IMG/VR virus record: IMGVR_UViG_2744054895_000001
Coordinates: 30,790-94,789 of that record
Source: a virus
Taxonomy: Duplodnaviria; Caudoviricetes
Length of the DNA stretch: 64,000 bases
Strand: one strand, 5' to 3'
Shown here: piece after piece, positions 1-64,000 of the stretch
Layout of the letters: every line of letters begins with the position of its first letter
Numbering within the stretch: position 1 is the first letter of the stretch
The notes under the pieces: generated by a model
The model's database searches: none
What the model was told of the DNA's origin: nothing
Seen by the model: only the letters and a program-made list of their open reading frames with translations
Translations under genes and position numbers: made by a program

Positions 1-573
1 GAAGTTGAGGAAGTGCCCCTTCCCCTTCTCCTGCCAGCCCAGAAGCTTCCCCTTCTCGTCGCGGACGGGGAAGATCCAGAGCCGCCGCTTCGGGTCCCAG
101 AGGATCTCGAAACGGTCCGCTGCCTCGGCGGTGATGCCCTTGGAGGCGAGGGCCTTGGCCGGCGGCTCAGTGAACAGGGCGAGGTGTGCTTCCGTGACCT
201 CTTCCGTCTCCCGCTTCTTGGCGTAGGTTTCGCCGGCTAGGAGGCGTACCGCCCGGTCGATGACGCCCTGGTCGCTCACCCACTGGACGGCGTCGTCCTC
301 GCCCTGACCGCGGGTCTCCTCGGCGAGCCGGACGAAGGGGCCCTTGAAGGCGCAGGAGAAGCAGAGGAAGACTCCGGTGTCCTTGTGCACGTAGCAGGAA
401 GGGTTCCGGTCTTCCTTCCCCTTCCGCCGCAGGTGTGCCGGGCAGGGGATCCGCCAGTTCTCGGAGTCTTCCCCCACGATCTCGATGCCCAGCTTCCCGA
501 GGGCCGAGAGGACGTCGCCGGGGATCGGCGCGTCGAAGAGGTCCTGGTTACCAGCCCGCGTACGCCGGGACAT
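1..573 (-). CDS. DNA primase, N-terminal CHC2 zinc finger (runs off left edge; not in ORF track)
   Basis: Manual translation from ATG 573: MSRRTRAGNQDLFDAPIPGDVLSALGKLGIEIVGEDSENWRIPCPAHLRRKGKEDRNPSCYVHKDTGVFLCFSCAFKG, a CPxH...DxxPS...CFSC motif; directly downstream of DnaB. Confidence 0.85.
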   Translation of the reverse strand, partial: MSRRTRAGNQDLFDAPIPGDVLSALGKLGIEIVGEDSENWRIPCPAHLRRKGKEDRNPSCYVHKDTGVFLCFSCAFKGPFVRLAEETRGQGEDDAVQWVSDQGVIDRAVRLLAGETYAKKRETEEVTEAHLALFTEPPAKALASKGITAEAADRFEILWDPKRRLWIFPVRDEKGKLLGWQEKGKGHFLNF

Positions 574-1825
574 CGTCGTCCGCCTCCTCACCGAAGGGGT
601 CGCCCTGCTGCTCGATCAGCGAGCCGGAGTCCCAGTCGAGCTTCACGAACCACTCGTCCTTGGGGACGTTGCGGCCGGCCAGCACCTTGAGCTTGTAGAA
701 CATGGGATCGTCGGTCTGCTCGACGCCGAGCGCGAGGGTGGCGTCCTGAGCGAACGCGCTGGTGTAGCCCATGGAGCCGGAGTTGAGGCCGTTGGAGCCG
801 AGCTTGCTGCGCAGGGCCTGCGTGGTGACGACGAACGGGAGGGCGTTGCGGGCCGCCATGCGCTTGATGCCACGGGAGATGTTGGTCATGGCCAGCGGGG
901 TCTGCTGCTCACCGGAGACGGCGTCCACGAAAAAGTACGCACCGTCGATGATCACCGCGTCGGGCTTGTACTCGTCGATCTTGGCCTGGACGTTGTCGAG
1001 GGTCATCCGGGCGGAAGGGTCCTCGGCGATGATGTAGTCGCCCATTCCTTCCAGCTTCCGCATGGCCTTCTCCAGCCGCTTCCACTCCAGCTCGTTGAGT
1101 TCGCCGGCTCGGAGCTTGCGCTGGCTGATGCCGGCCAGGAAGGCGTCCAGGCGCTCGGAGATCTCCATGGCGGACATCTCGAAGGAGAAGAGCAGGGGGC
1201 GGGCGCCGACAGCGTGCATGGCTCGGGTGATGGCCAGAAGGGTTGTGGTCTTGTTCGACTTCTCCAGGCCGGTGAGGGTGACCATCTGGCCAGCCTGGAG
1301 GCCGAGGGTGAGCCGGTCGAGGGAGGGGAAGCCGGTCGGAAGACCTATCAGCTCCCCTTCCTCCCGCTCCGCGTACGAGCGGTAGGTGGCGAGACGGTCA
1401 TCGACGGTCTTGGCCCAGTTGAAGTCGTTGCCGACGGGGGTGTCTTCGGCGACCTTGCTGATCAGGGCGCGGACGATGTCGAGGGCGTGGTCGGTGTCGC
1501 CCTGGGCGACGAGTGCCTCGACCGCGGCATTGAGACCGCGCTCGGTCAGCGCCGTGCGGCGCCGGTCGCGGATCCGGTCGATGAGGTACTCGATCGGCTC
1601 TTCGACCTCGGCGACCTCGAACGTCGGGTGGTCGGCGCGCACCGCGTCGAGGGTCGGCGCCATGCCGTACTCGGCGTTGTAGGCGATCATGTCCTCGAAC
1701 ACGCGCCGGATCTCACTGTTGGTGATGTGCCGGGGCTTGATCTTGGCGTTGAGAACCGAGGTGATGTCACCTGTCTGGATGATCTTGCACAGCAGCTTGT
1801 GCTCGTGCGACAGGACCGCCGTCAC
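548..1825 (-). CDS. dnaB: DnaB-like replicative helicase
   Basis: GLPTGFPSLDRLTLGLQAG, degenerate Walker A GLEKSNKTT, FSFEMS, IIDG, AFAQDA motifs. Confidence 0.9.
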   Translation of the reverse strand: MTAVLSHEHKLLCKIIQTGDITSVLNAKIKPRHITNSEIRRVFEDMIAYNAEYGMAPTLDAVRADHPTFEVAEVEEPIEYLIDRIRDRRRTALTERGLNAAVEALVAQGDTDHALDIVRALISKVAEDTPVGNDFNWAKTVDDRLATYRSYAEREEGELIGLPTGFPSLDRLTLGLQAGQMVTLTGLEKSNKTTTLLAITRAMHAVGARPLLFSFEMSAMEISERLDAFLAGISQRKLRAGELNELEWKRLEKAMRKLEGMGDYIIAEDPSARMTLDNVQAKIDEYKPDAVIIDGAYFFVDAVSGEQQTPLAMTNISRGIKRMAARNALPFVVTTQALRSKLGSNGLNSGSMGYTSAFAQDATLALGVEQTDDPMFYKLKVLAGRNVPKDEWFVKLDWDSGSLIEQQGDPFGEEADDDVPAYAGW

Positions 1826-2052
1826 TGCTCTCCCTTCAGGGCCGCGATGGTGGTGTTGATCAGGACCGTCTTGCCGGTGCGCCTGGGCCGCTCGACGTGG
1901 AGCCGGAAGGTCGACCAGTCGGGATCGACACCGTCAAGGCGCATCTGCGCGAGGATCGCGACCAGGCCGGAGCGTTCAATGCGACGCACTTGGTGGCGTG
2001 GAAGCCATGCCGGCAGCTCGAAGCTGTGCTCGTAGGTGCAGGCGTGCGTCAC
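1822..2052 (-). CDS. hypothetical protein
   Basis: 76 aa ORF with 4-nt overlaps to both neighbours. Confidence 0.6.
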   Translation of the reverse strand: MTHACTYEHSFELPAWLPRHQVRRIERSGLVAILAQMRLDGVDPDWSTFRLHVERPRRTGKTVLINTTIAALKGEQ

Positions 2053-2864
2053 GCGGCGCTCTCCTCCTCGACGAAGCAGCCGCAGCCGCCGATGTCGTAC
2101 GGATCGACGTTGATCTGCTCGGCCTCGACGCGCTCGCGGAAATCCTGAAGCGTCATGGGCTTGGTGATGCCGCCGCGTCGGTCCCGGAGAATGGCGATGT
2201 CCTTGCCGAGGTAGTTCCGCAGGTCTTGCTCCTGTTGCTCGTGGTAGGCGTAGCGGTCGGGCATGACCTTCAGGAGGTTCTTGAACTGGGCCTGGCCGCT
2301 ACGGACGCAGAACCCGCCACAGTTGGCGTGGGCAAAGCCGAGGCTGTAAAGCCGGGGAGGTTTGATGCCCCGCTGCTGGAGCTGCTCCAGAATGTCGTCC
2401 TTGTCGAGGTAGGGCGGCTCGCACAGCGGCGCTACAGCCGTGTAGGGCAGGTAGGCCCGCTGGATGGCCGGCAGGCGGTGCGCCTCGCTCCAGTCGATGC
2501 CGACGTAGACGGTGGTCTCCGCCGGGTCGCAGTTGGCCTCCAGCCACTTGCGCGCCGGCCGCTGCTTGAGGAGCTTGGAGCAGTTCGACAGGCGGGTGTT
2601 GCCGAGGAATCGGTCGTCCCGGAAGACCTGCCATATGTCGCGTCCCTCGGTCAGCCAGACCAGTTGTCCGCCGAGGTCCCAGGCGGCCTGTCGCAGGAAG
2701 CGGTAGTTGTCCTTGTCTTCGCCGGCGTGCGGGCTGAGGTTGGTTCCCTTGACGTCGGAGAAAACGAGGTAGAGGTTCTCGTTGTCGTGCTGCTCGACAA
2801 CGCGCCGGGCCGCAGCCCAGGACCCTGCTCCGCTGCTGAACATGACCACGTGCTTATGCGGCAC
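2049..2864 (-). CDS. PP-loop (PAPS reductase-like) adenine nucleotide alpha-hydrolase family protein
   Basis: N-terminal VVMFSSGAGS, CSKLLKQRP, PPRLYSLGFAHANCGGFCV, C-terminal GGCGCF. Confidence 0.75.
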   Translation of the reverse strand: MPHKHVVMFSSGAGSWAAARRVVEQHDNENLYLVFSDVKGTNLSPHAGEDKDNYRFLRQAAWDLGGQLVWLTEGRDIWQVFRDDRFLGNTRLSNCSKLLKQRPARKWLEANCDPAETTVYVGIDWSEAHRLPAIQRAYLPYTAVAPLCEPPYLDKDDILEQLQQRGIKPPRLYSLGFAHANCGGFCVRSGQAQFKNLLKVMPDRYAYHEQQEQDLRNYLGKDIAILRDRRGGITKPMTLQDFRERVEAEQINVDPYDIGGCGCFVEEESAA

Positions 2865-3594
2865 GGCGGAGGTCCTCTCCGGTCATCGGGACGACCTCGC
2901 AGGCTTCCGACAGGAAGCTCTGCATGGAGGGGTTGTAGACCTTGTCCCAGTCGCCGGGCTTGTTGTTGCTGGTGAGGATGGTCGGCAGGGCGTTGCGGTA
3001 CCGGCCGCGGATGAGGGCGTCGAAGACATCGGCCGCGTATCCGGAGGCGGTGTGGTGCTCCTTACCCATGTCGTCGAGGACGACCAATGGCCAGGTGAGG
3101 ACCTTGTCCAGGAGTTTCTGGAGGGCCATGAACTTCTCGCGGGCGAACTCGTCGCCGGTCGCCTGGTAGAGATCCCGCCAGTTGCGGTGCTCGATCAGGG
3201 CCTGGACGTAGTCAGCGAACGGGACGAACAGGATGCGGCCGGCCCCGCCTGGGTGTCGCTGTCGGATGGTGGCGAGTACCGCGCACGCCGTTGTCGTCTT
3301 GCCCGTGCCGGCGTTGCCAAAGAGCAGCAGCCCCTTGCCGATGTGGCAGCGATCCTCAGGTATGTCGGCCATCGTCGCGTCGGCCGGGATGTGGCGCTCA
3401 CGCCAAGTTGCGACGAAGTCTTCGACGGCCTTGCGGACGTGGGGCTGGAGCCGGGTCAGGGACTCGATCCCAAGGCCCCAGTGCTGCACGGGGATCCTGG
3501 CCGTCTTCCAGACCAGGCTCGTGTCTCTGTCTGGCGCTTCGGCTGTCTGCACGGTCCTCCTCCTTGCGGTAACGCGAGGAGCACATTGAACCAC
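2854..3594 (-). CDS. DnaC/IstB-like AAA+ helicase loader
   Basis: GLLLFGNAGTGKTT Walker A, LVVLDDMGKE Walker B, RYRNALPTILTSN; true start may be GTG near 3552. Confidence 0.9.
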   Translation of the reverse strand: MVQCAPRVTARRRTVQTAEAPDRDTSLVWKTARIPVQHWGLGIESLTRLQPHVRKAVEDFVATWRERHIPADATMADIPEDRCHIGKGLLLFGNAGTGKTTTACAVLATIRQRHPGGAGRILFVPFADYVQALIEHRNWRDLYQATGDEFAREKFMALQKLLDKVLTWPLVVLDDMGKEHHTASGYAADVFDALIRGRYRNALPTILTSNNKPGDWDKVYNPSMQSFLSEACEVVPMTGEDLRRAA

Positions 3595-3628
3595 AACTTG
3601 TGGAACAACTTAACGTGCAAGTTGTTGG

Positions 3629-4624
3629 TCACCATGCCCAGTCGCCAGCCGGTTGGTCCCCGGAAGGCCCATCCCAGCCTTGGTAGACCGCGTCCGGGTG
3701 CTCCTTCAGCGCCTCCACCTCGCGCCCCTTGCGGATCGCGTCGATCAGCAGGGCGCGCTTGCCGATGAAGTCCTGCCACGCGAGCGCACGCGGGTTCCGC
3801 AGTCCCTCCGTGGTCGCGTAAAGCGCGCTCATCTCGCGCAGTTCGTCCGGCGTCAGACCGGCGCCCTTGAGCTTCACGAAGTGGCTGGCCAACGCTCTGA
3901 GGTTGCTCTCCAGCCCGAACGCCCACGGCTGCTCCTCGACGGTTTCCCGCCAGTGCCGAGCCAGGCCAGGTCCGGTGTCCGGCCCAGGCTGGCGGCGCCC
4001 AGTGACCTTCTGCCGACGGTCGGCGCCCCAGCCACCTCGGGGCTGTTCCTGGGGCTCCTGAGCTGCTTTCTCGTCGTCCCACAAGCCCATGGACTTCGCC
4101 GGGTCGTAGGCATCCTCCTCGGCCGCCCGCCGCTTCTCCTCGGCTCGCCGGGAGGCCCTGCGCGGAGCCGTGCGCGAAGCGTGCGGGCCTTCCGAAGGAA
4201 GGAGATTCTTTGAATCTCCTTCTTGTTGCGCCACTTTTGGCGTGACCCCTACGCCACATCTGGCGTAGCCCATCTCCTCGGGTGTGGCCAGGTAGTAGTT
4301 GCACGGACCGCCAGCCCAGCGCCGCTCGGTGCGCAGCCAGCCGCTCTCTCGCAGCTCGGTGATGCGTCGCGAGACGGTTCGCAAGGACCAGTTGAGGTCC
4401 TTGGCCAGGCGCTGTTGCTTCGGGAAGGCGCAGCCGTTGCGGCCGGCGTACTTGGCCAGCAGGCACCCGAGCCGGAACGCTGCATCGGAGATCTTGTTGT
4501 CGAGGATGAAGACGTGCGGGGTCTGGACCCACAGTTCGTGGGCCATGAGGCGGTCCTGCTCCTGGTCCTTGGTCACCGGCCGCCCTCGGGGGTGATCAGG
4601 CCGACAGACTTCAGCTCGGTCCAC
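3629..4624 (-). CDS. Phage replication initiator with N-terminal winged HTH
   Basis: ISDAAFRL...CAFPKQQRLAKDLNWSLRTVSRRITELRESGWL; lies upstream of the DnaC-like gene; start uncertain. Confidence 0.75.
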   Translation of the reverse strand: MDRAEVCRPDHPRGRPVTKDQEQDRLMAHELWVQTPHVFILDNKISDAAFRLGCLLAKYAGRNGCAFPKQQRLAKDLNWSLRTVSRRITELRESGWLRTERRWAGGPCNYYLATPEEMGYARCGVGVTPKVAQQEGDSKNLLPSEGPHASRTAPRRASRRAEEKRRAAEEDAYDPAKSMGLWDDEKAAQEPQEQPRGGWGADRRQKVTGRRQPGPDTGPGLARHWRETVEEQPWAFGLESNLRALASHFVKLKGAGLTPDELREMSALYATTEGLRNPRALAWQDFIGKRALLIDAIRKGREVEALKEHPDAVYQGWDGPSGDQPAGDWAW

Positions 4625-4833
4625 CAGCCGTTGATCTTGGGCAGGCTGTCGGGCAGTTCCTCGGCGAGGGCGACGGGCGTCATTTCGGCGCCCTCGCCGC
4701 GGGTCAGCAGGTACAGGTAGAGGCCGCGTGCTCCGCTGGATATGCGGGTGTCGGTGGCGATCTCGCGCGGGACGCTCACGGGCGCGTTGGCCCAGCCCTG
4801 GAGGGGGCCTGCCGGGTAGTCCTCGTGGCTCAT
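4573..4833 (-). CDS. small winged-HTH protein resembling initiator N-terminus
   Basis: VPREIATDTRISSGARGLYLYLL...ELKSVGLI. Confidence 0.6.
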   Translation of the reverse strand: MSHEDYPAGPLQGWANAPVSVPREIATDTRISSGARGLYLYLLTRGEGAEMTPVALAEELPDSLPKINGWWTELKSVGLITPEGGR

Positions 4834-4894
4834 CTGGTCACCTCGGAAGCGTGGGAAGGCGGGGTGGCCGTGGCCGCCCCGCCGTTGTGCCGGG

Positions 4895-5920
4895 TCAGGC
4901 AGCGACCTCGCGGATCTGGACGTTTCTGCGTGGACGGCCGCGCAGCGGTTCCCACTCGTTCGTCTTCGGGTTCAGCCACTCCTTGCGGACCTTGCCGGTC
5001 GTAGGCCGCTTCGCCGGCTTCTCTGCTGCCGGGGCCGATTCCTCGTCTGCCAGCGCGTTGGTTCGCTGCGCACCGCGTACGGCCTGCTTGGCCTTCTCCA
5101 GGCCCTTCATGGCGAGGGCGGTGATGGGGCGATAGCGGATCTCGGCAAGGTTGGCCGCGGCGTTGGACTCGTCGACCAGGCGAAGGTGTGCGACGACGGC
5201 TTCCAGAACGTCGACCACATCCCCCGCATCGGCAGCCTGAGTGGTCGTCATTTGACGGTGGGCTGCGGCGACTTCGTCCTCCAGCGTTTCCGCCGGTTCG
5301 TCGGCCGCCGGCTGCTCGGGGAGCGGGACGAGGGTCTGGGTGCCGCCCTTGCAGGGCTCCTCGGCGTCCTCCGCCGCCGCGCCCTCTTCCGGCTCGTCCT
5401 CCTGCTGGGTTTCCTCGGGCTCGGGCTCCGGCGGCGTGATCTGCTTCAGCGCGTCGCGCAGGTCCAGGACGGTGATGTCCTCGTCGAGGGCGTAGTCGAC
5501 CAGGTCGCGGAGTTCGTCGTCGCCCTCGTCACCGGCCACGAGCAGGTATCGGCCGCCGTCGCGCTCGGCGAGGGTGCGGCCGAGGACGGTGTAGAGCTCG
5601 TCGTCCCGAGCGGGGACGGCGTCCTCGGCGTTGTCGCGGATGACCTTGGACGCCTTGTCGAGGGTCTGGGCGACGATCGCGGTGTAGGGCACCTCGGGGT
5701 TGACGTTGCCGGACCAGTTGTAGACGACCTTGACGGCGGGCGTTACACGCTCGGCAGCGGCCGGGATGACGAGGAGGACTTCGTTGTCCGTGGTGGGCTT
5801 GCCGTTGGCGTCGATGCCGAGCCAGTCGTCGAGCAGTTCGTAGACGGTGTCCCTGTTGACGGGGCCAGCCCCGGCGACAGCGATGTGGGTGGTGGCCAAA
5901 TGTGCTCCTTGTGCGGGCAC
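4895..5920 (-). CDS. hypothetical protein with acidic linker and C-terminal AT-hook-like RGRPR
   Basis: 341 aa ORF, first gene of the replication operon. Confidence 0.6.
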   Translation of the reverse strand: MPAQGAHLATTHIAVAGAGPVNRDTVYELLDDWLGIDANGKPTTDNEVLLVIPAAAERVTPAVKVVYNWSGNVNPEVPYTAIVAQTLDKASKVIRDNAEDAVPARDDELYTVLGRTLAERDGGRYLLVAGDEGDDELRDLVDYALDEDITVLDLRDALKQITPPEPEPEETQQEDEPEEGAAAEDAEEPCKGGTQTLVPLPEQPAADEPAETLEDEVAAAHRQMTTTQAADAGDVVDVLEAVVAHLRLVDESNAAANLAEIRYRPITALAMKGLEKAKQAVRGAQRTNALADEESAPAAEKPAKRPTTGKVRKEWLNPKTNEWEPLRGRPRRNVQIREVAA

Positions 5921-5976
5921 GTCGCGCCCTCCGGGCGGACGCGCCGGATGATCAAGACTTGTTGGACATCTTAACG

Positions 5977-5998
5977 CACAAGTTGTGGAACAAGTTGG
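5977..5998. promoter_or_regulatory. Putative operator ACAA(C/G)TTGTGGAACAA(C/G)TT; copies at 3593-3611 and, inverted, 51317-51336
   Basis: Three near-identical AT-rich intergenic copies, each upstream of a minus-strand gene. Confidence 0.65.
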
Positions 5999-6008
5999 CA
6001 GACAAGCG

Positions 6009-6042
6009 GCGAGCCCGCCCCTTGAGCTCGGGACGGGCTCGT
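6009..6042 (-). terminator. Probable intrinsic terminator after holin
   Basis: Inverted repeat CGAGCCCGCCCC...GGGACGGGCTCG. Confidence 0.55.
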
Positions 6043-6056
6043 AGCGAGCGGCTCGG

Positions 6057-6371
6057 TCAGCCTTCGGCGTCGGCCGTCGCTGGGGCCTTGTAGAGCGCCT
6101 TGGCGAGCAGCTCCTGGAGCGTGGTGCCCTTGTAGATGCCGTAGTGTGCGGCGACGCCGAACACGAAGGCGGTAGCCGCGCTCCAGCCGGCGACGCCCAG
6201 GTTGAAGGTGGCAGGGTCCGAGACGTACTCGGTGCCCAGACCGCCCGCTGCGGACAGCGCGGCGAGGATGGTGCCCTTGACCCAACCGGCCCAGGTCTCC
6301 TTGGAAACCACAGCGACCAGCAGGGGAAGCCCGGCGCCTACCAGCAGATTGACAATGCTTACTCGGTCCAT
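6057..6371 (-). CDS. Putative holin
   Basis: 104 aa from MDRVSIVNLL; three hydrophobic segments; last gene of the late operon; GGAG RBS. Confidence 0.7.
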   Translation of the reverse strand: MDRVSIVNLLVGAGLPLLVAVVSKETWAGWVKGTILAALSAAGGLGTEYVSDPATFNLGVAGWSAATAFVFGVAAHYGIYKGTTLQELLAKALYKAPATADAEG

Positions 6372-6387
6372 TGACACTCCAAAATTC

Positions 6388-8070
6388 CTAGGAGAAGACG
6401 AGACTGAACGTTGTCCCCCAAGGAACATTCTCCCGGAGAATCTCCGTAAGTCGTTGTGCGTGCCTTGCCCTTCCGGGGAAGTAGAGGCTTTTTGAGGAGT
6501 CGTTCGACCCTTGCCACAGGTAATCGGCGGAAGGATCTGAGCCGTCGAAGTACTCCCCCAGTTCCGAGCCCTCTTCCACGAGAATGTCGTCCGCCCAGAA
6601 AGCGATGCCGTTATTGCTGGCCGCGTATGTGGCTTTGGGTGCCAGAATGCCTGCGTATACCTGGCGTGTGCTGGTGGCAGGTGGTGTCCAGGTGTAGTAG
6701 ACGCGCACCCAGTCACCGTCAACCAACTCGGGACGGTTCGCCTTGATCCAGTCTGTGTCTGGGCCGTAGCGGTACGTGGTGCCGAGTGGGTCCCAGGCTG
6801 CTGCGCTGAGGGCTGGATAGCCAGATGGGACGTTCACCCACGCCGATATGGTGTGGGGGACGCCCGTCTTCAGCAGGTCGCCGCCCTTGGTACCGGGGTT
6901 GATGCCGCCCAGAGTGGCAATTCCGACCTGTGCAGGAGCAGTTCCCCCGCTGGGAACCTGAAATTTCAAAGAGCCGGGCTTGGTTCTTCCCTCGACGCTG
7001 TCCCAGGTGAATGTGTTGGTAACGCCTGAGACGCCGTGATATCCCCAGCGTGCGGTACCCGAGTTCATTCCAGGGTTGTTGACAAGGTTGACTCGCTTGG
7101 GTTTAACCCGGATTTGCAGGTCCCGCGGCGCCTGCCAATCGGGCACTCGGTATGCCGGATCCTGTGACTCGTAGGCGAGGTAGTGTGCGTCGGAGTAGAA
7201 GTACCAACCGATCTGCGGCGACGTATTTCCGTAGTAAACGAACGGCGTCACGCACGCGTACCGGGCGGTGCTCGGCGCGGTCACGCTGACCTGTGCGGTG
7301 GACCAGTAGCCGTTGGGCTGGCTGGTGTTGTCGCTGGCCGAGGACAGCCCGTCGTAGACCAGCTTGTAGTTGGCGTCGTAGCAGCGAACCCAGACCCGCC
7401 AGCGTCGGGAGATGTCGGTGGATACAGAGACGCGGGCGGTGATTCGGCCGCCACCGGCCTTCAGCGGCGCGAGGGCGTCGGTGTGCGGCTCCAGTGCCCA
7501 GCCGGTTGAGCCGCTGGGAATGTAGATGGTCGTCGCCTTGGCCGAGTATTCGCCGACCAGGGCTCGCTCTTTGGTGCGCGTCGCGACGGTGCCGTTGTAC
7601 GACTCGTAACACATGTGGTCGTCGTGGAAGGCTGCCGACCGGTCCAGCAGGTTGCCCGAGGCCGCCTTGGCGAACTGGACGCGGTCGAATGCGACCGTTG
7701 CATTCGTCGGCAGGTTGTCGTAACGCAGCCCGACGCTGGCGTAGGCGGCCCCGTTCCACAGCTTCCCAGCTTCGCCGCGGTTGTAGTCGATGGGCACAGC
7801 CGCGGTAATGCTCGTGCGTTGCCACGTGGAGCTCAAGGTGGCGAGCAGGTCCGAGCCGCCGACCCAGGACATCGCCGGATCGGCCGAGGAGGGGTTGGCG
7901 ATGCCGAGGTCGGCGAATCCGCCAGCCGGGTGCAGCGTCGTCATCGCAGCGGTGCCGCTGGTGCTGCTGGTGGCCGATCCGGCGATGAGGAGCGAGTACT
8001 GAGTGATGGGGTCGCTGCCCGTCGTCTCGACGATCGCCTGTATCGGCTGGGTGGAGAGAACCGGCATCAC
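6388..8070 (-). CDS. Tail/baseplate-associated protein with beta-sandwich (CBM-like) domains
   Basis: NLVNNPGM...ADDILVEEG..GEYFDG motifs typical of actinophage tail proteins; position. Confidence 0.65.
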   Translation of the reverse strand: MMPVLSTQPIQAIVETTGSDPITQYSLLIAGSATSSTSGTAAMTTLHPAGGFADLGIANPSSADPAMSWVGGSDLLATLSSTWQRTSITAAVPIDYNRGEAGKLWNGAAYASVGLRYDNLPTNATVAFDRVQFAKAASGNLLDRSAAFHDDHMCYESYNGTVATRTKERALVGEYSAKATTIYIPSGSTGWALEPHTDALAPLKAGGGRITARVSVSTDISRRWRVWVRCYDANYKLVYDGLSSASDNTSQPNGYWSTAQVSVTAPSTARYACVTPFVYYGNTSPQIGWYFYSDAHYLAYESQDPAYRVPDWQAPRDLQIRVKPKRVNLVNNPGMNSGTARWGYHGVSGVTNTFTWDSVEGRTKPGSLKFQVPSGGTAPAQVGIATLGGINPGTKGGDLLKTGVPHTISAWVNVPSGYPALSAAAWDPLGTTYRYGPDTDWIKANRPELVDGDWVRVYYTWTPPATSTRQVYAGILAPKATYAASNNGIAFWADDILVEEGSELGEYFDGSDPSADYLWQGSNDSSKSLYFPGRARHAQRLTEILRENVPWGTTFSLVFS

Positions 8071-10829
8071 AGGCTCCGTTCGAGCAGGCCGAAGTACGTT
8101 CCGTCAGGCGTGGTCTGGGAGATCGAGGCCAGCCTTTTGGGAGCAATGCCTGGGGCGGTGTACTGGTAGACCTCGACCAGGTTCGAGGCGTGGTTGACGT
8201 AGATGCGTCCGCCGTCTGGGATTTCCGGCCAGGTCGCCATGACGGTGACGGTGCCGCTGACGGTCTTGGTAAGTCGGGTTCGGGATGCCATCCAGAAGCT
8301 GGTGGCGTTGCTGTTGGAGCGGAAGACGATCCCGTGCTCTGCGGCGGAACCTCGTCGTGGCCTGCTCATGAACGTGATGTAGAAGCGCCAGTCGCCGATA
8401 GGGGCAGCCCCCGGCATCTGATTCAGCGCCCAGATGGTGTATGGAGTGCTGCTTGGGGTGACCGGGGACAACATGCCGTCCGAGACGACCCACGTACCGC
8501 TCGTCGTCCAGGCGGATGGGCTTGACCACCGCGTGGAGTAGCTGCGGTCACCGCTGAAGTTGGAGTTGGGCTCGTTGAAGCGTTGGAAGAACGTCTGGGA
8601 GTACACAGCCCCGTCGTTGACGGTGGTGACGAGGTTGCCCTGCTCGTCGTACCAGTCGATGAAGGGGCGCGCGAGACTGCTGGTGGCGCCGGCGAGCAGC
8701 TTGGTGTACGCGGATGCTGTCCAGCTCTGCTGCGCTGAGCCTGCAAAGGACCAGTGGGTGTTGTCCGCCGCGTCTCCGTCCGGCTGCTTGTTACGGGAGT
8801 CGACGCGGGCGACGTAGGCGAAGTTGTTGAACGCTACTCGCTCGCCGGCTATGTAGCTGACCTGGGGGCTCCACTGCGGGATGCGGTTCAGAGGCACGCC
8901 CCAATGCCTGACCATGGTCGGCATGGGCAAGGGGGTGATTCCCTGGGTGTCGGAGACCTCCCACACGTTGCGGTCCGTGCCCGGTTCGACATCCTGGTTC
9001 TTGACGAGCGCTCGCCACACTGTGCCGCTGGTGTCACGGACTAGATTGTCCAGGACGTAGGTGGTGTCGGCTGACCAGGTCCGAGCGGTGGGTGTGCCGA
9101 CCGAGCGCACGCCGAGGGATGCGGCCGCGGTTCCCTGATTGGTGACGGTGGCGGCGTTGTTGTCGGTGTCGGTTCCTGTGACCGCGGTGAGGCCGGCGGC
9201 CACGCTCAGACCGCTGGGGTAGGCGCCTGTCGACAGGTTTCGCAGGCTCCAGGTCGAGGGTGACAGGGTGGTGGGGTTGGTCAGGCGGTCGCCGACGTCG
9301 ATTCGAGTGGCTTCGGTGACCTTGCTCCACCAGCCGCTGCCGTTCACTGGTTCCTGGCCGCGCGAGGGGTCGACGGTGCCGGTGACGACGAAATAGTTGA
9401 AGCCGGCGTTGTCGTCGGTGGCTGCGGCGTTCTTGCCCACGATCTTGGTCGTGAAGGTGTGGGTGCCGGCCGTAAGTGTGTACCGCCCCAGGTAGCGGGT
9501 CTTGGGGGAGGTACGAGGCTTTCCGGCGATGGGGCTCAGGTAGTGGTCGACGGTTCCGATGCTGCTGAGTGCCCCGTCGATGGCGTAGGTCGTCTTGCCG
9601 TAGGCGGTCCCGTCGGTGGCGGTGACGGACAGGTCGTAGACGCCGTCGGCGGCGATCGTGAAGTTGACGGTGACGTAGGAATTCGTAGTGCCGCTGAGTA
9701 CGAGGAACGGCGTGGTGCCGTAGACGAGTGTGCTCCCGCTGGTGCTGCCCGAGCTGGGTGGAGTCTTCTTTACCGTGCCCGAGCTTGCGGCGACCGGCAT
9801 GGTGTCGGCCCGCGTCGAGGTGGTGACCGACTTGATCGCGGTCCACAGAGCACCTTCGTGATCGACGACTTCGCCGCCCTGGTAGGTCAGGTTCGCGTCC
9901 CAGGCGGGGAACTTGGGGTTGGCCCAGTTCGCCTGGTCTTGGTTGAGCATGAGGTTGCCGCTGCCGACGATCTCGACATCCCATCCGGTGAGGATGTTGA
10001 TGAGGTTGGCGATGCCGTCGTCGGTCCCTCGGCTACGGGCCAGAGCGACGGCCTTGTGGGTGTGGACCCGGCGACGGAGGGGCTCGTCGCTGGCCTCGGT
10101 TGAGACCCCGAACTGGTGGGCCAGGCTGTTGATGGCGCTGCTCGGTGCGGTGTCGATGCGGCGGAGGTCCCGCAGGATGCCAGTTTCAGTCGCAATCGTG
10201 TCGAGTTGGTGGCCGAAGACGCTGAGGAACTGAAACAGCTCCGGGTTGGTGACGCCGACTTCGTATCCGGTGACCTCAGTGGTGTCGAGCCTGTAGGCGC
10301 GTGGGATGGACTCGTACAACCGCAGGGCGTAGCCGTGGTCGAGGATGGACAGGCCGGCGGCGGCGCCAGCCCGCACCCAGTTCTCGGTCAGGGTGGTGTG
10401 CTGCCAGTATTCGGTGCTGCTTCCTGGTGTGATGCCGATGCTGCCTGCCACGGCGGCGTAGTTGACGCCGTTGTAGCTGACGACGTCGCCGGTCGTATAC
10501 GTGATGGTGCTCGCCCAGGCCGTGACGCCGAGGAAGATGCCGTAGTAGTAGACGCGGCCCTGGGGCAGGCCGATGTCGTCCCAGGTGCGGCCTGGAGCGC
10601 TCTGCGGAATCTCGGCGATCACTGTGCCGTCGTCTCCGTGCGTGGGCACGCCGAAGGCGTTGCGGACGATCCGTAGGACGCTCCAGGTGTTCTGCGACGC
10701 GGCTCCCCAGGCAAGCTGGATATGGCGGGGGGCAACGGACGTTGCGGTGACCGGCTCGACGCTGTACTGGACCGCGGTGTCGGCGCCGTAGAGGCTCTTG
10801 CCGTAGTAGTCGTAGCCGTACACGGCCAT
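8067..10829 (-). CDS. Baseplate wedge (P2 gpI-like) / tail fibre protein with about 4 CBM5/12-like modules
   Basis: LYESIPRAYR..FLSVFG..LAHQFG..RGTDDGIANLINILTGW; repeated W...Y..G..V...G..W/Y motifs; start MAVYGYDYYG. Confidence 0.7.
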   Translation of the reverse strand: MAVYGYDYYGKSLYGADTAVQYSVEPVTATSVAPRHIQLAWGAASQNTWSVLRIVRNAFGVPTHGDDGTVIAEIPQSAPGRTWDDIGLPQGRVYYYGIFLGVTAWASTITYTTGDVVSYNGVNYAAVAGSIGITPGSSTEYWQHTTLTENWVRAGAAAGLSILDHGYALRLYESIPRAYRLDTTEVTGYEVGVTNPELFQFLSVFGHQLDTIATETGILRDLRRIDTAPSSAINSLAHQFGVSTEASDEPLRRRVHTHKAVALARSRGTDDGIANLINILTGWDVEIVGSGNLMLNQDQANWANPKFPAWDANLTYQGGEVVDHEGALWTAIKSVTTSTRADTMPVAASSGTVKKTPPSSGSTSGSTLVYGTTPFLVLSGTTNSYVTVNFTIAADGVYDLSVTATDGTAYGKTTYAIDGALSSIGTVDHYLSPIAGKPRTSPKTRYLGRYTLTAGTHTFTTKIVGKNAAATDDNAGFNYFVVTGTVDPSRGQEPVNGSGWWSKVTEATRIDVGDRLTNPTTLSPSTWSLRNLSTGAYPSGLSVAAGLTAVTGTDTDNNAATVTNQGTAAASLGVRSVGTPTARTWSADTTYVLDNLVRDTSGTVWRALVKNQDVEPGTDRNVWEVSDTQGITPLPMPTMVRHWGVPLNRIPQWSPQVSYIAGERVAFNNFAYVARVDSRNKQPDGDAADNTHWSFAGSAQQSWTASAYTKLLAGATSSLARPFIDWYDEQGNLVTTVNDGAVYSQTFFQRFNEPNSNFSGDRSYSTRWSSPSAWTTSGTWVVSDGMLSPVTPSSTPYTIWALNQMPGAAPIGDWRFYITFMSRPRRGSAAEHGIVFRSNSNATSFWMASRTRLTKTVSGTVTVMATWPEIPDGGRIYVNHASNLVEVYQYTAPGIAPKRLASISQTTPDGTYFGLLERSL

Positions 10830-10857
10830 GAGGTTGTCTCCCGGGGGTGAGCCGTGT

Positions 10858-11691
10858 TCAGCCCGGCAGCGCCGGATCGAGGTCGTCAATGGGACGGCTG
10901 GTCATGTCCTTGGGCAGCGCGCGGATGTAGGTCAAACCGCACCAGCCCCATGCCGTGAGGTTGCCGACCGGGTTGGGGTAGCTCTTGCGGTTGTGGACGC
11001 GCATGGAGTCCATGTGGCGGATCTGGAGCTGGAGGCGCTCCCCCTGGAACCACTCGCCGGCATAGGTCAGGTCGGCTCGGTGGTAGCCGTGGGTACCGCG
11101 GGGGTTGGTCGACGAGCCGGTGGCAACATCGGTGTCGTGGTCGGAGAGGTACATGCGCGCGTAGCACATGTGGTCCAGCGAGTTGGGGCCCTTGGCGATG
11201 GTGGCGATCAGCCGCGTAGTGATGATCCACCAGCCGGTCTGCGGGCAGGTGAGTGTCGGGCTGGAGTTCCAGGGGAAGAACTTGCCGCCCCGGATGCCGC
11301 TGTCGGTGTACTTCCGGTTCCAGATCACGGGGTGCCAGTCTTTGGTGATGTCCACGTCGAGCTGGTCGACGGTCGGAGGGATGCTGGTGCCGGAGGCCCT
11401 GACCGTGCCGACGGGCAGGTTCCATCCCGTGTGGCTGGCGTCGGCCAGCGCGTTCACGGTGTCGGCGACCTGGTCGTCGTAGCGCTGCATGGCGTCCAGG
11501 CGCGAGGCGACATCCTTGTACTCGTGCTTCTTGCCAGCCGCATCGGTGTAGACCTGCGGCTTGGTGCCGACGACCGTTTCGACACCGGTCAGTTCGTCCT
11601 GAATCTCGTTGACGTCGGCGGCTAGGACGAAGTCCCGGCCGTCCTGGTGAGTTGGGAACGTACGGATCGCGTTGGGGTAGACCTTGCTCAT
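10858..11691 (-). CDS. Putative tail fibre / minor tail protein
   Basis: VLAADVNEIQDELTGVE motif; position after baseplate J. Confidence 0.55.
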   Translation of the reverse strand: MSKVYPNAIRTFPTHQDGRDFVLAADVNEIQDELTGVETVVGTKPQVYTDAAGKKHEYKDVASRLDAMQRYDDQVADTVNALADASHTGWNLPVGTVRASGTSIPPTVDQLDVDITKDWHPVIWNRKYTDSGIRGGKFFPWNSSPTLTCPQTGWWIITTRLIATIAKGPNSLDHMCYARMYLSDHDTDVATGSSTNPRGTHGYHRADLTYAGEWFQGERLQLQIRHMDSMRVHNRKSYPNPVGNLTAWGWCGLTYIRALPKDMTSRPIDDLDPALPG

Positions 11692-11700
11692 CTGGTGTCC

Positions 11701-13206
11701 TTACTGGCCGCCGTCTGCGGTGATGTAGATCTGGCCGGCCACGGGGATCTCCCAGTCGCGGCAGATGATGTCCTGGGCGCCGGTCTGCTGTCCGTCGGCT
11801 CGGGCCAGGAGCGGGATGGTCACGTACTCGACACCGGGAATTCCGTCGAGCAACGCGAAGATCTTGGATGCGGGGATGCGCTGGCCGAATGAGGAACGCT
11901 GGCTGGAGAGGAGGTCCTGCAACGCCTTCTGGGCGGCCAAGACGACGTCTGCGGCTCGGAAGTTGCTGTAGACGCCGAGGACCAGGGGGCTGCTGGCCGA
12001 GCCGATGTTGACGCCGACCAGCGTGCCGGGGACGACATCGACGTAGACCCCGGTCAGGGTGCGGTCCTGGACATAGCGGGCGGTGGCGGTGAGTTGGTCG
12101 TCGGAGGGTACGGCGTTGTCCGCCCCGACGGTGGCGATGGTGATGGAGCTGTAGTGGGCGCCGATCGCCTTCGCCTTGGAGTTGCCTGGCACGGCGAGGG
12201 CCAGGTCCTCGAAGTCGCGCAGGCTCACCGCCCGGTCCTGGGCACGGAATGTTTTGGGCGCGTTGGTGCGGATGGATTCGGTGCTCTCGACTTCTCTGCC
12301 GCCGGTCATGGCGGAGGAGCTGGCGATGTAGACGCCGGCGAGGCCGACGGTGACGTCGATGATCTGATTGGCGTCGATGTTGCCGCGTGCTCCCCCACCG
12401 ACGCGATAGGCGGCGTACACGGGGACGTCGAGGTCAGGGACGGCCCCGAGGGTGCCGTCTCCGAAGGTGACGGTGACCACGCCTGTGTCAGAGCTGGTGA
12501 TGGTGAACACCTGGTCGCTCCCTGTGGTGGTGAGCCGGTCGTTGGTGACCTGCCACTCCACTGGGGAATCGCTGCCGACGAAGACGCGGACGCTGTCGAC
12601 CAGCACCGGGGAGGACGGCAGGGTGAACGCCTGATTCTCCGTCCCGTCGGATGTGCCCAGACTCTCCACCAGGATGAGCGTCTCGGTCGCGGTGCCCGCG
12701 CCGATCGTGATGGTCTGCGAGCCGGCAGTTGCTCCTTCGGTGACGCGTGCTGTGACGGACCCGCTTTGTCCCGGCACCGTGACTGCATCGTCGAGCTCGA
12801 ACGTGAGTGGGGCGTCCAGGCTCTCAATGAAGGCGGTGGTCACCTGCGTTCCGGCGGGGATGAAGACGTCTGTGGTCTGCGTGGCCTCGGTGGCGAAGGT
12901 GACTGTGCCGGTGGCGGGTGCCGCTGCGGCCGGTGTGTAGCCGATGATCGCGGCATGCGCGAGGACGGAGGACCGCTGCGTCGCGGTTTCCAGGAAGGCT
13001 TCTCGTGCCGCGGCGTCTTGGTAGTAGCTCAGGACGTCGCCCATGTACGCGAAGAGGTTGACGAGCAGAACGCCGAAGTCTGACGTGTTCCGGCCGGACC
13101 ATTCCGGGTACACACGTGCGGCGTGGTCGAGCATGGCCTGCCGGAAGCCCTCGAAGTCTTTCGAGGTGTAATCGATAGCCGGCGAGCTGGAAGTCAGATC
13201 CGCCAC
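11701..13206 (-). CDS. Baseplate J / gp47 family protein
   Basis: IDYTSKDFEGFR..PEWS..DFGVLL..EAFLETATQRSS; YRVGGGARGN; RAVSLRDFEDLA. Confidence 0.92.
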   Translation of the reverse strand: MADLTSSSPAIDYTSKDFEGFRQAMLDHAARVYPEWSGRNTSDFGVLLVNLFAYMGDVLSYYQDAAAREAFLETATQRSSVLAHAAIIGYTPAAAAPATGTVTFATEATQTTDVFIPAGTQVTTAFIESLDAPLTFELDDAVTVPGQSGSVTARVTEGATAGSQTITIGAGTATETLILVESLGTSDGTENQAFTLPSSPVLVDSVRVFVGSDSPVEWQVTNDRLTTTGSDQVFTITSSDTGVVTVTFGDGTLGAVPDLDVPVYAAYRVGGGARGNIDANQIIDVTVGLAGVYIASSSAMTGGREVESTESIRTNAPKTFRAQDRAVSLRDFEDLALAVPGNSKAKAIGAHYSSITIATVGADNAVPSDDQLTATARYVQDRTLTGVYVDVVPGTLVGVNIGSASSPLVLGVYSNFRAADVVLAAQKALQDLLSSQRSSFGQRIPASKIFALLDGIPGVEYVTIPLLARADGQQTGAQDIICRDWEIPVAGQIYITADGGQ

Positions 13207-13295
13207 GGTGCGTTACTCCTGAATTGGGACAGGGGAATGGGTCCCAATTAGTGCACCGTATGGAGATCAGTTTATGAGGCGAGGAATCCCGAGTG

Positions 13296-14414
13296 TTAGA
13301 GGGTGCCGCCGACCACGTGCCCGCCGGGCATGATGTGTACGCTTTCGGTCTGCTCCACGTCTGTCCCCGGCGTGGTGGTCAGGGCGACGTCGACTTCGAC
13401 GTCCACGATGCCCTCCTGGTCGTCGTTGACGACCGGCCGGATGCCTGTGATGACGGCGTCCGGCTCCCACCGTGCCATGGCGTCGCGTACCGCGTCGTTG
13501 ATGATGGCTGCGGCGATCGGATCGCTGGGACGGAACAGAGCAGCGGATATGTTGGAGCCGAACGCGGGCTCGCCTACGTACTCACCGGGCACGGTGGCCA
13601 CCACGGCGCGTGAGCGCTGGACGAGCATCTTGTCGGGATCGGTAAGGACGGCCACCCTGCCCATGGCGTCGAGCTGGAACGGCATGCGCATTTGAACGGT
13701 GCCGCCGCCGGGGTAGCCGGCGACACTGGTGACTGTTGAAGGGTCCGCGACGGGCTGGAGCATCGAGCTACTGGTGGGACGTCCTTGCGGCCACGTCTCG
13801 GCGATGGCGGCCATGACCGCTGAGGCGTAGGTGTAGAAGGCGTCGGTACGCCGGGAGGCGTCAGCGATCGACGCGATCTTCAAGTCTCCGCCGAGGTAGA
13901 AGCTCTCCCGCAGGCTCTGGCTCAGTTCGAGCTGGACGCCTTGGCCGCGAAGGTTGCGGTTGGCGATGTTCAGGGGGTCGTTGCCGTCGAGCTCTTGCGG
14001 GGCCGCGGACACCGTGAAGCCTGCCGCCGTGAGTCGCTGCGCTATCGCGTCCCCGAGTTCTGTGTCGCGTCCGCCGAGATAGGTAACCGGGTCGGTACCG
14101 CTGGCCCCGTGCCAGGCCACCGTCCATTCGGCGGCGCGAAGGACCCGGAAGACCGTCGGCTCATCGAATCGGGTGCTGGTGATGTGCAGCGCTGTATTAC
14201 CGCTGCTCATGAGGCCCTGGAACGAGTAGAACGCGTTGTTGCTGGTGGAGGCGCAGTAGTCGGCGAGTTGCGTGGTGGGGGCCTCTATCGCACCGCCGTG
14301 GATGGCGATGTGCGCGCCACGCGCTCCGCTGACGATCCGCGACGATATGAGGTAGTCCGTGCCGAGGGCCTTGTTCGCGGCCAGGTCAGGGTAATTGGAG
14401 TAGGTGTCGGCCAA
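13296..14414 (-). CDS. Poly-gamma-glutamate hydrolase-family domain fused to gp25/GpW baseplate wedge domain
   Basis: AIHGGAIE, LHITSTRFDEP, WHG, GVQLELS in the N-terminal part; MPFQLDAMGRVA..TVPGEYVGEPAFGS..RWEP in the C-terminal part. Confidence 0.8.
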   Translation of the reverse strand: MADTYSNYPDLAANKALGTDYLISSRIVSGARGAHIAIHGGAIEAPTTQLADYCASTSNNAFYSFQGLMSSGNTALHITSTRFDEPTVFRVLRAAEWTVAWHGASGTDPVTYLGGRDTELGDAIAQRLTAAGFTVSAAPQELDGNDPLNIANRNLRGQGVQLELSQSLRESFYLGGDLKIASIADASRRTDAFYTYASAVMAAIAETWPQGRPTSSSMLQPVADPSTVTSVAGYPGGGTVQMRMPFQLDAMGRVAVLTDPDKMLVQRSRAVVATVPGEYVGEPAFGSNISAALFRPSDPIAAAIINDAVRDAMARWEPDAVITGIRPVVNDDQEGIVDVEVDVALTTTPGTDVEQTESVHIMPGGHVVGGTL

Positions 14415-14425
14415 GGGGCTGGTCC

Positions 14426-15106
14426 TTAAGTGATGATGCCCAGGTGTACCCGCGCGTTGACGTAAAAGGCGTCCCCTGCGTTTCGGGTGAAGCCGACGGG
14501 CTTGTCGAAGTGCACATCGCCGACGGTGTTCACGTAGCCCAAGCTGGTGACGTACGTGCCGTCAGCCTGTATCTCTATGGCTGGGTAGCAGACCCGGTAG
14601 TTGGGGTTGTAGAAGCCATCGGGCAGGGTGAACGCTGTTGCCGCCGCTGCTGGGTCGGTGACGGTAAGGGCACCGCACAGGTGCAGGTTGCCCCAGGCAT
14701 CCCGGCGGAACTGGATGGGCTGGACTCCTGTGACTCCGGCGAACGCGGTGGTCGTTGCCCAGTTCGCTTCCATGACCGGGTTCGTCCAGTGATCACTGCT
14801 GAGCAGTGGGTTGGCGGCCGACACGGTCATGCCGTCGACGGCACCTGCGGCAATCTGAGCCCCTGCGATCAGGCCGGGTTCGGCCGTCCAGTACACCAGC
14901 CGGGCGCCTCCGCCATCGAACGCTGTCCAGACTCGTTCTCCCACGGCCGCCTGCCGGGTGACAGCCCCTGTGGGGTGGGCCCATCCGGTAACCGATTCAC
15001 CGGAGACCTGCGGGACACGCAGACGCACTCGTCCCAGCCCCTGCGGATCCTGGGCGTGCGTGACGACGGCTGCATAGACGTCGCTACCCTTTGAGGTCAG
15101 CGCCAT
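14426..15106 (-). CDS. Baseplate spike, gp5/VgrG OB-fold protein
   Basis: YAAVVTHAQDPQGLGRVRLRVPQV..WA..VGERVWTAFDGG. Confidence 0.85.
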   Translation of the reverse strand: MALTSKGSDVYAAVVTHAQDPQGLGRVRLRVPQVSGESVTGWAHPTGAVTRQAAVGERVWTAFDGGGARLVYWTAEPGLIAGAQIAAGAVDGMTVSAANPLLSSDHWTNPVMEANWATTTAFAGVTGVQPIQFRRDAWGNLHLCGALTVTDPAAAATAFTLPDGFYNPNYRVCYPAIEIQADGTYVTSLGYVNTVGDVHFDKPVGFTRNAGDAFYVNARVHLGIIT

Positions 15107-15108
15107 GG

Positions 15109-16278
15109 TTACGCCCTTCCCACGTGCTGAGCGCGCCAGCGGCCATCGATCAGAGTGGTGCCTGGTGGGATTTCGCCGACCCGACCAGCCTTGAGGATCG
15201 AGTCGAGTCCGTCGATGCGGTTGCGACCGAGGGTGGTATCGGTCCAGTACACCCCAGACGCTGGCTGGTTCGGGGTGACGGAGATGCGGTGCGTGGTTGA
15301 GCGCACCATCCACAGCCCCGAGTCGTTGGGCCCGAGCGCGCTGCCAGCCACTTCCAGCTCCGTGCCGGGACGCACACGCGCGTCTCCGAGCACCGTGGCC
15401 TCTGCGTGCACCCACAAGCGCTCGCGGCGGACTTCGGCGGCGAGGATCTCGGATGCCTCTGCCTGGGTGGTGAAGGGCCGCCCGGTGCTGTACTGGGTCA
15501 CCGTGGCGTCTTGTGTGCCTTCAGCCACGACACGGACGAGCGCTCCCGTAGCGCTGTTGAATGAGTAGCCCTCGCGCCGGGTGCGCATACCGCCGAGTGG
15601 ATCCAACTGCCCAGCGGTGGACTTCCAGGTCTTGACTGTGTCGCCCCGGTGCCTGGCGTACTGAAATGCCGGAAGGTCCTCCCCTGTCTCGCGGAGGGAC
15701 ACCAGGGGATCTGTGAACGCGATGGTCGTGCCGCGGGGCGTCATCCGGTAGCCGACCTCGTCGGCCAGGTCTCGCAGGAAGGTGAAGTCGGAGGTGGCGC
15801 GCTGTGGGATGGTTTCGAACAACCGGCTTCCCTGCTGCACTTGTGGCCGCAGGCCAGCACTGCGGGTGATCGTTCGCGCGATATATGAGGCGGTTGCCGA
15901 CGACCACAGACGGTTGACCTGCGACTGCATGTGGTACGTCGGACCGATGCAGGTGTAGACGACGGGCACCTGCACAGACGAGGTGGCCGACTGGTGGAAG
16001 TCGCTGCCCTTCACCGAGACCGAGGTCACATAGCCGTAGTACAGGGCAGCATTGACCGAGTCGCCGAAGCTCAGCGCTACGGGTGTGCCCTCGGGCATGA
16101 CGCCTGCCGCGTCCAGGGACCAGCCCGACATGCTGGAGCCACGCTGCACCTCGTGAATCACCGTGATCTGCGCAACCTCGTGGAGTGACTCTCCCTGGCT
16201 GATCACGGCATCGGTGACCCACTTCCTCCCGCTCAGCGCCGGAGTTGCCAGGGATATGCTCGGCCACTTGCTAGACAA
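15109..16278 (-). CDS. Baseplate hub (gpD/gp27, VgrG-related)
   Basis: QRATSDFTFLRDLADEVGY; GDARVRPG..SGLWMV...HRI. Confidence 0.85.
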   Translation of the reverse strand: MSSKWPSISLATPALSGRKWVTDAVISQGESLHEVAQITVIHEVQRGSSMSGWSLDAAGVMPEGTPVALSFGDSVNAALYYGYVTSVSVKGSDFHQSATSSVQVPVVYTCIGPTYHMQSQVNRLWSSATASYIARTITRSAGLRPQVQQGSRLFETIPQRATSDFTFLRDLADEVGYRMTPRGTTIAFTDPLVSLRETGEDLPAFQYARHRGDTVKTWKSTAGQLDPLGGMRTRREGYSFNSATGALVRVVAEGTQDATVTQYSTGRPFTTQAEASEILAAEVRRERLWVHAEATVLGDARVRPGTELEVAGSALGPNDSGLWMVRSTTHRISVTPNQPASGVYWTDTTLGRNRIDGLDSILKAGRVGEIPPGTTLIDGRWRAQHVGRA

Positions 16279-16546
16279 TCGGGATCCTAATTCTTGTGCC
16301 GACGGCTACTTTCGTCCAGTTCAGAACCTGCGGGTTGACGTCTGCTATTCGCCACCACTGGGAGGCATCGCCGTAGTTGCGGTACGACACCAGATCCGCT
16401 CGGTCGCCTTCAGCCCATGCGTAGATCCGTACGGTCGCGGAAACCACACCTGCACTCTTTGGAAGAATCACGTTACGGGATTTGCCGTCACTTCCGGTAA
16501 TAATGGTGGTCACGCTGGATGCGTAACGCGAATTCGCGGAAATCAC
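16271..16546 (-). CDS. Tail X / LysM-like baseplate protein
   Basis: EGDRADLVSYRNYGDASQWWRIADVNP...GTRIRIP; GTG start at 16546. Confidence 0.85.
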   Translation of the reverse strand: MISANSRYASSVTTIITGSDGKSRNVILPKSAGVVSATVRIYAWAEGDRADLVSYRNYGDASQWWRIADVNPQVLNWTKVAVGTRIRIPIV

Positions 16547-17163
16547 GATCCCTCCTTGAGCTGCAACTCCACCGACACGGTCATCGCGCACCGCTGAGGA
16601 ACCATCTGGCTGGTGAAGTGCGTGTATTCGATGGACAACGACGACACGTACCCGTAGTAGGAAAGGGCAGCATTCGACGTCGGGCCACCGAAGTAGAACA
16701 TGCACGGAAGCGACTGCATCGGCTGGATCTTCTTCGCGTTCGCGCCCTTCGCTGTGTCGTCGTACACGCCCGTGACGTAGTAGAACGCGTCCACGTCGGC
16801 GAGGACGCCACGGACTTCCGCGCCCTCACTGGAAACACCGTTCTTCCCGAAGCCCCCCGTCAGCTCGTACGTGCGGTCGTAGAGCAGGCTGAACGAGAGC
16901 TGCCCGATCCCGGAGGCCCCGAGATAGTTGCCGTCTGTGGAACGCTGGTCCGCCGAGAGGACCGCGCTGGCACTGTGGCTGACGCTGATCGTGGTCGGGT
17001 TGAAGAGGAAGTCCACACGGCGCCCGCTCTTGGCGGACGGGCCGACAAGCGGCGCGCCTTGCAGGATAGCTCCGCGCCAGTATGTCTGCGGGTGCCGCTG
17101 GAGGCCGAGCCGCGGAACGGATGTCATGCGGCTGTCGAACTTCGGATTGCCTTTGACTGCCAT
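16543..17163 (-). CDS. Tube initiator (CIS tube-like) protein
   Basis: FLFNPTTISV..LSFSLLYD..GYVSSLSIEYTHFT...PQRC. Confidence 0.8.
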   Translation of the reverse strand: MAVKGNPKFDSRMTSVPRLGLQRHPQTYWRGAILQGAPLVGPSAKSGRRVDFLFNPTTISVSHSASAVLSADQRSTDGNYLGASGIGQLSFSLLYDRTYELTGGFGKNGVSSEGAEVRGVLADVDAFYYVTGVYDDTAKGANAKKIQPMQSLPCMFYFGGPTSNAALSYYGYVSSLSIEYTHFTSQMVPQRCAMTVSVELQLKEGS

Positions 17164-20100
17164 CAGACACCCACTCCCAACTGCTTGATCCGGTTGTCTG
17201 CTGCGATGTAGTCAACGACCTTCTTGGCGGCGTCAGACGCTGCCCGATCGGACATCGAGCCGTTGACGTTGATCTGAATGGCGCCCTGGGCGAAGGAGAG
17301 CGACACGCCGCCGCCGGTTCCAACGCCGCCGGAAGCGGCGGACGCTCCGGCCGGCGAGACGACGTTGACTGAGTCCTTGATGAGCGCCTGACGGATCGTT
17401 TCGGCTTTGGCTGCCGGAATGATCATCTCACCCTTGTGGACCCGGGCGTCGAGGTCCTGAGGGATCTCCCAGGCGCCGGAGGCGTACCAGTGGGGATTGC
17501 GCTTTTGCCACAGCTCCCACGCCTTGGACGGCTTACCGTAGTCCGGCCGGCCGGCAATGTAGTCCAGACCCCATTCGATCTGTGTTGCAGGGTTGGTCCG
17601 CCAGTCCTTGCCCTTGGAGGCCATTTTCTCGGCAGGGAGGCTCTGCGCAATTCCGTACGCGCCGGAACTGGGGTTCTTCGCCTTATGGTTCCAGTTCGAC
17701 TCGTGCTCCCACAGTTGAAAGAGGGCGTCCCATTCCTTCCCTGTCCAGCCCCTCTGGGCCGCGAGCTTCTTGCCCAGAGCGACGTTGCCCTTGGGATTCG
17801 AGGGCGCGCTGGAGACGGCAGTGGAACTCTCGGCGTTGGTCGACTCCCCCGTACCACTGGTGCGTGGTCCCATCGAGTAGCCGGATCCGCGGGCCAGTGC
17901 CGCGGTTAGGGCGTCGATCTCGTTCTGGCCGATGCTGCTGCCACTGCCGCCGTACCAGCCAGCGTTCCCGGCGCCGGCCTCGTCGTCGGTCTGCTTGGTG
18001 TCCGTGTTGTAGCTGGACAGCGCGCCGACCCCGCTGGCCACCCGGCGGACCTCCTTGATCTCGCCCAAGGTGAACGACCGCACACGAACGTCCAGGCCGG
18101 TGCGCGGCGCCTCGACGAGCTTGCCGCTGCCGATCGCCATCATCACGTGGCCAGGTTCGGGGAAGAGCAGGTCACCGGGCTGGATATGCTGCTTGTCGAC
18201 CTCGACGCCCACCTTCATCTGCTGCTGCGAGGTACGCGGCAGGTTGATGCCGGCCTGCCGATAGGCCCACGAAGTCAGGCCCGAGCAGTCGAAGCCGTGC
18301 TTGGGGTCCTCGGCACCCCACACGTAGGGGACACCGACCTGACCGAGCGCAGCCTGGATCGCCGACGACGCGTTGCCGTTCGCGACGTGGCCAGCCGTGG
18401 CGCTGGACGACTTCTCGCCGCTGGAAGACGACGATGCCGTTGCGCCGCCGGCACCACCGCCGATGTTGATGGGGAGCAGGCTCTTGCCGAGGTTCCAGAG
18501 CGACTTGATCTTGTTGATCGGCCCCTTCGTGGCGGTCGCCCATGCTCCCGAGGCGCCCACGATCTGCTTAACACCAGGCAGTTCGAGGAAGCCGTTGATC
18601 GCTGCCTCGAACTTCTGCACCGCCTTGGTGGCGGTCTCCAGGTTGTGGGCGAAGGAGTCACCCATGACGGCGTCGTGCTGCCGTTCCTGGGCTTCGAAGG
18701 TCTTCCGTGTCTGTCCCAGGCTTTCCGAGACGCCGTACTTGGTCAGCTTCTTGCGGGCCGCGTCGCCCTTGCTGCCGGTCTGGGCAGCCTGCGCGATGAG
18801 CTCGTCGGCCGATCCGGAGGTCATGCCAGAGTTCTTGAGGAGTGTGTTCCTCCCCCGCATGTACTCCTTCAGGTTGTCGACCGTCTCGGCGTCCCACCCG
18901 GACGCCTGTCCGAGCTGGTCGATGTTGTAGTCGAGCGCCTGGCCGCTGGCGGTGGCTGCCGCGAACTTCTTGGACGAGATGGACGTCGTTCCGAAGGTCC
19001 GCTTCATGATGCTGTCAGCGAGCGTGCCGATTCCTGCCGCCTTGCCGCCCGCACCGATGGTGCGTCCGTATCCGAGACGCTGAGCCGCCAATGATGCCTG
19101 CGGGTTGTAGACGCCGGAGTACAGCTTGGCGCCGGTCTCGGCATCCAAGCCGGCGACGTAGGAGGCACCGAAGGCTCTCCCGCGGACAGCAGCCTGCGCA
19201 GAAGTGCCATAGGTCAGGCCGAAGTTTTTGTCCAACAGGAAGTTAGCGTTGCTCGCATCCTCTGTGGACTTCGCGACGACCATGCCGTAGCTGTGGTCGC
19301 GAATCTGGTTCTTCCAGCCCCACTTGTCGTAGCTGTTCGGGGCGCCGCCGGAAGCGATATAAGCCCAGTTGGTGTACCGGTCCATCTCTTCCATCTGCGG
19401 GCGCATGCGGTCGCCGTACTTGACCGCCTGCCCGTAGACCGCGCCCAGTGGTCCCTTGAAGTCTGCGGCCTTCTGGCTGGCGACCATGGCCGCGGCGTTC
19501 TGGCTCTCGCCAGCCGGCACCGTGGCGCCGAACCCTCCAGGGGGCGGAACAGACGAACCGTTCCCAGAGCTTCCACCTCCGCCTCGGCCACGTCCGCCGG
19601 AGTTTCCGCCTCCGAGATTGAAGACGGTGCCGTTACGGGAGGCGTAGAAGCCACTGCCGGCGACGTAGGCGCTCGACAGGCCGGTCGCCCGGTTGTAGGC
19701 CCACATCCGTTGACCGGCACGCAGACCCCACGTCGTGTGGTCCGCGGCGTCCTGCCTGCGTATCGCTTCGTCGAACAGTGACCCGTAGTAGGCGTCAGCG
19801 TTGGCCTGTCGCGCCTGAGCGACTCGGTCAGGCGTCATACGAGCCATCAGGTCCGGGTTTATCCCTGGTGTGCGGCGCTGGTGACGGGCCTGACGAGCGG
19901 CTGCACGGGCCTGGGCAGCGGCTTGCGACGCGGACATGTTCTGCGTGTACTGCTGGCTCGCTTGCGCCCCGTACGTGCTCGCCCACGCCTGCTGGGCGTC
20001 CAAACCCTGCTGGTACACCGACTGCTGCCGCTGTGCCCGAGTCTGCGCGGCCTGCTGCTGCATCTGCGCACGCATCTGTGCCCGCGCCTGGCGGGCAGCC

Positions 20101-20621
20101 TCACGTGCGTCTGCCGCTGCCCGCGACGCGGACAGATGTCCGGAAACAGCGTCGCCGTGACCGCCCCATGTCGGCTGCGCGTTGAGGATGCGCTGGGTGA
20201 ACGCTTCCTGCCGAGCCGCCCGCGATGCGCCGATGCTCCGGGTGGCGTCCATCTGCGCCTGGTGGCGAGCCGCCAGACGGTCGGCGAGAGGGCCTGTGTA
20301 GACGCGGCCGGTGGTGGGATGCGTGAAGACACCGCCGGTCTGGGTGACGGTGTTCGCCGGCGGGTGGGAGATCGGTGCCGGGTTGATGCGCGTGGTTTGG
20401 TTGGCCGCTGGGAACGCCTGCGCGGGCAGTCCTCGGAAGGCCGCGCCTCGGGTGGCCGAGTTGATCGCGCCCTGGAGGGCCCGGTTGAGGGCGGTGATGT
20501 TGGCACCGAGCTTGCCGATGTCGCTGGCGACCTTGTCGGCCGCGCGCTGCATCCCATTGGTGCCAAGGAGGCGACCCCCGAAGGTGGGCTCTCCGCGGTT
20601 GATCTCGTTGTCTTCAGCCAC
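17163..20621 (-). CDS. Tape measure protein with NlpC/P60 peptidase and lytic transglycosylase-like domains
   Basis: Long Ala/Gln helical region; GVPYVWGAE..FDCSGLTSWAY..GHV; LWEHESNWN..NPSSGAYGIAQ..TQIEWGLDYI; GTG start at 20621 after GGAGG. Confidence 0.88.
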   Translation of the reverse strand: MAEDNEINRGEPTFGGRLLGTNGMQRAADKVASDIGKLGANITALNRALQGAINSATRGAAFRGLPAQAFPAANQTTRINPAPISHPPANTVTQTGGVFTHPTTGRVYTGPLADRLAARHQAQMDATRSIGASRAARQEAFTQRILNAQPTWGGHGDAVSGHLSASRAAADAREAARQARAQMRAQMQQQAAQTRAQRQQSVYQQGLDAQQAWASTYGAQASQQYTQNMSASQAAAQARAAARQARHQRRTPGINPDLMARMTPDRVAQARQANADAYYGSLFDEAIRRQDAADHTTWGLRAGQRMWAYNRATGLSSAYVAGSGFYASRNGTVFNLGGGNSGGRGRGGGGSSGNGSSVPPPGGFGATVPAGESQNAAAMVASQKAADFKGPLGAVYGQAVKYGDRMRPQMEEMDRYTNWAYIASGGAPNSYDKWGWKNQIRDHSYGMVVAKSTEDASNANFLLDKNFGLTYGTSAQAAVRGRAFGASYVAGLDAETGAKLYSGVYNPQASLAAQRLGYGRTIGAGGKAAGIGTLADSIMKRTFGTTSISSKKFAAATASGQALDYNIDQLGQASGWDAETVDNLKEYMRGRNTLLKNSGMTSGSADELIAQAAQTGSKGDAARKKLTKYGVSESLGQTRKTFEAQERQHDAVMGDSFAHNLETATKAVQKFEAAINGFLELPGVKQIVGASGAWATATKGPINKIKSLWNLGKSLLPINIGGGAGGATASSSSSGEKSSSATAGHVANGNASSAIQAALGQVGVPYVWGAEDPKHGFDCSGLTSWAYRQAGINLPRTSQQQMKVGVEVDKQHIQPGDLLFPEPGHVMMAIGSGKLVEAPRTGLDVRVRSFTLGEIKEVRRVASGVGALSSYNTDTKQTDDEAGAGNAGWYGGSGSSIGQNEIDALTAALARGSGYSMGPRTSGTGESTNAESSTAVSSAPSNPKGNVALGKKLAAQRGWTGKEWDALFQLWEHESNWNHKAKNPSSGAYGIAQSLPAEKMASKGKDWRTNPATQIEWGLDYIAGRPDYGKPSKAWELWQKRNPHWYASGAWEIPQDLDARVHKGEMIIPAAKAETIRQALIKDSVNVVSPAGASAASGGVGTGGGVSLSFAQGAIQINVNGSMSDRAASDAAKKVVDYIAADNRIKQLGVGV

Positions 20622-20790
20622 TGGAAGCCGCCGCCTCCCTTCTTCCCTTGACCCAGACCGCCAGGTCGCGCCAGTACTCACGCTCCTGGACGGTCAGGTT
20701 CTTGATCTCGCTGAGTTGCCACTCGGGGTGGGCGTAGGCGAGCGTGGTGTAGTCAGCCCGTGCTGCTCGGGCGTCAGAAATCGCGAAAGA
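20614..20790 (-). CDS. Start-less +1-frame extension of tail assembly chaperone
   Basis: Frame reads ...DYTTLAYAHPEWQLSEIKNLTVQEREYWRDLAVWVKGRREAAASSG*; bounded upstream by in-frame TAG; no start codon. Confidence 0.65.
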   Translation of the reverse strand, partial: SFAISDARAARADYTTLAYAHPEWQLSEIKNLTVQEREYWRDLAVWVKGRREAAASSG

Positions 20791-21628
20791 TGTCCGCTAC
20801 CGAGAGCGGCAGCGGAACCTCCCCTCCGCACGCCTCGTGCTCGATGGACACCTCCAACAGCCGGGGGCCGGGCTGGGTTGCGGCGAGCTGACTGAGGATG
20901 TTCCGGATGTCGCCCATGCCGAGGGATTTGGCCAGGTCCGCGCTGCCGGGCGTGACCTTGCCCTGTGCGTCTCGGACCTCGACCAGGCAGCACCCCAGCA
21001 TGTAGGTGTTGCGCTCGGCGTCCGTTGCCTTGGGGAGCGCGAGCATGGCCGCCTGGTCAGCGCCGGTCGGGTAGCGCACGATCGCGCAGCCGCCTTTGCG
21101 CATCGGGACCGTCAGCTTGGTGGAGGTCGCCGTCTGGGGCTGGATGTCGGCAAGGGAGATGGTGGCCGCGAAGTCCTCGCCGCAGTTGGGGCAGCGTATT
21201 TCGGAGAACTCCATCTCGTCGCCGAAGGTGACCCGGCGGATGGCGATGACCAGCGCATCGCGGTCGCCGAGCAGAAGCTGCGGGAGAACGTCGGAGGTAG
21301 CCGGTACGTCACCGATGCGGACGGTGCCCAGCTCCAGGAGCGTCTCCAGTAGGCGGAGCGGGTTGGACCGTACGCGGGCCAGGGCCTCCTCGTCGGCGCC
21401 GGTCAGCTCGCGTACTTCCGCCTCGGTGATGACGTGGTCCTCGCGGACCAGGCCAGCGGGGAGGGTGATCAGGCAGTCTGCGGGCACCGGTATGACCGGA
21501 GGCTCCCCGACGGAGTCGGAGATGAGTGACTGGATGGCGGCGGTCGCGCCCTGGGTGTCGCCGAGAACGTCGACCTGCCGACCACCAGCCGGAGAATCGA
21601 AGGTCCAGTCGTACTGCATGTCAGACAT
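20774..21628 (-). CDS. Tail assembly chaperone (T4 gp26-like zinc-binding)
   Basis: EVRELTGADEE..LLLGDRDALVIAIRRVTFG..CPNCG; lies between tube and tape measure. Confidence 0.75.
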   Translation of the reverse strand: MSDMQYDWTFDSPAGGRQVDVLGDTQGATAAIQSLISDSVGEPPVIPVPADCLITLPAGLVREDHVITEAEVRELTGADEEALARVRSNPLRLLETLLELGTVRIGDVPATSDVLPQLLLGDRDALVIAIRRVTFGDEMEFSEIRCPNCGEDFAATISLADIQPQTATSTKLTVPMRKGGCAIVRYPTGADQAAMLALPKATDAERNTYMLGCCLVEVRDAQGKVTPGSADLAKSLGMGDIRNILSQLAATQPGPRLLEVSIEHEACGGEVPLPLSVADIFRDF

Positions 21629-21650
21629 GAATTGTTCCTTGTTTCGGGGA

Positions 21651-22533
21651 TTACTTTATGACTGCGTAGGAATTCGGACCGTAACTGTCCGCGACCTTGA
21701 AGTCCCATCCCTCGTGCGCGAACGTGAGCTGGGAAACGGCGAATGTATTGCTTCCAGCGTCGAGGTCACCAAAGGCAACCGAGGTGGGCCAAGCGTTGTA
21801 GAGGCGCCATACCGCCTTTACTGCTGCCTTGCTCTTGGTAACCGGGTGGTCGATGAGCATGATGTCGATCGTGGCCCGGAATTCTGAGCCGGTATCGGAT
21901 CCGGATCCGTTGCCCTGCATGACGTCGAAGAGCTGGTACATCCAGTTCACGAGTTTCTGGTCGCCCGGCATCATTCCCTTGGAAAGGGTGACGGGGCTGA
22001 AGTCGCTCTGACCCAGAGGCTGTTACCTCTCCGGTTTCCCGGAGCGGGCTGGTCATTTCTGCCAGCCTCTCGCATTCTCATGCGAGTTCGGACTCTATCT
22101 TCACCCCAGAGGGGTGTCCCGTACATAGTCTCTGGACCTTCCCGTCGGTTTCCCAGGCGGGCTCGGCTGCTGATTTTCCCTACCCTCGGACTTCTCAAGC
22201 CGTCGCGCTCAGGCTTTCGCCCCACGCTGTGGCGCCGAGGTCTAACAGGACGTTCCAGCAATTCTCGGGATTTTCACTCGCTACTTACGCAGCGAGGGCC
22301 CAGTCAAGTTGAGGCATTTTCTGAGTGGTCGTGTTCATGCCGCCGGCCCTGTATGCGATGACGTCAGTCGTCACGGAAAGGCCGGAAACCGACATGAAGC
22401 CGAGCTTTGGATAGGCAGAGGACAGCTTGCCGACCTGGCTGATCTGGACGTGGAACTTGAACGAGCGAAGGGGGTCCGTCTGTCGCGAGGCCAGGCTCTG
22501 GCTTTGCGAGACGGTCTTGAGGGTGGATGCCAT
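21651..22533 (-). CDS. Tail tube protein (T4 gp19-like), two exons 22533-22312 and 22013-21651, 194 aa spliced
   Basis: Exon 1 DPLRSFKFHV..GF..VSGL..YRAGGMNTTTQKMP joins in frame to GQSDFSPVTLSKG..WRLYNAWP..LTFAHEGW. Confidence 0.9.
22014..22311 (-). ncRNA. Group I self-splicing intron (298 nt, no ORF)
   Basis: 5' exon ends in U, intron ends in G; P AAUUGCUGGAA, Q AAUCAGCAGC, R CAGAGACUA, S AAGAUAGAGUCC; P1 GCCU/GGGC with U.G; P10 UGACU/GGUCA. Confidence 0.93.
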
Positions 22534-22645
22534 TCTCTACTCCCGTAGCACGAGGTGCGCCGGGTAGTTCTGCGTGTGAATTCCGAGTGGTGTTCGAAGG
22601 GGTTTACGACAGGGCCGCACTACTTCGATCCGGGCCCCGACCTCC

Positions 22646-24196
22646 TTATGAGGATTCGGTGACCGTCGCGCCACCGTCGTACTGGCTGATGTGGATTGCG
22701 ACGTACTCGGCCGGCCGCGCCACAGCAATGCCCACGTCGATGTGGACCTCTCCGTTGTCGACGGTGGTCGCGGTGTTGTTGGTGTCGTCACAGATCACCT
22801 GGAACGCGGTGTCGGGCGTCGAGCTGGCGAACATCCCCGCCTGCGCCTGGGTGGTGAGCTGCTGGCTGAGGGTGGCCGAGATGGAGTGCCACAGCTCGGG
22901 GGTGTTGGGTGCGAACACCGCGCTGCGGGTGAGGTCCACGAGGATCTTGCGGGTGTACGTGAGCAGCCGGCGGACGGCGACGTACCGGTCTGGGTAGCCC
23001 GACTTCAAGGTCCTGGCGCCCATGATGCAGATGCCCGCCTGGGGGATCTGCCTGATGATGTTGATACCCCACGCGTTGAGGTTGTCGAGCTGAGAGTTCG
23101 TGAACCGCAGCTCGGTGGAGTAAACCCCGACGAGACGGCTGAGCGTGCCTGCCGCCGACTGGTGTGGGCCGTAGAGCGTGTCGGTCTGGGCGAACCTGCC
23201 GAGCACTGCACCACCGGGCGGCAGAGTGCGGGTGGCACCAGCGGCGATGGAGGACGGGTCTGCGGACACCAGCCACGGACCGTAGACGGCTGCGTAGGAG
23301 CTGGCCTTCAGTGGCGGCGGGCTGGTGCTGGAGTTGGCAGCCGGCGAGAGCTTGGCGTAGGCGGTGACGGCGGAAGGCACGTCCAATGACGGCGTCTGTG
23401 GTGCGTCGACTACGACGAAGGCGTATCCGTAGTCCTCCGCCCAGGTGATGACGGCGTTGAGGATGGAAGTGTCGGTGACGCCCGGCAGGTTGATATTGAC
23501 GATCTCACCTGTTGATTCGAGCTGCTTGGTCGCGGCGACCAGGTCGGGGGTGGCGCTGCCGTCGATGCCGCCAGTCAGGGGCGTACCGGTCTGCACGGCG
23601 GGCGTGATCGGTGTGCTCCATGCGTCGGTGGCGATGTAGTCGGCTTTGACGAATGCCGAGCCGTTGACTGGGGAGTTGATCATCGCGACCAGGTTCCGGG
23701 AGTCCGCCGGGTCGAGGCTGACGTCGTTGTATCGGTCGGCGATGTAGGTGTCCGTGGTCCCGCCGACCTTGACAGCCAGGTTGAAGCGGCCGGCACCTGT
23801 GTTGGCGTCGGTGACGTCGATGTAGACCTTGTTGCCGAACGCGCCGGCTGCCCTGGCCGTGAGGGTCAGGAGGGGCTCGGGGGTGGCCTGGCGGTCGTTG
23901 AGGGTGACCGCCGCGGCGACCGAGTCGGCAGGTACGGCACGGCAGATGTACGCCTTGCCGCCGCCGTTGGAGAAGTAGGAGTACACCGCGTAAGGCAGCA
24001 GGTCTGTGCCGGTTCCCCAGCCGCCGTAGACGAGGTTGAACTGCGACCAGGAGGTGATCAGCGTGGGCACGGCCGGACCGAAGTTGTGGGCGCCGACGAA
24101 CGCTGCGATGGCCTCGCCGGGGTTGGCGGTGACCGGGTTGGAGATCGCATCCAGTGTCTCGTCCACGTAGATGCCGGGGCGCAGGAAAGTCGCCAT
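22646..24196 (-). CDS. Contractile tail sheath protein
   Basis: FLRPGIYVDE, GPAVPTLITSW, YFSNGGGKAYI, YAAVYGPW, GARTL, YVAVRR, IAVARPAEY. Confidence 0.95.
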   Translation of the reverse strand: MATFLRPGIYVDETLDAISNPVTANPGEAIAAFVGAHNFGPAVPTLITSWSQFNLVYGGWGTGTDLLPYAVYSYFSNGGGKAYICRAVPADSVAAAVTLNDRQATPEPLLTLTARAAGAFGNKVYIDVTDANTGAGRFNLAVKVGGTTDTYIADRYNDVSLDPADSRNLVAMINSPVNGSAFVKADYIATDAWSTPITPAVQTGTPLTGGIDGSATPDLVAATKQLESTGEIVNINLPGVTDTSILNAVITWAEDYGYAFVVVDAPQTPSLDVPSAVTAYAKLSPAANSSTSPPPLKASSYAAVYGPWLVSADPSSIAAGATRTLPPGGAVLGRFAQTDTLYGPHQSAAGTLSRLVGVYSTELRFTNSQLDNLNAWGINIIRQIPQAGICIMGARTLKSGYPDRYVAVRRLLTYTRKILVDLTRSAVFAPNTPELWHSISATLSQQLTTQAQAGMFASSTPDTAFQVICDDTNNTATTVDNGEVHIDVGIAVARPAEYVAIHISQYDGGATVTESS

Positions 24197-24217
24197 AGAG
24201 AGAAGCTCCTTCAGGGC

Positions 24218-24802
24218 CTACTGGCCGAGGGGATGAGTGGTGAGTTCGACCGTTTGGACGGGCTTGATTTCAGCGATCTCGTCGAGCAGCTCGGCGCTGA
24301 GGTGGAGCAGATAGTCGACCTGCCACAGGCGCTTTCCCTGGGAGTCGCGGCCCTCGTTGAATTCAGGTCCGCCAGCGACTTCGAGGCGTCGCACGGTTCC
24401 GTCCTGCGGTACTTCCAGGTAGGCCCAGCGCGGGTGGAGGTAGTCTCTGACGGAAAGCATCTGGGCGATGTTGGCGGCGTGCCGCTGCTTTCGTGCGTAG
24501 ACGGTGACCTGGTACTCGAACAGGTACGGGATGGGGTCAGCCGTCAAGTAGGACTTAGCGGTGTCGTACCCCTCTGGGGTGTAGCCGAGTTCGACCGTTC
24601 CGCGATGTTCCCGTTGGTGGTCGGGCTCGACTCGGGTGCGCTCGATGACGATGATTGGGAATGTCGATGTCGCCAACTCGTTTTCAGGGAGACGGAATCG
24701 GACGTCGACCGGAAGGCCCTCGGCAGGTGTGTTGGTGTCCTTGACAACCAAACCCTGGAGCTTCGCCTTGATGGCGGCATCCTCATTGGCTATCCAGGAC
24801 AT
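24218..24802 (-). CDS. Putative tail completion/terminator protein
   Basis: Position upstream of sheath; VRFRLPE..FPIIVIE..YQVTVYAR. Confidence 0.6.
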   Translation of the reverse strand: MSWIANEDAAIKAKLQGLVVKDTNTPAEGLPVDVRFRLPENELATSTFPIIVIERTRVEPDHQREHRGTVELGYTPEGYDTAKSYLTADPIPYLFEYQVTVYARKQRHAANIAQMLSVRDYLHPRWAYLEVPQDGTVRRLEVAGGPEFNEGRDSQGKRLWQVDYLLHLSAELLDEIAEIKPVQTVELTTHPLGQ

Positions 24803-24886
24803 TACTCGGGGCCTTCCGGTGCTTACGTCACGATTTCTCCGAATTCAGGATTGCAGGATTCATAGGAATCTGTTACAGGCCCGGAT

Positions 24887-26398
24887 TTAGGCGACGGCGG
24901 CCCAAACGTTGGTCGCATCCGGCGTGGCGCTGGTCATCGTGTAGCTGGCCGGAAGTGCGGTCTGGCCGGAGGCGGAGCGGCAGAACCGGTAATTGCCGGG
25001 GGTGAGGTGGGCGTTGCCGGGGGTGAAGTTGCCCATGGTGCTGCCGCATGCGAACGTCGGGCTCGTCGGTCCGTTCACGAGGAGGCCGACGTAGTACTTG
25101 CCCGCTGCTGCCGAGTACGAGGACATGAGCGCCATCGTCTTGTCGCCGGCGGTGCCCCACGCCGTCGACTGGTCGTTGGTGACGGCGACGCGGGTACCGC
25201 TGGTGGTGTAGAGACCCGCCAGGCACTGTCCCGAGGTGAGGCCCGATCCGCCAGCGCCGAGGTTGACGCACAGGCTGCTGATCGTGGCCGCGTTGCGCAG
25301 CACGATCTCAACAAAGTAGATGTAGCCGGTGTTGAGCGTGGTGCCGGTTGTTGAGCAGCACGCTGGGTCAAACGTCCAGGCCGTCAGGCCGTGGTCGGTG
25401 GGGCGCCACTCGTTTCGCGGGACAGTGGACAGGTCGACGACGATGCCAGTCGAGGTGCGCAGCTTCAGGACGCCGGCCTCGGAGTACAGCAGCGAGCCGC
25501 CAGTCGGGTTGGCCGTCGGGACGGTGGCGGCGTCCTTGATGCTGACGATCGCTCCAGCCCCGCCTCCTAGGTCAGCGGTGGTGGATCCGAGTTGGAGCGC
25601 TCCGGTGGTGAAGTGCGTCAGCTTGCTGATGGGGTTGCCTGCGGCGGTCACCTCGAAGCCGATGTTTCCGTTGACGTCCTTGAACCGGGCGATCGACGGT
25701 GCCGTCGAGGAAGCCGCGGTCACCTCGAACGCCACGGTGCTGGCATCGTTCTGCTGGATACAGAGTCGGCCGGCATAGACGGGACCATCGATGGCGAGGC
25801 TGCCGGTGACGAGGTTGTCCACCATCCAGGCGCCCTGGCGCAGCGTGGCCGGGCCGGGACCGGTGTGGGAAGTGGTGTAGGCGTACCCCGCAAGGCCCTT
25901 CAGCGACGGGTCGGCCGTGATAATGCCCTCTGCGTACTGCGGGAGTCCATAGCCGTAAACGATGGAATCCGAGCGCTTCCGCTTTCGCAGGTAGACGCCG
26001 TCGCCTTCGGTGCTGCCGTTGACGCTGGTGTTGGCCTCGATCGACCAGATGTAAACCGAATCGAACGCGTAGCAAATGCCGGTGTGCTCACTGCCTCCGT
26101 CCCCATAGAAGATTTGACTGCCCACCGCGGGATACCAACTCCAGCGACTTGCCGCCTGGAACCAGGCGACGCCGGTCGAGCAGTCTGCGGTACGCGGGAA
26201 AAGATTCGCGACACCAGCTCTCATGGCGACCCACGAGGTGAACGTCGCGCACCATGACTGTCCATCGGCCCAGGAAAGCCCGGGGACTTCGGCGGCGTAA
26301 CGAGTGAGATTGTTCCAGCCGCCCTCGCTGTAACCTTCACGGACGCCGACCTGGCTCTTGGCTACCGCGATGACGAGCGGCATCTGGGGAATGACCAT
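24887..26398 (-). CDS. CHAP-domain peptidoglycan hydrolase fused to a fibre-like C-terminus
   Basis: AKSQVGVREG..WCATFTSW..HTGI..IEANT (Cys/His dyad). Confidence 0.78.
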   Translation of the reverse strand: MVIPQMPLVIAVAKSQVGVREGYSEGGWNNLTRYAAEVPGLSWADGQSWCATFTSWVAMRAGVANLFPRTADCSTGVAWFQAASRWSWYPAVGSQIFYGDGGSEHTGICYAFDSVYIWSIEANTSVNGSTEGDGVYLRKRKRSDSIVYGYGLPQYAEGIITADPSLKGLAGYAYTTSHTGPGPATLRQGAWMVDNLVTGSLAIDGPVYAGRLCIQQNDASTVAFEVTAASSTAPSIARFKDVNGNIGFEVTAAGNPISKLTHFTTGALQLGSTTADLGGGAGAIVSIKDAATVPTANPTGGSLLYSEAGVLKLRTSTGIVVDLSTVPRNEWRPTDHGLTAWTFDPACCSTTGTTLNTGYIYFVEIVLRNAATISSLCVNLGAGGSGLTSGQCLAGLYTTSGTRVAVTNDQSTAWGTAGDKTMALMSSYSAAAGKYYVGLLVNGPTSPTFACGSTMGNFTPGNAHLTPGNYRFCRSASGQTALPASYTMTSATPDATNVWAAVA

Positions 26399-26410
26399 GG
26401 GGGCTCCTTG

Positions 26411-28015
26411 TCAGCTCTGGAGGAGCGCGTTGATGACTCCTGCGACGTAGGAGTGGCCGGCGTCGGACATGAGGACGGAATCCGTTCCTGCGGCTCCCGC
26501 ATTTGCTGGGTCAGCCCAGTAGCCCAGCGAGTTCCAGTGGTTCCAGGAGTTGCGTCCCATGGCCCACAGGTTGATGACTGCTGCGTCGAAGGCGCGGGCG
26601 AGTCCGTCTGCGCGGTCGATGAAGTCCTGGTAGCAGAAGGTGGCCGTGTCGGCTGTGCCGACGTGTGGGAGCAGGATGACGATGTCAGTGGCCCCGGTTG
26701 CGGCACCGCCGTCGCGGATGTTCGACAGGTGCTGGCGTACGGATGTGGCCCATGCGTCAGCGTCGATTCCGCTGATGATGTCGTCGGCGCTGACCGCATA
26801 GATGACGAGGTCGCACGGGTAGTTGGGGCCGCCGTTCCAGGGCAGCTTCAGCGTCGGTAGGTACTCGCTCGCGACGGCGTTGCGACGGGCAAAGTTGTTG
26901 AGCACGATGCCGGTCGAGTTCTCGCCGGCGACGCCGAAAACGGAGAGGTACTGGCTGCTGGTGCCCGTGTGGGTCAGCTTGACCGTGTGGGTGCCTGCGG
27001 ACAGGCCGGTGACCTTGGTGGCGATGACGGCGCGACCGGTGGTGGCAGTGTCGGCGACAGCGACCGCGGTGCCGCTGTCGATGGTGTAGCTCCACGGCGA
27101 GTGCTGGCCGTCCGCGCCGAGGGTAAAGATCGTGACGCTGGTGCCCCTCACAGTGAAGGTGAGGGTGTGGCCGTTGGTCGAGCTGTAGAGATAGCCCCAG
27201 CCGGGACCTGCGGAGTAACCGCCGATGTTCCACGTGCCGGTTTGGCCGATCAGCTCACCGGAGCTGGTCCAGGTCGTGATGGCGGTGCTCTCCTGGCCGG
27301 CGATGCCCTGCGTGCTCAGCAGGGAGGTGTAGAAGCCGGTGCCTCCGTCGCCGTGGGTGCTCTGAAGTGAAGCGGCCAGCAGGCCGGGCCATGCCTTGGA
27401 GCGGAGCCTTGATGCGAGGAAGCCGACGGTGGAGGAGCCGCCGATGACGGCGATGGTCGCCTTGCCGGCGCCGGCCTTCGCCGCGTCTCGCTTCGGGCGC
27501 CAGAACTCTCCCCAGGTGGAGGGGAGGGTGTAACCCTTCGTGCCCTGGAGCGTGGTGTTCGGGTTCGACGAGCCGCCGCCCGCGTCCGACGGGAGCTGGC
27601 TTGCGGTCAGTTTGCCGTCCGGGCCTAGGGACGCGATGCCGCCTGCTATGCCGACCTGGGAGACGTCGAGGACCGTGTGGCCGCCCTGCGTGAAGGTGCC
27701 GTCGGTGCCGAGTAGGGCAGGCCCGACACGCTTCAGGGTCACGTCAGGATCCTCAGCACCGGTCCCGAACCCGACGACACCATCCGGGGCGACCTGGAAG
27801 CGGGGCATAGTGTCGGTGTCCGTCTGTACGGTCAAGGCTGGCCCATGGTCTGCGGGCAGCGCCAGGTTCACGGGCTGGCGAAGGCGCTGGTAGCGGGCGT
27901 CGGCCTGCTCGTTGGTGATGTAGTCGGTGGACGTGGTGGTGCCAACGGTGGCGGTGTCCTCGTAGGTGGTCAGATTCTCTTCCACAAAGGCGTCAGGGTG
28001 TTCGTAGGTGGCCAT
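26411..28015 (-). CDS. Virion-associated SGNH/GDSL hydrolase-domain protein
   Basis: GIASLGPDGKLTASQLP fibre motif; IAVIGGSSTVG..; degenerate C-terminal DSVLMSDAGH. Confidence 0.6.
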   Translation of the reverse strand: MATYEHPDAFVEENLTTYEDTATVGTTTSTDYITNEQADARYQRLRQPVNLALPADHGPALTVQTDTDTMPRFQVAPDGVVGFGTGAEDPDVTLKRVGPALLGTDGTFTQGGHTVLDVSQVGIAGGIASLGPDGKLTASQLPSDAGGGSSNPNTTLQGTKGYTLPSTWGEFWRPKRDAAKAGAGKATIAVIGGSSTVGFLASRLRSKAWPGLLAASLQSTHGDGGTGFYTSLLSTQGIAGQESTAITTWTSSGELIGQTGTWNIGGYSAGPGWGYLYSSTNGHTLTFTVRGTSVTIFTLGADGQHSPWSYTIDSGTAVAVADTATTGRAVIATKVTGLSAGTHTVKLTHTGTSSQYLSVFGVAGENSTGIVLNNFARRNAVASEYLPTLKLPWNGGPNYPCDLVIYAVSADDIISGIDADAWATSVRQHLSNIRDGGAATGATDIVILLPHVGTADTATFCYQDFIDRADGLARAFDAAVINLWAMGRNSWNHWNSLGYWADPANAGAAGTDSVLMSDAGHSYVAGVINALLQS

Positions 28016-28039
28016 GGGGCTCCTTGATGTGCCGGGCGC

Positions 28040-28570
28040 TCAGCGCTCGCCGGCTCCCGCTGCGGGGATGTACTGGGCGAAGACGGCGTCCGCAGTCAGC
28101 TCGTCGGGCTTGACCTCGACGGCGGTGATGGAGACGAGGACGTCCTGCCTGCGGATCTGTCCGAGGATGGACATTTGGGTGATGCGGAAGAGCCGGCCGT
28201 CGTAGGCGATGCGGTCCCGCAGGTACCAGTCGTTGTGGATGTCGGCTTGAGTGATGCCGATCTTTTGGATCTGGGCGAAGGCGGCGCTGACCTCCAGCGT
28301 GTCGACGGTGTAGAAACCGCGGTCGCCCTCCTGGTCACCCATCTCGGTGTGCGTCGCGTGCAGCACTGGCACGGCCCAGGGACCGTCGTAGGCCAGGCCG
28401 CCCTCATCGCCTTCGTCGTAGATGTCGTGGGATACGGAGCGGGTGTGGCTGTATCGCCAGTAGGCGATGACGTCGCCCGCGTGGCGCTGCCAGGCGCGCA
28501 GTCCCCGGTCAATGCGCTCGCTCTCCTCGGTGGCGGAGAAGCGTCCGCGCTTCCAGTCGGCTCTGCTCAT
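28040..28570 (-). CDS. Putative head closure / head-tail connector
   Basis: Start MSRADWKRG; DRIAYDGRLFRI; position. Confidence 0.55.
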   Translation of the reverse strand: MSRADWKRGRFSATEESERIDRGLRAWQRHAGDVIAYWRYSHTRSVSHDIYDEGDEGGLAYDGPWAVPVLHATHTEMGDQEGDRGFYTVDTLEVSAAFAQIQKIGITQADIHNDWYLRDRIAYDGRLFRITQMSILGQIRRQDVLVSITAVEVKPDELTADAVFAQYIPAAGAGER

Positions 28571-29385
28571 GCAGCCCACCCGTTGTAGGTCGGGTTGGGG
28601 ATGCCGGACGGGTCGACGTCGTGCTTGTCGATGTGCGGCAGGACGCGCTCGGGGTAGGCGTTGTCGTCGTACTCGCGGTCGACGTAGATCGGCACGTACC
28701 GGCCAGTGGTGCGCGATACGCGGCGCAGGGTGACCATCTCGATGCGGAAGAGCCCGATGTTGAGTTGCCGGCACAGCTCCTCGTAGCGGTCGGTCATCAC
28801 CGATATCTGGTGCAGGACCTGGGTGTAGCGCTGTCCGCGGTTGACGTGGGTGCCCTCGCCCGTGGAGATGTCGACGTCCGAGGAGGCGTCGGTGGCGACG
28901 GCCCACAGCGCGTTGACGACGGCGAGGAGTACCAGGGGCAGTTCTTCGACGTCGGGCAGGTTCTCCAGCGTGAGCGGCTCGTCGGCGTAGCGGATGAAGC
29001 CGTTGGCTGACCTGTACCGCACGGTGACGTGCCGGTTGTGGCAGTGCTGTAGCTCGGCATCCCGCAGGTGCTGAGCCAACTCCTCGTCCGTGAACATGCC
29101 GGCCGCCTGACCCTCGACAATCAGCGTCTGGCCGAGCGGGAGCGGGGCGTGCTGGCCAAGAAGAGTGATGCGTCCCTCGCGGCCATCGACCTGGTAATCG
29201 GTGCCCGCGGCCAGGTCGGTGAGCACCTGGCCGCCCAGGAGGCTGACTCGGTTGAGGGTGACGTTGACCGAGCTGAGGTCGTAGTCGGTAAGTTCTCCCG
29301 TACCGGCAAGGACGTCGCGGAAGGCACTTCCGAAGTCCCCGAGTTCGGAGCGTATGCGGGTGAGGATTCGGGTCAGCTCTGCCAT
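28567..29385 (-). CDS. Putative head-tail adaptor
   Basis: Start MAELTRILTRIRSELGD; FTDEEL motif; position. Confidence 0.6.
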   Translation of the reverse strand: MAELTRILTRIRSELGDFGSAFRDVLAGTGELTDYDLSSVNVTLNRVSLLGGQVLTDLAAGTDYQVDGREGRITLLGQHAPLPLGQTLIVEGQAAGMFTDEELAQHLRDAELQHCHNRHVTVRYRSANGFIRYADEPLTLENLPDVEELPLVLLAVVNALWAVATDASSDVDISTGEGTHVNRGQRYTQVLHQISVMTDRYEELCRQLNIGLFRIEMVTLRRVSRTTGRYVPIYVDREYDDNAYPERVLPHIDKHDVDPSGIPNPTYNGWAA

Positions 29386-29993
29386 GCGTCGAGCCCAACT
29401 GTCAGACCGCCAGTGTTGACCATGAGGGTCTCGTTCTGGCTCGCGGACACGGGGGTGTCGAGTTGCCAGACGACGTTGACGGCCCCGTCCGTGCCGCTGG
29501 CCGCAGTGACCAACGCAGCATGCGTCGCTACGACTCCCATGCCACCGGACGCCGTGAAGGGCCCGAAGAAGAGCGGGGTGGAGTTCAGTACCGCTGAGCC
29601 GCCTGAGCTGGGCGAGGTGGCGAGGTTGAAAGGCATCGCCTGTCGGCTGTAGCCCGTGGCTGCCACCTCCATCGTCGCCAAGTTCTCGAAACTGGTCTGC
29701 CGGCCGGGATCCCCGGTCAGCAGGGCGAGATAGGAGGTGCTGGGACCGTCGGTACGCGTGCCGATTAGACCGCTCAGCCAAGAGCCGCTTGTGTCCGCCT
29801 TGGCCTGGGTGGCGAAGGAGTTCAAGAAAGCCACCGGGAGGTAGCCGGCGAGTCCCGAAAAACCCTGCTGCTGGTACAGCTTGAGCAGGTAGCCGCGGAT
29901 GGTCGTCGCCGTGGGCGGGCTGGCGGTCGTCGAGGTCGACGTCAGGAACTGGAGGGCCGCGCGCTCTCCGACCTGAGTGATGTATCCGGGCAT
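29373..29993 (-). CDS. Virion structural protein (paralog of upstream gene)
   Basis: YLALLTGDPG..GYSRQ..FGPFT..THAALVTAASG shared with 29993-30628. Confidence 0.65.
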   Translation of the reverse strand: MPGYITQVGERAALQFLTSTSTTASPPTATTIRGYLLKLYQQQGFSGLAGYLPVAFLNSFATQAKADTSGSWLSGLIGTRTDGPSTSYLALLTGDPGRQTSFENLATMEVAATGYSRQAMPFNLATSPSSGGSAVLNSTPLFFGPFTASGGMGVVATHAALVTAASGTDGAVNVVWQLDTPVSASQNETLMVNTGGLTVGLDAWQS

Positions 29994-30628
29994 CAGGCCA
30001 CCTTGATCGTCAGCGAGCCGGCTTGAGCCAGCAGAGACTCGCCCTGGCTGGCGGTCACAGGAACGTCGAGCGTCCACACAGCGAGCACGGAGTAGTCGAT
30101 CCCAGTCGCTGCTGTCACCAGAGCCATGTGCGTAACGGCAACCGCCGACCCGTTCGAATCAGTGAAGGGCCCGAAAACCGCGCTGCTGGAGAGGCTCACC
30201 TGCGACGGCACACCTGACTCAACGAGGAACTGGCCAGACAGCTTGGGAGCTGACAAAGACACGCTCTGCCGCTGGTACCCGGCCGCCTGAACCTCGTCCG
30301 GCAAACTGGTCGCGATATCCCCCGGATCAGCCGTGCACAACGCGAGATAGACAGCACCGCTTGGGTCGTCCGGGAGCGTCTCGATGGCGGCACGGACCGC
30401 AGCGGATCCCTGTGCCTCGACCTGGTCCAGGAAGTTGAGCAGGTATGCCTTGGGCACCCATGCGCCCGGAGCACTCAGGGCACCCCCACCCCAGTGACGC
30501 ACCTGGTGCGCCTTCAGCATGCGGTCGGCCGCCACATCGGTGCCGGACGTGCTGTCCTCGCCTCCCCCAGTCATGAGCGTCAGGAGGGCATGGGATGCGA
30601 GTCGGGTGAGGTATCCGCCGGCCATCAT
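29993..30628 (-). CDS. Virion structural protein (paralog of downstream gene)
   Basis: YLALCTADPG..GYQRQ..FGPFT..THMALVTAATG. Confidence 0.65.
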   Translation of the reverse strand: MMAGGYLTRLASHALLTLMTGGGEDSTSGTDVAADRMLKAHQVRHWGGGALSAPGAWVPKAYLLNFLDQVEAQGSAAVRAAIETLPDDPSGAVYLALCTADPGDIATSLPDEVQAAGYQRQSVSLSAPKLSGQFLVESGVPSQVSLSSSAVFGPFTDSNGSAVAVTHMALVTAATGIDYSVLAVWTLDVPVTASQGESLLAQAGSLTIKVA

Positions 30629-30957
30629 GCACCGCCCGTCGGCGCCGGATCCGGGGTAGACGGGATAGCGGGCTGATCAGCCAGTAGTTCCTCGGGGGCC
30701 TCGTACAGGGTGAAGGCTCCCTCGAATGTGCTGAGCGCAATGGCCAGGGTGCGGTCCACGGTCGTGCCGGGGAAGGTCACTGTGTCGAGGTAGTTGGCGA
30801 GGACCACGTCCTCAACGGCAAAGCCGACGCCTGCCGTACCGGGCGGGACGATTTCGAACGGCGTCACCACAGCGCCCTGCGGGACCGAGCCCACACCGCT
30901 GCCGTATCCGCCTTCAGCCGTCAGCTCGAAGGGCTGGCCGAGCTGGATGTCAGTCAC
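30625..30957 (-). CDS. hypothetical virion protein
   Basis: GGAGA RBS, operon position. Confidence 0.55.
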   Translation of the reverse strand: MTDIQLGQPFELTAEGGYGSGVGSVPQGAVVTPFEIVPPGTAGVGFAVEDVVLANYLDTVTFPGTTVDRTLAIALSTFEGAFTLYEAPEELLADQPAIPSTPDPAPTGGA

Positions 30958-31032
30958 GAGATATCTCCTGGGAGGGCGCAGAGGAAAAGGGGAGAGAGCA
31001 GCACCCCTCTCCCCCGCGGGCTCGGGGCTGGC

Positions 31033-31386
31033 TCAGTGCCAGACCAGGCCCTTCTCCTCCAGGTGGTTCGCGACGAACGCCGGCACCCGGTACGGAACAC
31101 CGACCTCGAAGGTGAAGTAGTTGCCCTGGCCGATGACGACGTCGGTGAGGTTGGCGTTCACGCGGATCTCTCGCGGAGCCTCCTCGACGACGACCGGCTG
31201 CTCCTCGACCTCGGGCTTGGGGTTCTCGACCAGGTCGACGACGACGTCCGACTTCTCCGACTCCGCGACGATCGTGGCCGTCGCCATGGACTTCGCGCGC
31301 TCCTTGGCCTCGGCGTCACGCGCCTGCGCGAGCTTCTCCGCCTGGCGGCCGGTGAGGTCTCCGGCGGGCTTGCGGGCAGTCGTCAT
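31033..31386 (-). CDS. hypothetical protein downstream of capsid
   Basis: AGGAG RBS; conserved-looking C-terminus FEVGVPYRVPAFVANHLEEKG. Confidence 0.65.
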   Translation of the reverse strand: MTTARKPAGDLTGRQAEKLAQARDAEAKERAKSMATATIVAESEKSDVVVDLVENPKPEVEEQPVVVEEAPREIRVNANLTDVVIGQGNYFTFEVGVPYRVPAFVANHLEEKGLVWH

Positions 31387-31496
31387 GTGGTTCTCCTACT
31401 CAGGGAAGTTTTGTGAGGTTCCCACAGGCAGGCTCCGAGATGGAGCCTGCCCGTAGAAGGTGAACGCGAAGGATGAAATTCGCATTCGTGAACGTT

Positions 31497-32783
31497 CTAG
31501 TTCGTCTCGGCGATGACGACCGAAGCGTCGGTGATCAAGCCGAGCCCGAAGATCGAATACCAGCTCAGCAGGTGTTCACGACCGAAGTCCTGGACGCCGC
31601 CGTCCCTCAACTCGACCGGCAGGGAGATCGCATGACCGAAGGCATTGTCACCAATGCAAATACTCTGGTAGACGTCGGCAGGGGTCGCCCCGTTGCCGTT
31701 TCCGATCTTCTTGGTTTGGGTGGTCTCGATGAAGATCACGTCATCGATCCTGCCGATCTCGCCGAGGCTGAAGGCCCCCGGCTGCGCGTACTTCGAGGAC
31801 TCGATCCAGGTCGGGTCCTCACGCAGCCAGCGCGATTGATGCGGATGCACGAAACACACGTAAACATCGCCCAATCGCGGGATGTTTCGGGTCGCGAGGG
31901 TCTCGACCATGTCCTTGACCAGGGCGGAGGTGAACCGGTGGTTGCCGGTCAGGCCGGCGCGGTTCGGGGCCGGGGCGCCCTTGTCGTAGGGGGAGATGCG
32001 GGTAATCGCGTTACCCGTGGTGGCGAACTTGTCGTAGCCGTAGAGCACGGAGGTGGCCTGGAGGAGCGTGTCCCGCGCCTGCTCGTCAAGGTACTTCGCC
32101 ATGTTCCGCCCCAGGAGGCGAGAGCCGGACGCGAGCACGTCATCGAAGGACGAGTTGAGCAGGAGCTCGGAGACGGCGATGGCGTAGCCGTGCTCACTGA
32201 CAGTAATCGAGAACTGACTGGCCGTCAGGGCATGGGTTTCCATGCGGACACCTTCGACGAGCTGCGAGGCGTCGCCGAGGTTGTCGTAACGCATGAAGTG
32301 GATCACGAGGCCGGGGCTGACCCCCAGCTCAGTCTTCTTGCAGCTCTGTTACCTCTCCCCTCAGGGAGCGGGCTGGTCATTTCTGCCAGCCTCTGCATCT
32401 TTCCCATTGATGCAGGCCAGACTATATCTTCATCTCCAGTTCCAGTGGGCCGAAGCACCTAGCCACTGGGCCTGTTGGAGATGCCACCCGTGTAGTCGTT
32501 ACGGAGTCCCAGGTGTTGGGTTCCCTCGGTATTCCCCGTGGTGACGAATGAGTGCTACGAGGAGGAGGGGTTCACCGATACAGGGCGGTTTTCACTGACA
32601 GGTCGCCCTGTCAGGCGGCCAATATCAAACCGCGAACTGCTCGAAGCGCAGGATCGGCATCGACTGGAACAGAATTTCCTTCGACCAGAGTTCCTGGATG
32701 GCCGGGGAAAGCTGCGAGTTCGCGCCGGCGTAGTTGGTCGGAGACGCCGACAGACGCGGCGTACCGGTGATGGCAGAAGCCAT
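31497..32783 (-). CDS. Major capsid protein (N4-gp56 family), two exons 32783-32629 and 32340-31497, 332 aa spliced
   Basis: Exon 1 MASAITG..WSKEILFQSMPILRFEQFA(V) plus exon 2 KKTELGVSPGLVIHFMRYDNL..EHGYA..VHP..GEIGRIDDVIFIET; junction codon GT|C. Confidence 0.9.
32341..32628 (-). ncRNA. Group I self-splicing intron (288 nt, no ORF)
   Basis: Exon GCGGU pairs with GCCGC (U.G at splice site); P UAUCGGUGAA, Q AAUACCGAGG, R GUAACGACUA, S AAGAUAUAGUCU; terminal G; removal restores the frame. Confidence 0.93.
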
Positions 32784-32811
32784 GCTTTACATCCCTTACT
32801 GATGCGGCGGG

Positions 32812-33600
32812 TTAACCGAACATACCCTGACGCGCCGCGTTGCCAGCGGCCGGCAGGAGCTGGCCGCGGAGCTTGGCGTACTCGGACATGGGCATGTTCT
32901 TGATGTCGCCAGCGGAATACTGGCGGTAGCCGGCGTTCGTGTCGGCGGGACCGACGCCGTAACCGGTGGGAGCGGTGCCGCGCATCGAGGCCCGCGCAGC
33001 GACCTGGGTCTGCTGGATCTGGGCGACGATGGCAGCGCTCTTCTGCTTCATCAGCTCGACGCTGGCGCGCAGCTCGTCCTCGGTGTTGCCCTGGACGAGG
33101 TCGACCAGCTCGGGGGCGATGTCGTCGGCGGCCTGCGAGAGCAGTTCACCGCGGACGTTCTGGAGGCGCGTGTACTCCTGCTCGCGCGAGAACAACTCGC
33201 GGTCGGCCTCGTACTTGGACTGGAGGTCGGTGAAGCGACGCTCCCACTCCTCTTCGCGCTCCTTGAGCAGGCTCTTGGCGGACAGTTCCGCCTGTCGCTT
33301 CGCCTCTGCCTCATCCTCGGCCTGCTTGCGGGCGGTTGCCTCCGCGGCTTCCTTCTCCTCGCGGGCCTTGCGGACGGCTTCCAGCTCTTCCTTGGTGGCC
33401 TTCAGGATCTCGTCCTGCTGGTTGAGGCGGCCGTAGAGCTTCTCGCGCTCCTCACGCCGGACCCTCTCCAGGTCCTCGGCGCTGAAGCGACCTTCAGCCT
33501 GCGGATCCTTCGGCTCCTCGGGGACGACCGGCACGGTGATGACCTGGTCGTTCGGGACGTCGTTGGGGGCAGGGGCGGTGGCGGTGGTCGGAACAGTCAT
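32812..33600 (-). CDS. Capsid scaffolding protein
   Basis: Glu/Lys-rich coiled coil; C-terminal IKNMPMSEYAKLR; between portal and capsid. Confidence 0.8.
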   Translation of the reverse strand: MTVPTTATAPAPNDVPNDQVITVPVVPEEPKDPQAEGRFSAEDLERVRREEREKLYGRLNQQDEILKATKEELEAVRKAREEKEAAEATARKQAEDEAEAKRQAELSAKSLLKEREEEWERRFTDLQSKYEADRELFSREQEYTRLQNVRGELLSQAADDIAPELVDLVQGNTEDELRASVELMKQKSAAIVAQIQQTQVAARASMRGTAPTGYGVGPADTNAGYRQYSAGDIKNMPMSEYAKLRGQLLPAAGNAARQGMFG

Positions 33601-35333
33601 TAGCGCGTCTCCTGGTTACTGGCATCCTCCGAATTCCGGCTCTGCGGCAGCTTTGTGCCGTACGCCATGGTCACGAATTGGTCGATCAACGATTTGGTGT
33701 CCACACCGAGGTCGATCCCGGTTGCTCCGGGAAGAACTCCGGTCTGAGCATTGCCTGCGGGAGAGCCGGGCTGATCCGGGTTTCTCCCGCTTGACGGGGC
33801 TGGGTTGCCACTTTCCTCAGTAGCAATTCCAGTCATCTGGAGAATAGCAGAGGAAATGGTTGCTTTGATAAGCTCCAGGGCGCCCTGCTCGATAACGTCC
33901 CTGCGCTGCTCGCTGAACATCTCTTCCAGGCGCTCGTCGGGGAATTCCTCACCGAGTTCGACGAGGGCGTTCCGCTTGGACTCCAGGCCGATGGCGAGTT
34001 TGGCTTGGATTTCGTTGAGCTTGACCAGGTTGTCGACGGGCAGCGGCATCGGCCAGACGCATTCGACCTGATAGACCTCGGGGTCGTTGGGGTCGAGGAG
34101 GTCGGGCTGGTCGTCCGCGGTCTTGATGCCGTCGGTGTACGGGTCGTACAGCAGCGTCTCGGGCTCGTGGCAGAACAGGGTTCGCAGCACCAGCTCGTTG
34201 ATGCGCCGCAGACCGAGCCCGTAGTTCATCTGCTTGATGCTGTTGCGGTTCATCAGCGGCTGGTACTGGATGGACAGGGCGACGCCGCTGGTGTTGGAGA
34301 TCGGTTGCATCTGTCCGAGCGCCGGCTCGGGGACGCCCATGATCTCGTGCATGGCGGTCTTGAGGACCTGGATGTAGCCCATCGGGCCCTGCAAGTCCAC
34401 GCCGTTCTCAAGGTTGTAGACCTTGGCCTTCTCCGGCAGGCCGCCCCAGATCTTCCGCGGGCCGCGTTCCAGGTTGGTGGCTTTGGCGCCTTGGATGATC
34501 GTGGTGGGAGAGGCGTGGTAGTTGATGATGTCCGAGACGTCGGTCATCTTCTCGTTCAGCTCGCGGTTGATCGAGATGATGTCGCCGATATCGGCCAGGC
34601 CCCACGGGGAGCCGGACACGGCTATGTTCCGGATGTGGGCGACAGGAATCATGCCAAGTGGGTTAGGCCGGGAGTCGATCAGCTCGTCATTGAGAAACTC
34701 TTCGATGTGAGTGTCGGTAATGACCTCGGTGTAGGTCATTACCATGCGTGCCCCGTCTGCGCCGGTCGTCCAGAATTTGTAGCGGAGCTTGAAGGTGACC
34801 AGTCTATCCCTGTCGTGTGGGTGGTATTCCGGGAAGCAGTGCGCGGCGTTCAGGGGGAGGATGCGTACGCGGCCCGGATGGACGCCCCCCGCCGAGTCGC
34901 TCCACTGCGGCTCGTAAGCCACTTTCACAAAGGAGTCGCCCGTGACGCCGCCCTGCTCCCCGATGGTGTTGAGCAGGGACTGCTTATCGTTGTCGACCTC
35001 CCACACCCGCTTCAACAGGGCCGGCACGATGTGTTCGTACCGCTTGGGGACAGCGAACTTCACACCCTTGGAGAAGCAGAAGTTGTTGATGTAGCGAGCG
35101 AACGTCGCCACGTAGTTCAGGGTGATCTGCGGTTCGCCGGCTTCGCGTCGATAGGCCCAGTGGTGTCCCAGGTAGAACGCGAAGTTGGTCGCGTAGCGGT
35201 TCAGCCTGGGGCCGTGGACCTCGAAGTCCTCGTCGCTCAGCTCCACTAGGCCCAGGGGGCTGATGGAGATGGTGAGGTCCGAGCCGGCCGCGCGCTGATT
35301 CGGCGGGAAGAAGGCGAAGGACAACCGACACAT
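33600..35333 (-). CDS. Portal protein (SPP1 gp6-like)
   Basis: FYLGHHW, TGDSFVKV, NPLGMIPVAHIRN, SNTSGVALSIQYQPL. Confidence 0.85.
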   Translation of the reverse strand: MCRLSFAFFPPNQRAAGSDLTISISPLGLVELSDEDFEVHGPRLNRYATNFAFYLGHHWAYRREAGEPQITLNYVATFARYINNFCFSKGVKFAVPKRYEHIVPALLKRVWEVDNDKQSLLNTIGEQGGVTGDSFVKVAYEPQWSDSAGGVHPGRVRILPLNAAHCFPEYHPHDRDRLVTFKLRYKFWTTGADGARMVMTYTEVITDTHIEEFLNDELIDSRPNPLGMIPVAHIRNIAVSGSPWGLADIGDIISINRELNEKMTDVSDIINYHASPTTIIQGAKATNLERGPRKIWGGLPEKAKVYNLENGVDLQGPMGYIQVLKTAMHEIMGVPEPALGQMQPISNTSGVALSIQYQPLMNRNSIKQMNYGLGLRRINELVLRTLFCHEPETLLYDPYTDGIKTADDQPDLLDPNDPEVYQVECVWPMPLPVDNLVKLNEIQAKLAIGLESKRNALVELGEEFPDERLEEMFSEQRRDVIEQGALELIKATISSAILQMTGIATEESGNPAPSSGRNPDQPGSPAGNAQTGVLPGATGIDLGVDTKSLIDQFVTMAYGTKLPQSRNSEDASNQETR

Positions 35334-35444
35334 CCTCGTCTAAGCACCGAATGGTGCACCTGTAGGGAGGCGCGGTGCTACGAATGGATGTGCCGAATTG
35401 CGCTATGCCAAATCCTCACATGGGGGCTGCTGGGAGTGTTAACG

Positions 35445-35476
35445 ACAAAGCCCCCCGGTTCCCCAGGGGGCTTTGT
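35445..35476 (-). terminator. Probable terminator hairpin
   Basis: ACAAAGCCCCC...GGGGGCTTTGT. Confidence 0.6.
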
Positions 35477-35488
35477 GCAGCGCGGTGG

Positions 35489-35887
35489 TCAGTCGCTGGT
35501 CTTGGCGTAGTTCGAGCGCTCCTGGTGCCGGCCGTCGCGTACGACCATCTCGAAGCGCTGCTCTGCCGCGTGGCCGGCGCCGTGGGCGAATCCGCCGAGG
35601 AATTCCGGCGCCTCCGGCCAGGCGGCGCTGCCCACGTGGGCTCGCTCGCGCATGGTCTCGGCCGCGGGCTTCTCGAACACGTTCTTGTTGTGGTTGTTCC
35701 TGCCGGGTGCGGTCTGGTAGCCCTGCATTACGCCCTTCCCGAATTCCTGCGGGATGTCGGTGTCGGTGGCGATTCCCTCTTCGAAGCGGAGGCGGCCTCG
35801 GCGGGCGGTGTTGTGGCCATTCTTGACACCGTAGTCGTAGTGACCCTTCTCCTGGAAATGGGGGTCCGGGGCCAGGTTTCCTGCCAT
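35489..35887 (-). CDS. hypothetical phage protein
   Basis: GAGGA RBS, phage-like codon usage. Confidence 0.65.
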   Translation of the reverse strand: MAGNLAPDPHFQEKGHYDYGVKNGHNTARRGRLRFEEGIATDTDIPQEFGKGVMQGYQTAPGRNNHNKNVFEKPAAETMRERAHVGSAAWPEAPEFLGGFAHGAGHAAEQRFEMVVRDGRHQERSNYAKTSD

Positions 35888-36265
35888 GCTTCCTCAATTC
35901 CTTGCGAGACGTCTCAGATCAAGAGTGAGGGGCACTTCAGAAAAAGTGTTATAAGTGCGGCAACCCGCCCCCCTCGCGAGGGCAGATGCTGGGCCGGTCT
36001 GTGTTACGACCAGCCACTCGACCAAGAGCACCTGGTCGTCGCGTTCGATCGCGAGCATGGAGTCATTGAGGGGCCCACAGGGTGGTCGCTGTAGGCATCC
36101 AGCACTCGGCGTACTGGGACGGCTCGCAGCCAGCTCGGCGGCCCGAGTCACACACCGCGGCCAGTCACCCTTTCGAGGGCGCAACCGCCCACCGGAGGAG
36201 CGCTCCTCGGCCTAGACTCTGGGGCCATCCCGCTCCACATAACCCGGCGAATGGATCAACTCCGC

Positions 36266-36949
36266 ATGGCTCAGGTCACCCGACGAGGCGGCAGCAGCTC
36301 CCGCATCAAGAACCCCTCCGCCCCGAACGTCTCACCCACCCTGCGACTGGCCGAAATGCCAGGAGATGGTCTTGATGACGATGCGACCGTCAAGGGGGTC
36401 CGATTCGACGGCACCCACTTCAACGGCCTTGAGGTGGAGGCAGCCGAAGCGGAGGGCTGCGCCTTCGAGAACCTGCGCTTCACGGGCACGAGGCTGCGCA
36501 GAAGCCAATTTAGCAACTGCACCTTCGACACCTGTGATTTCGCCGAGGTAGCAGCCCACGATGTGTCACTGATCCGCTGCACGGTTGCTGGGAGCCGCAT
36601 CACGGGCTCGTCCTGGAGCCATGGAACGTTCCGCGACGTGCGCTTCGAGGGGTGCGTCAGCGCGCCCGCGATGTACCGACATTCGAAGCTCTACAGCGTC
36701 GTCTTCTCTGAGTGTCGGATGCAGGGGTCAGACTTCCAGTCGTCCCACATGCACAACGTGCTCTTTCGGGGCTGTGACCTGACCGGTTCGCAGTGGGCCA
36801 ACTGCCAGGTGGGCACCGTGCGGTTCGAGGACTGCACGCTCATTGATGTCGGTGGCGCCGCAAGCCTCAAGGGCGCCACAGTGCAAGGCCCAGGGTCGAT
36901 GGAGCTGGCCCTGAGCCTTGCACGAGAAGCGGGGATCTTGTTCGAGTAG
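36266..36949 (+). CDS. Pentapeptide repeat protein (Qnr/MfpA/McbG-like)
   Basis: Continuous (S/C/V)xFxx pentapeptide repeats, e.g. SQFSN CTFDT CDFAE, VRFED CTLID. Confidence 0.88.
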   Translation: MAQVTRRGGSSSRIKNPSAPNVSPTLRLAEMPGDGLDDDATVKGVRFDGTHFNGLEVEAAEAEGCAFENLRFTGTRLRRSQFSNCTFDTCDFAEVAAHDVSLIRCTVAGSRITGSSWSHGTFRDVRFEGCVSAPAMYRHSKLYSVVFSECRMQGSDFQSSHMHNVLFRGCDLTGSQWANCQVGTVRFEDCTLIDVGGAASLKGATVQGPGSMELALSLAREAGILFE

Positions 36950-36954
36950 CCGCG

Positions 36955-37824
36955 TCAGGCGGCGATGGCCGGCTTGTAGCCGGCGTACTCCGGGCCGGAG
37001 ATGCACCGGGTGACGTGGTCGAAGTCCAGCGGATCGCCCTCGGCCCACTCGGACATCTCATCGAGCAACATTCGGCCGTACGGGGTGAAGGTGCTGCGGT
37101 GCGTCCGCATGTCACGGCATGCGGCGCGAAGCGAAACCGTGTACTTGGAGACCAGGGTGTCTACGCCGCGACGGTGCTGCATGTACATCAGCGGCACGGC
37201 CACCGCCGCGGCGTGGAAGGCTGCGTGCAGCGGGCGCCTCTGACCGATCTTGACGGCGGACAGCGCGCGGTACTCGTCCTTCTCCATCTCGCTGGGCGGC
37301 AGAGTGAACATGCCGTAGACCATGTCCATCAGGAAGAGAGCCGTGTGAAGGCCCTCGTGGACGATGCATTCGGCGTACTCGGGCACGTCCCAGTCGCCGG
37401 GGCTCATGACGACGAGGCCGGGCAGTCGGTTGGTGCTCCCGCCCCCGTCAGACCTGGAGTTGACGACCACGACGTCCGTTACGAGCAGATCGACCATCCG
37501 CGCAAGGTCCGGACTGAGGTGGTTGATGTGCTCCACAGCCTGTCGGACCATCGCGTCCCAGTGCTCGCGCGTGGGGTCGTCGGTGTGGGTGGCCTTGCCG
37601 AAGATGTGCTCGAAGATGCTCTCGGCCTGGCAGTACCTCGCCCACTGGCCGTCCTCGTAGGACAGAGCGATGCCCCCTCCCTCGGCCGATAAGGGCCGGA
37701 GCCCCGAGATCGCCTTACGGTAGGCCGGCCCCAGGGCAGGGGCGCCCTGGAGGTGCTGGCCGGTCTGGGCATGAGCGAGCCGGGCTACCGTCTCGCAGAG
37801 GTGTCCAAGGTTAAGGAAGTGCAC
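36955..37824 (-). CDS. aKG-HExxH-type peptide-modifying enzyme
   Basis: GGSTNRLPGLV, AECIVHEGLHTALFL, SAVKIGQRRPLHAAFHA; GTG start at 37824 after GGAAGGA. Confidence 0.78.
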   Translation of the reverse strand: MHFLNLGHLCETVARLAHAQTGQHLQGAPALGPAYRKAISGLRPLSAEGGGIALSYEDGQWARYCQAESIFEHIFGKATHTDDPTREHWDAMVRQAVEHINHLSPDLARMVDLLVTDVVVVNSRSDGGGSTNRLPGLVVMSPGDWDVPEYAECIVHEGLHTALFLMDMVYGMFTLPPSEMEKDEYRALSAVKIGQRRPLHAAFHAAAVAVPLMYMQHRRGVDTLVSKYTVSLRAACRDMRTHRSTFTPYGRMLLDEMSEWAEGDPLDFDHVTRCISGPEYAGYKPAIAA

Positions 37825-37909
37825 GTGTTTTCCTTCCTGGTGAGAGTGCGCCCGGAGCCGAATGGGCGGCTCCGGGCGCACTCAGGGCGTCAGAGGGGCT
37901 GGCAGACGA

Positions 37910-38095
37910 CTACGCGTCGCTGTCCGTCCAGCCGCCCATCATCTGCACGTGGGTCCCCTGCTGCGACTGCCCGACCCGCTGCCGGATGCCGGCCGCGAGG
38001 CTCGCCGGGTCGCTCTGGACGGCCGCCACGATGCCCGAGAGCACGTCGGTCGACGTACCCGTCACGGGCGGCGGCGGGGTGATGGTCGAACTCAT
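37910..38095 (-). CDS. Putative RiPP precursor peptide (61 aa)
   Basis: GGAGG RBS; MSSTITPPPPVTGTSTDVLSGIVAAVQSDPASLAAGIRQRVGQSQQGTHVQMMGGWTDSDA directly upstream of the HExxH gene. Confidence 0.68.
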   Translation of the reverse strand: MSSTITPPPPVTGTSTDVLSGIVAAVQSDPASLAAGIRQRVGQSQQGTHVQMMGGWTDSDA

Positions 38096-38447
38096 TGCGC
38101 CTCCTTCTTCTTCTGCTGCTTTTCGCGAATGAATCACGCACGTGAGCGAAGAGGTTTCAGATCACTTTCCCGAGACCGTTTCGCCACCAAAGAGATTACA
38201 GACGTGACGAGGCATCAGAAAGGCCACATCCATGATTCTTTGAATTGGAATATGCCACTCGTGAAGGTGTTGAAAAATGGCATGTCGAAGTTCCGGGAAG
38301 CCGAAATCGGCACCCGGTAAACTGTGGCAGCGACTTCCGGCCATTCAGCGAGCGCTGCTCAGATTCGACGCTGCCCGCCCTCCCCGTCAACGCTCCCATA
38401 ATCTTAAATTTGGGATGTAATTGACGGGAAGGACGAAGCCTAAAGCG

Positions 38448-38591
38448 TTACTTCTTCTTGCGAGCCTCCTTCTCTGCCTTACGACGCTCAGCGCGATTGC
38501 CGTTCGGGTCGGGCACCGCGTGCTTCTTCTTCTTTGCCGGACTGCCAACGACAGTGGGTCCCGCCGTTGACTTCGCCTTCTTGTATCCCAT
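38448..38591 (-). CDS. Small very basic protein (47 aa; not in ORF track)
   Basis: MGYKKAKSTAGPTVVGSPAKKKKHAVPDPNGNRAERRKAEKEARKKK*, purine-rich RBS. Confidence 0.55.
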   Translation of the reverse strand: MGYKKAKSTAGPTVVGSPAKKKKHAVPDPNGNRAERRKAEKEARKKK

Positions 38592-38711
38592 ATTTCTCTT
38601 TCCGTAGTGCCTTAACGAACCCCGAGCGCAACTGCCGAACGGGGCCTGATTCCCGGCCGACTGCCGCCGTCACACGTCAGTCGTGGGAAGCTTGAGCGAG
38701 GAGAGCTACCT

Positions 38712-39038
38712 TCACGGAATCCATTTGGGCCACCGACCTCCTGAGCAGACGAGGCAGGCGACCTTTCCTATGCCGATGCAGGTAAGGCAGTCCCCCCAGA
38801 ATCCGACGCAGTCCGGGCAGCGAACTTCGCCCCATCCCGCGCAGTATCCGCAGTACCAACGGCGGCCCTGAGCGTCCAGCCACGTCGGCTCAGACCTCTT
38901 TTGTCTCGGGCGCGGGCCTTCGCCCTTCGGTATCGGCACTGAGCGTGCCCCTCCTACTGAAAGCGGGAGCTGCGAATCAGTGTCCCGGGCGCGCTTCAGC
39001 CGGGGCGATACATTTGTGACCCTCTTGTGGGCATGCAA
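38712..39038 (-). CDS. Possible DnaJ-like CxxCxGxG zinc-finger protein (start unclear)
   Basis: CGYCAGWG, CPDCVG, CLTCIGIG, CLVCSGG. Confidence 0.45.
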   Translation of the reverse strand: MHAHKRVTNVSPRLKRARDTDSQLPLSVGGARSVPIPKGEGPRPRQKRSEPTWLDAQGRRWYCGYCAGWGEVRCPDCVGFWGDCLTCIGIGKVACLVCSGGRWPKWIP

Positions 39039-39405
39039 TCAATGCCAGTGATACATGCTTTCCGGAGTACGCCCGATAGTCGCACGCATAGCTGCGCCCG
39101 GCCGTGATACTCGCCGCCGCCACTTCGAGTATCACTGATGGTCCGATCTCCCAACTCCCCGGTGGATGTGAGTCCAGCGACTGAGTGAGCCACGCAGTTG
39201 CCTCGGCAGTGCCCGCAAAGGTGGCTTTCATCATCAAGACAGGTTTGTCCAGCCACGCGGATCGAACTAGCGGTGGCGTCTCAGAATTAGGGTCACGGCG
39301 TTGTTCTGGCGACGGCGTCTTATCGCCAAGCCAGAAGAAAGCGTGGTGGTGGGCAACGGCACCAAGGGCGTTACCTTCACCGGTCTCTCCACATCGTTGT
39401 TGCAC
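38977..39405 (-). CDS. hypothetical protein
   Basis: ORF, HHHAFFWLG..; start uncertain. Confidence 0.45.
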   Translation of the reverse strand: MQQRCGETGEGNALGAVAHHHAFFWLGDKTPSPEQRRDPNSETPPLVRSAWLDKPVLMMKATFAGTAEATAWLTQSLDSHPPGSWEIGPSVILEVAAASITAGRSYACDYRAYSGKHVSLALIACPQEGHKCIAPAEARPGH

Positions 39406-39507
39406 GGGCCCTCCTCACTTCCTGCTAGCGACCGACCCGGCTTTCCTGCGGTGGAACCCCCTCCAGCCGACGACTCACGGGTGCAGCCGGCTGGAGGGGA
39501 GCTTCTG

Positions 39508-40071
39508 TTAGCGGACCCGGGTGGAGATCTCCTGGCCTCGCGGCACCTGAGATGCAGTCGGAGAGGGCGTCTCTTGCCGAGCCGAGCTGAGGCGGCCGAT
39601 CTGCCAGCCACGAGTGATCAGGTGCGACCGGCTCCTGGCGTCCAGCACCGCCATCAGGGCGCGCTCCTCATCGGGCATGACGGTCTGACCGTTCGCCAAG
39701 CGCTGGAGAACGTAGTGCTGACGGGCGGTAATGATGACTTCGTCCCACTCGGCCGACTGCTCAGGCGGGTCGAGTTCGAGCAGCCTGTACGCCTCGTGCA
39801 CCATGGCCGCCCGGTCATCGCAGCCGAGCTTTCCCGACGCATGCATCAGGTGCTTCGTCACCGTGGCCACCATCACGTCCAGCTCTGCGGCAGCTTCTGC
39901 GGTGGTCATACCGCGCGCCATGAGCTGGAGGGAATCGCGCTCTCGGGAAGACAGCCGCGGACGGCCCGGTCCTCGCGTGGTCACAGAAAATCCTTCCGAT
40001 TCAACGTTCGAAGGCGTCATTGCTGAACGGCGTCGAAGCCGCATGTCCTCAGTGCGATGAGGGGCGGTCAT
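39508..40071 (-). CDS. LuxR-type HTH regulator
   Basis: LSSRERDSLQLMARGMTTAEAAAELDVMVATVTKHL..KLG..DRAAMVHEAYRL, plus a degenerate second repeat. Confidence 0.8.
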   Translation of the reverse strand: MTAPHRTEDMRLRRRSAMTPSNVESEGFSVTTRGPGRPRLSSRERDSLQLMARGMTTAEAAAELDVMVATVTKHLMHASGKLGCDDRAAMVHEAYRLLELDPPEQSAEWDEVIITARQHYVLQRLANGQTVMPDEERALMAVLDARSRSHLITRGWQIGRLSSARQETPSPTASQVPRGQEISTRVR

Positions 40072-40728
40072 CTAGGCCGCGGTCTGGAGGGAAAGCTCTT
40101 CCAGGTCCACGGCGGTGCAGCCGTGCAGGGTGACGACCATGCGAGCTGCGAGTGTCCACGGGTACCTCGGGTCCGTGTCCGCCACGTACGTGAGCGCGTC
40201 GTCGTTGTCCTCGGCGGGCAAGGGCTGGAGCGTTTCAGGGCAATACTCGATGCCAGCGATGCCCCACACCGGGTGGTACTCCACCAACGCCGCGGCTGCC
40301 CCCCGCCGCAGCTCCGGGCAGTCCCGCAAGGCTTCGCCCGCGCAGGCCTCGTGTACCGGTGGTGTTGCGCTCCGCTCACCTTCGGTGATCGGCTGTCCGC
40401 TCGGGGCGCGCACCAGGAAGAGGTGCCGTTCGTCAGACCGGCCGAAGGTGGACGTGCCGCAGACCTGGCACAGCATGTGAGTCATTGCCTGCCTCTGGCG
40501 CAGTGCGTGCACGCCAGCAAGCGACGGCTTGCCGATTCCAGGTGCGGCCGACTTCCGAACCCATAGCGCGTCGAGCCTGCGATCGAACCTGTCCTCGTCC
40601 GCGTAGGCGATACCCGGGCCCCATGGTCCGCGTCGCCGCACGATGATTCCGTGATGCGTCTGCTCGTCCGACCAGGGCGAAAGAAAGGGAACGTGAATCC
40701 CGTTCCAGAAGAACTGGCGACGACTCAT
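40072..40728 (-). CDS. Conserved actinobacterial mobile-element hypothetical protein
   Basis: VPFLSPWSDE..VHALRQRQAMTHMLCQVCG..PPVHEACA..CPEL. Confidence 0.65.
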   Translation of the reverse strand: MSRRQFFWNGIHVPFLSPWSDEQTHHGIIVRRRGPWGPGIAYADEDRFDRRLDALWVRKSAAPGIGKPSLAGVHALRQRQAMTHMLCQVCGTSTFGRSDERHLFLVRAPSGQPITEGERSATPPVHEACAGEALRDCPELRRGAAAALVEYHPVWGIAGIEYCPETLQPLPAEDNDDALTYVADTDPRYPWTLAARMVVTLHGCTAVDLEELSLQTAA

Positions 40729-40922
40729 GCGGCGACAACTTCCGGGGTCGGCCGGCACGGGTCGATGATGCTCCCGTCCGGCAGCAGCTCACCGGTGTCC
40801 TCGAAGAGCACGACGCCGTTGCACAGTAGGCTCCAGCCCTGCTCCGGGTGGTGCGCCACCAGGTGGGCGGCCTCTCGGTCTGGGGCGTCAGCCGATGGGC
40901 ACTCAGTCTTATGCTGGCACAT
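40725..40922 (-). CDS. DUF5999 family protein
   Basis: MCQHKTECPSADAPDREAA..HPEQGWSLLCNGVVLFEDTGELLPDG. Confidence 0.85.
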   Translation of the reverse strand: MCQHKTECPSADAPDREAAHLVAHHPEQGWSLLCNGVVLFEDTGELLPDGSIIDPCRPTPEVVAA

Positions 40923-40976
40923 CGTGTTGGTCCTTCGTCGTCAACGGATCAGTTCCGGCGTGGAGGCTCGCCCTCT

Positions 40977-41399
40977 TCAGGGAGGAGCTGAGTTCGCGTG
41001 TCGCCCGTAGCAGGGGTGGGCTCGCTGGCGGTGGCTTTGCCGCTCAGGGACGATCGAGACGGAATAGCGGACCAAGTAGTTGTCCCAGCCGCCAAAATTC
41101 ACGCGGCGGCCGACGCGGAGATTCGTCTCAACCAGCCAGGCAGCATCGGGGTGTTGAGCCCACTCTTTGACGCGACGGACGATGTCTCCGTCCAGCATCG
41201 ACACGAAGAGCTCAAGGCGATCGATGAACCAGACGGTTGCCGCCTCCGAGTCCCCGGTTGCGAAGTGGCCCATCCAGTACATCGGCGTGATGCAGGAAGA
41301 AGAATCGGCCCGATGCTCGACCACCGCGAGACACTCGCAGCGGAAGATGACACCTGGAAAGTCGCCTGTCGCCTGGGGCTGAGGTTCCAGCGCTAGCAC
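40977..41399 (-). CDS. hypothetical protein
   Basis: Overlaps end of the ATP-binding gene; operon position. Confidence 0.5.
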   Translation of the reverse strand: MLALEPQPQATGDFPGVIFRCECLAVVEHRADSSSCITPMYWMGHFATGDSEAATVWFIDRLELFVSMLDGDIVRRVKEWAQHPDAAWLVETNLRVGRRVNFGGWDNYLVRYSVSIVPERQSHRQRAHPCYGRHANSAPP

Positions 41400-41839
41400 G
41401 CGGCGCTCCGTCCTCCACGGGTGCCCGGAGGGGCCAGGAAAGCGGAGACGATCTTCCCGTCAGCAAGTCGACGGACATGCCACGTCGCGAACTGATTGAC
41501 TGCCACGACACCACGGCCCCGCTCCTGATCAGGTGTGGCGAAGCGTGCCTGAGGCATGTCCAGCGAATAGTCGCGGACCTGGATGTGCACGCCCGAGGGG
41601 CTGGCGAGGAGGACCACCTCGCAGCGACCGTCCGTGTGTCGGTGGACGTTGGTGAGCAGCTCTGTCGCCACCAGGCGGGCGTCGTCGACGAGCTCGCCCA
41701 AACCCCACAGTCCGAGCAGGGTGTCGACTACGCGGCGGAACTGGCCGGGAGTGCGCTCGGTCACCTGGTCTAAGCGGAGCGAGTAACGCTGCTCGGGTGA
41801 CCTGAGTGTCGTAACCGGTCGCACAGCCATGACATCCAT
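41393..41839 (-). CDS. HATPase_c (RsbW-like) ATP-binding regulatory protein
   Basis: LVATELLTNVHRH, IQVRD, ERGRG, GKIVSAFL; divergent from XRE gene. Confidence 0.85.
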   Translation of the reverse strand: MDVMAVRPVTTLRSPEQRYSLRLDQVTERTPGQFRRVVDTLLGLWGLGELVDDARLVATELLTNVHRHTDGRCEVVLLASPSGVHIQVRDYSLDMPQARFATPDQERGRGVVAVNQFATWHVRRLADGKIVSAFLAPPGTRGGRSAAC

Positions 41840-42076
41840 GGCTCCTCCAGAGTGGGCGCTGGGCACGCGTGGTGTAGCGCCTCGAACTCGCCGAAGCACC
41901 CTGCGTGTTTGGCCACCCAATGTTGCCCACGTCACTGACAGAAGGTCAAGCAGAAGATTGGCAATCTGCCAAACAAGTGTGCAGCAACGAGCTACCAGGC
42001 ACGATCGAACCGCCGTCCACCAAGAGGCTGCGATACCCTCGGCGGCACGGACACCGGCTCACAGGGGAGGGACTCG

Positions 42077-42949
42077 ATGGCGGCCGTCACCAGCAGCAGC
42101 CCGCTCAACGCGAGGCGCAAGCTGGGCACCGAACTGCGCCTCCTACGCGACCAAGCCGGTCTGACGACGGAGGACGTCGGCGCGCGGCTCAACTGTCACA
42201 ACTCCAAGATCAGCAGGATCGAGAACGGGAAGAGGACGTGCGGCCAGAAGGATTTCACCGCCTTCATGGAGCTGTATGAAGTCGACGAGCCCAAGCGCGC
42301 CGAGCTGGAAGACCTGGCCACACGCTCCAGGCAGCGAGTGCCACCGTGGTGGCACGCTTACAACGACGTGATCTCCGCCAATTACAGCGAATTCTTGGCC
42401 TACGAGGCCGATGCGGACCGCACCTGTGAGTACCAGCCGCTGCTGATCCCTGGGCTACTGCAAACGGCGGATTACGCACGGGCAGTGACGGGCGTCAGCT
42501 ACGCGGCGCTCGGCCCTGATCAAGTGGACAGCCTCGTCGAGGTTCGCATTCGTCGCCAAGACAGGCTCCGCGAAGAGGTCCCACTGCTCGTCGAGGCCGT
42601 CGTCACCGAGGCTGCCCTCCGCCTGCTGGTCGGCGGAACCGACGTGATGCGAGCCCAGCTCCGAAGCCTGGCTCAGGTCATTACGCTCGACCACGTCCGG
42701 TTCAAGATCATCCCCTTCAGCGCGGGTGAAAAGGGAGCCAGCACCGGAGCTTTCACGCTGTTCGCCACGGGGAAGGACACTGATGCGGATGTGGCCTTCA
42801 CGGAGTCCGCCGAGAACACCACCAGCTTCCGTGATGATCCCCTGGCGCTCCGGCGCCTGAACCGCCTGTTTACCAACTTGTCCGCTGCCGCGCTCTCGGA
42901 GCATGATAGCCGTGAGCTGCTTGAACGTATCGAGAAAGAGCTGGTCTGA
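42077..42949 (+). CDS. XRE HTH + DUF5753 regulator (WhiJ/Scr1-like)
   Basis: RRKLGTELRLLRDQAGLT..SKISRIENG; IPGLLQTADYARA; EAALR..VGG.DVMRAQL. Confidence 0.92.
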   Translation: MAAVTSSSPLNARRKLGTELRLLRDQAGLTTEDVGARLNCHNSKISRIENGKRTCGQKDFTAFMELYEVDEPKRAELEDLATRSRQRVPPWWHAYNDVISANYSEFLAYEADADRTCEYQPLLIPGLLQTADYARAVTGVSYAALGPDQVDSLVEVRIRRQDRLREEVPLLVEAVVTEAALRLLVGGTDVMRAQLRSLAQVITLDHVRFKIIPFSAGEKGASTGAFTLFATGKDTDADVAFTESAENTTSFRDDPLALRRLNRLFTNLSAAALSEHDSRELLERIEKELV

Positions 42950-42950
42950 A

Positions 42951-43178
42951 ATGGAAGATCTGGCCGCTGTGCACGCGGTGGACCTCACCGGGGTCGCGTG
43001 GCACAAGAGTTCATACACTGCGGGGAACGGCAACTGTGTAGAGGTAGCGGACGTGCCCGGTTTTCCGGCTACGGCCGTTCGCGACTCGAAGAACCCCGAG
43101 CTGCCGGCCGCAAGGGTCTCGACAGCGGCGTGGGCCACCTTTGTTACGGCTGTGGCGACCGGGACCCTCACAGCCTGA
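42951..43178 (+). CDS. DUF397 protein
   Basis: WHKSSYTAGNGNCVEVA..VRDSKNP..WATFV. Confidence 0.92.
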   Translation: MEDLAAVHAVDLTGVAWHKSSYTAGNGNCVEVADVPGFPATAVRDSKNPELPAARVSTAAWATFVTAVATGTLTA

Positions 43179-43411
43179 TGGCGGCAGATGCCCTGGCCAA
43201 GGCGGACTTGTATGCCCTGGATCTGTCTGAGGTGACATGGGTCAGCGCCCCAGGTGCCGACCCAGAGGACCGCCTGGAAGTTGCCCATCTCCCCAACGGT
43301 GCTGTGGCGCTGCGTAACCCTGCGGACCCCGACGGGACGGTGCTGCGCTACACCGCCGCAGAGTGGGAAGCGTTCGTCCTCGGCGTCCGGGACGGGGAGT
43401 TCAACGGGTAA
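43178..43411 (+). CDS. DUF397 protein (second, divergent type)
   Basis: LYALDLSEVTW..LEVA..VALRNP..LRYTAAEWEAFVLGVRDGEF. Confidence 0.85.
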   Translation: MAADALAKADLYALDLSEVTWVSAPGADPEDRLEVAHLPNGAVALRNPADPDGTVLRYTAAEWEAFVLGVRDGEFNG

Positions 43412-43423
43412 CACCAGCAGCGT

Positions 43424-43456
43424 CGAAGGCCCCCGAGCACCGCTCGGGGGCCTTCG
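43424..43456. terminator. Bidirectional terminator between convergent genes
   Basis: Perfect 15-bp stem CGAAGGCCCCCGAGC/GCTCGGGGGCCTTCG. Confidence 0.8.
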
Positions 43457-43467
43457 TATATTCGTTC

Positions 43468-43974
43468 TCAGAATCCGCCGAGCCGGGGGCTGATGGTGTA
43501 GATCCGCGGAGGCTGGATCGGCTTGTAGGCGGTGTCCACGACCAGGTCGTGGAGGCGGAGGGGGCCGGCGAGGTTGTAGGGCACGTTGATCATGAACTTG
43601 CCGCCTCCGGGGACGACCTCGTGCACGCTGTAGTGGAACGGCTCGTCCAGGTGGGGGTCGTCAGATGCGGGCAGGTCGGCCCTGAGAGCGCCGTTGGTGA
43701 CCTTGATGCGGCGGGCGTTGGGTACGACCAGGTCTCCTGTGGCCTTGTCGCGGTATCGCCGGTCGGCTTGGATCAGCACGCTGCCGGGCAGGGGGAGACC
43801 CCCTTCGACCATGTAAGTGGCTGTGACGGTCTGAACGGTGATGTCGGCGGGGAATGGTGCTGGCGGGCTGACGGCGGGGTAGCCGGGGCCTGCGAGCATG
43901 TTCTGCGCTGTCCAGCCGATGATGTTGTACGGGTCGTTCGGGTCGTAGCTGTGATAGTTGGGGTCGATCGTCAC
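43468..43974 (-). CDS. hypothetical phage protein
   Basis: GTG start after AAGGAG; follows terminase. Confidence 0.6.
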   Translation of the reverse strand: MTIDPNYHSYDPNDPYNIIGWTAQNMLAGPGYPAVSPPAPFPADITVQTVTATYMVEGGLPLPGSVLIQADRRYRDKATGDLVVPNARRIKVTNGALRADLPASDDPHLDEPFHYSVHEVVPGGGKFMINVPYNLAGPLRLHDLVVDTAYKPIQPPRIYTISPRLGGF

Positions 43975-43982
43975 GGGGCTCC

Positions 43983-45539
43983 TTACGCGGCCCTGGAGTA
44001 GAGGAAATTGCTTTCCTCCTGCACCTCGGGCATGGACAGGTCGGCGGTCATGTAGACGGCGTTGGCGAGGCTGTCGACGTAGTCGTCGTGGGCGCCGGCC
44101 TCTTCGGGGGCGTGGACGATGACGTTGGGGCCCTGGAAGTCCAGCTCGGCATCCTCCATCTGCGTACGGAACCGCTGGAAGGTCTTCAGACGCCGGACCT
44201 TGGAGTGCGCCGGCCAGGCGAGGTTGTCGGTCCGCATCAGCTCCATGAGGTGCTTCCACCGCTTGGACTGGGCGCCGCGGTCGGAGGGCAGATCGATGAT
44301 GTCGACGCCGGGCATGAGGACGCGCAGCCGGCTGGCGACGACGTCACCGATGCCGCCTGCGTCGATGCCAATGGCCAGGACGGCATAGTTCGCCAAGGCG
44401 TCGCAGATCCGGTAGTACTGCTCCTCCCATCCCAAGCCGGACAGGTCGAACCAGTTCAGGATCCTGTGCTGGTAGTTGCCGAACTCGTCCGGATGGTCCC
44501 AGTCCACCCAGACGATCGTGACGATGGTCGAGTCCTGTTTGCGGGCGGGGTCGATGCCGACGATGACTGGGGTGCGATGCCACGCGTGGACGATCTGCAT
44601 CGACCTGTCCCCCAGTTCCTCCATACGCTCCGAGGTGGTGAACATGCCTCGGTCGAGGAGCCACTGGAGTCTGTAGGAAAGGCGGAACTCGTCGCTGTCC
44701 TCACCGATGGTCAGCATTTCGCCGCGGATGTAGACGCCGTAGTCCGGGTGCGCCTTCGCGACGTCCTTCCACGTGGCCTCGAAGTGGTTCAGCCTGGCAC
44801 CGCGGTTGGTGGCACGCCGCTTGTTCTGCTGGATGATCTTGTAGAAGATGCCCTTGGTGTACGTGGGGGTCCCCGTCAAAATCATCGTTCCACGCGTACT
44901 CGCGAGCATCGGGCTGATCGACTTGTTGACGACCTTCTCGTCGGCGACCTGGGCCTCGTCGATCAGCACGACGTGGTAGGTACGGCCTTCGATCTGGGCC
45001 CGCGGGTGGCATGTCTGCTTCCGTACCAGGGAGCCGCACTTCACGAGCCTCAGTTCCTTCCCCTTGCCGACGACCTTCTCGTCGATCTCGGGGTCGGCCA
45101 TCAGTTCCAGGGCGCGCTCGGAGGTCAGCCGGCTGACGATGCGGCCGTAGAGGTTGTCCACCATGTCGTCGACCGGTGCGAAGGCCCCGAGCCAGACGCC
45201 CTCGCGGAAGCGGCCGAGCAGGCTGGGGAAGATCGGCGCCAGGCGCGGGAACATGATCAAGACGGCAGCGAGGGTGTTGGCGAGCGTCTCGCTCTTTCCG
45301 GACTGTCGCGCCCAGCAGGCGGTGATCTTGGCGGTGTCGCCCAGGATCAACGACTCCAGGATTCGCCGCGCGAGGGGCACCTGGTAGTCGCGGAGGGGGT
45401 GTCCAGACAGCTCGTCGATGACGAGAAGCATCTTCTCGATGATGCGGTCGACGGTTTCCTGGGAGATCTCGGGGTTGACAGGTAGCAGGGACTCCTCGTC
45501 GTCATCTATTCGATTTCCGTCTACAGCCGTCGATGCCAT
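43983..45539 (-). CDS. Terminase large subunit
   Basis: LRDYQ, ARQSGKS, LIDEAQ, LTGTP, VGIDPARKQDST, HDDYVDSLA. Confidence 0.93.
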   Translation of the reverse strand: MASTAVDGNRIDDDEESLLPVNPEISQETVDRIIEKMLLVIDELSGHPLRDYQVPLARRILESLILGDTAKITACWARQSGKSETLANTLAAVLIMFPRLAPIFPSLLGRFREGVWLGAFAPVDDMVDNLYGRIVSRLTSERALELMADPEIDEKVVGKGKELRLVKCGSLVRKQTCHPRAQIEGRTYHVVLIDEAQVADEKVVNKSISPMLASTRGTMILTGTPTYTKGIFYKIIQQNKRRATNRGARLNHFEATWKDVAKAHPDYGVYIRGEMLTIGEDSDEFRLSYRLQWLLDRGMFTTSERMEELGDRSMQIVHAWHRTPVIVGIDPARKQDSTIVTIVWVDWDHPDEFGNYQHRILNWFDLSGLGWEEQYYRICDALANYAVLAIGIDAGGIGDVVASRLRVLMPGVDIIDLPSDRGAQSKRWKHLMELMRTDNLAWPAHSKVRRLKTFQRFRTQMEDAELDFQGPNVIVHAPEEAGAHDDYVDSLANAVYMTADLSMPEVQEESNFLYSRAA

Positions 45540-45665
45540 GCATTACCCCAATTACGCTAATTCGTGCAATTAGGGTAAAAACGACCCAAGGAATTGTGTT
45601 AGCGCCCCATGGTCACCACGGCGCTACAGTTACTTCACGCTGCACACACATACGAGGGGGCGGTT

Positions 45666-46133
45666 ATGGGGATCGACTGGGGCGCCGAGGACGACTGGGC
45701 ACAGCGCATCACGCGAGAGGCAGACGCGGTACGCTCCGTCCCCGGCCACGGACTCACCGACCGGCAGGCGTACTTGGTAGCCGCTGGCCGCGTGATCGAG
45801 CGTCGACTGGTATTCCTGTACCGGCTGATGATCTGGGGCGGCTCACTCCTGGCCCTGTACGTCGGGGCCTACACCTGGCAGGACTCAGGCAGCTTCCGCG
45901 ACTCCCTCGCCCCACTGGCCATCACGATGTGGCTCTTCTCTGCGATCGCCTTCCGCCTCTCCCGCCGGATCCGCTGGTCCGGGTTCAGCGTGGGCCCCTA
46001 TGCTCGCGAGGTCGAAGCCTCTCTCCGCCGCGCCCAAGGCGGCATCCACCTGCTCACGATCTCCGGCGGCATCGTCCTGGCCAGCCTGTTCTTCTACGCG
46101 ATCTGCGTCTCGTGGGCATTCCCGCTCAGCTAG
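45666..46133 (+). CDS. Membrane protein (moron-like, opposite strand)
   Basis: Three hydrophobic helices; GAGGGG RBS; followed by terminator. Confidence 0.6.
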   Translation: MGIDWGAEDDWAQRITREADAVRSVPGHGLTDRQAYLVAAGRVIERRLVFLYRLMIWGGSLLALYVGAYTWQDSGSFRDSLAPLAITMWLFSAIAFRLSRRIRWSGFSVGPYAREVEASLRRAQGGIHLLTISGGIVLASLFFYAICVSWAFPLS

Positions 46134-46143
46134 ACGGGGCAAC

Positions 46144-46180
46144 ACGAAGCCCCAACCCACCTACCGGGTTGGGGCTTCGT
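46144..46180. terminator. Bidirectional terminator
   Basis: ACGAAGCCCCAACCC/GGGTTGGGGCTTCGT stem. Confidence 0.8.
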
Positions 46181-46788
46181 CACGCGGTCTGGCGATCCTG
46201 AAGCTCTCGAACGATGACCGCGAGGGCGACCACGGCATCCACGGCCTCGGCGAGGGCCTCCTCGCTTGGCTGCTTGCGATGTCGGTACAGGGCCGCCGCG
46301 ATCGTCGAGCCCGTGTTGTCGGCCGCGTCCAGCAGCTCCACCTGCGGCAGCAGCTTGACCCGCCGCTCCGCCTTCTCCAGCAGCCGGTGCGCCGGCCACA
46401 GTCGCTCCAGCAGTCGTCTCAGCCTCATCGATCCAGCCCCAGCATCTGTATCAACTCCCACTCCTCATCAGCGTCTTCACTCCGCCGCGCCACCTGCCGG
46501 CGGGCCAGGTCCTCGTCAGTCATCGCGTCCGGGGACGAAGGGTTTCGGCCGACCCAGAACCGCCACCAGGGCGTGGTCCTCGCTCGGCAGCGTCTCTGTC
46601 CACCGCCCGACCCCGACTCCCTGCCGGAAGGGGAGCCGGAACACTCGGGTATCACCGCGGCGAAAGGGCTCCCCCATCTCCTGGGTCCAGGTCTTGTAGG
46701 TGAAGGGCCAGCCCCTGAGCGTGGGAACGCGGCGCATAAAGAAAGGAAATCTCATGCGCCGCACCCTAATGTCGATCTCCGGATTGTG

Positions 46789-47229
46789 TTAACGGATCCG
46801 GCGGTAAGGGTGTCCTTCGAGAGCTTTGTTGATGATGTTCCGGCCCTCGGACCCGGTACGCCGTACGTTCTTCCACACATTCGGAGAGACGCGGTAGTAC
46901 TCGTAAACAGGCCCACCGGGACGACCGCGGCCGTTCTCGCCGTTTCGGAATTCAACGCGAAGGGTGTGGGACTTCGAGTCATAGCCTGCGGACACCGTGC
47001 GTGGCCGGTCACGGTTGATGGTGTGGTTCGGCCACGTATGGAAAGTCAAGAGCTTGTCGGTGTCGCCGGACTTCTCAAACTCCTCCAGCGCCGCACGTGT
47101 CTTGGGACGCATGTCCCGGCGGTCGTACGACTGGAGCCGGTCGACCTGGCGCTTGGAGTAGCGGCCACCGCCGAGCGCCGGCTCTGGGAGCGCCTTGACC
47201 GGAGGCGGCTTCCATCCCCTATTCGGCAT
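46789..47229 (-). CDS. KTSC-domain protein
   Basis: SAGYDSKSHTLRVEFRNG..VYEYYRVSPNVW...SEGRNII..HPYRRI. Confidence 0.75.
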   Translation of the reverse strand: MPNRGWKPPPVKALPEPALGGGRYSKRQVDRLQSYDRRDMRPKTRAALEEFEKSGDTDKLLTFHTWPNHTINRDRPRTVSAGYDSKSHTLRVEFRNGENGRGRPGGPVYEYYRVSPNVWKNVRRTGSEGRNIINKALEGHPYRRIR

Positions 47230-47728
47230 CCTTGCCTCCAGACTTCTGCACGGTCCATCCGACCGGGTGTTCCGTGCCCTCGGGGTCGATGTCGATGCCA
47301 GTCTTGTGCGGGCAGAACCTGCCGGCCTGGACGTGCTCACCCTGCCACCACACGCACGTGGACACCTGCATCACAACCTCCCGGCCTCACGGGCGCAGTC
47401 CCTGCACAGGTGGATCTCGCTGTGGGCGCCTCCACCGGTCGTGCTCAGGGCCGCCGTACGCGCTGGGTGGTTGTCGCAGCAGTGGCGGGGCTGCTCTTCG
47501 TCGACAGTCTTGGTCGTCTTACGGGTCGTCATGCTGCTCCCTGGTTGTTCCCGATCTGGGCCTCGACACGGTCGGTGAAGCGTCGAGCGTCGTTGGAGGC
47601 GTGGCGTGCCTTGGTGGCAGTGAGGCGCAGCGTGGCTACTGCCTTGCTCATGCGCGCTGAGGCTTCCGCGATGTCGATCGAGTTGTGCTGGGGACGCTTG
47701 GTGCTCCAAAAGGCCACGCTCGCCCCTT

Positions 47729-48034
47729 TCAGCCGTCGCGGCGGGGGTCGGCCAGTGTGGTGACGACGCGGTCCATCACGTCGGTGACGCGGGACGTCGC
47801 AGTGACCATCTCCTGGGCGGTCGTCGTCATCGATTCAGCGAGCGGGATGACCTGCTCCACAAGATCTCTGAGCCTCGCGTTCTCGTCGACCTCCCGCCGG
47901 TACGTCTTTCCGGGGACGACGACTTCGCTGACGAATATCGCGAAGACAAACGCAGCAAGCGGCCCCAGAATCAGCGGATTGTCGAAATTGACACCGCTGC
48001 CTGAGGCCGCTTCTGCGATCAGGTAGTGAAGCAT
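47729..48034 (-). CDS. Single-TM membrane protein, possibly lysis-related
   Basis: N-terminal hydrophobic helix, VVPGKTY, coiled coil. Confidence 0.5.
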   Translation of the reverse strand: MLHYLIAEAASGSGVNFDNPLILGPLAAFVFAIFVSEVVVPGKTYRREVDENARLRDLVEQVIPLAESMTTTAQEMVTATSRVTDVMDRVVTTLADPRRDG

Positions 48035-48102
48035 TCAGACCGCCTTCAGCGCCAAGGACTCACATCCTCAATGCTATGCAGGGGCAGTCACATTGTGTTA
48101 TC

Positions 48103-48567
48103 TCAGAACTTCTGGGAGAGGTAATTGACGAGGATGTCGACGCCGACCTCGCCCATGTTCGCCGGCCGGTAGTTCGGCCCCTTCAACACCTTGCCGTCCT
48201 CGCGGAGAACGGGCCTGCCGTCCTCCCCCAGCTTCGACATGTTGCTGTCGTGCACCCTGGCGAAAGCCTTGCTCAGCGGGATCCCGAGCAGGTCGGCGCT
48301 GCCGAAGACCACGTACAGCAGGTCCGCCATCTCCTTAGCGAGATGCTCGAACTGCTCCACCGGGAAGTCTTTGGCACCGACCTTCTCCTGTGCGGCCTCA
48401 ACGGCTTCGAGTACCTCCTCGAACTCCTCGCGGATCAGCGTGACGCGGCGCTCCAGCAGGGCGCGCAGTGTCTTGGGGTCGGTGATGCGGTCGCTGACGC
48501 CGAAGGCGTGGTGGAACTGGGCGACCGCGCCCTCGAAGTCGACCGGGGCGGTGCCCGTGCTAGCCAT
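48103..48567 (-). CDS. MazG-like / PRA-PH nucleotide pyrophosphohydrolase
   Basis: FHHAFG, LIREEFEE, KEMADLLYV, VHDSNMSK, DGKVLKGPNY. Confidence 0.88.
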   Translation of the reverse strand: MASTGTAPVDFEGAVAQFHHAFGVSDRITDPKTLRALLERRVTLIREEFEEVLEAVEAAQEKVGAKDFPVEQFEHLAKEMADLLYVVFGSADLLGIPLSKAFARVHDSNMSKLGEDGRPVLREDGKVLKGPNYRPANMGEVGVDILVNYLSQKF

Positions 48568-48761
48568 TGCGCTTCTCCTTGTTCTTCTGCCGGCGCAGGT
48601 AGGCGCCGAGCACTTCGTGCAGTTCCCGCACCTTCGCATCGGGCATCTGTGCAGAGCAGTCGCAGCCGCGGATCCAGACGCCGTCCTTCTCGCTGATGAT
48701 GACGCCGAGGTGCTCGGACGTTATCTGGAAGTCCTCGCCCGCGACGAGGCGCTCCATGGGG

Positions 48762-49529
48762 CTACGCGACATCGACTACCGCCTGCGGGACGGGGATGAT
48801 GGGCCAGGAGGCGTTGACCGCGGCCAGGGGGTTCTTCCTGCGCCGCAACCAGTCCTGGTAGCCGGCGGCCCAGGCGGCGAACCACAGCGCTTGCTTGCCG
48901 TACAGCTCTCCCATGTCGTGGCCGTGGACCTGGTCGTGGTGGGTCGTCCGGTTCCAGGCGCGCTCGTCCTCGGCGCAGTTCAGGATCTTCTGGGTGACCT
49001 GAACTGCCGCCAGGGCGTCGGCGCTGGCTTCGTGGGCTCCGTTCAGCGTGACCCTGTAGTACTCGGCGAGGCTTTCCAGCGTCCTCTTGCCAGGACGGAA
49101 GGGGTCAACATGCCGGTCCAGAACGATGGGGTCGAGGATGACGGCGTCCATGGCGGAGGCGATCATCTCCGAGATTGGGGTGACGTCGTGACGCCGGCAC
49201 TCGCGGTCGAGCAGGGTCAGGTCGAAGGGGGCGTTCATGATGACCAAGGGGATGCCGTTCGACAGCGCGCCCCATAACTGGCCAGCAATCTGAGCCGTGG
49301 CCCGGATGGGGTTCATGCCGTCCTGCTGGGCCTTCTCCGTCGTGATGCCGTGCACTCCGGCGGCCCCGTCCGGGATCGGGATGCCGGGGTTCACGAGCCA
49401 CGTCCAGGAGCGGCGGGGAACTCCATGCAGGACTTCCACCATGGCGGCCGTGACGATCCGGTCGGTCTCGACGTCGACTCCCGTGGTCTCCAGGTCGAAG
49501 CCCAGAAAGGTGTCGGGAAGCTGGTTCAC
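48762..49529 (-). CDS. DEDDh 3'-5' exonuclease (Pol III epsilon-like)
   Basis: FDLETTG, VHGIT, NAPFDLTLLD, AHEASADA. Confidence 0.92.
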   Translation of the reverse strand: MNQLPDTFLGFDLETTGVDVETDRIVTAAMVEVLHGVPRRSWTWLVNPGIPIPDGAAGVHGITTEKAQQDGMNPIRATAQIAGQLWGALSNGIPLVIMNAPFDLTLLDRECRRHDVTPISEMIASAMDAVILDPIVLDRHVDPFRPGKRTLESLAEYYRVTLNGAHEASADALAAVQVTQKILNCAEDERAWNRTTHHDQVHGHDMGELYGKQALWFAAWAAGYQDWLRRRKNPLAAVNASWPIIPVPQAVVDVA

Positions 49530-50185
49530 GCAGCCTCCTGCACAACGGCGTTACCGCGGGCGGCGCTGTCCAGGAGGCTGGCGATCAGGCCGTTGGCCAC
49601 GCCTCGCTCCACTCCGGACAGCCGACCGGCCAGGTACCGCAGCTCGTCGATGACCATGCCTCGGTACATCGGCAGGACCGCGCTCAGGACGGCGCGGGCG
49701 GCGACTTCGGGAAGTCCGGTGGCGATCCCCATCACGCGCACCAAGCGGTCGGGCACATCGCTCATCTGCAACGGGCCCGGCTCTTGGACGAGTTCGCGGT
49801 ACGCCTTGATGAGCATCGGCATGGCCTCTCGGGCGACCAGGTAGAAGGTGAGGTCCTCGCCCTCTTCGTCGTCGAACAGCTCGATGCCGTGGAACTCCCT
49901 GAATCCGGTCGCCGCGTTAAGCCGACCGGCATACAGCGGACCCGTGGCGTCACAGACCCCCTGGAGGAAGTCGAGGTCGGACTCAGTGAGCCGCTCCAGC
50001 GGCTCCTCGGGGTGTGGGGTGCGGCAGTCGGCGCACGAGACGTTGCCGTACTTCGATCTCTCCCACACGTGGTGTTCGGACGGGTCGTCGATGGCCTTGG
50101 CCGGGCACTTCCCAGACTCGGGGTAGTCCTCTCGGAAGAGCCGGAGGGCAGCCGGGGTGCTGCGGGACATGCTTTCTCCTCTCAC
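49526..50185 (-). CDS. hypothetical protein with Cys/His cluster
   Basis: ORF in operon; C..HHVW..CADC. Confidence 0.55.
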   Translation of the reverse strand: MRGESMSRSTPAALRLFREDYPESGKCPAKAIDDPSEHHVWERSKYGNVSCADCRTPHPEEPLERLTESDLDFLQGVCDATGPLYAGRLNAATGFREFHGIELFDDEEGEDLTFYLVAREAMPMLIKAYRELVQEPGPLQMSDVPDRLVRVMGIATGLPEVAARAVLSAVLPMYRGMVIDELRYLAGRLSGVERGVANGLIASLLDSAARGNAVVQEAA

Positions 50186-50188
50186 GGA

Positions 50189-51190
50189 TCAGACGGCGAC
50201 GAGTTCCGCGGTGGAAAGCACCTCGCGGAGGGCCTCGTCGACCAGGACCTCGACGGCTTCGTCCAGCGCTGCCTGTGCCTGACGGCGGGCGGCGATGGCA
50301 CGGAGCTGCTCATCGAGCGCGTAGCTCGGGCTGTGGTCGAGGTTGTTTCGTGCGCGGTCGTACCGGCGGGTGGTGCGCGGGTCCGCGTGACCGAGCAGGT
50401 CTTGGACGGCCTCCAGCGGCTTGCCGCTCTCCAGCGCGAGGGTGGCGCAGGTGTGGCGGAGGTCGTGGGTGCGGATCACGCGGATGCCGGCGCGACGGCA
50501 CAGGCGCTTGACCATGTCCCAGATGCCCTGCCGGGTGATGCGTCGGCCGGTGGAGGTGATGATCAGCGCTCCGCTGGTGCGGCCGGCAAGGTATGCCTCC
50601 AGGGCCGCCCAGGCACTCGGAGGAATGACGATGGTCTGCCGTCGGCCGCCCTTGCGGGTGATGCGCAGGATCTTGTGTCCGCGCTCTTCGCCCAGGTCCT
50701 CGATGTTGGCGTTGACCAACTCGCTGACCCGCATGCCGGTCAGCAGGAGCATGTGGGCGACGGCCGCGCACCGCAGGCTGTACGCCTCGGCGCCACGCAG
50801 CAGTTGCTCGGACTCCTCAAAGGTCAAGCCGGTGGCCTGGGAGATGTTCGAGACCGGTTGGCGCTTCACCAGGGCGGCCGGGTTCCGGAAGACGATGTCC
50901 TCCAGTTCTGGCTCGGCCATGGCGTACTTGAACAGGCCGCTGACGACGGAGAGGTGTCGGTTCACCGAACCGTTGCCGTAGTTCTCGACGAGCCACTCCT
51001 TGAAGGCGTCCATCTGGAGACGCTTCTGGTTGAACGGGTCGAGACCGTGCTCGGCGCACCAGGTGAGGTAGTGGCGCAGGTCGCGCTTGTACTCCTCGCG
51101 TGTGCGGCCGGACTTGGTCAGAAGGAAGGCTCCGGCGACAGCGATCGGCTGGATCTGGCCATCGCTCATCAGCACAAGCTGCGCGCTCAC
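50189..51190 (-). CDS. Tyrosine recombinase/integrase (XerC/D-like)
   Basis: TGMRVSEL, HDLRHTCAT, LLGHADPRTTRRY; N-terminal SAM-like domain. Confidence 0.93.
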   Translation of the reverse strand: MSAQLVLMSDGQIQPIAVAGAFLLTKSGRTREEYKRDLRHYLTWCAEHGLDPFNQKRLQMDAFKEWLVENYGNGSVNRHLSVVSGLFKYAMAEPELEDIVFRNPAALVKRQPVSNISQATGLTFEESEQLLRGAEAYSLRCAAVAHMLLLTGMRVSELVNANIEDLGEERGHKILRITRKGGRRQTIVIPPSAWAALEAYLAGRTSGALIITSTGRRITRQGIWDMVKRLCRRAGIRVIRTHDLRHTCATLALESGKPLEAVQDLLGHADPRTTRRYDRARNNLDHSPSYALDEQLRAIAARRQAQAALDEAVEVLVDEALREVLSTAELVAV

Positions 51191-51757
51191 ATCAACGCCT
51201 TCCGTCGGTCGGGGAAGGCCCTCGGCGCTTGGTGCCCGCCAAGCAAGAAGGCCCGGAGAGTTCACCCGGTCGCGTTGCCCAACGCCTCCGGGGACTCTCC
51301 GAGCCTACTAGAAGAACAACTTGTTCCACAAGTTGTTAGTCAAGAGTTGTGCAGCTCAGACGACCCAAACCTCCGTCTCACTGACTATCCGCAACCGACT
51401 AGCGTCGCCGTCGGCAGCCTTCAGAGCCGCAGCTAACACCTCGGGCCAGACCTTCACCTCGGTCCGTACCCTGCCGTTGTGGGAGTTTCGCCGGCGAGTC
51501 GCCGCCCCCCGCCGCACGGCACGATCCCGCCGCATAGCAGCGTCCTCACAATCCAACCTCTGCCACGCGTTCGCACCGTGACGCACAACCCTGTCGAACG
51601 CGGAGGCGCGCTCCTTGAAGTCCTGACCCATCCGCTGCGCTCCCTGCATCTCGCTGCAAAGCAAGAGGGGCTGACCTCGGACTCCCGAGAACTCAGCCCC
51701 TCTTGCGTTAGATCAACTCTGATCCGGCAAGCCGCGCCCGCGGCTGCGGTAATAACG

Positions 51758-52402
51758 TCACGGCTGAACCGCCAAGTCATCCTGGGCCGACCGATCGCCC
51801 TCCGACCGCCGAAGCCGGGCATACAAATCCACCAGAGGCTGCGCAGGCATACCCCTTTCCGGCATACCCGCGATCAAACGCATGTCCTGGGGAGTCAAGC
51901 GATCGTCCTTGTTGTCGAACGCGAGGTTGAGGTACTCGCGGATCTGAGCGGGCGTGACCTGCTCCCAGTCACCGCCTTCCAGCTCCTCCTCACGGCGGCG
52001 AACCGCCTTAAAGAGGTCCTCGACCGCGAAGCTCAGCTTGCCCCGATCCTGGAGCGCTTCGACCAGCTCTCGCTCCCCCTTGTCACGGAAGAGTTCGTCA
52101 CGCTCGCGCAGCTTGGCGCGAAGGTAGGCGCGAATCTCCGCAGTGGTGAAGAGGTTGCCGGCGTGGTCCTCGAACAGTTTCTCCAGCGCGACCTTTGCGG
52201 CCTGCGCACGGGAGAACCATGGGGCGTTGTGCTCGTGCCACTCTTCCTTGTGCTCACCACACAGGATCAGGTCGAGCGCCTTGGCCCCGTTGATCTCGAC
52301 ATGAAGCGGACGTCCCGGAACCGGCTTGCCGCAGATGACCTCGCGGCCAGCACCGTCATGGCCTACTAGCCGGTTGCACCGCACTGGCTGTTCAGTAGCC
52401 AT
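51758..52402 (-). CDS. Lsr2-like nucleoid-associated protein with two DNA-binding repeats
   Basis: LDLILCGEHKEEWHEHNAPWF (dimerisation-like); TTAEIRAYL..QDRGKLSFAVEDLF and TPAQIREYL..PERGMPAQPLVDLY. Confidence 0.55.
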   Translation of the reverse strand: MATEQPVRCNRLVGHDGAGREVICGKPVPGRPLHVEINGAKALDLILCGEHKEEWHEHNAPWFSRAQAAKVALEKLFEDHAGNLFTTAEIRAYLRAKLRERDELFRDKGERELVEALQDRGKLSFAVEDLFKAVRRREEELEGGDWEQVTPAQIREYLNLAFDNKDDRLTPQDMRLIAGMPERGMPAQPLVDLYARLRRSEGDRSAQDDLAVQP

Positions 52403-53298
52403 GAGCGCTCCTTCCATGCCGCCAACCTCTTACGGCGGCGCAAGCTCTACAAGATGATCCGCCCCACGGCGGACCCAACTCAATATGTGCAGCAATGGCC
52501 GCAACTATAGGGCAAGAGTTGGTCAACTTGTTTGCCTACTTGTACCTCACGCCCGGCAGGTGGGTCACAAACCACTCAGATGTTCGAATACTTGAAGGGC
52601 CGCAGCAGCACCGTCTCCCCCGTCCTCAAGTTCACCGACCATCGCAGGACACCTTGCTCGATGGCCCGCTCGATAGCCTCATCAGCCTCCAGCCCGTACA
52701 GATCCGCCAGCGCTCCTTCATGGGGAACGTCCTCGTCGGTACGCACGAACGGCGCCCGCCGACTGAAGTCGGCTGCTCTCAAGACCGGGACCTCTCCCAT
52801 ATCCCCCACCTCGGCCACCAACGACATGGCCCACACTCCCCGAGTTTCGGACCCTCAAGATCCCCATGAACGATGCTGCCCACGCCCCTCAGGCGGCCTC
52901 CTGAACGACGGGTTCCAGATGTACCACCCACACGACTTGTTCACCATCTTGTGCCTCTTGTTGTTGCTCAATCGCAAAACCGAACGAAGCTCAACACGCC
53001 GCCGAAGGCACAGCAGTGCAACCGCCGGTAACACCCGCCCTACGTGGGCAGACGCCACCCACAGCGCAAATACGGCCAGCAGATCGAGGCGAGAGCGACG
53101 CATGGGTGGCCGAGAAGTTGCTGTGTTGAGGCTCACATAATCGGAAGATCGTTAACCGTCGTCAACCATCGATCCACCCATCCGGCCAACTGGCATGACT
53201 CACCTGACCTGCTACTTCACAGATCCTCCACAGACGTCGATCCTGTCCGTCAGCCGCCTCAGCAACTTCAGCGACCTCGCGGCCAGGCCGTCACCACG

Positions 53299-53751
53299 TC
53301 ACGACGCTTCGCTGACAGCTTCCGCGAGCGGCACCCAGTCGTGCCGACCCAATCCCAGGTCCCGCCGACGTCGCCTCAGCAGCTCCGCAGCAACCCGCAC
53401 AGCGTGCTTCCGCTCGGCCTCAGCGATCTTTGACCATCCGCTCGCCACGTACCCGAGCCACACACCCACCGACCAGCCCACCGCCGGCGATCCGAACAGC
53501 GCCAGGTACTCAAGGACAGCCTCGTACCGCGGGGCGAATGCCTCGATCACACAGCTCGGCCGATCGACGTCGTCGACCACGACTGGAGTACCGCTCCCCC
53601 GCGTCTTGGACTGCACGTATCTATCGCGGCCCTGCTCCTGGGTTGCACCGCTCGATGTCTTCAGCAGCTTCGACGCGGCCAGTTCGACCAGCACACGGTC
53701 CTGCTCTCTCTGCATCTCATCGCTCATGCGGCGGAACGTACGTCGAGACAT
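53299..53751 (-). CDS. hypothetical protein
   Basis: GAGG RBS, ORF. Confidence 0.45.
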   Translation of the reverse strand: MSRRTFRRMSDEMQREQDRVLVELAASKLLKTSSGATQEQGRDRYVQSKTRGSGTPVVVDDVDRPSCVIEAFAPRYEAVLEYLALFGSPAVGWSVGVWLGYVASGWSKIAEAERKHAVRVAAELLRRRRRDLGLGRHDWVPLAEAVSEAS

Positions 53752-54231
53752 GCCGACCTCGCCTTATCCCGACTTACTCGCCCCGATCAACCGTGACCGA
53801 ACTGTCACCACCACGCTCGCTCGGCGCCCGGGACCGAATCCGACCTACGCGAGTTCCTCTTCGATGGGGTAGACCTCCGGGATCGGATGCCCCACGGGCT
53901 TTCGCAACCTATGCCTGTCGGCGTTGCACTGCGCAAGAAACTCAGAGGTCTCGCTATAGCGAGAGCGACCGCCACACTCACAACGCCAGCGATAGGCCGT
54001 CCTGGTACGGGAACCCTCGGCCGCGCTGCCTGATCGCGCCGCAGCCGCCTGGAGTGCACGCCCAACGATCAATGCCCCGCCCACGGCCACCGCGGTCACA
54101 CCACGGCCGGCCCATCTTCGGATCTTCATGGGCGGCACGGTAGCGCCGACCGATGGCCGATGCGCCCGTTTGGCTCAGTTCGTCGGTTTTACGAGTGGCT
54201 CGCTGGCCCCCGCCACGTCACATTCGAAGCC

Positions 54232-54837
54232 ATGAGCGAACGCGCCAAGCCCATGGTCCATCTATGGGAAATCATCCTCCGGGACAAGGCTTCCGACGAC
54301 AAGGACGACGTGAGCTTCGCCAAGTTCATGGAGTTTTGGGTCGGGTGGGGTCCGCCCATTGGCCTCGCGATCGGCGGCAGCCAGATGGCAAAGCACGGCG
54401 TGCCCGTCGCGTTGGCAGTCGTCGTCCCCCTCGCCGTATGGCTCGTCTGTTTCTGGTACGGCTACCTCAAGGCGAAGGTGCTGGCCCAGGAGATCGCACG
54501 AACTAAGACGTTCCTCCCCAACACCATTAAGACCAAGACCGAACTGCTCAGGTCCGCACTCACTGACGCAGCCGCCTTGTCAGAAGAGCTTCAGGCGGAG
54601 CTAAGGGCAGGGACGACAGCACTCCAGCGCATCCAACAGGAGGCCGCTGACTACAAGAGGCTGCGAGACCTCGACAGAGACGTGGCCGACACGGTCACTC
54701 GCTCCCTCGGCAGAGACGCCGCTCAGCGGGCTGCCAAGAGCGAGCGCAAGGCTCTCGTATGGAACGCCGTCTGGTTCTTGGCCGGCAGCGGCGTCACCTT
54801 GCTCGCCACTGTGTTCAGCCACTCGCTCACGCTGTGA
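54232..54837 (+). CDS. Membrane protein with coiled coil (moron-like)
   Basis: Two N-terminal TMs, central coiled coil, C-terminal TM. Confidence 0.6.
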   Translation: MSERAKPMVHLWEIILRDKASDDKDDVSFAKFMEFWVGWGPPIGLAIGGSQMAKHGVPVALAVVVPLAVWLVCFWYGYLKAKVLAQEIARTKTFLPNTIKTKTELLRSALTDAAALSEELQAELRAGTTALQRIQQEAADYKRLRDLDRDVADTVTRSLGRDAAQRAAKSERKALVWNAVWFLAGSGVTLLATVFSHSLTL

Positions 54838-55649
54838 CCAACGGCACAATGACGCTCCGTGTTGCCCAGCCCGGTTGCGTCGCCGACCGGTGCGCTGGAA
54901 AGCTGCTAAGCGTGACCGGCTCGGCGACTTTCGTGGCTCTCCGTCTACGAAATCGCGAAACCCACCCCAGTCACGCACGGCTACTGTCCTAATTGCTCGA
55001 CCCGGTGGCCATACAAGTGATCAGGGGGGAGTCGTCGGCTTTACCCGTTTAAGGGTGGGGGTGTCCGTTTCATTCCTTCTGTTTCAGCCAATAGTCATGC
55101 ACGACCTTGCATACATTCCCATGCGCGTGCGTATGCCCGTTTCGCACCCTATGTCGACTAGGACAGTCTCTCCACCGTTTGGGTAACTCCCAAATTCCCA
55201 TTTGGGTGCGCCCCCAACTGCGGAAACCTCGCCTGGTCACCTAAAAGGTTGTCAGTAGTGCGAAAGTCAACCCTCGCGCGACACCTTTTCCTGCATAAAG
55301 TCGACAGTTACAGTTCGTAAACAGATACTGTCAACCCAGGGTTGCGGAGTCGTGGGGCCACCCCCTGACAAACGGACCATCAGATACGCAGAGAGTTACT
55401 CAACGTGCATATATGCAGGTCACAGGCATAGATTCGGCCACGCGGATGCACTGTACCAATAGACCGTCAGTTACTTAGGCTTACCTCTGTCAGCAGTTAC
55501 AGAGCGTCAGAATGGCGGAAAGTAGCGAAAGTGGCTTGCTGGCTACCGAGCGTGCGCACGGCGCAGCATGGCACAACGCATCCACCTACTCACTGTGTGT
55601 ATGGGGGAAGCATGCCGACCACTTCCCGCACTCCCCGAAAAAATCCCTA

Positions 55650-55925
55650 GGCGCCGCTGTGAGCCGCTGTGAGGCAGGCGAGGCAGCGTGAGCCGTGACG
55701 AGGCAGCGTGAGCCGCTACAGGCGCCGCTGTGAGCCGTAGGCATACCGAGCAACCGTGAGCCGCTGGGAGCGCTACAGGCACCGCTAGGCAGCGTGCCGA
55801 CCGAACGTGAGCCGCTAGGCGCCGCTGTGAGCCGCTGTCAGGTGTCGAGCGGCGCCGCTGTAGCCATGGCGCACATGAGCGGCTGTGAGCCGCTGTGAGG
55901 CAGCGTGCCGAGCAGCTGCTAGCCG
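55650..55925 (+). repeat. Degenerate direct-repeat array, 8 x GTGAGCCG
   Basis: Copies at 55659, 55688, 55708, 55730, 55756, 55807, 55827, 55885; longer GGCGCCGCTGTGAGCCG three times. Confidence 0.8.
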
Positions 55926-56162
55926 TACCTACTGCCTACGTGGTGCATGCGTAGGGAGTGTGCCGACCACCCATCACCCCCTGAATCTCCAGGGCCGTCG
56001 AGCCATGAATCGGACATAAAGCCTCATATAGGGGCGATCGAGTGGCCGGCAATTCGTGGTCACGGAAAGTAGTTCCCTGTCACGATTGGTCACGCGCCGC
56101 AGGTCACGACAGGTGCGAGATGTCGAGATTCAAGAGATTGCGAGATGGCTCGCGATTCTGGG

Positions 56163-56192
56163 TTGTGCGAGGTACCTCGCACCACCTAATGT
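56163..56192 (+). promoter_or_regulatory. Putative housekeeping-sigma promoter TTGTGC-N18-TAATGT overlapped by a perfect 18-bp palindrome
   Basis: GTGCGAGGTACCTCGCAC at 56165-56182; about 100 nt upstream of boxA. Confidence 0.55.
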
Positions 56193-56252
56193 TCTCTGTG
56201 TCGGAACGAGGAACCACCGGAAACGGGGGAACCGAGTGAAGGCGGATGAATC

Positions 56253-56315
56253 GCACGGACGAAAGCCCTACGGGGTCAGTAGAAAGGCAGCGATCGTTCC
56301 TTGAGAACTCAACAG
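56253..56315 (+). promoter_or_regulatory. rRNA-operon leader / boxA antitermination mimic
   Basis: GGACGAAAGCCCTACGGGGTCAGTAGAAAGGCAGCGATCGTTCCTTGAGAACTCAACAG resembles the Streptomyces rrn leader as recalled (GGAGGAAAGCCCGAGAGGGTGAGTACAAAGGAAGCGTCCGTTCCTTGAGAACTCAACAG). Confidence 0.8.
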
Positions 56316-56319
56316 TGGA

Positions 56320-56985
56320 TATAGACGCACGGGAACGGTAACGACGTTTCTGCGCGGGGGTCGAGGGACCCCCACTATCGGCCGACGTGTCGATAGGGCG
56401 TGCATGCAACAGGGGTGAGGTATGCCTACTGTTGCCGAAGGATTAGAGTCCGGGACCAAATGCGCGTGGCTAGACGTCCGTGGCTTTCACAGCATGGAGA
56501 CAGATAGTCAGTGGATACGTGGTGGCAAGAGCTAACACAGAGGTACCGCCACCGTTACCCGTAGCGTCACTCTCTCTCATATCGCGCCGGATTTATCTGT
56601 GCGCGATACGGGGAGCGTTGCTCTTACAGGGCGCTCCCCTACCCTCTCTGTTTGGTCCGTTTACCGACGGACAACGCAGTACCGAGAGAGTCTGTCTAGG
56701 TTTCCGGTTGGAATCCAAGCTAAACCCACCATGCGTTCAGTGTGCTAGCACTGCATGGCCGTCGTCTGATGACGTAAGTGAGGGGTGTCGTGGGGTCTAG
56801 CAGCCCCAAGTAGGTCAGTTACATCGAGGCCGAATCCCGGGTGCTTTCACAGGTCCTAAGCGAATTCCGATTCCTAGACGCTCTCTCAATCTCATGCACT
56901 ACGGTGCGGCAGGGGCATGCCGGCTTGTCATGCGCGCATTTCCCTGCCGTAGCCGAGAGCCAACGGAGTGGTGTCCGTTGGTCAC
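56320..56985 (+). ncRNA. Candidate large structured leader/ncRNA
   Basis: No credible ORF; many hairpins; long-range stems 56324-56338/56552-56568 and 56684-56700/56873-56887. Confidence 0.55.
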
Positions 56986-57003
56986 CCATGAGAGGAGAGA
57001 ACA

Positions 57004-57489
57004 ATGTCTCATCGCCAGGCGATTACCCGTGAGGATTACCTGTCGGCGCTGAGTGCCGCCCAGTTCGGCGATGTCGCTCCGTTTCTGGCGCGATGCTGCC
57101 CGGACTGCGGTGCGGGTGATGAGTCCGCATCGGATGGGAAGCACGCTGTCATGGGCGGCAGTGTCGTGATCGGATGCGACGGATCCATGCTCGTGAACCC
57201 CAATCTTCTGGGATTCAACGTGGAACTGTGGCTCGACTGGCGTCATATGGAATCCGACAACGTGCCCGAGGACGCCTCTGTGTGGGCATATGAGGGCGTG
57301 ATCTGGCGGACCGGCGCGAAGGTGCGTCCGGCCCGGCCGACGGAGTACGAGGACGGTCTGACCGGAACTCTCGTGCGTATTGCCCTGGAGCACAGCTTCG
57401 GCGATACCGAAGCAACGCTCTGGGTCCAGTGGCACAACAACACGAGCGGTCCGGACTATCACGGATACGGTGACATCGTTCTGATCTGA
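57004..57489 (+). CDS. hypothetical Cys/His protein (paralog of 60233-60931)
   Basis: GAGAGGAGAG RBS; CPDC..HAVMGGSVVIGCDG..VNPN..WLDWR. Confidence 0.75.
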   Translation: MSHRQAITREDYLSALSAAQFGDVAPFLARCCPDCGAGDESASDGKHAVMGGSVVIGCDGSMLVNPNLLGFNVELWLDWRHMESDNVPEDASVWAYEGVIWRTGAKVRPARPTEYEDGLTGTLVRIALEHSFGDTEATLWVQWHNNTSGPDYHGYGDIVLI

Positions 57490-57490
57490 A

Positions 57491-57558
57491 AGTCGTCCCG
57501 GCGACTCTAAATAGGCGTTAGGCCGGGAGCGTCCGTACGGAATTCCGTACGGGGTCGC
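57491..57558 (+). ncRNA. Pistol self-cleaving ribozyme 1
   Basis: P1 AGUCG/CGACU, loop UCCCGG pairs with CCGGGA, UAAAUAG, P2 GCG/CGC, UUAGG, GCGU, P3 CCGUACGG hairpin, G|U site 57554/57555. Confidence 0.9.
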
Positions 57559-57611
57559 AGCAGCGCTGCGGGTCAGGGGTGGTGCCCTGTCTGTGTCGAG
57601 AGGAGAGAGCA

Positions 57612-58139
57612 ATGAGCATCAGTCCGATCAACTGGTCCGAGCGCATCATGCGTCCCCGGTCCGGTGCGTGGAAGCAGTGCCCTAACTGCAAGCGGCGGAA
57701 CGTCTCCATTCGCTCCCCGCATTCCCACACCGACGGCCGACCGTGCAAGTTCGTGGTGATCTACCGCACGTACTTCACGATGGACATGATCCATGACGGC
57801 GACTACGGCCAGATCAGGAACGAGGACGGCTCTTTCGGTGACGGTCCCCTCCAGACTTACGAGATTGTGGACTGCGCGCCGAAGGACGTCTCCGGTCCAT
57901 GGGACAACCCCGTCAAGCTCGCAATCGACGCCATTCGTGACGCCGATTGCGCGTACGACGAGGGTGCCGACTGGTTTTACCACCACGACGGCTCGTACAT
58001 CCGAGACCACTACTCGGGTGAGCGCATCGACCCGTCCGCGCACCTCTGGGGGTTCACGGACGAGGAAGACGAGCGCGTCCACCACGTGATCCAGCGCGGG
58101 TGGAAGCAATTCTGGGCGAGCCTGCGTAAGGCCGCCTAA
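57612..58139 (+). CDS. hypothetical protein (CxxC..H..C)
   Basis: GAGAGGAGAGAG RBS, ATG 57612. Confidence 0.75.
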   Translation: MSISPINWSERIMRPRSGAWKQCPNCKRRNVSIRSPHSHTDGRPCKFVVIYRTYFTMDMIHDGDYGQIRNEDGSFGDGPLQTYEIVDCAPKDVSGPWDNPVKLAIDAIRDADCAYDEGADWFYHHDGSYIRDHYSGERIDPSAHLWGFTDEEDERVHHVIQRGWKQFWASLRKAA

Positions 58140-58140
58140 C

Positions 58141-58208
58141 AGTCGACTCGGCGACTCTAAATAGGCGTTAGGCCGAGTGCGTCCGTACGGAATTCCGTGC
58201 GGGGTCGC
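58141..58208 (+). ncRNA. Pistol self-cleaving ribozyme 2
   Basis: Same fold with compensatory pseudoknot ACUCGG/CCGAGU; G|U site 58204/58205. Confidence 0.9.
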
Positions 58209-58241
58209 AGGGGTGGTTCCCTGCCACGAGAGGAGAGAGCT

Positions 58242-58952
58242 ATGTCTGCGCAGACCCTCGAAATGGTTGCGTCCGACTTTCTGTACGGCTCCACCGAGGA
58301 GGCCCTGAACGAACTGTTCGCGGCCCCGCCGGCCATGGAGCCGCACACTGACGCGCGCTTCGACAAGGGCAACGACACGATCGTCATCGACGGGGTGCAG
58401 TTCTACGCCAAGCGCGTGGACTACCACCGTGAGATGGACGAGAAGTTCGTCCAGTGGGTGATGGAAAACCGCCAGGGGTTTCCGGTCTACGGCGACCCGT
58501 CCTCTGCGGACGGCGAGTCGTTGGAACTCTGGGCACAGTCCATCACGGACAAGTACTTCGGGTCCCCCTACATCTCCGGCATCGACACGGACGGCTACGA
58601 GTCGTTCATGCCGAACGGGGTCAAGGGCCAGTTCTTCCGGTACGAGGACGAGACGTACGTCGCCCTGTGGCAGCAGTGCACCGGATACCGCGCACGCACG
58701 CGTCCGATGGTGTTCCACGTGTCCTGCCACGAGTCCGCCTACCTGCTGGACGACGACAAGGCCACGGCGTACTGCACCGAGTGCGAGGACGTCGTGTTCG
58801 ACATCGAGTCCGGCGGGCAGCACATCAAGCGCATCGACCGGAACGGCGAAGAGATCGACGACGCCCCGGAGGTGTCATTCGACGACCTGGTCGGCCATCC
58901 CGTCTGCCCCAAGTGCGGTTCCGATCTGCGTGTCGAGGCCGCGAATTTCTGA
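58242..58952 (+). CDS. hypothetical acidic protein with C-terminal zinc ribbon
   Basis: RBS; CTEC...CPKCG. Confidence 0.75.
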   Translation: MSAQTLEMVASDFLYGSTEEALNELFAAPPAMEPHTDARFDKGNDTIVIDGVQFYAKRVDYHREMDEKFVQWVMENRQGFPVYGDPSSADGESLELWAQSITDKYFGSPYISGIDTDGYESFMPNGVKGQFFRYEDETYVALWQQCTGYRARTRPMVFHVSCHESAYLLDDDKATAYCTECEDVVFDIESGGQHIKRIDRNGEEIDDAPEVSFDDLVGHPVCPKCGSDLRVEAANF

Positions 58953-58961
58953 ATTCATTCA

Positions 58962-59021
58962 TGCCGAAACTCCGTGAGGAGTCGTCCCAAGGTGGTGCTT
59001 GGGACCTGATGATGGCAGCCA
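58962..59021 (+). ncRNA. Type II hammerhead ribozyme 1
   Basis: UGCC-GAAA-CUCC(GUGA)GGAG-UC|GUCCCAAG(GUGGUG)CUUGGGAC-CUGAUGA-U-GGCA; cut after 58983. Confidence 0.92.
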
Positions 59022-59053
59022 ATGTCTGAGTCAGTGTTGAGAGGAGAGAGCTT

Positions 59054-59617
59054 ATGTCTGACCTGCGCATCTACGTGGCGAGTCTGTCCGACTACAACAA
59101 CAGCATTCTCCACGGTCGATGGATCGACGCTGACCAGGATGTCCAGGCCATCAACGATGAGATCGCTGAGATGCTGAAGGAGTCGCCTGCGGCCCAGAAG
59201 TATGGCGATGTCGCGGAGGAGTATGCCATCCACGACTACGACGGATTCGGGGATTTCAATCTCGGCGAGTATGAATCGCTGGAGAAGATTACGTCCATTG
59301 CCAAGGCACTGGATGAGTTTCCCTCTTGTGTAGTCGCTTGGTTCTTCCGCGAGTGCTCCCACATGGAGTTCGACGAGATTGTGGACACCATCCGCGAGAA
59401 GTCGATCACCACGATCGAGGATCAGTGGGGCAATGAAACGGACGCGCTGGCTGAGTATCTCTTCGACCAGATCGAAGAGAGTGGTGACCTGCCGGAGCAG
59501 TACAAGAATCACCAGATGGCCATAGCCAAGAGCATGGCGCACGATGCCGTCTGCGGCGGGGAATACAACATCCTCTACGAGGGCGGCGGCAAGTACCACA
59601 TCTTCGAGGTCCTGTGA
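59054..59617 (+). CDS. ardA: Antirestriction protein ArdA (DNA mimic)
   Basis: RIYVASLSDYNNSILHGRWIDA..EEYAIHDYDGF..LGEYESL; very acidic. Confidence 0.88.
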   Translation: MSDLRIYVASLSDYNNSILHGRWIDADQDVQAINDEIAEMLKESPAAQKYGDVAEEYAIHDYDGFGDFNLGEYESLEKITSIAKALDEFPSCVVAWFFRECSHMEFDEIVDTIREKSITTIEDQWGNETDALAEYLFDQIEESGDLPEQYKNHQMAIAKSMAHDAVCGGEYNILYEGGGKYHIFEVL

Positions 59618-59622
59618 CCAAT

Positions 59623-59682
59623 TGCCGAAACCCCTTCGGGGGTCGTCTCAGGGTGGTGCCTGGGGCCTGACGATGGCAGCCA
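59623..59682 (+). ncRNA. Type II hammerhead ribozyme 2
   Basis: UGCC-GAAA-CCCC(UUCG)GGGG-UC|GUCUCAGG(GUGGUG)CCUGGGGC-CUGACGA-U-GGCA; cut after 59644. Confidence 0.92.
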
Positions 59683-59705
59683 TTGTCGGTTTCGAGAGGA
59701 GAGTT

Positions 59706-60140
59706 GTGACGAGACACGCTATCCGGGCGATGCGAGGAATAATGCGTCGCAGGGATCAGGACTACGCGTGGATTCCATCGCTGGGCCATGGAGTTCTCTA
59801 TGACCCCGATAACCCTACCTGCCCGCACTCTGTCACAAGAGCGGCAGTTCGTGCGCTCCCGAGCGGAACACGCACGATGTCTTGCAGGATAAGTAACAGG
59901 TCTCGCGCGTTGGAGCTCGTAGTCCGAGAATTGGCTACGGAATGGTACTGCGACATCGCAGACATACGATCTATCGTGGCCGACAGGTTCCGGGGATTCG
60001 GGGACAGCGAACAATCCGCACTCGACGATGCAATCACGAGTGGCCTTACTTCCCCGACTTCTCTGGAGAACGTCAAGCACGGGTGCATGACGGAATTCCG
60101 CAAGACGCCGTTCGGTGTGGTCATGCTCGATCAGGGTTAA
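59706..60140 (+). CDS. hypothetical protein
   Basis: GTG after GAGAGGAGAG; lower GC than neighbours. Confidence 0.65.
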   Translation: MTRHAIRAMRGIMRRRDQDYAWIPSLGHGVLYDPDNPTCPHSVTRAAVRALPSGTRTMSCRISNRSRALELVVRELATEWYCDIADIRSIVADRFRGFGDSEQSALDDAITSGLTSPTSLENVKHGCMTEFRKTPFGVVMLDQG

Positions 60141-60146
60141 TCAAAA

Positions 60147-60206
60147 GCCGAAACCCCTTCGGGGGTCGTCGTGGGGTGGTGCCCACGGCCTGATGACGGC
60201 AGCCGC
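60147..60206 (+). ncRNA. Type II hammerhead ribozyme 3
   Basis: GCC-GAAA-CCCC(UUCG)GGGG-UC|GUCGUGGG(GUGGUG)CCCACGGC-CUGAUGA-C-GGC; cut after 60167. Confidence 0.92.
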
Positions 60207-60232
60207 TGAAGTCAGTTCTGAGAGGAGAGAGC

Positions 60233-60931
60233 ATGAAGCCCGAGGAATTGGAGTACCTGGACGCCGTGCGTCAGACACCCCTCGGACGCATCGAGCCTTA
60301 CCTGTCTTCGGTCTGTCGTGACTGCGACGGACAGGTGGACTCGTCGAATTTGGCTGGGCACGTGATGATCGGCTCACATGTCGTTATCTGCTGTGAGGGT
60401 TACTTCATGGTGGACCCGAACGTGGTCGGCATCCCGTCGCCGAATTGGTCGGACTGGCGCGAGAAGGCAGAGTCCAATCCCAAGTCGCTGTATAAGCAGG
60501 GTGAGTTCCTGGCTGCGCACGCCCTAGAACTGGGCGTCTCGTACGACAGCGATCTTCCTGCGTCCGCCTTCCACCCGAAGCTCGTCGGCGCGGCCATTGC
60601 CGCTCTGCGTGCATGGCTGGAGGTCAACTGGGGCAGCGCAGCAGTCCGCGAGGCCGAAAAGGAGGCCCTCGGTCACACCGGAGACGGGATGTATGTCGGC
60701 ACGGTCGACAAGCTCAACTACCAGGGGAAGACCCTGTGGGTTGGTGATCGTGTGCGCTGCGCGAACCAGGATGCGCAGGGGAACGACCTGTCTTTCTCCG
60801 GGGTGCTAGCCAAGATCGAGCTGGAGTACTGGGGGTCCGAACTGAAGCCGACGGTCAATGTGCGCGCTCCCGAAGCGACGCACGACGATCCGATCGGATG
60901 GGAGGACCTGAGCCGCGTAACGTCGTCGTAG
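60233..60931 (+). CDS. hypothetical Cys/His protein (paralog of 57004-57489)
   Basis: CRDC..HVMIGSHVVICCEG..VDPN..WSDWR. Confidence 0.75.
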   Translation: MKPEELEYLDAVRQTPLGRIEPYLSSVCRDCDGQVDSSNLAGHVMIGSHVVICCEGYFMVDPNVVGIPSPNWSDWREKAESNPKSLYKQGEFLAAHALELGVSYDSDLPASAFHPKLVGAAIAALRAWLEVNWGSAAVREAEKEALGHTGDGMYVGTVDKLNYQGKTLWVGDRVRCANQDAQGNDLSFSGVLAKIELEYWGSELKPTVNVRAPEATHDDPIGWEDLSRVTSS

Positions 60932-60948
60932 TTTGGATTCGCCTACAA

Positions 60949-61010
60949 GCCGAAACCTCCGAGAGGAGGTCGTCGTGGGGTGGTGCCCACGGCCTGATGA
61001 AGGCAGCCGC
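60949..61010 (+). ncRNA. Type II hammerhead ribozyme 4
   Basis: GCC-GAAA-CCUCC(GAGA)GGAGG-UC|stem I-CUGAUGA-A-GGC; cut after 60971. Confidence 0.92.
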
Positions 61011-61037
61011 TGAAGTCAGTTCTGAGAGGAGAGAGTT

Positions 61038-61538
61038 ATGGGTCTGAGCAAGCAGGATGTCCGCGCGATCAGGAACGCTGATGGACTGGTGTTCTTCCAC
61101 AACGCCCCGATTTCTCGGGGCGGTGAGCGCATGAACTGGCTCAAGTGCATCCGCGACGGTTCGAAGACTTCGAGTGGTTTCGAGGACTTCCACGTCGTCC
61201 GGCTGGAGAGCACGTCCATCACGTACTACGGGGAGGACGCGCACACCAAGCACTCGGCGTCCCTCGGTGACGAAAAGGTCGTCGGGTCCGTCTACATCAG
61301 CTCCCCCGGCATGCTGCCGCAGCATGAGACCTGGATGCGAGCGCTCCGCGAGGGTGATGAACTCCGGGTCCAGATGTGGCTGGGCAACAACAACGGCTAC
61401 CTCAAGGAGTCGGGGATGGCGCATGACTACGCGTGGTTGGACATCCGGCGCCCGAAGACGGACGCCAGGACAAGGTACTGGCTGGGCAATGTGATCTGCC
61501 CGGCGACCAGCACGTGCCGCATGCTGAGGGCGCTCTGA
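61038..61538 (+). CDS. hypothetical protein
   Basis: Strong RBS, 166 aa. Confidence 0.75.
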   Translation: MGLSKQDVRAIRNADGLVFFHNAPISRGGERMNWLKCIRDGSKTSSGFEDFHVVRLESTSITYYGEDAHTKHSASLGDEKVVGSVYISSPGMLPQHETWMRALREGDELRVQMWLGNNNGYLKESGMAHDYAWLDIRRPKTDARTRYWLGNVICPATSTCRMLRAL

Positions 61539-61602
61539 ACCAGCGGTAGAAGGCTCGCCGGCTGAGGTGTGTTCTCTGTCGGCGGCCCTGCCGTGCCTAA
61601 TT

Positions 61603-61662
61603 TGCCGAAACTCCGTGAGGAGTCGTCGTGGGGTGGTGCCCACGGCCTGACGAAGGCAGCCA
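61603..61662 (+). ncRNA. Type II hammerhead ribozyme 5
   Basis: UGCC-GAAA-CUCC(GUGA)GGAG-UC|stem I-CUGACGA-A-GGCA; cut after 61624. Confidence 0.92.
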
Positions 61663-61694
61663 ATCGCTGAGTCAGTATTGAGAGGAGAGAGCAC

Positions 61695-62519
61695 ATGAGC
61701 ATCAGAAAAGTGCTGGTCTCGGCTGATGACGTTCACGCGTACGAAGCCATGGTCGACACGGAGGCTCCGCTGTGGAACGGGTTTCTTTCGCCCCGCTTCA
61801 CTCTGGAGGCCGTGAAGCAGATAGCTTCTGACATGCAGGAGGATCTGAAGAGGTCCGGCTACGCCGATCAGGAGGAGATCCGCGTCATCGAGGCCCCCGG
61901 TTTGTTCGGGGAAAGCGAGGACAGGGTCGACGAGTTCGGCGAGCCGATCCAGATCCCTGCGGTGGTGGTGCTCCATATCAGTTGGACGTACGTCTTCGAT
62001 GACGACCCGGAGTCCTGCGCGAAGGTGGTTGCGCCCGGCAAAGACGGGTTGTACGCCGTTGGCGCATGGGAGTGGACGTGGAGCGAGATCAGTCCGAACA
62101 TCTCCCAGCGCGCGGAGTATCTATTCGACTTCGCGACCGCGGCCATCAATGAGGCTGTCTGGTACGAAGTCGAGCCGACTGAGGACGACGAGGACCAGAC
62201 GCTCGGCATGGAGTGGGAAGCCGTCGAGGCCCTGAACCTGGGGATCAACAGCGTGCATCTCAACATGCGCTCCGCCTTCATGTCCGCGCTCGGGGAGTTC
62301 ATCGACGCCAATGCGCAGGTGCTGAACGGCATCCCTGCCGACCAGGCCGGCTATGCCTTCTGGCACTCCATGCGCGGGGTGGACGGCATCAAGTCCCGTT
62401 CGTTCCTCGGAAGGCGTGAGATCCCCGCAGAGGTTCGCCAGCGTCTCCACGAGACGGCGCGTACGCACTCGTACAGCAGCGTTCGATTCGTCGGAGACAT
62501 GCTCCACATCGAGAGCTAG
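61695..62519 (+). CDS. hypothetical acidic protein
   Basis: Strong RBS; WNGFLSPRFT..GLYAVGAWEWTW. Confidence 0.75.
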   Translation: MSIRKVLVSADDVHAYEAMVDTEAPLWNGFLSPRFTLEAVKQIASDMQEDLKRSGYADQEEIRVIEAPGLFGESEDRVDEFGEPIQIPAVVVLHISWTYVFDDDPESCAKVVAPGKDGLYAVGAWEWTWSEISPNISQRAEYLFDFATAAINEAVWYEVEPTEDDEDQTLGMEWEAVEALNLGINSVHLNMRSAFMSALGEFIDANAQVLNGIPADQAGYAFWHSMRGVDGIKSRSFLGRREIPAEVRQRLHETARTHSYSSVRFVGDMLHIES

Positions 62520-62527
62520 CTCAACAA

Positions 62528-62589
62528 TGCCGAAACCTCCGAGAGGAGGTCGTCGTGGGGTGGTGCCCACGGCCTGATGAAGGCAGCCA
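62528..62589 (+). ncRNA. Type II hammerhead ribozyme 6
   Basis: UGCC-GAAA-CCUCC(GAGA)GGAGG-UC|stem I-CUGAUGA-A-GGCA; cut after 62551. Confidence 0.92.
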
Positions 62590-62620
62590 ATCGCTGAGTC
62601 AGTGTTGAGAGGAGAGAGCT

Positions 62621-63217
62621 ATGCGGACTGCTTCAACTATGATCGGTTTCGCGATCGTCGAGGACGACGACTTCGACCTGGAGAACTTCAGCGACTCCGA
62701 AGCGCTCATCAAGGAGTGCGGCGAGAAGCTGGAGTCTGGGGAGTGGACCGTCTGCGGCATCGTGGCCGTGGTCCACGGCGAACTTCGATACGAGGCCGCC
62801 CTGTGGGGCACCGTCATCGAGGGCTGGCACTTCGGCAGGTACAAGACCGTGGAGGACATCCGCGACCCGTACCTCCGAGAGGTCGCCGAGGACATCGCCG
62901 ATCAGGCGCAGGATCTCATCCCGGTGACGCACGCCGACGACTCACCTGACGCGCTGGTCGGTCACGTGGTGGCCGTCCGGCCGTACTACTACGAGCCATC
63001 CGGTCCCGGATCCTTCCGCTCCAAGCGTTCCCCATTCATCGCCCGTGCGGAGGTGAAGGAGACGTTCGGGGAGGAGATGGTCGTCCTGCGGTTCCTGGAG
63101 GACGCCGGTCCGTGGCCGCGCGACGGTGCCTACTACCCGCGCGAGTTGCACAAGGTGCAGGCGTGCAAGTGCCCCGCATGTACCTCCGGTGGCATCGGCA
63201 TACACCAGGGAGCTTGA
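62621..63217 (+). CDS. hypothetical protein
   Basis: Strong RBS, acidic N-half, C-terminal CxCxxC. Confidence 0.72.
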   Translation: MRTASTMIGFAIVEDDDFDLENFSDSEALIKECGEKLESGEWTVCGIVAVVHGELRYEAALWGTVIEGWHFGRYKTVEDIRDPYLREVAEDIADQAQDLIPVTHADDSPDALVGHVVAVRPYYYEPSGPGSFRSKRSPFIARAEVKETFGEEMVVLRFLEDAGPWPRDGAYYPRELHKVQACKCPACTSGGIGIHQGA

Positions 63218-63280
63218 TCCAGACGCAGAGGACTCGTCGGCTTGCCATGCACGTCGGCCGACGGATCCGCCATGCCTTAT

Positions 63281-63343
63281 TGCCGAAACCTCCTGCAAGG
63301 AGGTCGTCACGGGGTGGTGCCCGTGGCCTGACGAAGGCAGCCC
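63281..63343 (+). ncRNA. Type II hammerhead ribozyme 7
   Basis: UGCC-GAAA-CCUCC(UGCAA)GGAGG-UC|GUCACGGG(GUGGUG)CCCGUGGC-CUGACGA-A-GGCA; covarying stem I; cut after 63305. Confidence 0.92.
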
Positions 63344-63370
63344 TTGGTCAGTTCTGAGAGGAGAGAGCAC

Positions 63371-64000
63371 ATGATCAGCACCGGCAAGCCCGAGGTCAAC
63401 CCGGCTACCTTCGTGCTCGCGGAGGATGACGGGGTGGTCACGGTACAGGTGTCCGTCACCTACCCGATGGATGGTGAGGCCATCGTCGCCAAGCTCTACG
63501 CGGCGTACAGCAAGCCGTTCGAGAACGGCACGCCCCTCCCCGAGCAGTTGACCATGCAGGACGTCATGCGCACGCTCGCGCAGGAGTCCGCCAACTGCGC
63601 GGACGGCTGGCACTTCTGGGAGTCCGAGCCAGGCCAGGCGGCGTGGGACGCGGTTCATCCGTGGGCGGAGGCTCAGGTCCGTCGTCTCTTTCCCATGCTG
63701 ACGTGGCCAGAGGAGCAGTGGTCCGAGTATGCCGAGGTCGGCCGGATGGTCGAGCATCTCCGGCAGATGGGGATCCCCGCCGAGGAGATCAGCACAGGTG
63801 GCGGCTGCTGGGCCGCGCGTGTGGCGCTTTGCCAGGGGCACGATCTGAACCTGACCATCGCGTCCGGTGAGGACTGGTGTTGGCAGATCTACCGCGAGGG
63901 CGAGCAGAGCATGGCCGGCTACTGGCCGGGGTCTGACATTCCGCGTGCCGCCCGGCGCACCAAGAAGCTCATCAAGGGGCTCGGCAACGTGGTTGCCTGA
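63371..64000 (+). CDS. hypothetical protein
   Basis: ATG 63371 after GAGAGGAGAGAG; stop at window end. Confidence 0.72.
   Translation: MISTGKPEVNPATFVLAEDDGVVTVQVSVTYPMDGEAIVAKLYAAYSKPFENGTPLPEQLTMQDVMRTLAQESANCADGWHFWESEPGQAAWDAVHPWAEAQVRRLFPMLTWPEEQWSEYAEVGRMVEHLRQMGIPAEEISTGGGCWAARVALCQGHDLNLTIASGEDWCWQIYREGEQSMAGYWPGSDIPRAARRTKKLIKGLGNVVA

Follow-up and report, generated by a model that had tools for sequence, protein, structure and literature searches.

A 288-nt insert was identified in the major capsid gene of a high-GC, Streptomyces-phage-like provirus. Its sequence and comparative structure make it very likely that this insert is a functional group I intron without an open reading frame (ORF), located in the late transcript of an HK97-type major capsid gene. 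The insert occupies positions 32341..32628 on the minus strand of the analysed stretch of DNA (64,000 nt, hereafter the window). It was recognized by a match to the Rfam group I intron model RF00028, by the colinearity of the gene product with its homologs once the insert is removed and by the intactness of its comparative secondary structure.

Organization of the split capsid gene

The ORF list contained only a truncated capsid of 269 aa, as the first-pass annotation of this DNA had stated. This ORF has a GTG start (31497..32306, minus strand), and exon 1 appeared in a separate 52-aa ORF (32625..32783, minus strand). Exon 1 (32629..32783, minus strand) starts with ATG at 32783 and comprises 155 nt, that is, 51 codons and the first two bases of the Val52 codon, the last base being U32629. 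Exon 2 (31497..32340, minus strand) has a length of 844 nt with the stop codon included. Read on the minus strand, the end of exon 1 is GCG GT and is followed by T TGA, the stop codon (32627-32625) occupying intron bases 2-4. Deletion of exactly 32628..32341 joined GT to C AAG AAG and produced an open frame of 332 codons. Therefore, the extent of the insert and its consequence for the frame, both claimed in the first-pass annotation, were confirmed to the base.

The joined 332-aa protein was compared with gp147, the major head protein of Streptomyces phage BRock, which is encoded by an unsplit gene. The two proteins were 68% identical (E 4e-174), and the 18 residues around the junction aligned without a gap or mismatch. 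This colinearity points to exact ligation of the exons at GCGGU|CAAGAAG, the junction that had been predicted earlier. Comparison with intron-less homologs, which had been proposed as a check, was extended to the 80 IMG/VR loci that best matched the exon-2 protein, out of at least 600 matching stretches. An unsplit capsid gene with the same N-terminus was found in 76 of these 80 loci. Considering that this N-terminus is kept both in BRock gp147 and in the unsplit homologs, exon 1 is part of the capsid gene.

The pair of boundaries formed by U32629, which ends exon 1, and G32341, which ends the intron, was the only one that restored a frame colinear with the homologs. When both boundaries were moved by one base, Val52 was changed to Gly or the frame was broken, and these variants were rejected. 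A 3' splice site at CAG 32393, where the Rfam alignment ends, was also rejected, since the resulting join meets a stop after four codons.

The product of exon 2 matched PHROG 1357, major head protein (E 1.7e-52), and the Pfam family Phage_capsid_4 (PF25209; 27.9 bits, the cut-off being 27), and an SPP1-type portal gene lies two genes upstream of the capsid gene. Judged by these profile matches and by its position near the portal gene, the host gene of the insert encodes an HK97-type major capsid protein. A gene for a 262-aa, Glu/Ala/Arg-rich protein without a Pfam match is located between the portal and capsid genes (32812-33600, minus strand); by its position, it probably encodes the scaffolding protein.

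Identification of the insert as a group I intron

A scan of the 601 nt at 32200-32800 with an E-value threshold gave a match to RF00028 at 32393-32636 on the minus strand (44.4 bits, E 4.4e-10), and in a search of the whole record, the capsid intron matched the same model with an E-value of 1.6e-11. The model stops at 32393, and the true 3' end, G32341, lies 52 nt beyond this point, past two more hairpins. The score was below the RF00028 gathering cut-off (44.4 versus 50 bits), which is an operational criterion and not a biochemical one, and the intron was missing from the default Rfam scan of the window. The introns of mycobacteriophages BAKA and LittleE, for which splicing has been experimentally shown, scored only 28.6 and 30.7 bits, respectively, with this model. 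Because these validated introns score lower, the sub-threshold score is a property of the family rather than a sign of damage. A close relative of the window phage (L006) gave no match to RF00028 at E <= 0.01, though a clear member of the family is present in it, and the capsid gene of another locus (L143) gave five matches, of 86.2, 57.7, 44.8, 36.9 and 33.6 bits. When a profile of the family was used, the capsid intron was found by nhmmer with an E-value of 9e-73, the profile including this same copy.

It is extremely improbable that the insert is an element of another kind, such as a group II intron, an insertion sequence or MITE, an intein, a region of translational bypass or an assembly artefact. 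The only trait shared with such elements is the interruption of the reading frame, whereas RF00028 was the sole significant Rfam match of the insert. An intein is contradicted by the insert being out of frame and meeting TGA at once, and an artefact is contradicted by the occurrence of homologous inserts at this site in other contigs that are independent of one another (L040, L087, L124 and L164). A length of 288 nt also far exceeds that of known translational bypass gaps.

Secondary structure of the intron

The structure was derived from a small comparative set of seven introns, namely, the window copy, the BAKA gp34 intron and five introns from related capsid genes. All elements described below lie on the minus strand. 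P1 (32615..32633) is formed by exon bases GCGGU (32633-32629) and intron base U32628 with the guide GGCCGC (32620-32615), its loop being 32627-32621; it is short, with 5 bp and one wobble. The splice-site wobble U32629.G32619 and the terminal (omega) G at 32341 were read directly from the sequence. P2 (32595..32614) is a hairpin of 8 bp with a GNRA loop, and compensatory changes were found at 7 of its 8 pairs among the seven introns. P3 (32588-32583 with 32489-32484) encloses, within the region 32484..32588 of the comparative structure, P4 (32578-32573 with 32531-32526), P5 (32570-32567 with 32537-32534) and P6/P6a (32525-32503).

P7, the guanosine-binding helix, is a pseudoknot (32499-32493 with 32424-32419) with the bulged base C32498, and it encloses P3' and P8 (32483-32431) within the region 32419..32499. 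The J8/7-P7' sequence is GAAGAUAUAGUC. The closing pair of P7 beside the bulged base covaries among the seven introns (G-C, A-U and C-G), and the other five pairs are invariant. The peripheral 3' domain (32355..32415) consists of P9 (32415-32393), with compensatory changes at 5 of 7 pairs, P9.1 (32391-32371), with such changes at 2 of 6 pairs, and P9.2 (32368-32355), which was read from the sequence only; a third 3' hairpin is present in every aligned copy, in a differing register. The start of the 3' exon, CAA, could pair with UUG (32622-32620) to form a P10 of 3 bp, compared with 6 bp in an intron that occupies the same site in a related locus (L040). Thus, P1 with its U.G pair, the conserved P/Q (P4) and R/S (P7) elements and the terminal G, all of which the first-pass annotation had listed, were found in the sequence and in the comparative structure.

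The comparative structure comprises 65 pairs in P2, P3, P4, P5, P6/6a, P8, P9, P9.1 and the P7 pseudoknot. In the alignment of the seven introns, 96.7% of the cells of these pairs could pair, versus 31-43% when the partners were slid by one to three columns. Thirty of the 65 pairs were changed on both sides, and the observed covariation was reached by none of 500 shuffles. The RNAalifold prediction for the same seven introns contained 69 pairs, compensatory changes being present at 29, and its consensus recovered P2-P6, P8, P9 and P9.1. All 65 comparative pairs were intact in the window copy, which itself helped to define them.

Proposed course of splicing

Considering the intact anatomy and the validated relatives, we infer that the intron follows the established group I pathway of two-step, guanosine-initiated splicing. 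P1 would arise by pairing of the guide GGCCGC and the exon end GCGGU, the U.G wobble being at the splice site, and a free guanosine held in the P7 pocket would attack after U32629. The 3'-OH of the exon, once free, would attack after the terminal G32341, and ligation of GCGGU to CAAGAAG would restore the Val52 codon and the 332-aa capsid protein. Without an endonuclease of its own, the intron would be maintained through vertical inheritance and through recombination of phages with one another. Since unspliced RNA stops at the TGA three bases into the intron, production of the capsid protein depends on splicing.

The same stop codon directly inside the unspliced RNA would suit an all-or-none switch, and both P1 and P10 are short. 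These features could be taken to mean that efficient splicing relies on a protein of the host or of the phage (a chaperone or a maturase-like protein) or on particular conditions, with capsid output being regulated and not constitutive; for many group I introns, splicing in vivo requires helper factors. We consider this unlikely, because neither the intron nor the record contains a maturase- or endonuclease-like ORF, and the compact, well-paired core with three 3' hairpins would be typical of self-sufficient bacterial introns.

Still less probable is a real intron that has lost splicing in a capsid pseudogene of a decaying provirus. The 94,789-bp record is classed as a provirus by IMG/VR, the RF00028 score is below the gathering cut-off and P10 is weak. 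On the other hand, the intron retains all 65 comparative pairs together with the U.G pair, an intact P7 pocket and the omega G, both exons are free of frameshifts and stops, and the joined protein retains its 68% identity to the capsid protein of a plaque-forming phage. The genes for portal, sheath and tube proteins nearby are intact as well, the completeness of the record was estimated by CheckV as 96%, and the relatives known to be spliced score even lower in Rfam. A functional, spliced intron therefore remained the preferred reading.

Known relatives of the intron

In a blastn search of phage records, the intron core (approximately 32375-32540) was 73-74% identical over about 160 nt (E 2e-13) to sequences in 30 Mycobacterium phage records. 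By sequence, the capsid intron belongs to the same family as the introns of BAKA gp34 and LittleE gp13. Both of these introns are spliced in vivo, as shown by RT-PCR for both and by N-terminal protein sequencing for LittleE (PMC3706429). The BAKA intron is 265 nt long and ORF-less (Pope et al. 2013, PMC3706429). Among the matching phage records, the BAKA gene is annotated as "minor tail protein, contains possible group 1 intron", and the LittleE gene, within which an HNH gene is located, is annotated as "major capsid protein containing a putative group I intron".

The gp34 introns of the Cluster J phages BAKA and Optimus have the guide GGCCGC(C) and the 5' exon end GCGGU, and the BAKA intron could be aligned with the capsid intron from end to end. 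The P4-P7 core and the P9/P9.1 motifs are common to the BAKA and window introns, both are ORF-less and similar in size (265 versus 288 nt), and both reside in late structural genes of actinobacterial phages. In BAKA gp34, the guide sequence seen in the capsid intron is paired with GGCGGU, and at other capsid sites it is paired with CGGU. The BAKA intron differs in that its host gene encodes a minor tail protein in another phage lineage, identity falls to about 48% in the alignment of the 5' core compared with 69% in the 3' part, and the P5 extension and P8 are longer in the window copy.

The LittleE gp13 intron resembles the capsid intron in splitting a capsid gene whose expression depends on splicing, as was shown in LittleE by RT-PCR and N-terminal sequencing (PMC3706429), and the two are 73% identical over 169 nt of the intron core. 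In contrast to the window intron, it is 820 bp long with an endonuclease ORF (annotated as HNH gp14), its insertion site is different and the two capsid proteins have no sequence relationship. For the Delta and Zeta groups of crAss-like phages, group I introns in capsid genes were also described, and one such gene is in five pieces (Yutin et al. 2021, PMC7886860). This five-fragment gene is comparable to that of the five-intron relative L143, whereas the crAss-like introns were found via endonuclease domains (in three of four segments) and in genomes of Bacteroidetes phages (PMC7886860). The window intron family is ORF-less and belongs to high-GC phages, and its likeness to the crAss-like introns is one of host gene. 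Capsid-gene group I introns are thus already in print. The first-pass reading that capsid production depends on splicing was upheld, and the rarity that it implied was overstated.

Classical phage group I introns are found for the most part in genes of DNA metabolism and in phages of low-GC or Gram-negative hosts, and homing endonucleases often accompany them; in these respects, the capsid intron is unlike them. It shares with them the ribozyme class, the chemistry and a stop codon soon past the 5' splice site. The classical examples are those of T4 td, nrdB and sunY, the SPO1 DNA polymerase gene and Twort orf142, which has three introns (PMC3706429).

Distribution of the intron family in related loci

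Four of the 80 best capsid loci (from at least 600 matching stretches) were split, namely, L006, L007, L008 and L040. In L006 and L007 (capsid protein 96% identical, about 83% nucleotide identity over 5 kb), introns of 286 and 283 nt, respectively, interrupt the Phe47 codon, 16 nt upstream of the window site; this position was designated site B and that of the window site C. The L008 intron is located after codon 38 (site A). L040 (1924-2499) contains two introns, of 270 and 264 nt, at sites A and C with a 42-nt exon between them. The last 88 aligned columns of this pair are 100% identical and the 5' cores 68% identical; by their sequences, the L040 copies are a patchwork. The 5' core of the window intron was 77-82% identical to the site-B introns versus 64% to the site-C intron of L040.

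A wider sample was obtained with a 15-nt P4-P5 motif. It matched 106 stretches in IMG/VR, and 80 of the corresponding loci were used. Family copies were then counted in 160 loci with an nhmmer profile of the seven-intron alignment, coverage of at least 150 profile positions being required. This search revealed 78 copies with 67 distinct sequences, 73 of the copies being in the motif-derived loci. Homologs of the window capsid gene flanked 44 of the 78 copies. For 31 copies, the flanks were unlike any gene of the window; the downstream ORF was scanned in 25 of these cases, two short ORFs were left out and four copies had no ORF. Fifteen of the 25 scanned ORFs encoded a major capsid protein from another family (PF05065, PF03864, PHROGs 752 and 10), one encoded a Cluster-J-type minor tail protein, two were weakly endonuclease-like and seven had no assignment. 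A portal homolog was found beside one copy (L139:2209-2472).

Copies were located directly upstream of unrelated capsid exons in L134, L151, L122, L104, L133, L100, L090, L130, L105, L145, L108, L093, L158 and L150. At least 59 of the 78 sampled copies thus reside in capsid genes, which belong to no fewer than three unrelated families. On this sequence sample, the preference of the intron family is for capsid genes as such and not for one gene lineage. Two copies (L156:605-1153 and L149:1011-1703) are followed by ORFs with weak, sub-threshold matches to LAGLIDADG_3 or HNH_3, and they are possibly endonuclease-bearing members of the family.

Within the window capsid family, 25 distinct single-intron junctions were resolved, and they represent about 11 sites, near residues 33, 38, 46, 52, 69, 99, 129, 138, 238, 301 and 311. 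At sites 46, 52, 129, 138, 238 and 301, the exon ends with CGGU and the guide is GGCCG(C), and at site 38, the exon ends with UCCU and the guide is GGGGA. The guide is matched to its own 5' exon (GGCCGC with CGGU and GGGGA with UCCU), and it differs from one insertion site to another. The automatic junction at site 99 of L143 gave a P1 of 2 bp; when the boundaries were placed 2 nt upstream by manual reading, the exon end ACGGU and the usual guide were obtained. The capsid gene of this locus (L143:5600-8020, minus strand) is in six coding pieces, one of them of about 11 codons. Three introns were found in each of L107, L114 and L152, and about four in L112 and L135.

A second intron in the tail tube gene and other RNA elements of the window

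A second ORF-less group I intron, of 298 nt, was found at 22014..22311 on the minus strand (RF00028, 68.5 bits) in a T4 gp19-type tail tube gene. Pfam PF06841 matched both exons, the intron is inserted after Pro74, and the spliced product of 194 aa was colinear with BRock gp137. A 3' end at 22020 was also considered; it adds two residues that are absent from BRock gp137, and 22014 was preferred. The tail tube and capsid introns have in common a P9/P9.1 stretch of 35 nt that is 97% identical, which suggests exchange between these two intron copies.

Self-cleaving ribozymes were found elsewhere in the window. At 57004-63346 (plus strand), each of nine consecutive ORFs is followed by such a ribozyme about 2-65 nt past its stop codon. 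Two of them are pistol ribozymes (57491 and 58141), seven are type II hammerhead ribozymes (58962 to 63281), and all nine exceeded the Rfam gathering scores. Judging by this arrangement, the row of genes looks as if it were cut to single-gene RNAs. No tRNA was found in the window.

Possible mode of spread of the intron family

A six-frame search of the whole 94,789-bp record gave no match to HNH, HNH_3, GIY-YIG, LAGLIDADG_1, LAGLIDADG_3 or RVT_1, and the ORFs within the capsid intron are short and have no assignment. This agrees with the earlier claim that the intron lacks a homing endonuclease ORF. A homing intron is recognized by an intron-encoded or adjoining endonuclease, and neither was found for the capsid intron.

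A tentative explanation, to which we give only limited credence, is that the ORF-less family spreads without an endonuclease, by reverse splicing that the guide directs to the late mRNAs of highest abundance (capsid, tail tube and tail), with subsequent cDNA recombination. Such spread would explain why 59 of the 78 copies lie in capsid genes, three or more unrelated capsid families being represented, and why about 11 sites are occupied in one capsid gene family. It would also explain why seven sites and the BAKA tail gene have only the 4-nt CGGU in common, which fits a fixed guide, and why the most similar introns are shifted by 16 nt (site B versus site C) in phages with 83% nucleotide identity. 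Three features fit a choice of target by the guide together with recombination between copies: one fixed guide serves numerous CGGU sites, the intron is displaced by 16 nt in related phages, and the 3' domains are a patchwork.

It should be noted that guide pairing must be needed by any surviving insertion, whatever brought the intron there. Among 62 distinct unsplit alleles, the target motif was already present at site C in 17 (GCGGT), at site B in 10 (NCGGT) and at site A in 29 (ATCCT). Because the motifs are already common in unsplit alleles, asking whether the motif arrives with the intron does not discriminate.

Spread by reverse splicing was proposed for nuclear rDNA group I introns, which occupy many sites (PMC1299323), and direct evidence for this pathway is described as absent in a review (PMC3984707). 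The rDNA introns are similar to the present family in that related ORF-less introns occupy many sites of one abundant RNA, each fitting a guide of 4-6 nt. They differ in residing in eukaryotic rRNA and not in phage mRNA, and the mechanism is a proposal in both cases.

Implications

Considering that capsid introns were already in print, a single locus alone adds little. In the main texts of the literature, nothing specific was found on this family in Streptomyces phages, on a preference for capsid genes or on ORF-less capsid introns in viral metagenomes. For the window phage and its intron-bearing relatives, gene callers give a truncated capsid protein of 269 aa. Unless the intron is modelled, classification by capsid protein and matching of proteomes will therefore overlook the gene or assign it a wrong size. 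The default Rfam threshold does not flag this capsid intron family.

Assembly of the phage shell would need a working ribozyme, and the tail tube gene also contains an intron. With its capsid preference, its many sites that fit the guide over 4 nt, its patchwork of 3' domains and its lack of an endonuclease, the family is natural material for studying how endonuclease-free introns reach their sites. If spread by reverse splicing is true, this family would be a bacterial counterpart of the rDNA reverse-splicing model, and it could be tested by phage crosses.

Follow-up and report, generated by a model that had tools for sequence, protein, structure and literature searches.

Oxygenases of the aKG-HExxH family, among them ChlB (PDB 8s5f), PflC/PosC, PesO, and BpmH, act on RiPP precursors. 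In two reports (PMC12636437 and PMC13060819), characterized members are described as hydroxylating His, Asp, Phe, Gln, and Pro residues, often near the precursor C terminus, and as being able to cleave off a C-terminal tail oxidatively; the second of these, a preprint on the family, states that the reactions "at present cannot be predicted." Pentapeptide-repeat proteins (PRPs) are described as self-resistance factors in topoisomerase-inhibitor clusters, with precedents in microcin B17, albicidin, the pyxidicyclines, and speirobactin. PRP-guided mining is reported to have already yielded the latter two, and new gyrase-directed peptide scaffolds are sought after. The microcin B17 operon combines a RiPP precursor, a maturase, and a PRP (McbA, McbBCD, and McbG) in one mobile locus that also has export genes. 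In that system, the PRP is described as protecting gyrase from the product (PMC6722960). Prophage bacteriocin clusters, such as sublancin on SPbeta, provide a further precedent, a temperate phage with a modified-peptide locus able to benefit the lysogen (bioRxiv 10.1101/2020.10.01.322628), and anti-phage lanthipeptide clusters of actinobacteria ("lanthiphages"/lanthivirins) are presented in two preprints as RiPP loci that are proposed to take part in the conflict between phages and bacteria (bioRxiv 10.1101/2024.06.26.600839 and 10.64898/2026.08.26.747419).

We analyzed a three-gene cassette in a 64,000-nt stretch of DNA (the window) that is part of an IMG/VR provirus record. The cassette covers ~1.8 kb at positions 36266 to 38095, and its open reading frames lie where a sequence-only reading of the window had placed them: a precursor-like peptide gene (37910 to 38095, minus strand; 61 aa), a stand-alone aKG-HExxH oxygenase gene (36955 to 37824, minus strand; 289 aa), and a convergent PRP gene (36266 to 36949, plus strand; 227 aa). 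Together they appear to form an undescribed modified-peptide system, most likely one in which a RiPP-like peptide is matured by oxidation and the PRP shields the carrier's topoisomerase or another DNA-binding target.

In its TIGR04267 domain, HExxH motif, and fold, the enzyme agrees with the described aKG-HExxH oxygenases; unlike those systems, it is a stand-alone protein that is not partnered by a radical SAM, MNIO, protease, or transporter protein. A putative MMGGWT substrate family with a constant PRP partner was absent from the aKG-HExxH literature that we searched, although surveys of stand-alone HExxH proteins may already mention the subfamily. The string MMGGW occurred in no paper of the literature searched, which held no description of the peptide family, and no relevant paper on an HExxH and pentapeptide-repeat pairing was present among the matches listed. 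Like the microcin B17 operon, the cassette joins precursor, maturase, and PRP, but the mcb enzymes form azoles, whereas an Fe/2OG oxygenase is predicted here; the core is a stretch of six invariant residues rather than the Gly/Ser/Cys-rich tract of McbA; no export genes are conserved in the cassette family; and gyrase is a putative target. The PRP resembles Qnr, EfsQnr, MfpA, and AlbG in size, right-handed beta-helix, and C-terminal helix and differs from them in its own N-terminal extension and in the adjoining peptide-oxygenase pair. Compared with sublancin on SPbeta, host phylum and chemistry differ, and the putative modified-peptide locus of the window lies between terminase and portal. 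The lanthiphages, as presented in the preprints, are class I lanthipeptides encoded in host defense islands, whereas the window encodes a putative oxygenase-modified peptide together with a PRP, carried by a phage.

The description of the cassette as phage-borne was correct. It sits inside a contractile-tailed structural module, in an accessory ("moron") island of ~8.1 kb (35888 to 43982) that Pfam and PHROGs assignments place between the large terminase gene (43983 to 45539) and orf132 and the portal gene (33600 to 35333). Other genes of the island encode a LuxR-type regulator (39508 to 40071), a phrog_30088 protein (40072 to 40758), an HATPase_c_2 protein (41393 to 41935), and an XRE/DUF5753 regulator (42077 to 42949). 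None of the island neighbors scanned with Pfam and PHROGs belongs to a radical SAM, protease, or transporter family, as the sequence-only reading had held for the adjacent genes. In a related prophage (L065), nothing separates the terminase, orf132, and portal genes, and the cassette is located elsewhere; megablast of the island (35300 to 44000) against phage records returned no match. The cassette here is cargo of a temperate contractile-tailed Streptomyces phage. It is a rare and clear case of an actinophage with a putative modified-peptide locus inside its packaging/structural block and is of relevance to the arming or protection of lysogens by temperate phages.

The peptide gene ends in a stop codon at 37910 to 37912 and is preceded by a ribosome-binding site, AAGGAGG, 5 nt 5' of its ATG. 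Its product consists of a variable helical leader, an invariant core (MMGGWT), and a DSDA tail, and the C terminus in the window reads HVQMMGGWTDSDA. Residues M52, M53, G54, G55, and W56 are invariant in the peptide alignment (A2), and MMGGW was present in all 109 small homologs retrieved; the fuller core pattern is N-x-(S/C/V/Q)-M-M-G-G-W-T, followed by 0 to 13 dispensable residues. Since MMGGW is invariant while the Gly and Thr codons of the core vary synonymously among homologs, selection acts on the protein. A short precursor-like gene with a variable leader and a conserved core lies beside the gene of a putative modifying enzyme, which is the layout of a RiPP locus. A search among 1.84 billion representatives gave 81 matches at an E value of ≤0.001, 4 of which were long proteins. 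No Pfam or NCBIfam model covers the peptide family: NCBIfam models searched against 34 peptides produced scattered chance matches (best E value, 0.0024), each in a single member. Wherever the family was seen, its members were annotated "hypothetical protein," so a family model could be given.

Peptide and enzyme genes are separated by 85 nt, and this spacer contains a GC-rich hairpin (37844 to 37883, minus strand) with a 16-bp stem and an 8-nt loop. The minimum free energy of the spacer is -44.2 kcal/mol (z score of about -5.2), and RNAalifold on 35 spacers predicted 12 pairs, all of them backed by one or more compensatory double changes. Of 56 spacers, 39 have a loop closed by an unbroken run of 10 or more pairs, a strict criterion that undercounts, as ten more spacers have long bulged stems. 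The hairpin is probably an attenuator or a stabilizer of the mRNA 3' end.

The longest open reading frame of the HExxH protein (37881 to 36955) would encode 308 aa. We placed the start at the GTG at 37824, which is preceded by AGGAAGGA, because the homologs all begin with MHFLN and an identical 289-aa protein is present in the database (P0001). Both motifs named in the sequence-only reading, HEGLH and RPLHAAFHA, are present, and H156, E157, H160, R197, P198, and H204 are invariant among 14 aligned homologs and are candidate metal or 2OG ligands. Membership of the enzyme in the aKG-HExxH family, as had been proposed, was upheld. It matches TIGR04267 (IPR026337) at 71.5 bits against a cutoff of 40, over model positions 1 to 177 of 177 (72.2 bits in the genome search), and its 119 homologs carry the NCBI names aKG-HExxH-type peptide beta-hydroxylase or HEXXH motif-containing putative peptide modification protein. 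The best Foldseek matches to its AlphaFold2 model (pLDDT, 90.9) were four chains of 8s5f, the HExxH domain of ChlB (E values of 1.2e-8 to 2.8e-8; probability, 1.00; TM score, 0.52 to 0.59), followed by SjiH (22ob). Identity to ChlB over the structural alignment is 16 to 18%, and a PDB profile search with the enzyme alignment gave two chance-level matches only (E values of 0.67 and 0.74); the relation to ChlB is visible by fold only. With tblastn, the enzyme matched 1 of 50,697 phage records, that of Bacillus phage SPbetaL1, at 25% identity, where the upstream peptide is different and there is no PRP. The BFVD viral structures contained no match at an E value of ≤0.001. With its own conserved putative substrate, and as the only maturase candidate that the conserved gene set includes, the enzyme offers a compact experimental target.

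The start of the PRP was set at the Met at 36266 because this Met is common to the homologs; an ATG at 36251 is a possible alternative start. The protein matches Pfam Pentapeptide_4 (E value, 5.6e-30), and its N-terminal extension is conserved as R-(I/V)-K-N-P-x-A-P (alignment A3). Its AlphaFold2 model (pLDDT, 91.0) has a predicted C-terminal helix at residues 215 to 226 and is closest in Foldseek to EfsQnr (2w7z; TM score, 0.83/0.92; root mean square deviation, 2.0 Å over 214 columns), with AlbG, MfpA, and QnrB1 next; a PDB sequence search returned the same set. The modeled structure thus suggests that the PRP belongs to the topoisomerase-interacting class of EfsQnr, AlbG, MfpA, and Qnr. Its score lies below the curated cutoffs for Qnr (NF033086; 51.6 bits against 240) and MfpA (NF000349; 27.5 bits against 360) and far under those of all Qnr subfamily models, so the PRP is Qnr-like in fold and not a Qnr or MfpA orthologue. 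The earlier assignment to the gyrase-protecting type is upheld with regard to the nearest solved relatives, all topoisomerase interacting, and not with regard to the family cutoffs. The targets of PRPs also include proteins other than topoisomerases. A match in the cassette to HalA (NCBIfam; 61.4 bits against 250) reflects repeat similarity only.

To assess linkage, we fetched 64 loci with HExxH homologs (59 genomic and 5 viral). The sequence-only reading had named absence of the peptide next to HExxH homologs, or of the PRP from other genomes, as evidence against itself, and the opposite was found. The MMGGW peptide was present in 57 loci, and in 56 of them its gene immediately precedes that of the enzyme in the same orientation. 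The PRP was present in 61, convergent in 57 (with alignment gaps of mostly 6 to 30 nt) and codirectional in 4. All three genes co-occurred in 55 of the 64. The PRP counts rest on tblastn, which was used because the GC3-filtered open reading frame caller missed many PRP genes (35/64 loci). The carriers belong to three phyla, Actinomycetota (Streptomyces, Kitasatospora, Nocardia, Actinomadura, and Pseudonocardia), Cyanobacteria (two carriers), and Bacteroidota (two carriers). In the cyanobacterial and Bacteroidota loci, all genes have the same orientation, with the peptide first, then HExxH, and then the PRP, and in 3 of these 4 a PhyH dioxygenase gene lies between the last two. The distribution of the cassette is patchy and tied to mobile elements: of 401 genomes sampled from the family, 20 have the HExxH gene, in single copy, and mobile-element genes (terminase or integrase, serine recombinases, DNA polymerase A, relaxases, IS, and TA) flank at least 11 of the 64 loci. 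No protease or transporter family recurred in more than 4 of the 64 loci; were the product a secreted antibiotic, the lack of a recurring exporter or leader protease would be unusual. A Streptomyces linear plasmid carries a sister locus that encodes a homologous leader, a 37.5%-identical HExxH protein, and a radical SAM enzyme; its core differs (ending in STMGCGTE), and no PRP is present there.

Two departures from the complete cassette bear on the role of the PRP. Six loci lacking an intact peptide and/or enzyme gene (L015, L024, L047, L057, L059, and L063, of which L024 and L063 are near-identical) keep a full-length, stop-free PRP gene. The only complete locus with peptide and enzyme but without the PRP, L036, has an MFS transporter in its place, a substitution seen in this single case. 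The proposal that the PRP is an immunity gene drew partial support from these loci, as a protective role fits both the intact PRP in the decayed loci and its replacement in L036.

Gene anatomy, family memberships, linkage, hairpin covariation, carriage by mobile elements, and the orphan PRP genes are direct observations, whereas the enzyme-substrate relation, the reaction, the target of the product, and its ecological part are inferred. In the reading that we prefer, to which we give about an even chance, the cassette is a self-contained, horizontally mobile unit encoding an oxidatively matured ribosomal peptide that acts on gyrase or topoisomerase IV and a PRP that shields the carrier's enzyme. 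The stand-alone Fe(II)/2-oxoglutarate HExxH oxygenase would recognize the 61-aa peptide and oxidize its core, likely by hydroxylating a core residue at the beta position, by removing the variable tail oxidatively, or both, the two reaction types that are known for the enzyme family. The hairpin between the two genes would keep the short precursor transcript in excess over the enzyme transcript. The target of the matured peptide would be an enzyme of DNA transactions, with DNA gyrase or topoisomerase IV the most likely candidates, topoisomerases being hinted at by the constant PRP partner, and the Qnr-like DNA-mimic PRP would shield the carrier cell's own target. The benefit to lysogen or phage may lie in killing of noncarriers after release, in exclusion of other phages, or in addiction.

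The same peptide and maturase could instead act inside the carrier as a conflict module of mobile elements rather than as an exported bacteriocin, either as an addiction pair of peptide toxin and protective PRP or in anti-phage defense or superinfection exclusion via the topoisomerase-dependent replication of incoming DNA. This differs from the preferred reading solely in the site of peptide action, and we consider it possible, if on the unlikely side. It agrees with the lack of a conserved exporter or protease, with the location of the cassette on prophages and in conjugative or IS-rich regions, and with the tail-to-tail enzyme and PRP genes, whose stop codons are 5 nt apart with no intrinsic terminator between them (the sole nearby terminator-like site lies inside the end of the PRP gene). 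Anti-phage RiPP clusters of Streptomyces are on record (bioRxiv 10.1101/2024.06.26.600839), and the coi cluster likewise lacks a protease according to a later preprint (10.64898/2026.08.26.747419). However, PADLOC 2.0 assigned no family to the peptide, the HExxH protein, or the PRP; toxicity is an assumption of this account; and the MFS transporter at the single PRP-less locus hints at export. Its boldest form, which strikes us as unlikely, would make the oxidized MMGGW(T) peptide a new kind of ribosomal topoisomerase poison, the intracellular toxin of a mobile-element "RiPP toxin/DNA-mimic antidote" pair that serves phages and conjugative elements of three phyla for addiction or superinfection exclusion with no export step.

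The roles of peptide and PRP may also be reversed, with the PRP as the effector, which would act through DNA mimicry to modulate gyrase or to block host defense in the manner of Ocr/ArdA, and the oxidized peptide as its regulator or ligand, so that the PRP would not be an immunity protein. Its closest structures, EfsQnr and MfpA, are themselves gyrase inhibitors or modulators according to their PDB entry titles, the phage encodes another DNA mimic, ArdA (59054 to 59617), and the six loci with the PRP alone indicate that it can be useful without the peptide. We nevertheless regard this account as distinctly improbable, as the PRP is strictly coinherited with peptide and enzyme in the 55 complete loci across three phyla, and a regulator-ligand pair does not readily account for the MFS replacement in L036.

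A nontoxic product, such as a signal, a cofactor-like molecule cut from the core, or a metal-binding peptide, with an unrelated or scaffolding role for the PRP, is very doubtful. A core that stays the same in three phyla is seen more typically in precursors of cofactors or signals than in antibiotics, a similar precursor-gene hairpin is known for pqqA, and Met-Met...Trp would be reminiscent of CusF-type Cu(I) sites; the absence of a conserved exporter or protease also suits such a product. The patchy, single-copy distribution on mobile elements is ill suited to a cofactor, however, no consumer enzyme is conserved nearby, and the tight PRP linkage and the orphan PRP genes would be left unexplained. 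Chance juxtaposition of unrelated genes, or a noncoding small open reading frame, has a negligible probability and is excluded by the conserved linkage in 55 of 64 related loci, to which the ribosome-binding site, the invariant motif with synonymous codon changes, and the 81 peptide matches can be added.

Outside the genes themselves, a scan for promoters and terminators did not rise above shuffled expectation: it gave 1 promoter-like and 7 terminator-like sites, where 0.7 and 4.6, respectively, were expected. Two or more unrelated types can be told apart among the sequences upstream of 17 loci; one of these types, common to the window, L002, L003, L065, and L008, contains the imperfect palindrome TGGCATATTCCA.

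ORF analysis together with Pfam and NCBIfam searches bore out the sequence-only description of a three-gene locus at 36266-38095. The peptide gene (38095-37910, minus strand) is a 61-aa ORF behind AAGGAGG whose product ends in ...GTHVQMMGGWTDSDA. After a spacer of 85 nt, the HExxH gene (37824-36955, minus strand) starts with GTG behind AGGAAGGA and encodes 289 aa. The longest HExxH ORF begins at 37881; we take the GTG at 37824 as the real start because all homologs begin with MHFLN and an identical 289-aa database protein (P0001) exists. The pentapeptide-repeat protein (PRP) gene (36266-36949, plus strand), whose Met at 36266 is common to its homologs, converges on the HExxH gene, with the two stops 5 nt apart. 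In the Pfam scan of the three cassette proteins, the PRP matched Pentapeptide_4 (E = 5.6e-30), and neither the peptide nor the HExxH protein had a match; NCBIfam placed the enzyme in TIGR04267, "aKG-HExxH-type peptide beta-hydroxylase" (71.5 bits, cut-off 40). Between the genes for the LuxR-type regulator and the peptide there is a possibly coding ORF (38712-39038, minus strand) in which CxxCxGxG-like motifs recur in the manner of a DnaJ-type zinc finger.

The proposed association of precursor, enzyme and PRP extends to other genomes. An alignment of 14 HExxH proteins served as the seed for scans that returned 64 loci, 59 from species-representative genomes and 5 from IMG/VR, and 55 of them carry the complete trio. 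An MMGGW-containing ORF was present in 57/64 loci; in 56 it immediately precedes the matched enzyme gene and shares its strand, and in L036 (Sphaerisporangium) it precedes a second enzyme copy, which is degenerate. All seven loci with no MMGGW ORF show damage: the enzyme gene is reduced to fragments in four (L047, L057, L059 and L060), the peptide and first enzyme codons are gone in L015, and the peptide core is frameshifted in L024 and L063. By tblastn, a PRP was found in 61/64 loci, tail-to-tail with the enzyme gene in 57 (alignment gaps mostly 6 to 30 nt) and co-directional in 4; it was not found in L036, L060 or L037, whose contig ends 162 nt past the enzyme gene. Carriers within the Actinomycetota belong to Streptomyces, Streptantibioticus, Actinacidiphila, Kitasatospora, Nocardia, Actinomadura, Sphaerisporangium and Pseudonocardia, and the full trio also occurs in a Nocardia farcinica record of the plasmid collection. 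Outside this phylum, two cyanobacteria and two Bacteroidota carry peptide, HExxH and PRP genes in that order on one strand, with a PhyH-type dioxygenase between HExxH and PRP in three of the four. Clustering of flanking ORFs across the 64 loci revealed no further family in more than 19 loci and no protease or transporter family in more than 4. Among the neighbors, XRE/DUF5753 recurred in 19 loci by clustering and in 27 by tblastn, DUF6879 in 17 and HATPase_c_2 in 9. In one locus only (L051, Oscillatoria), the cassette is preceded at a distance of about 2 kb by a gene (550-1908) for a metallopeptidase of the PmbA/TldD family, to which the protease that matures microcin B17 belongs; this may be a coincidence.

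An alignment of 34 peptides shows a variable leader, with a mean column identity of 32%, and an invariant M-M-G-G-W, followed by Thr in at least 90% of the sequences; the common core context is N-x-(S/C)-MMGGWT, and that of the window's clade is H-V-Q-MMGGWTD. Against 1.84 billion representative proteins, a profile search found 81 matches at E ≤ 0.001, four of them long proteins, and a word-indexed search gave 49, all named ones being "hypothetical protein." Among the proteins of <130 aa examined from both searches, 109 of 110 contain MMGGW, the exception being a Bacillus phage ORF translation. About 40 of these end exactly in ...MMGGWT and the others have tails, mostly of 1 to 13 residues; the tail is therefore dispensable. 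Two peptides contain the unit "...FFxEENRSMMGGWT" twice, so that the core and a few residues before it behave as a module. Across 30 distinct DNA versions, the core Gly (GGC/GGT/GGA/GGG) and Thr (ACC/ACG/ACT/ACA) codons vary synonymously, which places the constraint at the protein level. No Pfam or NCBIfam model matches the family, and "MMGGW" is absent from the papers searched. Upstream of the peptide gene, the window (in the region 38096-38330) and L002, L003, L008 and L065 have an imperfect palindrome, TGGCATATTCCA, at about 150 nt, and other loci have a different common block (...GGGCGGGT...GCAAGTGCA...) just 5' of the ribosome-binding site; both may be operators.

The spacer between the peptide and enzyme genes is predicted to fold into a GC-rich hairpin of 16 bp (37844-37883, minus strand); the folding energy of the whole spacer is -44.2 kcal/mol (z of about -5.2). 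Throughout the Streptomycetaceae loci, and also in the Nocardia locus L056, spacers of 80 to 116 nt have a hairpin of this kind. By a strict criterion (at least 10 uninterrupted pairs closing the loop), 39/56 spacers have the hairpin, and ten further spacers have a long stem with a bulge; five loci have spacers of 12 to 31 nt with no hairpin, and in the two cyanobacterial loci the spacer is long but of another kind. RNAalifold on 35 spacers gave 12 pairs, each with a compensatory double change in at least one sequence and three with such changes in 10 to 14 sequences. In lantibiotic and pqqA operons, a stem-loop between precursor and enzyme genes raises the precursor transcript above that of the enzyme, and the hairpin here may work likewise.

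The enzyme has 119 homologs, mostly from Streptomyces, whose NCBI names derive from the TIGR04267 domain; H156, E157, H160, R197, P198 and H204 are invariant in the alignment. Its AlphaFold2 model (pLDDT, 90.9; pTM, 0.90) matches four chains of the ChlB HExxH domain crystal structure 8s5f, described as "a novel alpha-ketoglutarate dependent oxygenase" (E, 1.2e-8 to 2.8e-8; TM, 0.52 to 0.59). The next structural match is SjiH (22ob), and zincin peptidases appear only at E > 0.03. According to two reports (PMC12636437; PMC13060819), family members act on RiPP precursors by beta-hydroxylation of His, Asp, Phe, Gln or Pro, and with PflC and PosC a conserved C-terminal ARMD tail is removed by oxidative backbone cleavage that leaves an amide. 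By analogy, oxidative trimming would be a live option here because the tail after MMGGWT varies, and hydroxylation would be the simpler guess for peptides already ending at Thr. The enzyme fold had no BFVD match at E ≤ 0.001, neither enzyme nor peptide matched a PHROG, and a distant enzyme homolog was present in only 1 of 50,697 phage records, that of Bacillus phage SPbetaL1. In this phage (L066, 3654-4738), the stand-alone HExxH protein (25% identity; HEFIH, RRPLDRSYHAS) is preceded by a 66-aa acidic peptide with no MMGGW core, and the locus has no PRP; judged from sequence, this may be another phage-borne pair of peptide and aKG-HExxH enzyme.

The best PDB sequence matches of the PRP were EfsQnr (2w7z; E = 2.4e-14), AlbG (2xt4; 4.7e-12), QnrB1 (8e-11) and MfpA (2.7e-7). 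Its model (pLDDT, 91.0), a beta-helix with a C-terminal helix at residues 215-226, superposes best on EfsQnr (TM, 0.83/0.92; rmsd, 2.0 Å; 25% identity), followed by AlbG, a Clostridium PRP, MfpA and QnrB1. Every curated Qnr and MfpA model scored far below its cut-off, so the protein is not an orthologue of these. Actinobacterial PRPs have in common an N-terminal extension, R-(I/V)-K-N-P-x-A-P-(K/R), and a C-terminal GPGxMELALSLAREAGI.

A full-length PRP ORF free of stops is kept in six loci in which the peptide, the enzyme or both are lost or broken (L015, L024, L047, L057, L059 and L063), amounting to five independent cases since L024 and L063 are near-identical. L036 (4001-7601) is the only complete locus with a peptide that lacks a PRP: its intact enzyme gene is followed, in place of the PRP, by an MFS transporter gene facing the second enzyme copy beside the peptide, in which HExxH has become YExxH and the conserved Arg has become Ile. 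Retention of the PRP after decay of the producer genes and replacement of target protection by efflux, seen here in small numbers, are typical of toxin/immunity systems.

The data fit a compact cassette of peptide, maturase and protector that travels on mobile elements. We consider it highly probable that the oxygenase has the peptide as its substrate and that the PRP is functionally tied to the product. The more specific proposal of the sequence-only reading, a matured peptide directed at a topoisomerase, here widened to a topoisomerase or another DNA-binding target that the PRP shields, has about an even chance of being correct. Two readings are less likely: a PRP that is itself the effector, under control of the peptide, and a product that is a non-toxic signal, cofactor or metal-binding compound; they account less well for the linkage or for the pattern of decay. 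The matured peptide may act outside, released against neighbors, or inside its carrier, serving addiction or exclusion. That no exporter or protease is conserved favors action inside or release by lysis, and the MFS transporter of L036 favors export. A sister locus on the linear plasmid of Streptomyces sp. NBC_00690 (L067, 2781-5142) has an enzyme 37.5% identical to that of the window and, upstream, a 46-aa peptide with a homologous leader (...VRTNVSAFLAEA...) and a different core (...STMGCGTE). The HExxH gene is followed there by genes for a radical SAM protein, a dTMP kinase, an EEP-family protein and a MazG-like protein, with no PRP; in this single case, the pair of leader and enzyme is linked with classical RiPP machinery.

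The aKG-HExxH enzyme family and the principle of PRP self-protection are already known; PRPs beside topoisomerase inhibitors are described for microcin B17, albicidin, pyxidicyclines and speirobactin. In the literature searched, we found no description of the MMGGW precursor family, of the constant oxygenase-PRP pairing or of such a cassette within an actinophage genome.

Of 401 sampled genomes of the family, 20 have the enzyme gene, as a single copy. None of the three cassette proteins matches PADLOC. Within the flanks covered, at least 11/64 loci show hallmarks of mobile elements, prophage cases included; among the genes flanking the cassette in the distant phyla are those for relaxases (MobA/VirD2 and TraI/TrwC), a phage tail-collar protein, PIN/RHH pairs, an IS605 OrfB and a STAND NTPase.

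The IMG/VR provirus record containing the window comprises 94,789 bases, and Pfam identified in the window a contractile-tail structural module (sheath, tube, baseplate J, gp25, capsid and SPP1-type portal, the last at 33600-35333), a large terminase (43983-45539) and a tyrosine integrase (50189-51265). The cassette lies in an island of about 8.1 kb (35888-43982) between the terminase and an unnamed 132-aa ORF, orf132 (35489-35887), next to the portal; Pfam and PHROGs also place there a LuxR-type regulator, a phrog_30088 protein, a HATPase_c_2 protein and an XRE/DUF5753 regulator. In the related provirus L065, the terminase, orf132 homolog and portal (64%, 55% and 64% identical to those of the window) are contiguous, and the cassette is on the opposite flank of the terminase, about 3 kb past the integrase; L005 is laid out like L065. 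The island is therefore an insertion into the packaging block of the window phage, and the cassette also landed at a different site in a related phage. In a third prophage type (L019, L035, L062 and L064), it has on one side a large serine recombinase gene accompanied by XRE and DUF6879 genes and on the other a gene for DNA polymerase A; a serine recombinase adjoins it in L024 and L063 too.

Elsewhere in the window, an array of self-cleaving ribozymes (57491-63346, plus strand) occupies gaps between consecutive plus-strand ORFs, among them an ArdA gene (59054-59617). Two of them are Pistol ribozymes, at 57491-57559 and 58141-58209, and seven are type II hammerheads, with starts at 58962, 59623, 60146, 60948, 61603, 62528 and 63281; all score above their Rfam gathering thresholds. 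A putative group I intron (22069-22321, minus strand; full-length match to model positions 1-253 of 253, 68.5 bits) lies just downstream of the tail sheath gene (22646-24196), and 13296-14414 (minus strand) encodes a fusion of a poly-gamma-glutamate hydrolase domain with a gp25-like baseplate wedge domain, which may act as a capsule depolymerase carried on the virion.

What the first reader, a model, noticed from the sequence alone, without database searches (positions are those of the whole stretch)
56160..64000. Ribozyme-punctuated phage early operon: a self-cleaving ribozyme at every gene junction, behind an rRNA-type antiterminator
Seen in the sequence: ten co-oriented genes with nine junctions, each holding an intact-looking ribozyme shortly after the stop codon. 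Two are pistol (57491, 58141) and seven are type II hammerhead (58962, 59623, 60147, 60949, 61603, 62528, 63281). Each is followed by a near-identical GAGAGGAGAG(AG) RBS, and I saw no internal terminators or promoters. Catalytic residues are invariant (CUGANGA, GAAA, GUC; UAAAUAG, GCGU, GU) while stems covary, which argues for selection on function. Established: both classes cleave without protein and leave 5'-OH and 2',3'-cyclic phosphate ends. Inference: one antiterminated transcript processes itself into monocistronic mRNAs, each capped by a 5'-OH hairpin that should resist 5'-monophosphate-dependent RNase E/J decay. This would be an RNA-only counterpart of RNase III processing of the T7 early transcript, used for anti-defence/takeover genes such as ardA. 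I do not know a description of this combination, but could not search the literature.
Basis: partly seen in the sequence, partly recalled or inferred. Interest (0 to 1): 0.97.

Follow-up and report, generated by a model that had tools for sequence, protein, structure and literature searches.

The report
Ribozyme-punctuated Streptomyces prophage operon
A Streptomyces prophage places a self-cutting RNA between every pair of genes in one operon, behind a copy of the host's ribosomal-RNA leader; this is a very dense example of an arrangement known since 2011 whose purpose is still untested.

Summary
Rfam places 2 pistol and 7 type II hammerhead ribozymes, all above gathering score, at all 9 junctions of 10 co-oriented genes. 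GAGAGGAGAG precedes all 10 genes. Gene 4 is ArdA.

The "rRNA-type antiterminator" is real as sequence. Window 56248-56315 is 81-85% identical to the Streptomyces rrn leader.

Two related prophages in Streptomyces genomes carry the same leader with 20 (3 pistol + 17 hammerhead) and 17 hammerhead ribozymes. One orthologous junction holds a pistol in two of them and a hammerhead in the third. The isolated phages Loofah and Issmi carry 11 hammerheads each, unannotated.

The novelty claim fails. Clustered hammerheads flanking single prophage genes, including ardA, were cleavage-tested in 2011 (PMC3088659). T7 has a boxA behind its early promoters (PMC3709561). This scan has 33 similar notes on other genomes.

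The idea that a 5'-OH end protects against RNase J conflicts with the glmS/RNase J1 precedent (PMC3328962). Cleavage, antitermination and early timing are inferred, not shown.

Verdict: a real, extreme variant of a known kind and a good experimental system.

The parts
56163..56192 (+). Promoter-like element TTGTGC-N18-TAATGT, overlapped by a palindrome at 56161-56186 that could be a repressor operator
   Evidence: The element sits at the equivalent place in all three related prophages. The inverted repeat is I1. It did not pass the stricter consensus scan. Its function is inferred.
56248..56315 (+). Copy of the host rRNA-operon leader segment: a boxB-like hairpin plus a boxA/boxC-like TCGTTCCTTGAGAACTCAACAG
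   Evidence: It is 81-85% identical over 63-69 nt to five Streptomyces rrn leaders and to the leader of phage Lannister. The shared 15-mer lies 93-242 nt before the 16S 5' end in 55 of 120 loci. The hairpin stem differs between relatives while its flanks stay constant. Similar copies occur in 73 Streptomyces phage records.
56320..56680 (+). Conserved, ORF-poor structured leader RNA
   Evidence: It is 81-89% identical to the G180 and G047 leaders. All three forward frames are full of stops. The consensus fold has 8 of 106 pairs with compensatory changes, including a long-range helix between about 56324-56353 and 56510-56568, from only three sequences. No Rfam hit at E<=1.
56959..56999 (+). Hairpin with a GUGGUG loop plus the GAGAGGAGAG RBS in front of gene 1, with no ribozyme
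   Evidence: The fold is. The sequence is nearly identical in G180. It resembles hammerhead stem I and may be a relic of a lost hammerhead.
57004..57489 (+). Gene 1 (161 aa, unknown function; N-terminal region similar to that of gene 6)
   Evidence: ORF and GC3 of 0.73. In tblastn its N-terminal residues 10-88 hit the same place in L139 as the gene 6 ortholog. No family hit.
57491..57559 (+). Pistol ribozyme 1; predicted cleavage before U57555
   Evidence: 68.4 bits against a cut-off of 34.5. The pseudoknot is compensated relative to pistol 2.
57612..58139 (+). Gene 2 (175 aa, unknown function)
   Evidence: 82% aa identity to an ortholog in G180. GC3 of 0.85.
58141..58209 (+). Pistol ribozyme 2; predicted cleavage before U58205
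   Evidence: 67.3 bits. The junction upstream of the gene 3 ortholog holds a pistol in G180 and a hammerhead in G047.
58242..58952 (+). Gene 3 (236 aa, unknown function)
   Evidence: 85% aa identity in G180 and 88% in G047. The protein atlas gave nothing informative.
58962..59024 (+). Hammerhead II; cleavage before G58984
   Evidence: 49.9 bits against a cut-off of 37.
59054..59617 (+). Gene 4, ArdA anti-restriction protein
   Evidence: Pfam PF07275 at 7.1e-25. phrog_2059 at 4e-22.
59623..59685 (+). Hammerhead II; cleavage before G59645
   Evidence: 48.0 bits.
59706..60140 (+). Gene 5 (144 aa, GTG start, unknown function)
   Evidence: GC3 is only 0.64. The C-terminal 52 aa are 34-39% identical to ORFs in G180 and G047.
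60146..60208 (+). Hammerhead II; cleavage before G60168
   Evidence: 50.8 bits.
60233..60931 (+). Gene 6 (232 aa, unknown function)
   Evidence: 46-53% aa identity to orthologs in G047 and G180.
60948..61012 (+). Hammerhead II; cleavage before G60972
   Evidence: 55.4 bits.
61038..61538 (+). Gene 7 (166 aa, unknown function)
   Evidence: ORF with GC3 of 0.86. No homolog in G180 or G047 at 1e-4.
61543..61594 (+). Strong hairpin without a U-tract, between the stop of gene 7 and the hammerhead
   Evidence: MFE of -33.6 kcal/mol. Similar elements sit at four junctions in G180. It may be a 3' stabiliser or a U-less terminator; untested.
61603..61665 (+). Hammerhead II; cleavage before G61625
   Evidence: 47.3 bits.
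61695..62519 (+). Gene 8 (274 aa, two domains, unknown function)
   Evidence: Its N and C halves match separate genes in G180. Homologs occur in 15 of 401 Streptomyces genomes sampled and in hypothetical proteins of Streptomyces.
62528..62592 (+). Hammerhead II; cleavage before G62552
   Evidence: 56.2 bits.
62621..63217 (+). Gene 9 (198 aa, unknown function)
   Evidence: 73% aa identity to an ortholog in G047.
63225..63275 (+). Second hairpin without a U-tract, before a hammerhead
   Evidence: MFE of -23.9 kcal/mol.
63281..63346 (+). Hammerhead II; cleavage before G63306
   Evidence: 51.4 bits.
63371..64000 (+). Gene 10 (209 aa, unknown function); its stop codon is the last base of the record
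   Evidence: Its halves match separate genes in G180 and G047. The window end equals the record end.

Best explanation
This is the right-end operon of a temperate, myovirus-type Streptomyces prophage. The prophage also encodes a tail sheath, baseplate proteins, portal, terminase and a tyrosine integrase.

Proposed mechanism:
1. Host RNA polymerase starts at a conserved promoter-like site at 56163-56192. A palindrome overlaps the site and could bind a repressor.
2. The transcript first carries a roughly 68-nt copy of the host rrn leader (boxB-type hairpin, boxA/boxC-type segment). This most likely loads the host Nus/rrn antitermination factors, as the boxA of T7 and lambda does.
3. Next comes a conserved structured leader, then at least 10 genes built as repeated cassettes: ribozyme, hairpin, GAGAGGAGAG RBS, gene.
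4. Each pistol or type II hammerhead cleaves itself during transcription. Only 3-4 base pairs hold the downstream product, so the pieces separate.
5. Each upstream mRNA ends in a stable hairpin (hammerhead stem III, or the pistol body) with a 2',3'-cyclic phosphate.
6. Each downstream mRNA begins with a flush 5'-OH hairpin and a near-identical 37-70-nt leader in which the RBS is mostly unpaired.

The net effect is that every accessory gene, whatever its neighbour, is expressed from the same insulated leader as its own mRNA. In logic this matches the T7 early region: host promoter, boxA, an anti-restriction gene, processing at each junction. Here RNA does the job of RNase III.

Shown here: the identity and placement of the ribozymes, covariation, the rrn homology, and conservation in relatives. 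Inferred: cleavage in vivo, a single transcript, antitermination, early timing, and the effect on stability or translation.
For: - 9 of 9 junctions hold a ribozyme above the Rfam cut-off, and there is none elsewhere in the record.
- Cores are intact and stems covary. The pistol pseudoknot is compensated.
- Two collinear related prophages (78-86% nt identity for G180; same leader in G047) carry the same leader with 20 and 17 ribozymes. A longest-ORF heuristic gives one predicted gene per interval, each preceded by GAGAGGAGA.
- The junction before the gene 3 ortholog holds a pistol in two relatives and a hammerhead in the third. Selection therefore seems to act on cleavage, not on one particular fold.
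- Folds of the post-cleavage leaders show a flush 8-bp 5' hairpin. A second hairpin pairs the former CUGAYGA core with the conserved spacer and leaves the RBS largely open.
- rrn homology. The G047 leader also retains a 16S fragment (Rfam SSU model positions 101-347, 127 bits) collinear with an rrn operon.
- The same rrn copy sits near the right end of 73 Streptomyces phage records. In the 40 rows listed, all but one (Kenrey) lie about 0.64-0.73 kb from the right end on the minus strand, at the head of the right arm in Lannister.
- Precedent: clustered prophage hammerheads cleave in vitro and in vivo (PMC3088659). T7 boxA (PMC3709561).
Against: - There are no expression data. No sequencing run could be listed, so cleavage, transcript ends and timing are unobserved.
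- All seven hammerheads have one extra nucleotide between CUGANGA and stem II. This shows as an insert in the cmscan alignment, and its effect on the cleavage rate is unknown.
- Two conserved U-less hairpins could be terminators or attenuators.
- Loofah and Issmi have hammerhead arrays but no rrn copy within 2 mismatches of the 15-mer in the stretches I fetched. The two features are therefore separable.
- The promoter failed the stricter consensus scan. Streptomyces promoters are diverse, so internal promoters cannot be excluded.
- z-scores of the post-cleavage folds are modest, -0.5 to -2.4.
- A 5'-OH end can trigger RNase J decay rather than prevent it.
Confidence: 0.7

Rival explanations
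1. Cleavage serves to limit expression rather than stabilise it. Each cut creates a 5'-OH end that RNase J can attack and separates the mRNA from its neighbours. The accessory genes would then be expressed as a short pulse, with individually tuned half-lives.
For: The only well-understood bacterial self-cleaver, glmS, works by exposing a 5'-OH end to RNase J1 (PMC3328962 passage; PMC6765202). The pistol products begin with 2-5 unpaired bases.
Against: At all seven hammerhead junctions the new 5' end is the first base of an 8-bp hairpin, with no single-stranded overhang. Such an end is expected to hinder a 5' exonuclease (my recollection of the 5'-stem-loop literature, not checked here). Constitutive destabilisation of every gene would be a costly design.
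Confidence: 0.15
2. The repeated junction cassettes are mainly recombination linkers that let gene cassettes be gained, lost and shuffled between phages. RNA cleavage would be secondary.
For: Between the window, G180 and G047, whole units of one gene plus one ribozyme are inserted or missing exactly at junctions, and halves of genes 8 and 10 appear as separate genes. Hammerhead junction cassettes within the window are 72-93% identical to each other. Similar hammerheads occur in unrelated siphoviruses (Loofah, Issmi) but not in the nearest myovirus relatives LuckySocke and BRock.
Against: A mere linker need not keep catalytic cores invariant while stems covary. Nor would two unrelated ribozyme folds be expected to replace one another at one junction. 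Shuffling is better read as a consequence of the modular design.
Confidence: 0.1
3. Gene-length RNAs with 5'-OH and 2',3'-cyclic phosphate ends are ligated by host RtcB into circular or spliced RNAs.
For: The ends produced are the substrates of RtcB-type ligases (my recollection). Perreault et al. raised this possibility.
Against: Perreault et al. looked for spliced or circular products and could not detect them. No RtcB gene was found in the phage record, while the control search detected it in 10 of 14 reference genomes.
Confidence: 0.03
4. The ribozymes are inactive relics, or each gene has its own promoter, so the junction elements do not shape the transcripts.
For: No expression data exist. 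There is an extra nucleotide next to the core.
Against: Scores are well above the cut-offs. 46 ribozymes in three relatives have conserved cores and compensatory changes. The junctions leave no room for promoters, and no promoter-like site on the + strand was found inside the operon.
Confidence: 0.03

Closest known systems
Clustered hammerhead ribozymes flanking single genes in prophages (Perreault et al. 2011, PMC3088659; passages read)
   Same: Type II hammerheads with the loop I/3'-tail pseudoknot, in a prophage, flanking individual genes including ardA. The paper proposes processing of long phage transcripts into single-gene mRNAs and shows cleavage in vitro and in vivo for the Agrobacterium triple arrangement.
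   Different: Here occupancy is complete and far denser: 9 of 9 junctions, and 20 and 17 ribozymes in the relatives. Two ribozyme classes are interchangeable at one orthologous junction. The RBS leader is uniform, the host is an actinomycete, and an rrn-leader copy heads the operon. I could not see the paper's figures or supplements, so larger arrays may be drawn there.
Bacteriophage T7 early region
   Same: Host-polymerase promoters are followed by a boxA antitermination element (PMC3709561 passage). The polycistronic early RNA includes an anti-restriction gene and is cut at gene junctions into separate mRNAs with hairpin ends (RNase III sites; recalled, not read here).
   Different: Cutting needs the host enzyme RNase III and leaves 5'-phosphate and 3'-OH ends. 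Here the RNA cuts itself and leaves 5'-OH and cyclic phosphate. The antiterminator here is a 68-nt copy of the host rrn leader including the hairpin, not a short boxA alone.
Bacterial rrn operon leader (boxB-boxA-boxC, rrn antitermination complex; PMC2724277 passages)
   Same: 81-85% sequence identity to the Streptomyces rrn leader segment, placed shortly after a promoter. One relative retains a 16S fragment.
   Different: No rRNA follows in the window. The element heads an mRNA operon. Binding of Nus factors was not tested.
Pistol ribozyme class (Weinberg 2015, recalled; Harris 2015, PMC4604425)
   Same: Full-length match to RF02679, phage context, neighbouring other self-cleaving ribozymes.
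   Different: Harris et al. describe pistols as prevalent in Firmicutes and environmental DNA. These are in a Streptomyces prophage.
Synthetic ribozyme insulators such as RiboJ (recalled, not read here)
   Same: A self-cleaving ribozyme followed by a hairpin gives every gene the same 5' leader, independent of upstream context.
   Different: That is an engineered part used singly. Here nature uses 9-20 in series.
tRNA punctuation (mitochondrial model, recalled) and the tRNA-like mini-helices at junctions of phage Lannister
   Same: A processing signal sits at each gene junction of a long transcript. In Lannister the same kind of right-arm operon, behind the same rrn copy, has T-arm/acceptor-like elements where this prophage has ribozymes.
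   Different: Those would need RNase P or RNase Z. None is present in the window.

Membership tests
Hammerhead ribozyme, type II (RF02276) | Covariance-model score at or above the curated gathering score | tested here: met
   Seven hits of 47.3-56.2 bits against a cut-off of 37, each covering the full model 1-66.
Hammerhead ribozyme, type II (RF02276) | Conserved core: CUGANGA, GAAA, A15.1-U16.1, and a cleavage triplet ending in H17 | tested here: met
   All seven read CGAAAC ... GUC | ... CUGA(U/C)GA. One extra nucleotide follows CUGANGA (insert in the alignment).
Hammerhead ribozyme, type II (RF02276) | Stems I and III closed by loops, stem II open and short, stems supported by covariation | tested here: met
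   Model alignment. In 25 sequences, 9 of 13 pairs have compensatory changes, including stem II CG/GC/UA.
Hammerhead ribozyme, type II (RF02276) | Pseudoknot between loop I and the tail 3' of stem II | tested here: inconclusive
   Loop GGUGGUGCC and the invariant AGCC tail can pair over 3-4 bp by eye. I did not count covariation for it.
Hammerhead ribozyme, type II (RF02276) | Self-cleavage | not testable with these tools
   Needs a transcription or cleavage assay.
Pistol ribozyme (RF02679) | Covariance-model score at or above the gathering score, over the full model | tested here: met
   68.4 and 67.3 bits against a cut-off of 34.5, model 1-68.
Pistol ribozyme (RF02679) | Pseudoknot between the P1 loop and the strand 3' of P2; conserved UAAAUAG and GCGU; G-U cleavage site | tested here: met
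   Both copies keep the motifs. Four of the five differences between the copies form two compensatory pseudoknot pairs.
Pistol ribozyme (RF02679) | Self-cleavage | not testable with these tools
   Needs an assay.
rrn-type antitermination leader (boxB-boxA-boxC) | Sequence homology to the host rrn leader segment that lies upstream of 16S | tested here: met
   81-85% identity over 63-69 nt to five Streptomyces rrn leaders. The shared 15-mer lies 93-242 nt before the 16S 5' end in 55 of 120 loci; 56 were too near a contig end and 9 had no 16S motif.
rrn-type antitermination leader (boxB-boxA-boxC) | Position on the nascent RNA shortly after the promoter | tested here: inconclusive
   A conserved promoter-like site lies about 55-60 nt upstream, but no transcript start is mapped.
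rrn-type antitermination leader (boxB-boxA-boxC) | Binding of NusB/NusE/NusA and read-through of terminators | not testable with these tools
   Needs binding and read-through assays.
ArdA anti-restriction protein | Match to Pfam PF07275 above its cut-off | tested here: met
   7.1e-25, 88.9 bits against a cut-off of 27, profile positions 1-147 of 155. phrog_2059.
Clustered ribozymes flanking genes in prophages (Perreault 2011) | Several self-cleaving ribozymes, co-oriented, flanking single genes or short blocks, in a prophage | tested here: met
   Nine ribozymes at nine junctions. Prophage genes: integrase, terminase, portal, sheath, baseplate. A collinear relative is bounded by host genes.
Phage early operon | Transcription early in infection | not testable with these tools
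   Only indirect support: ArdA, a palindrome over the promoter, and a position like the right-arm operons of Streptomyces siphoviruses.

The most novel reading that the evidence does not exclude
The rrn-leader copy and the ribozymes form one integrated, protein-free expression chassis.

The captured rrn leader, which still carries a 16S fragment in one relative, would load the host rRNA antitermination complex onto the polymerase. Self-cleavage at every junction would then cut the nascent RNA behind the polymerase. Neither Rho nor a 5' exonuclease travelling along upstream RNA could reach the polymerase, and every cassette would receive the same insulated leader.

This would allow 10-20 freely exchangeable accessory or anti-defence genes to be expressed uniformly, without translational coupling and without any phage-encoded factor. 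In related phages, tRNA-like mini-helices do the same job at the same positions.
Probability: 0.25. Interest if true: 0.8.

Novelty: new variant of a known kind. Interest (0 to 1): 0.55.

Why it matters
The 2019 review I read calls the biological roles of bacterial self-cleaving ribozymes other than glmS "largely elusive" (PMC6765202).

This family of Streptomyces prophages offers an unusually clean test case:
- Every junction is occupied: 9, 20 and 17 ribozymes in three relatives.
- Two ribozyme classes substitute for one another at one orthologous junction.
- The leader is standardised.

Cultured phages of Streptomyces lividans and S. griseofuscus (Loofah, Issmi) carry 11 hammerheads each. 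Core mutants, end-specific RNA-seq and half-life measurements are therefore ordinary experiments.

The copy of the host rrn leader is present but unannotated in 73 Streptomyces phage records. This suggests that borrowing the rRNA antitermination machinery is common in actinophages. I found no paper on it in the two searches I made.

For synthetic biology, this is a natural precedent for ribozyme-insulated multi-gene operons in a high-GC host.

Tried and rejected
Expression data. The look-up of sequencing runs listed no run, so no RNA holder was listed.

I could not see whether the operon continues. I used relatives found with the genome search instead.

Close relatives in IMG/VR. An exact pistol 20-mer gave 0 hits. 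The search for related loci with genes 8 and 3 found no relatives. tblastn of genes 8 and 6 against the phage collection gave no match.

Functions of the nine non-ArdA proteins. Pfam, PHROGs and NCBIfam gave no hits. The protein atlas for gene 3 gave only sub-0.9 leads.

Ribozyme searches that came back empty:
- Six of the seven Streptomyces loci holding gene 8 homologs had no ribozymes.
- Three non-rrn loci with the boxA 15-mer (L032, L019, L109) and the Mollymur right end had none either.
- An RNA family search of five whole Streptomyces genomes scored only 150 of about 10,000 candidates per genome, so it is uninformative.
- Lannister and Ponzi right arms had no known ribozyme even at E<=5.

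Circular-RNA idea. No RtcB was found in the record.

16S or rrn similarity in the window's own leader beyond the 68-nt segment. None was found by blastn with word size 7.

Script errors. The tblastx comparison gave unusable noise, and I replaced it with blastn. In one search three gene starts were one base off; I corrected them in later calls.

Literature. Searches found no paper on ribozyme arrays in Streptomyces phages. Searches found none on an rrn-leader copy in Streptomyces phages. The library lacks most subscription journals, and supplements were closed. Perreault's Figure 3 and Dataset S1, which I could not see, may list larger arrays.

Full report
WHAT IS THERE

An Rfam scan of the whole window at curated thresholds returns ten hits:
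- one group I intron far from the finding;
- two pistol ribozymes, at 57491-57559 and 58141-58209 (68.4 and 67.3 bits; cut-off 34.5);
- seven type II hammerheads, at 58962, 59623, 60146, 60948, 61603, 62528 and 63281 (47.3-56.2 bits; cut-off 37).

All nine ribozymes are on the + strand, and each matches its model end to end. A more permissive scan of 40000-64000 adds nothing. Searches of the complete 94,789-bp virus record find no further copy of either family.

- Each ribozyme begins 1-16 nt after a stop codon.
- At two junctions it begins 63-64 nt after the stop, and an additional strong hairpin fills the gap.
- Three start codons in my script were one base off. The correct starts are 57612, 58242 and 59706.
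- The cleavage products would carry leaders of 37-70 nt.

GAGAGGAGAG occurs eleven times in the record on both strands: ten in front of these ten genes and one elsewhere. All seven hammerheads keep CGAAAC, GUC and CUGA(U/C)GA.

ARE THE RIBOZYMES UNDER SELECTION?

The two pistol cores differ at 5 of 69 positions. Four of those differences are two double changes that keep the P1-loop pseudoknot paired.

For the hammerheads I aligned 25 sequences: the 7 from the window and 18 of the 22 found in two isolated phages. I left out four of unusual length. Nine of 13 predicted pairs show compensatory changes, including stem II.

One caveat: all seven window hammerheads have one extra nucleotide between CUGANGA and stem II. 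The covariance model treats it as an insertion. Its effect on the cleavage rate can only be measured.

CONTEXT

The record is an IMG/VR provirus, and the window is its right-hand 64 kb. Most genes lie on the minus strand:
- a baseplate J protein, 41-43% identical to those of Streptomyces myoviruses such as LuckySocke and BRock;
- tail sheath, T4-type baseplate protein, portal and large terminase;
- a tyrosine integrase at 50189-51265.

The ribozyme operon diverges from these genes on the + strand. It runs to the last base of the record, which is the stop codon of gene 10.

Gene 4 is ArdA (Pfam 7.1e-25; PHROG anti-restriction). The other nine products match nothing in Pfam, PHROGs or NCBIfam.

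RELATIVES

Homologs of gene 8 occur in 15 of 401 sampled Streptomyces genomes. Of seven such loci scanned with Rfam, one contains 3 pistols and 17 hammerheads in 12.4 kb (L139 in genome G180).

The window's leader DNA matches 2 of 401 genomes, G180 and G047. G047 has 17 hammerheads and no pistol.

In both relatives a longest-ORF heuristic gives one predicted gene per inter-ribozyme interval. GAGAGGAGA stands before nearly every one.

G180 is collinear with the window's record from portal through terminase and integrase to the operon, at 78-86% nucleotide identity. After its last ribozyme come a few more genes, including an Lsr2-like protein. Host-type genes follow (AlkZ-like, CorA; GC3 above 0.9).

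Two conclusions follow.
- The operon is part of the prophage and sits at its right end.
- The window's copy is probably cut short by the record boundary.

Genes 2 and 3 are 82-88% identical in protein between relatives. Other cassettes differ: whole gene-plus-ribozyme units are present or absent exactly at junctions, and halves of genes 8 and 10 occur as separate genes.

The junction in front of the gene 3 ortholog holds a pistol in the window and in G180 but a hammerhead in G047. Two unrelated folds replacing each other at one position argues that cleavage itself is what is selected.

The same kind of array is also present, unannotated, in cultured phages.
- The siphoviruses Loofah and Issmi each have 11 type II hammerheads in the intergenic gaps of their right arms.
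- The nearest myovirus relatives LuckySocke and BRock, and Gordonia phage Mollymur, have none.
- The right arm of Lannister has no known ribozyme even at E<=5. Seven of its eleven larger gaps instead carry a conserved T-arm/acceptor-like mini-helix, which ARAGORN does not call as a tRNA.

THE LEADER

- In 55 loci the 16S 5' end follows 93-242 nt downstream (median 185).
- In 56 loci the contig ends too soon to tell.
- In 9 loci there is room but my 16S motif did not match. Rfam showed that one of these nine does carry 16S.

Window 56248-56315 is 81-85% identical over 63-69 nt to five Streptomyces rrn leaders and 85% identical to the Lannister leader. The hairpin in this segment changes sequence and length between relatives while its flanks stay constant.

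In G047 the leader also contains a 16S fragment (Rfam SSU model positions 101-347, 127 bits). Its spacing is collinear with a real rrn operon. This points to capture from a host rrn operon rather than convergence. The window's own leader shows no further rrn similarity.

A dedicated search finds the segment in 73 phage records, all from Streptomyces phages, and no feature is annotated under any of the 40 rows listed. In those rows all but one (Kenrey) lie about 0.64-0.73 kb from the right end on the minus strand.

About 55-60 nt upstream lies a promoter-like TTGTGC-N18-TA(A/G)(T/A)GT. It is conserved in all three prophages and overlapped by a palindrome.

Between the rrn copy and gene 1 the RNA has no open frame. 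It is strongly conserved and folds into a long-range helix enclosing several hairpins. Eight of 106 pairs are compensated, on only three sequences.

rrn leaders are known to nucleate the Nus-factor antitermination complex through boxA, and in M. tuberculosis boxC binds NusA (PMC2724277 passages). That this copy does the same is an inference.

HOW IT MOST LIKELY WORKS

One transcript starts near 56200 and is made termination-resistant by the rrn copy. It cuts itself at each junction as it emerges.

Only 3-4 base pairs (hammerhead stem II, pistol P2) hold the 3' product, so the pieces should separate.

Folding the predicted 3' products gives the following picture.
- At all seven hammerhead junctions an 8-bp hairpin begins at the very first base.
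- A second hairpin pairs the former CUGAYGA core with the conserved spacer.
- The RBS stays largely unpaired.
- z-scores are modest, -0.5 to -2.4.

The upstream product ends in stem III or in the compact pistol body.

Every gene thus gets its own mRNA with protected ends and the same leader. This resembles synthetic ribozyme insulators and, in logic, the T7 early region. T7 too has a boxA behind its host-polymerase promoters (PMC3709561 passage), and as I recall it has an anti-restriction gene and junction processing by RNase III.

Any protection would come from the flush hairpin.

The two U-less hairpins before the hammerheads at 61603 and 63281 recur at four junctions in G180. They may be 3' stabilisers or terminators that the antitermination complex reads through. 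'No internal terminators' is therefore open.

RIVALS
- Cleavage as a timer that shortens mRNA life: possible, about 0.15.
- Junction cassettes as recombination linkers: real as a consequence but unlikely as the primary function, given conserved cores and class swapping. About 0.1.
- RtcB-made circles: no RtcB in the record, and none were detected by Perreault et al..
- Inactive relics or separate promoters: contradicted by scores, covariation and lack of space.

WHAT IS KNOWN

Perreault et al. [quoted passage not shown] They say this implies processing of long phage transcripts into single-gene mRNAs. They report that three tandem arrangements cleave in vitro, and that the Agrobacterium triple, which flanks ardA, cleaves in vivo.

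Pistol was found through its association with phage genes and other ribozymes, and was reported as prevalent in Firmicutes.

The 2019 review still calls the bacterial roles largely elusive.

My searches found no paper on such arrays in Streptomyces phages and none on the rrn-leader copy in them. The library is incomplete, and supplements were closed.

This scan has already noted ribozyme-punctuated phage operons 33 times in at least 31 other genomes. It has also noted the Streptomyces-phage rrn-leader copy at least twice.

VERDICT

This is not a new kind of system. It is an extreme, clean and experimentally accessible variant of a known one, combined with a captured rrn leader. I score interest at 0.55.

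Noticed in passing
window 22069-22321 (- strand): A group I intron (Rfam 68.5 bits) splits the gp19-like tail tube gene. The upstream piece (22324-22533) matches Pfam PF06841 positions 1-39 and the downstream piece (21654-22022) matches positions 46-133.
   Followed up: partly
The Rfam gathering scan of the window returned only one Intron_gpI hit. I did not examine this site.
   Followed up: no
L003 (Streptomyces phage Lannister, NC_028827) locus positions 1205-6429: Seven of eleven larger intergenic gaps in the right-arm operon hold a conserved tRNA-like mini-helix: a T-arm GGTTCGAGYCC inside a GGGTG/CACCC stem. They sit behind the same rrn-leader copy, where this prophage has ribozymes. They may be RNase P or RNase Z processing signals. 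ARAGORN calls no tRNA there.
   Followed up: partly
L152:3080-3298 (G047:C21): A related prophage's leader contains a 16S rRNA fragment (SSU model positions 101-347, 127 bits). It is collinear in spacing with a Streptomyces rrn operon, which is evidence that the leader was captured from a host rrn operon.
   Followed up: partly
window 56320-56680: A conserved, ORF-free structured leader RNA with a long-range closing helix (about 56324-56353 with 56510-56568) and several compensated hairpins. It has no Rfam match, and one block of about 60 nt is nearly invariant among three relatives.
   Followed up: partly
window 55640-55920: A dense array of direct repeats built on GCCGCTGTGAGCCG and GTGAGCCGCT (families D1-D4 and D6), just upstream of the operon promoter. 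It could be a protein-binding array or an origin.
   Followed up: no
window 57560-57600, 58207-58225 and 56959-56982: Hairpins with a GUGGU(G/U) loop, like hammerhead stem I, also follow both pistols and precede gene 1, where no hammerhead core exists. They may be relics of replaced hammerheads or a functional part of the standard leader.
   Followed up: partly
73 Streptomyces phage records, e.g. NC_028827 49458-49524: The rrn-leader copy is unannotated in every one of the 40 rows listed. In those rows all but one (Kenrey) place it about 0.64-0.73 kb from the right genome end on the minus strand.
   Followed up: partly
window 61695-62519 and 63371-64000: Genes 8 and 10 each consist of two halves that occur as separate genes in the related prophages. 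This is domain-level shuffling within the cassette array.
   Followed up: partly
window 42077-42949 and 50189-51265: An XRE-type HTH + DUF5753 regulator and a tyrosine integrase lie between the structural genes and the ribozyme operon. The integrase is 13 kb inside the record's right end.
   Followed up: no
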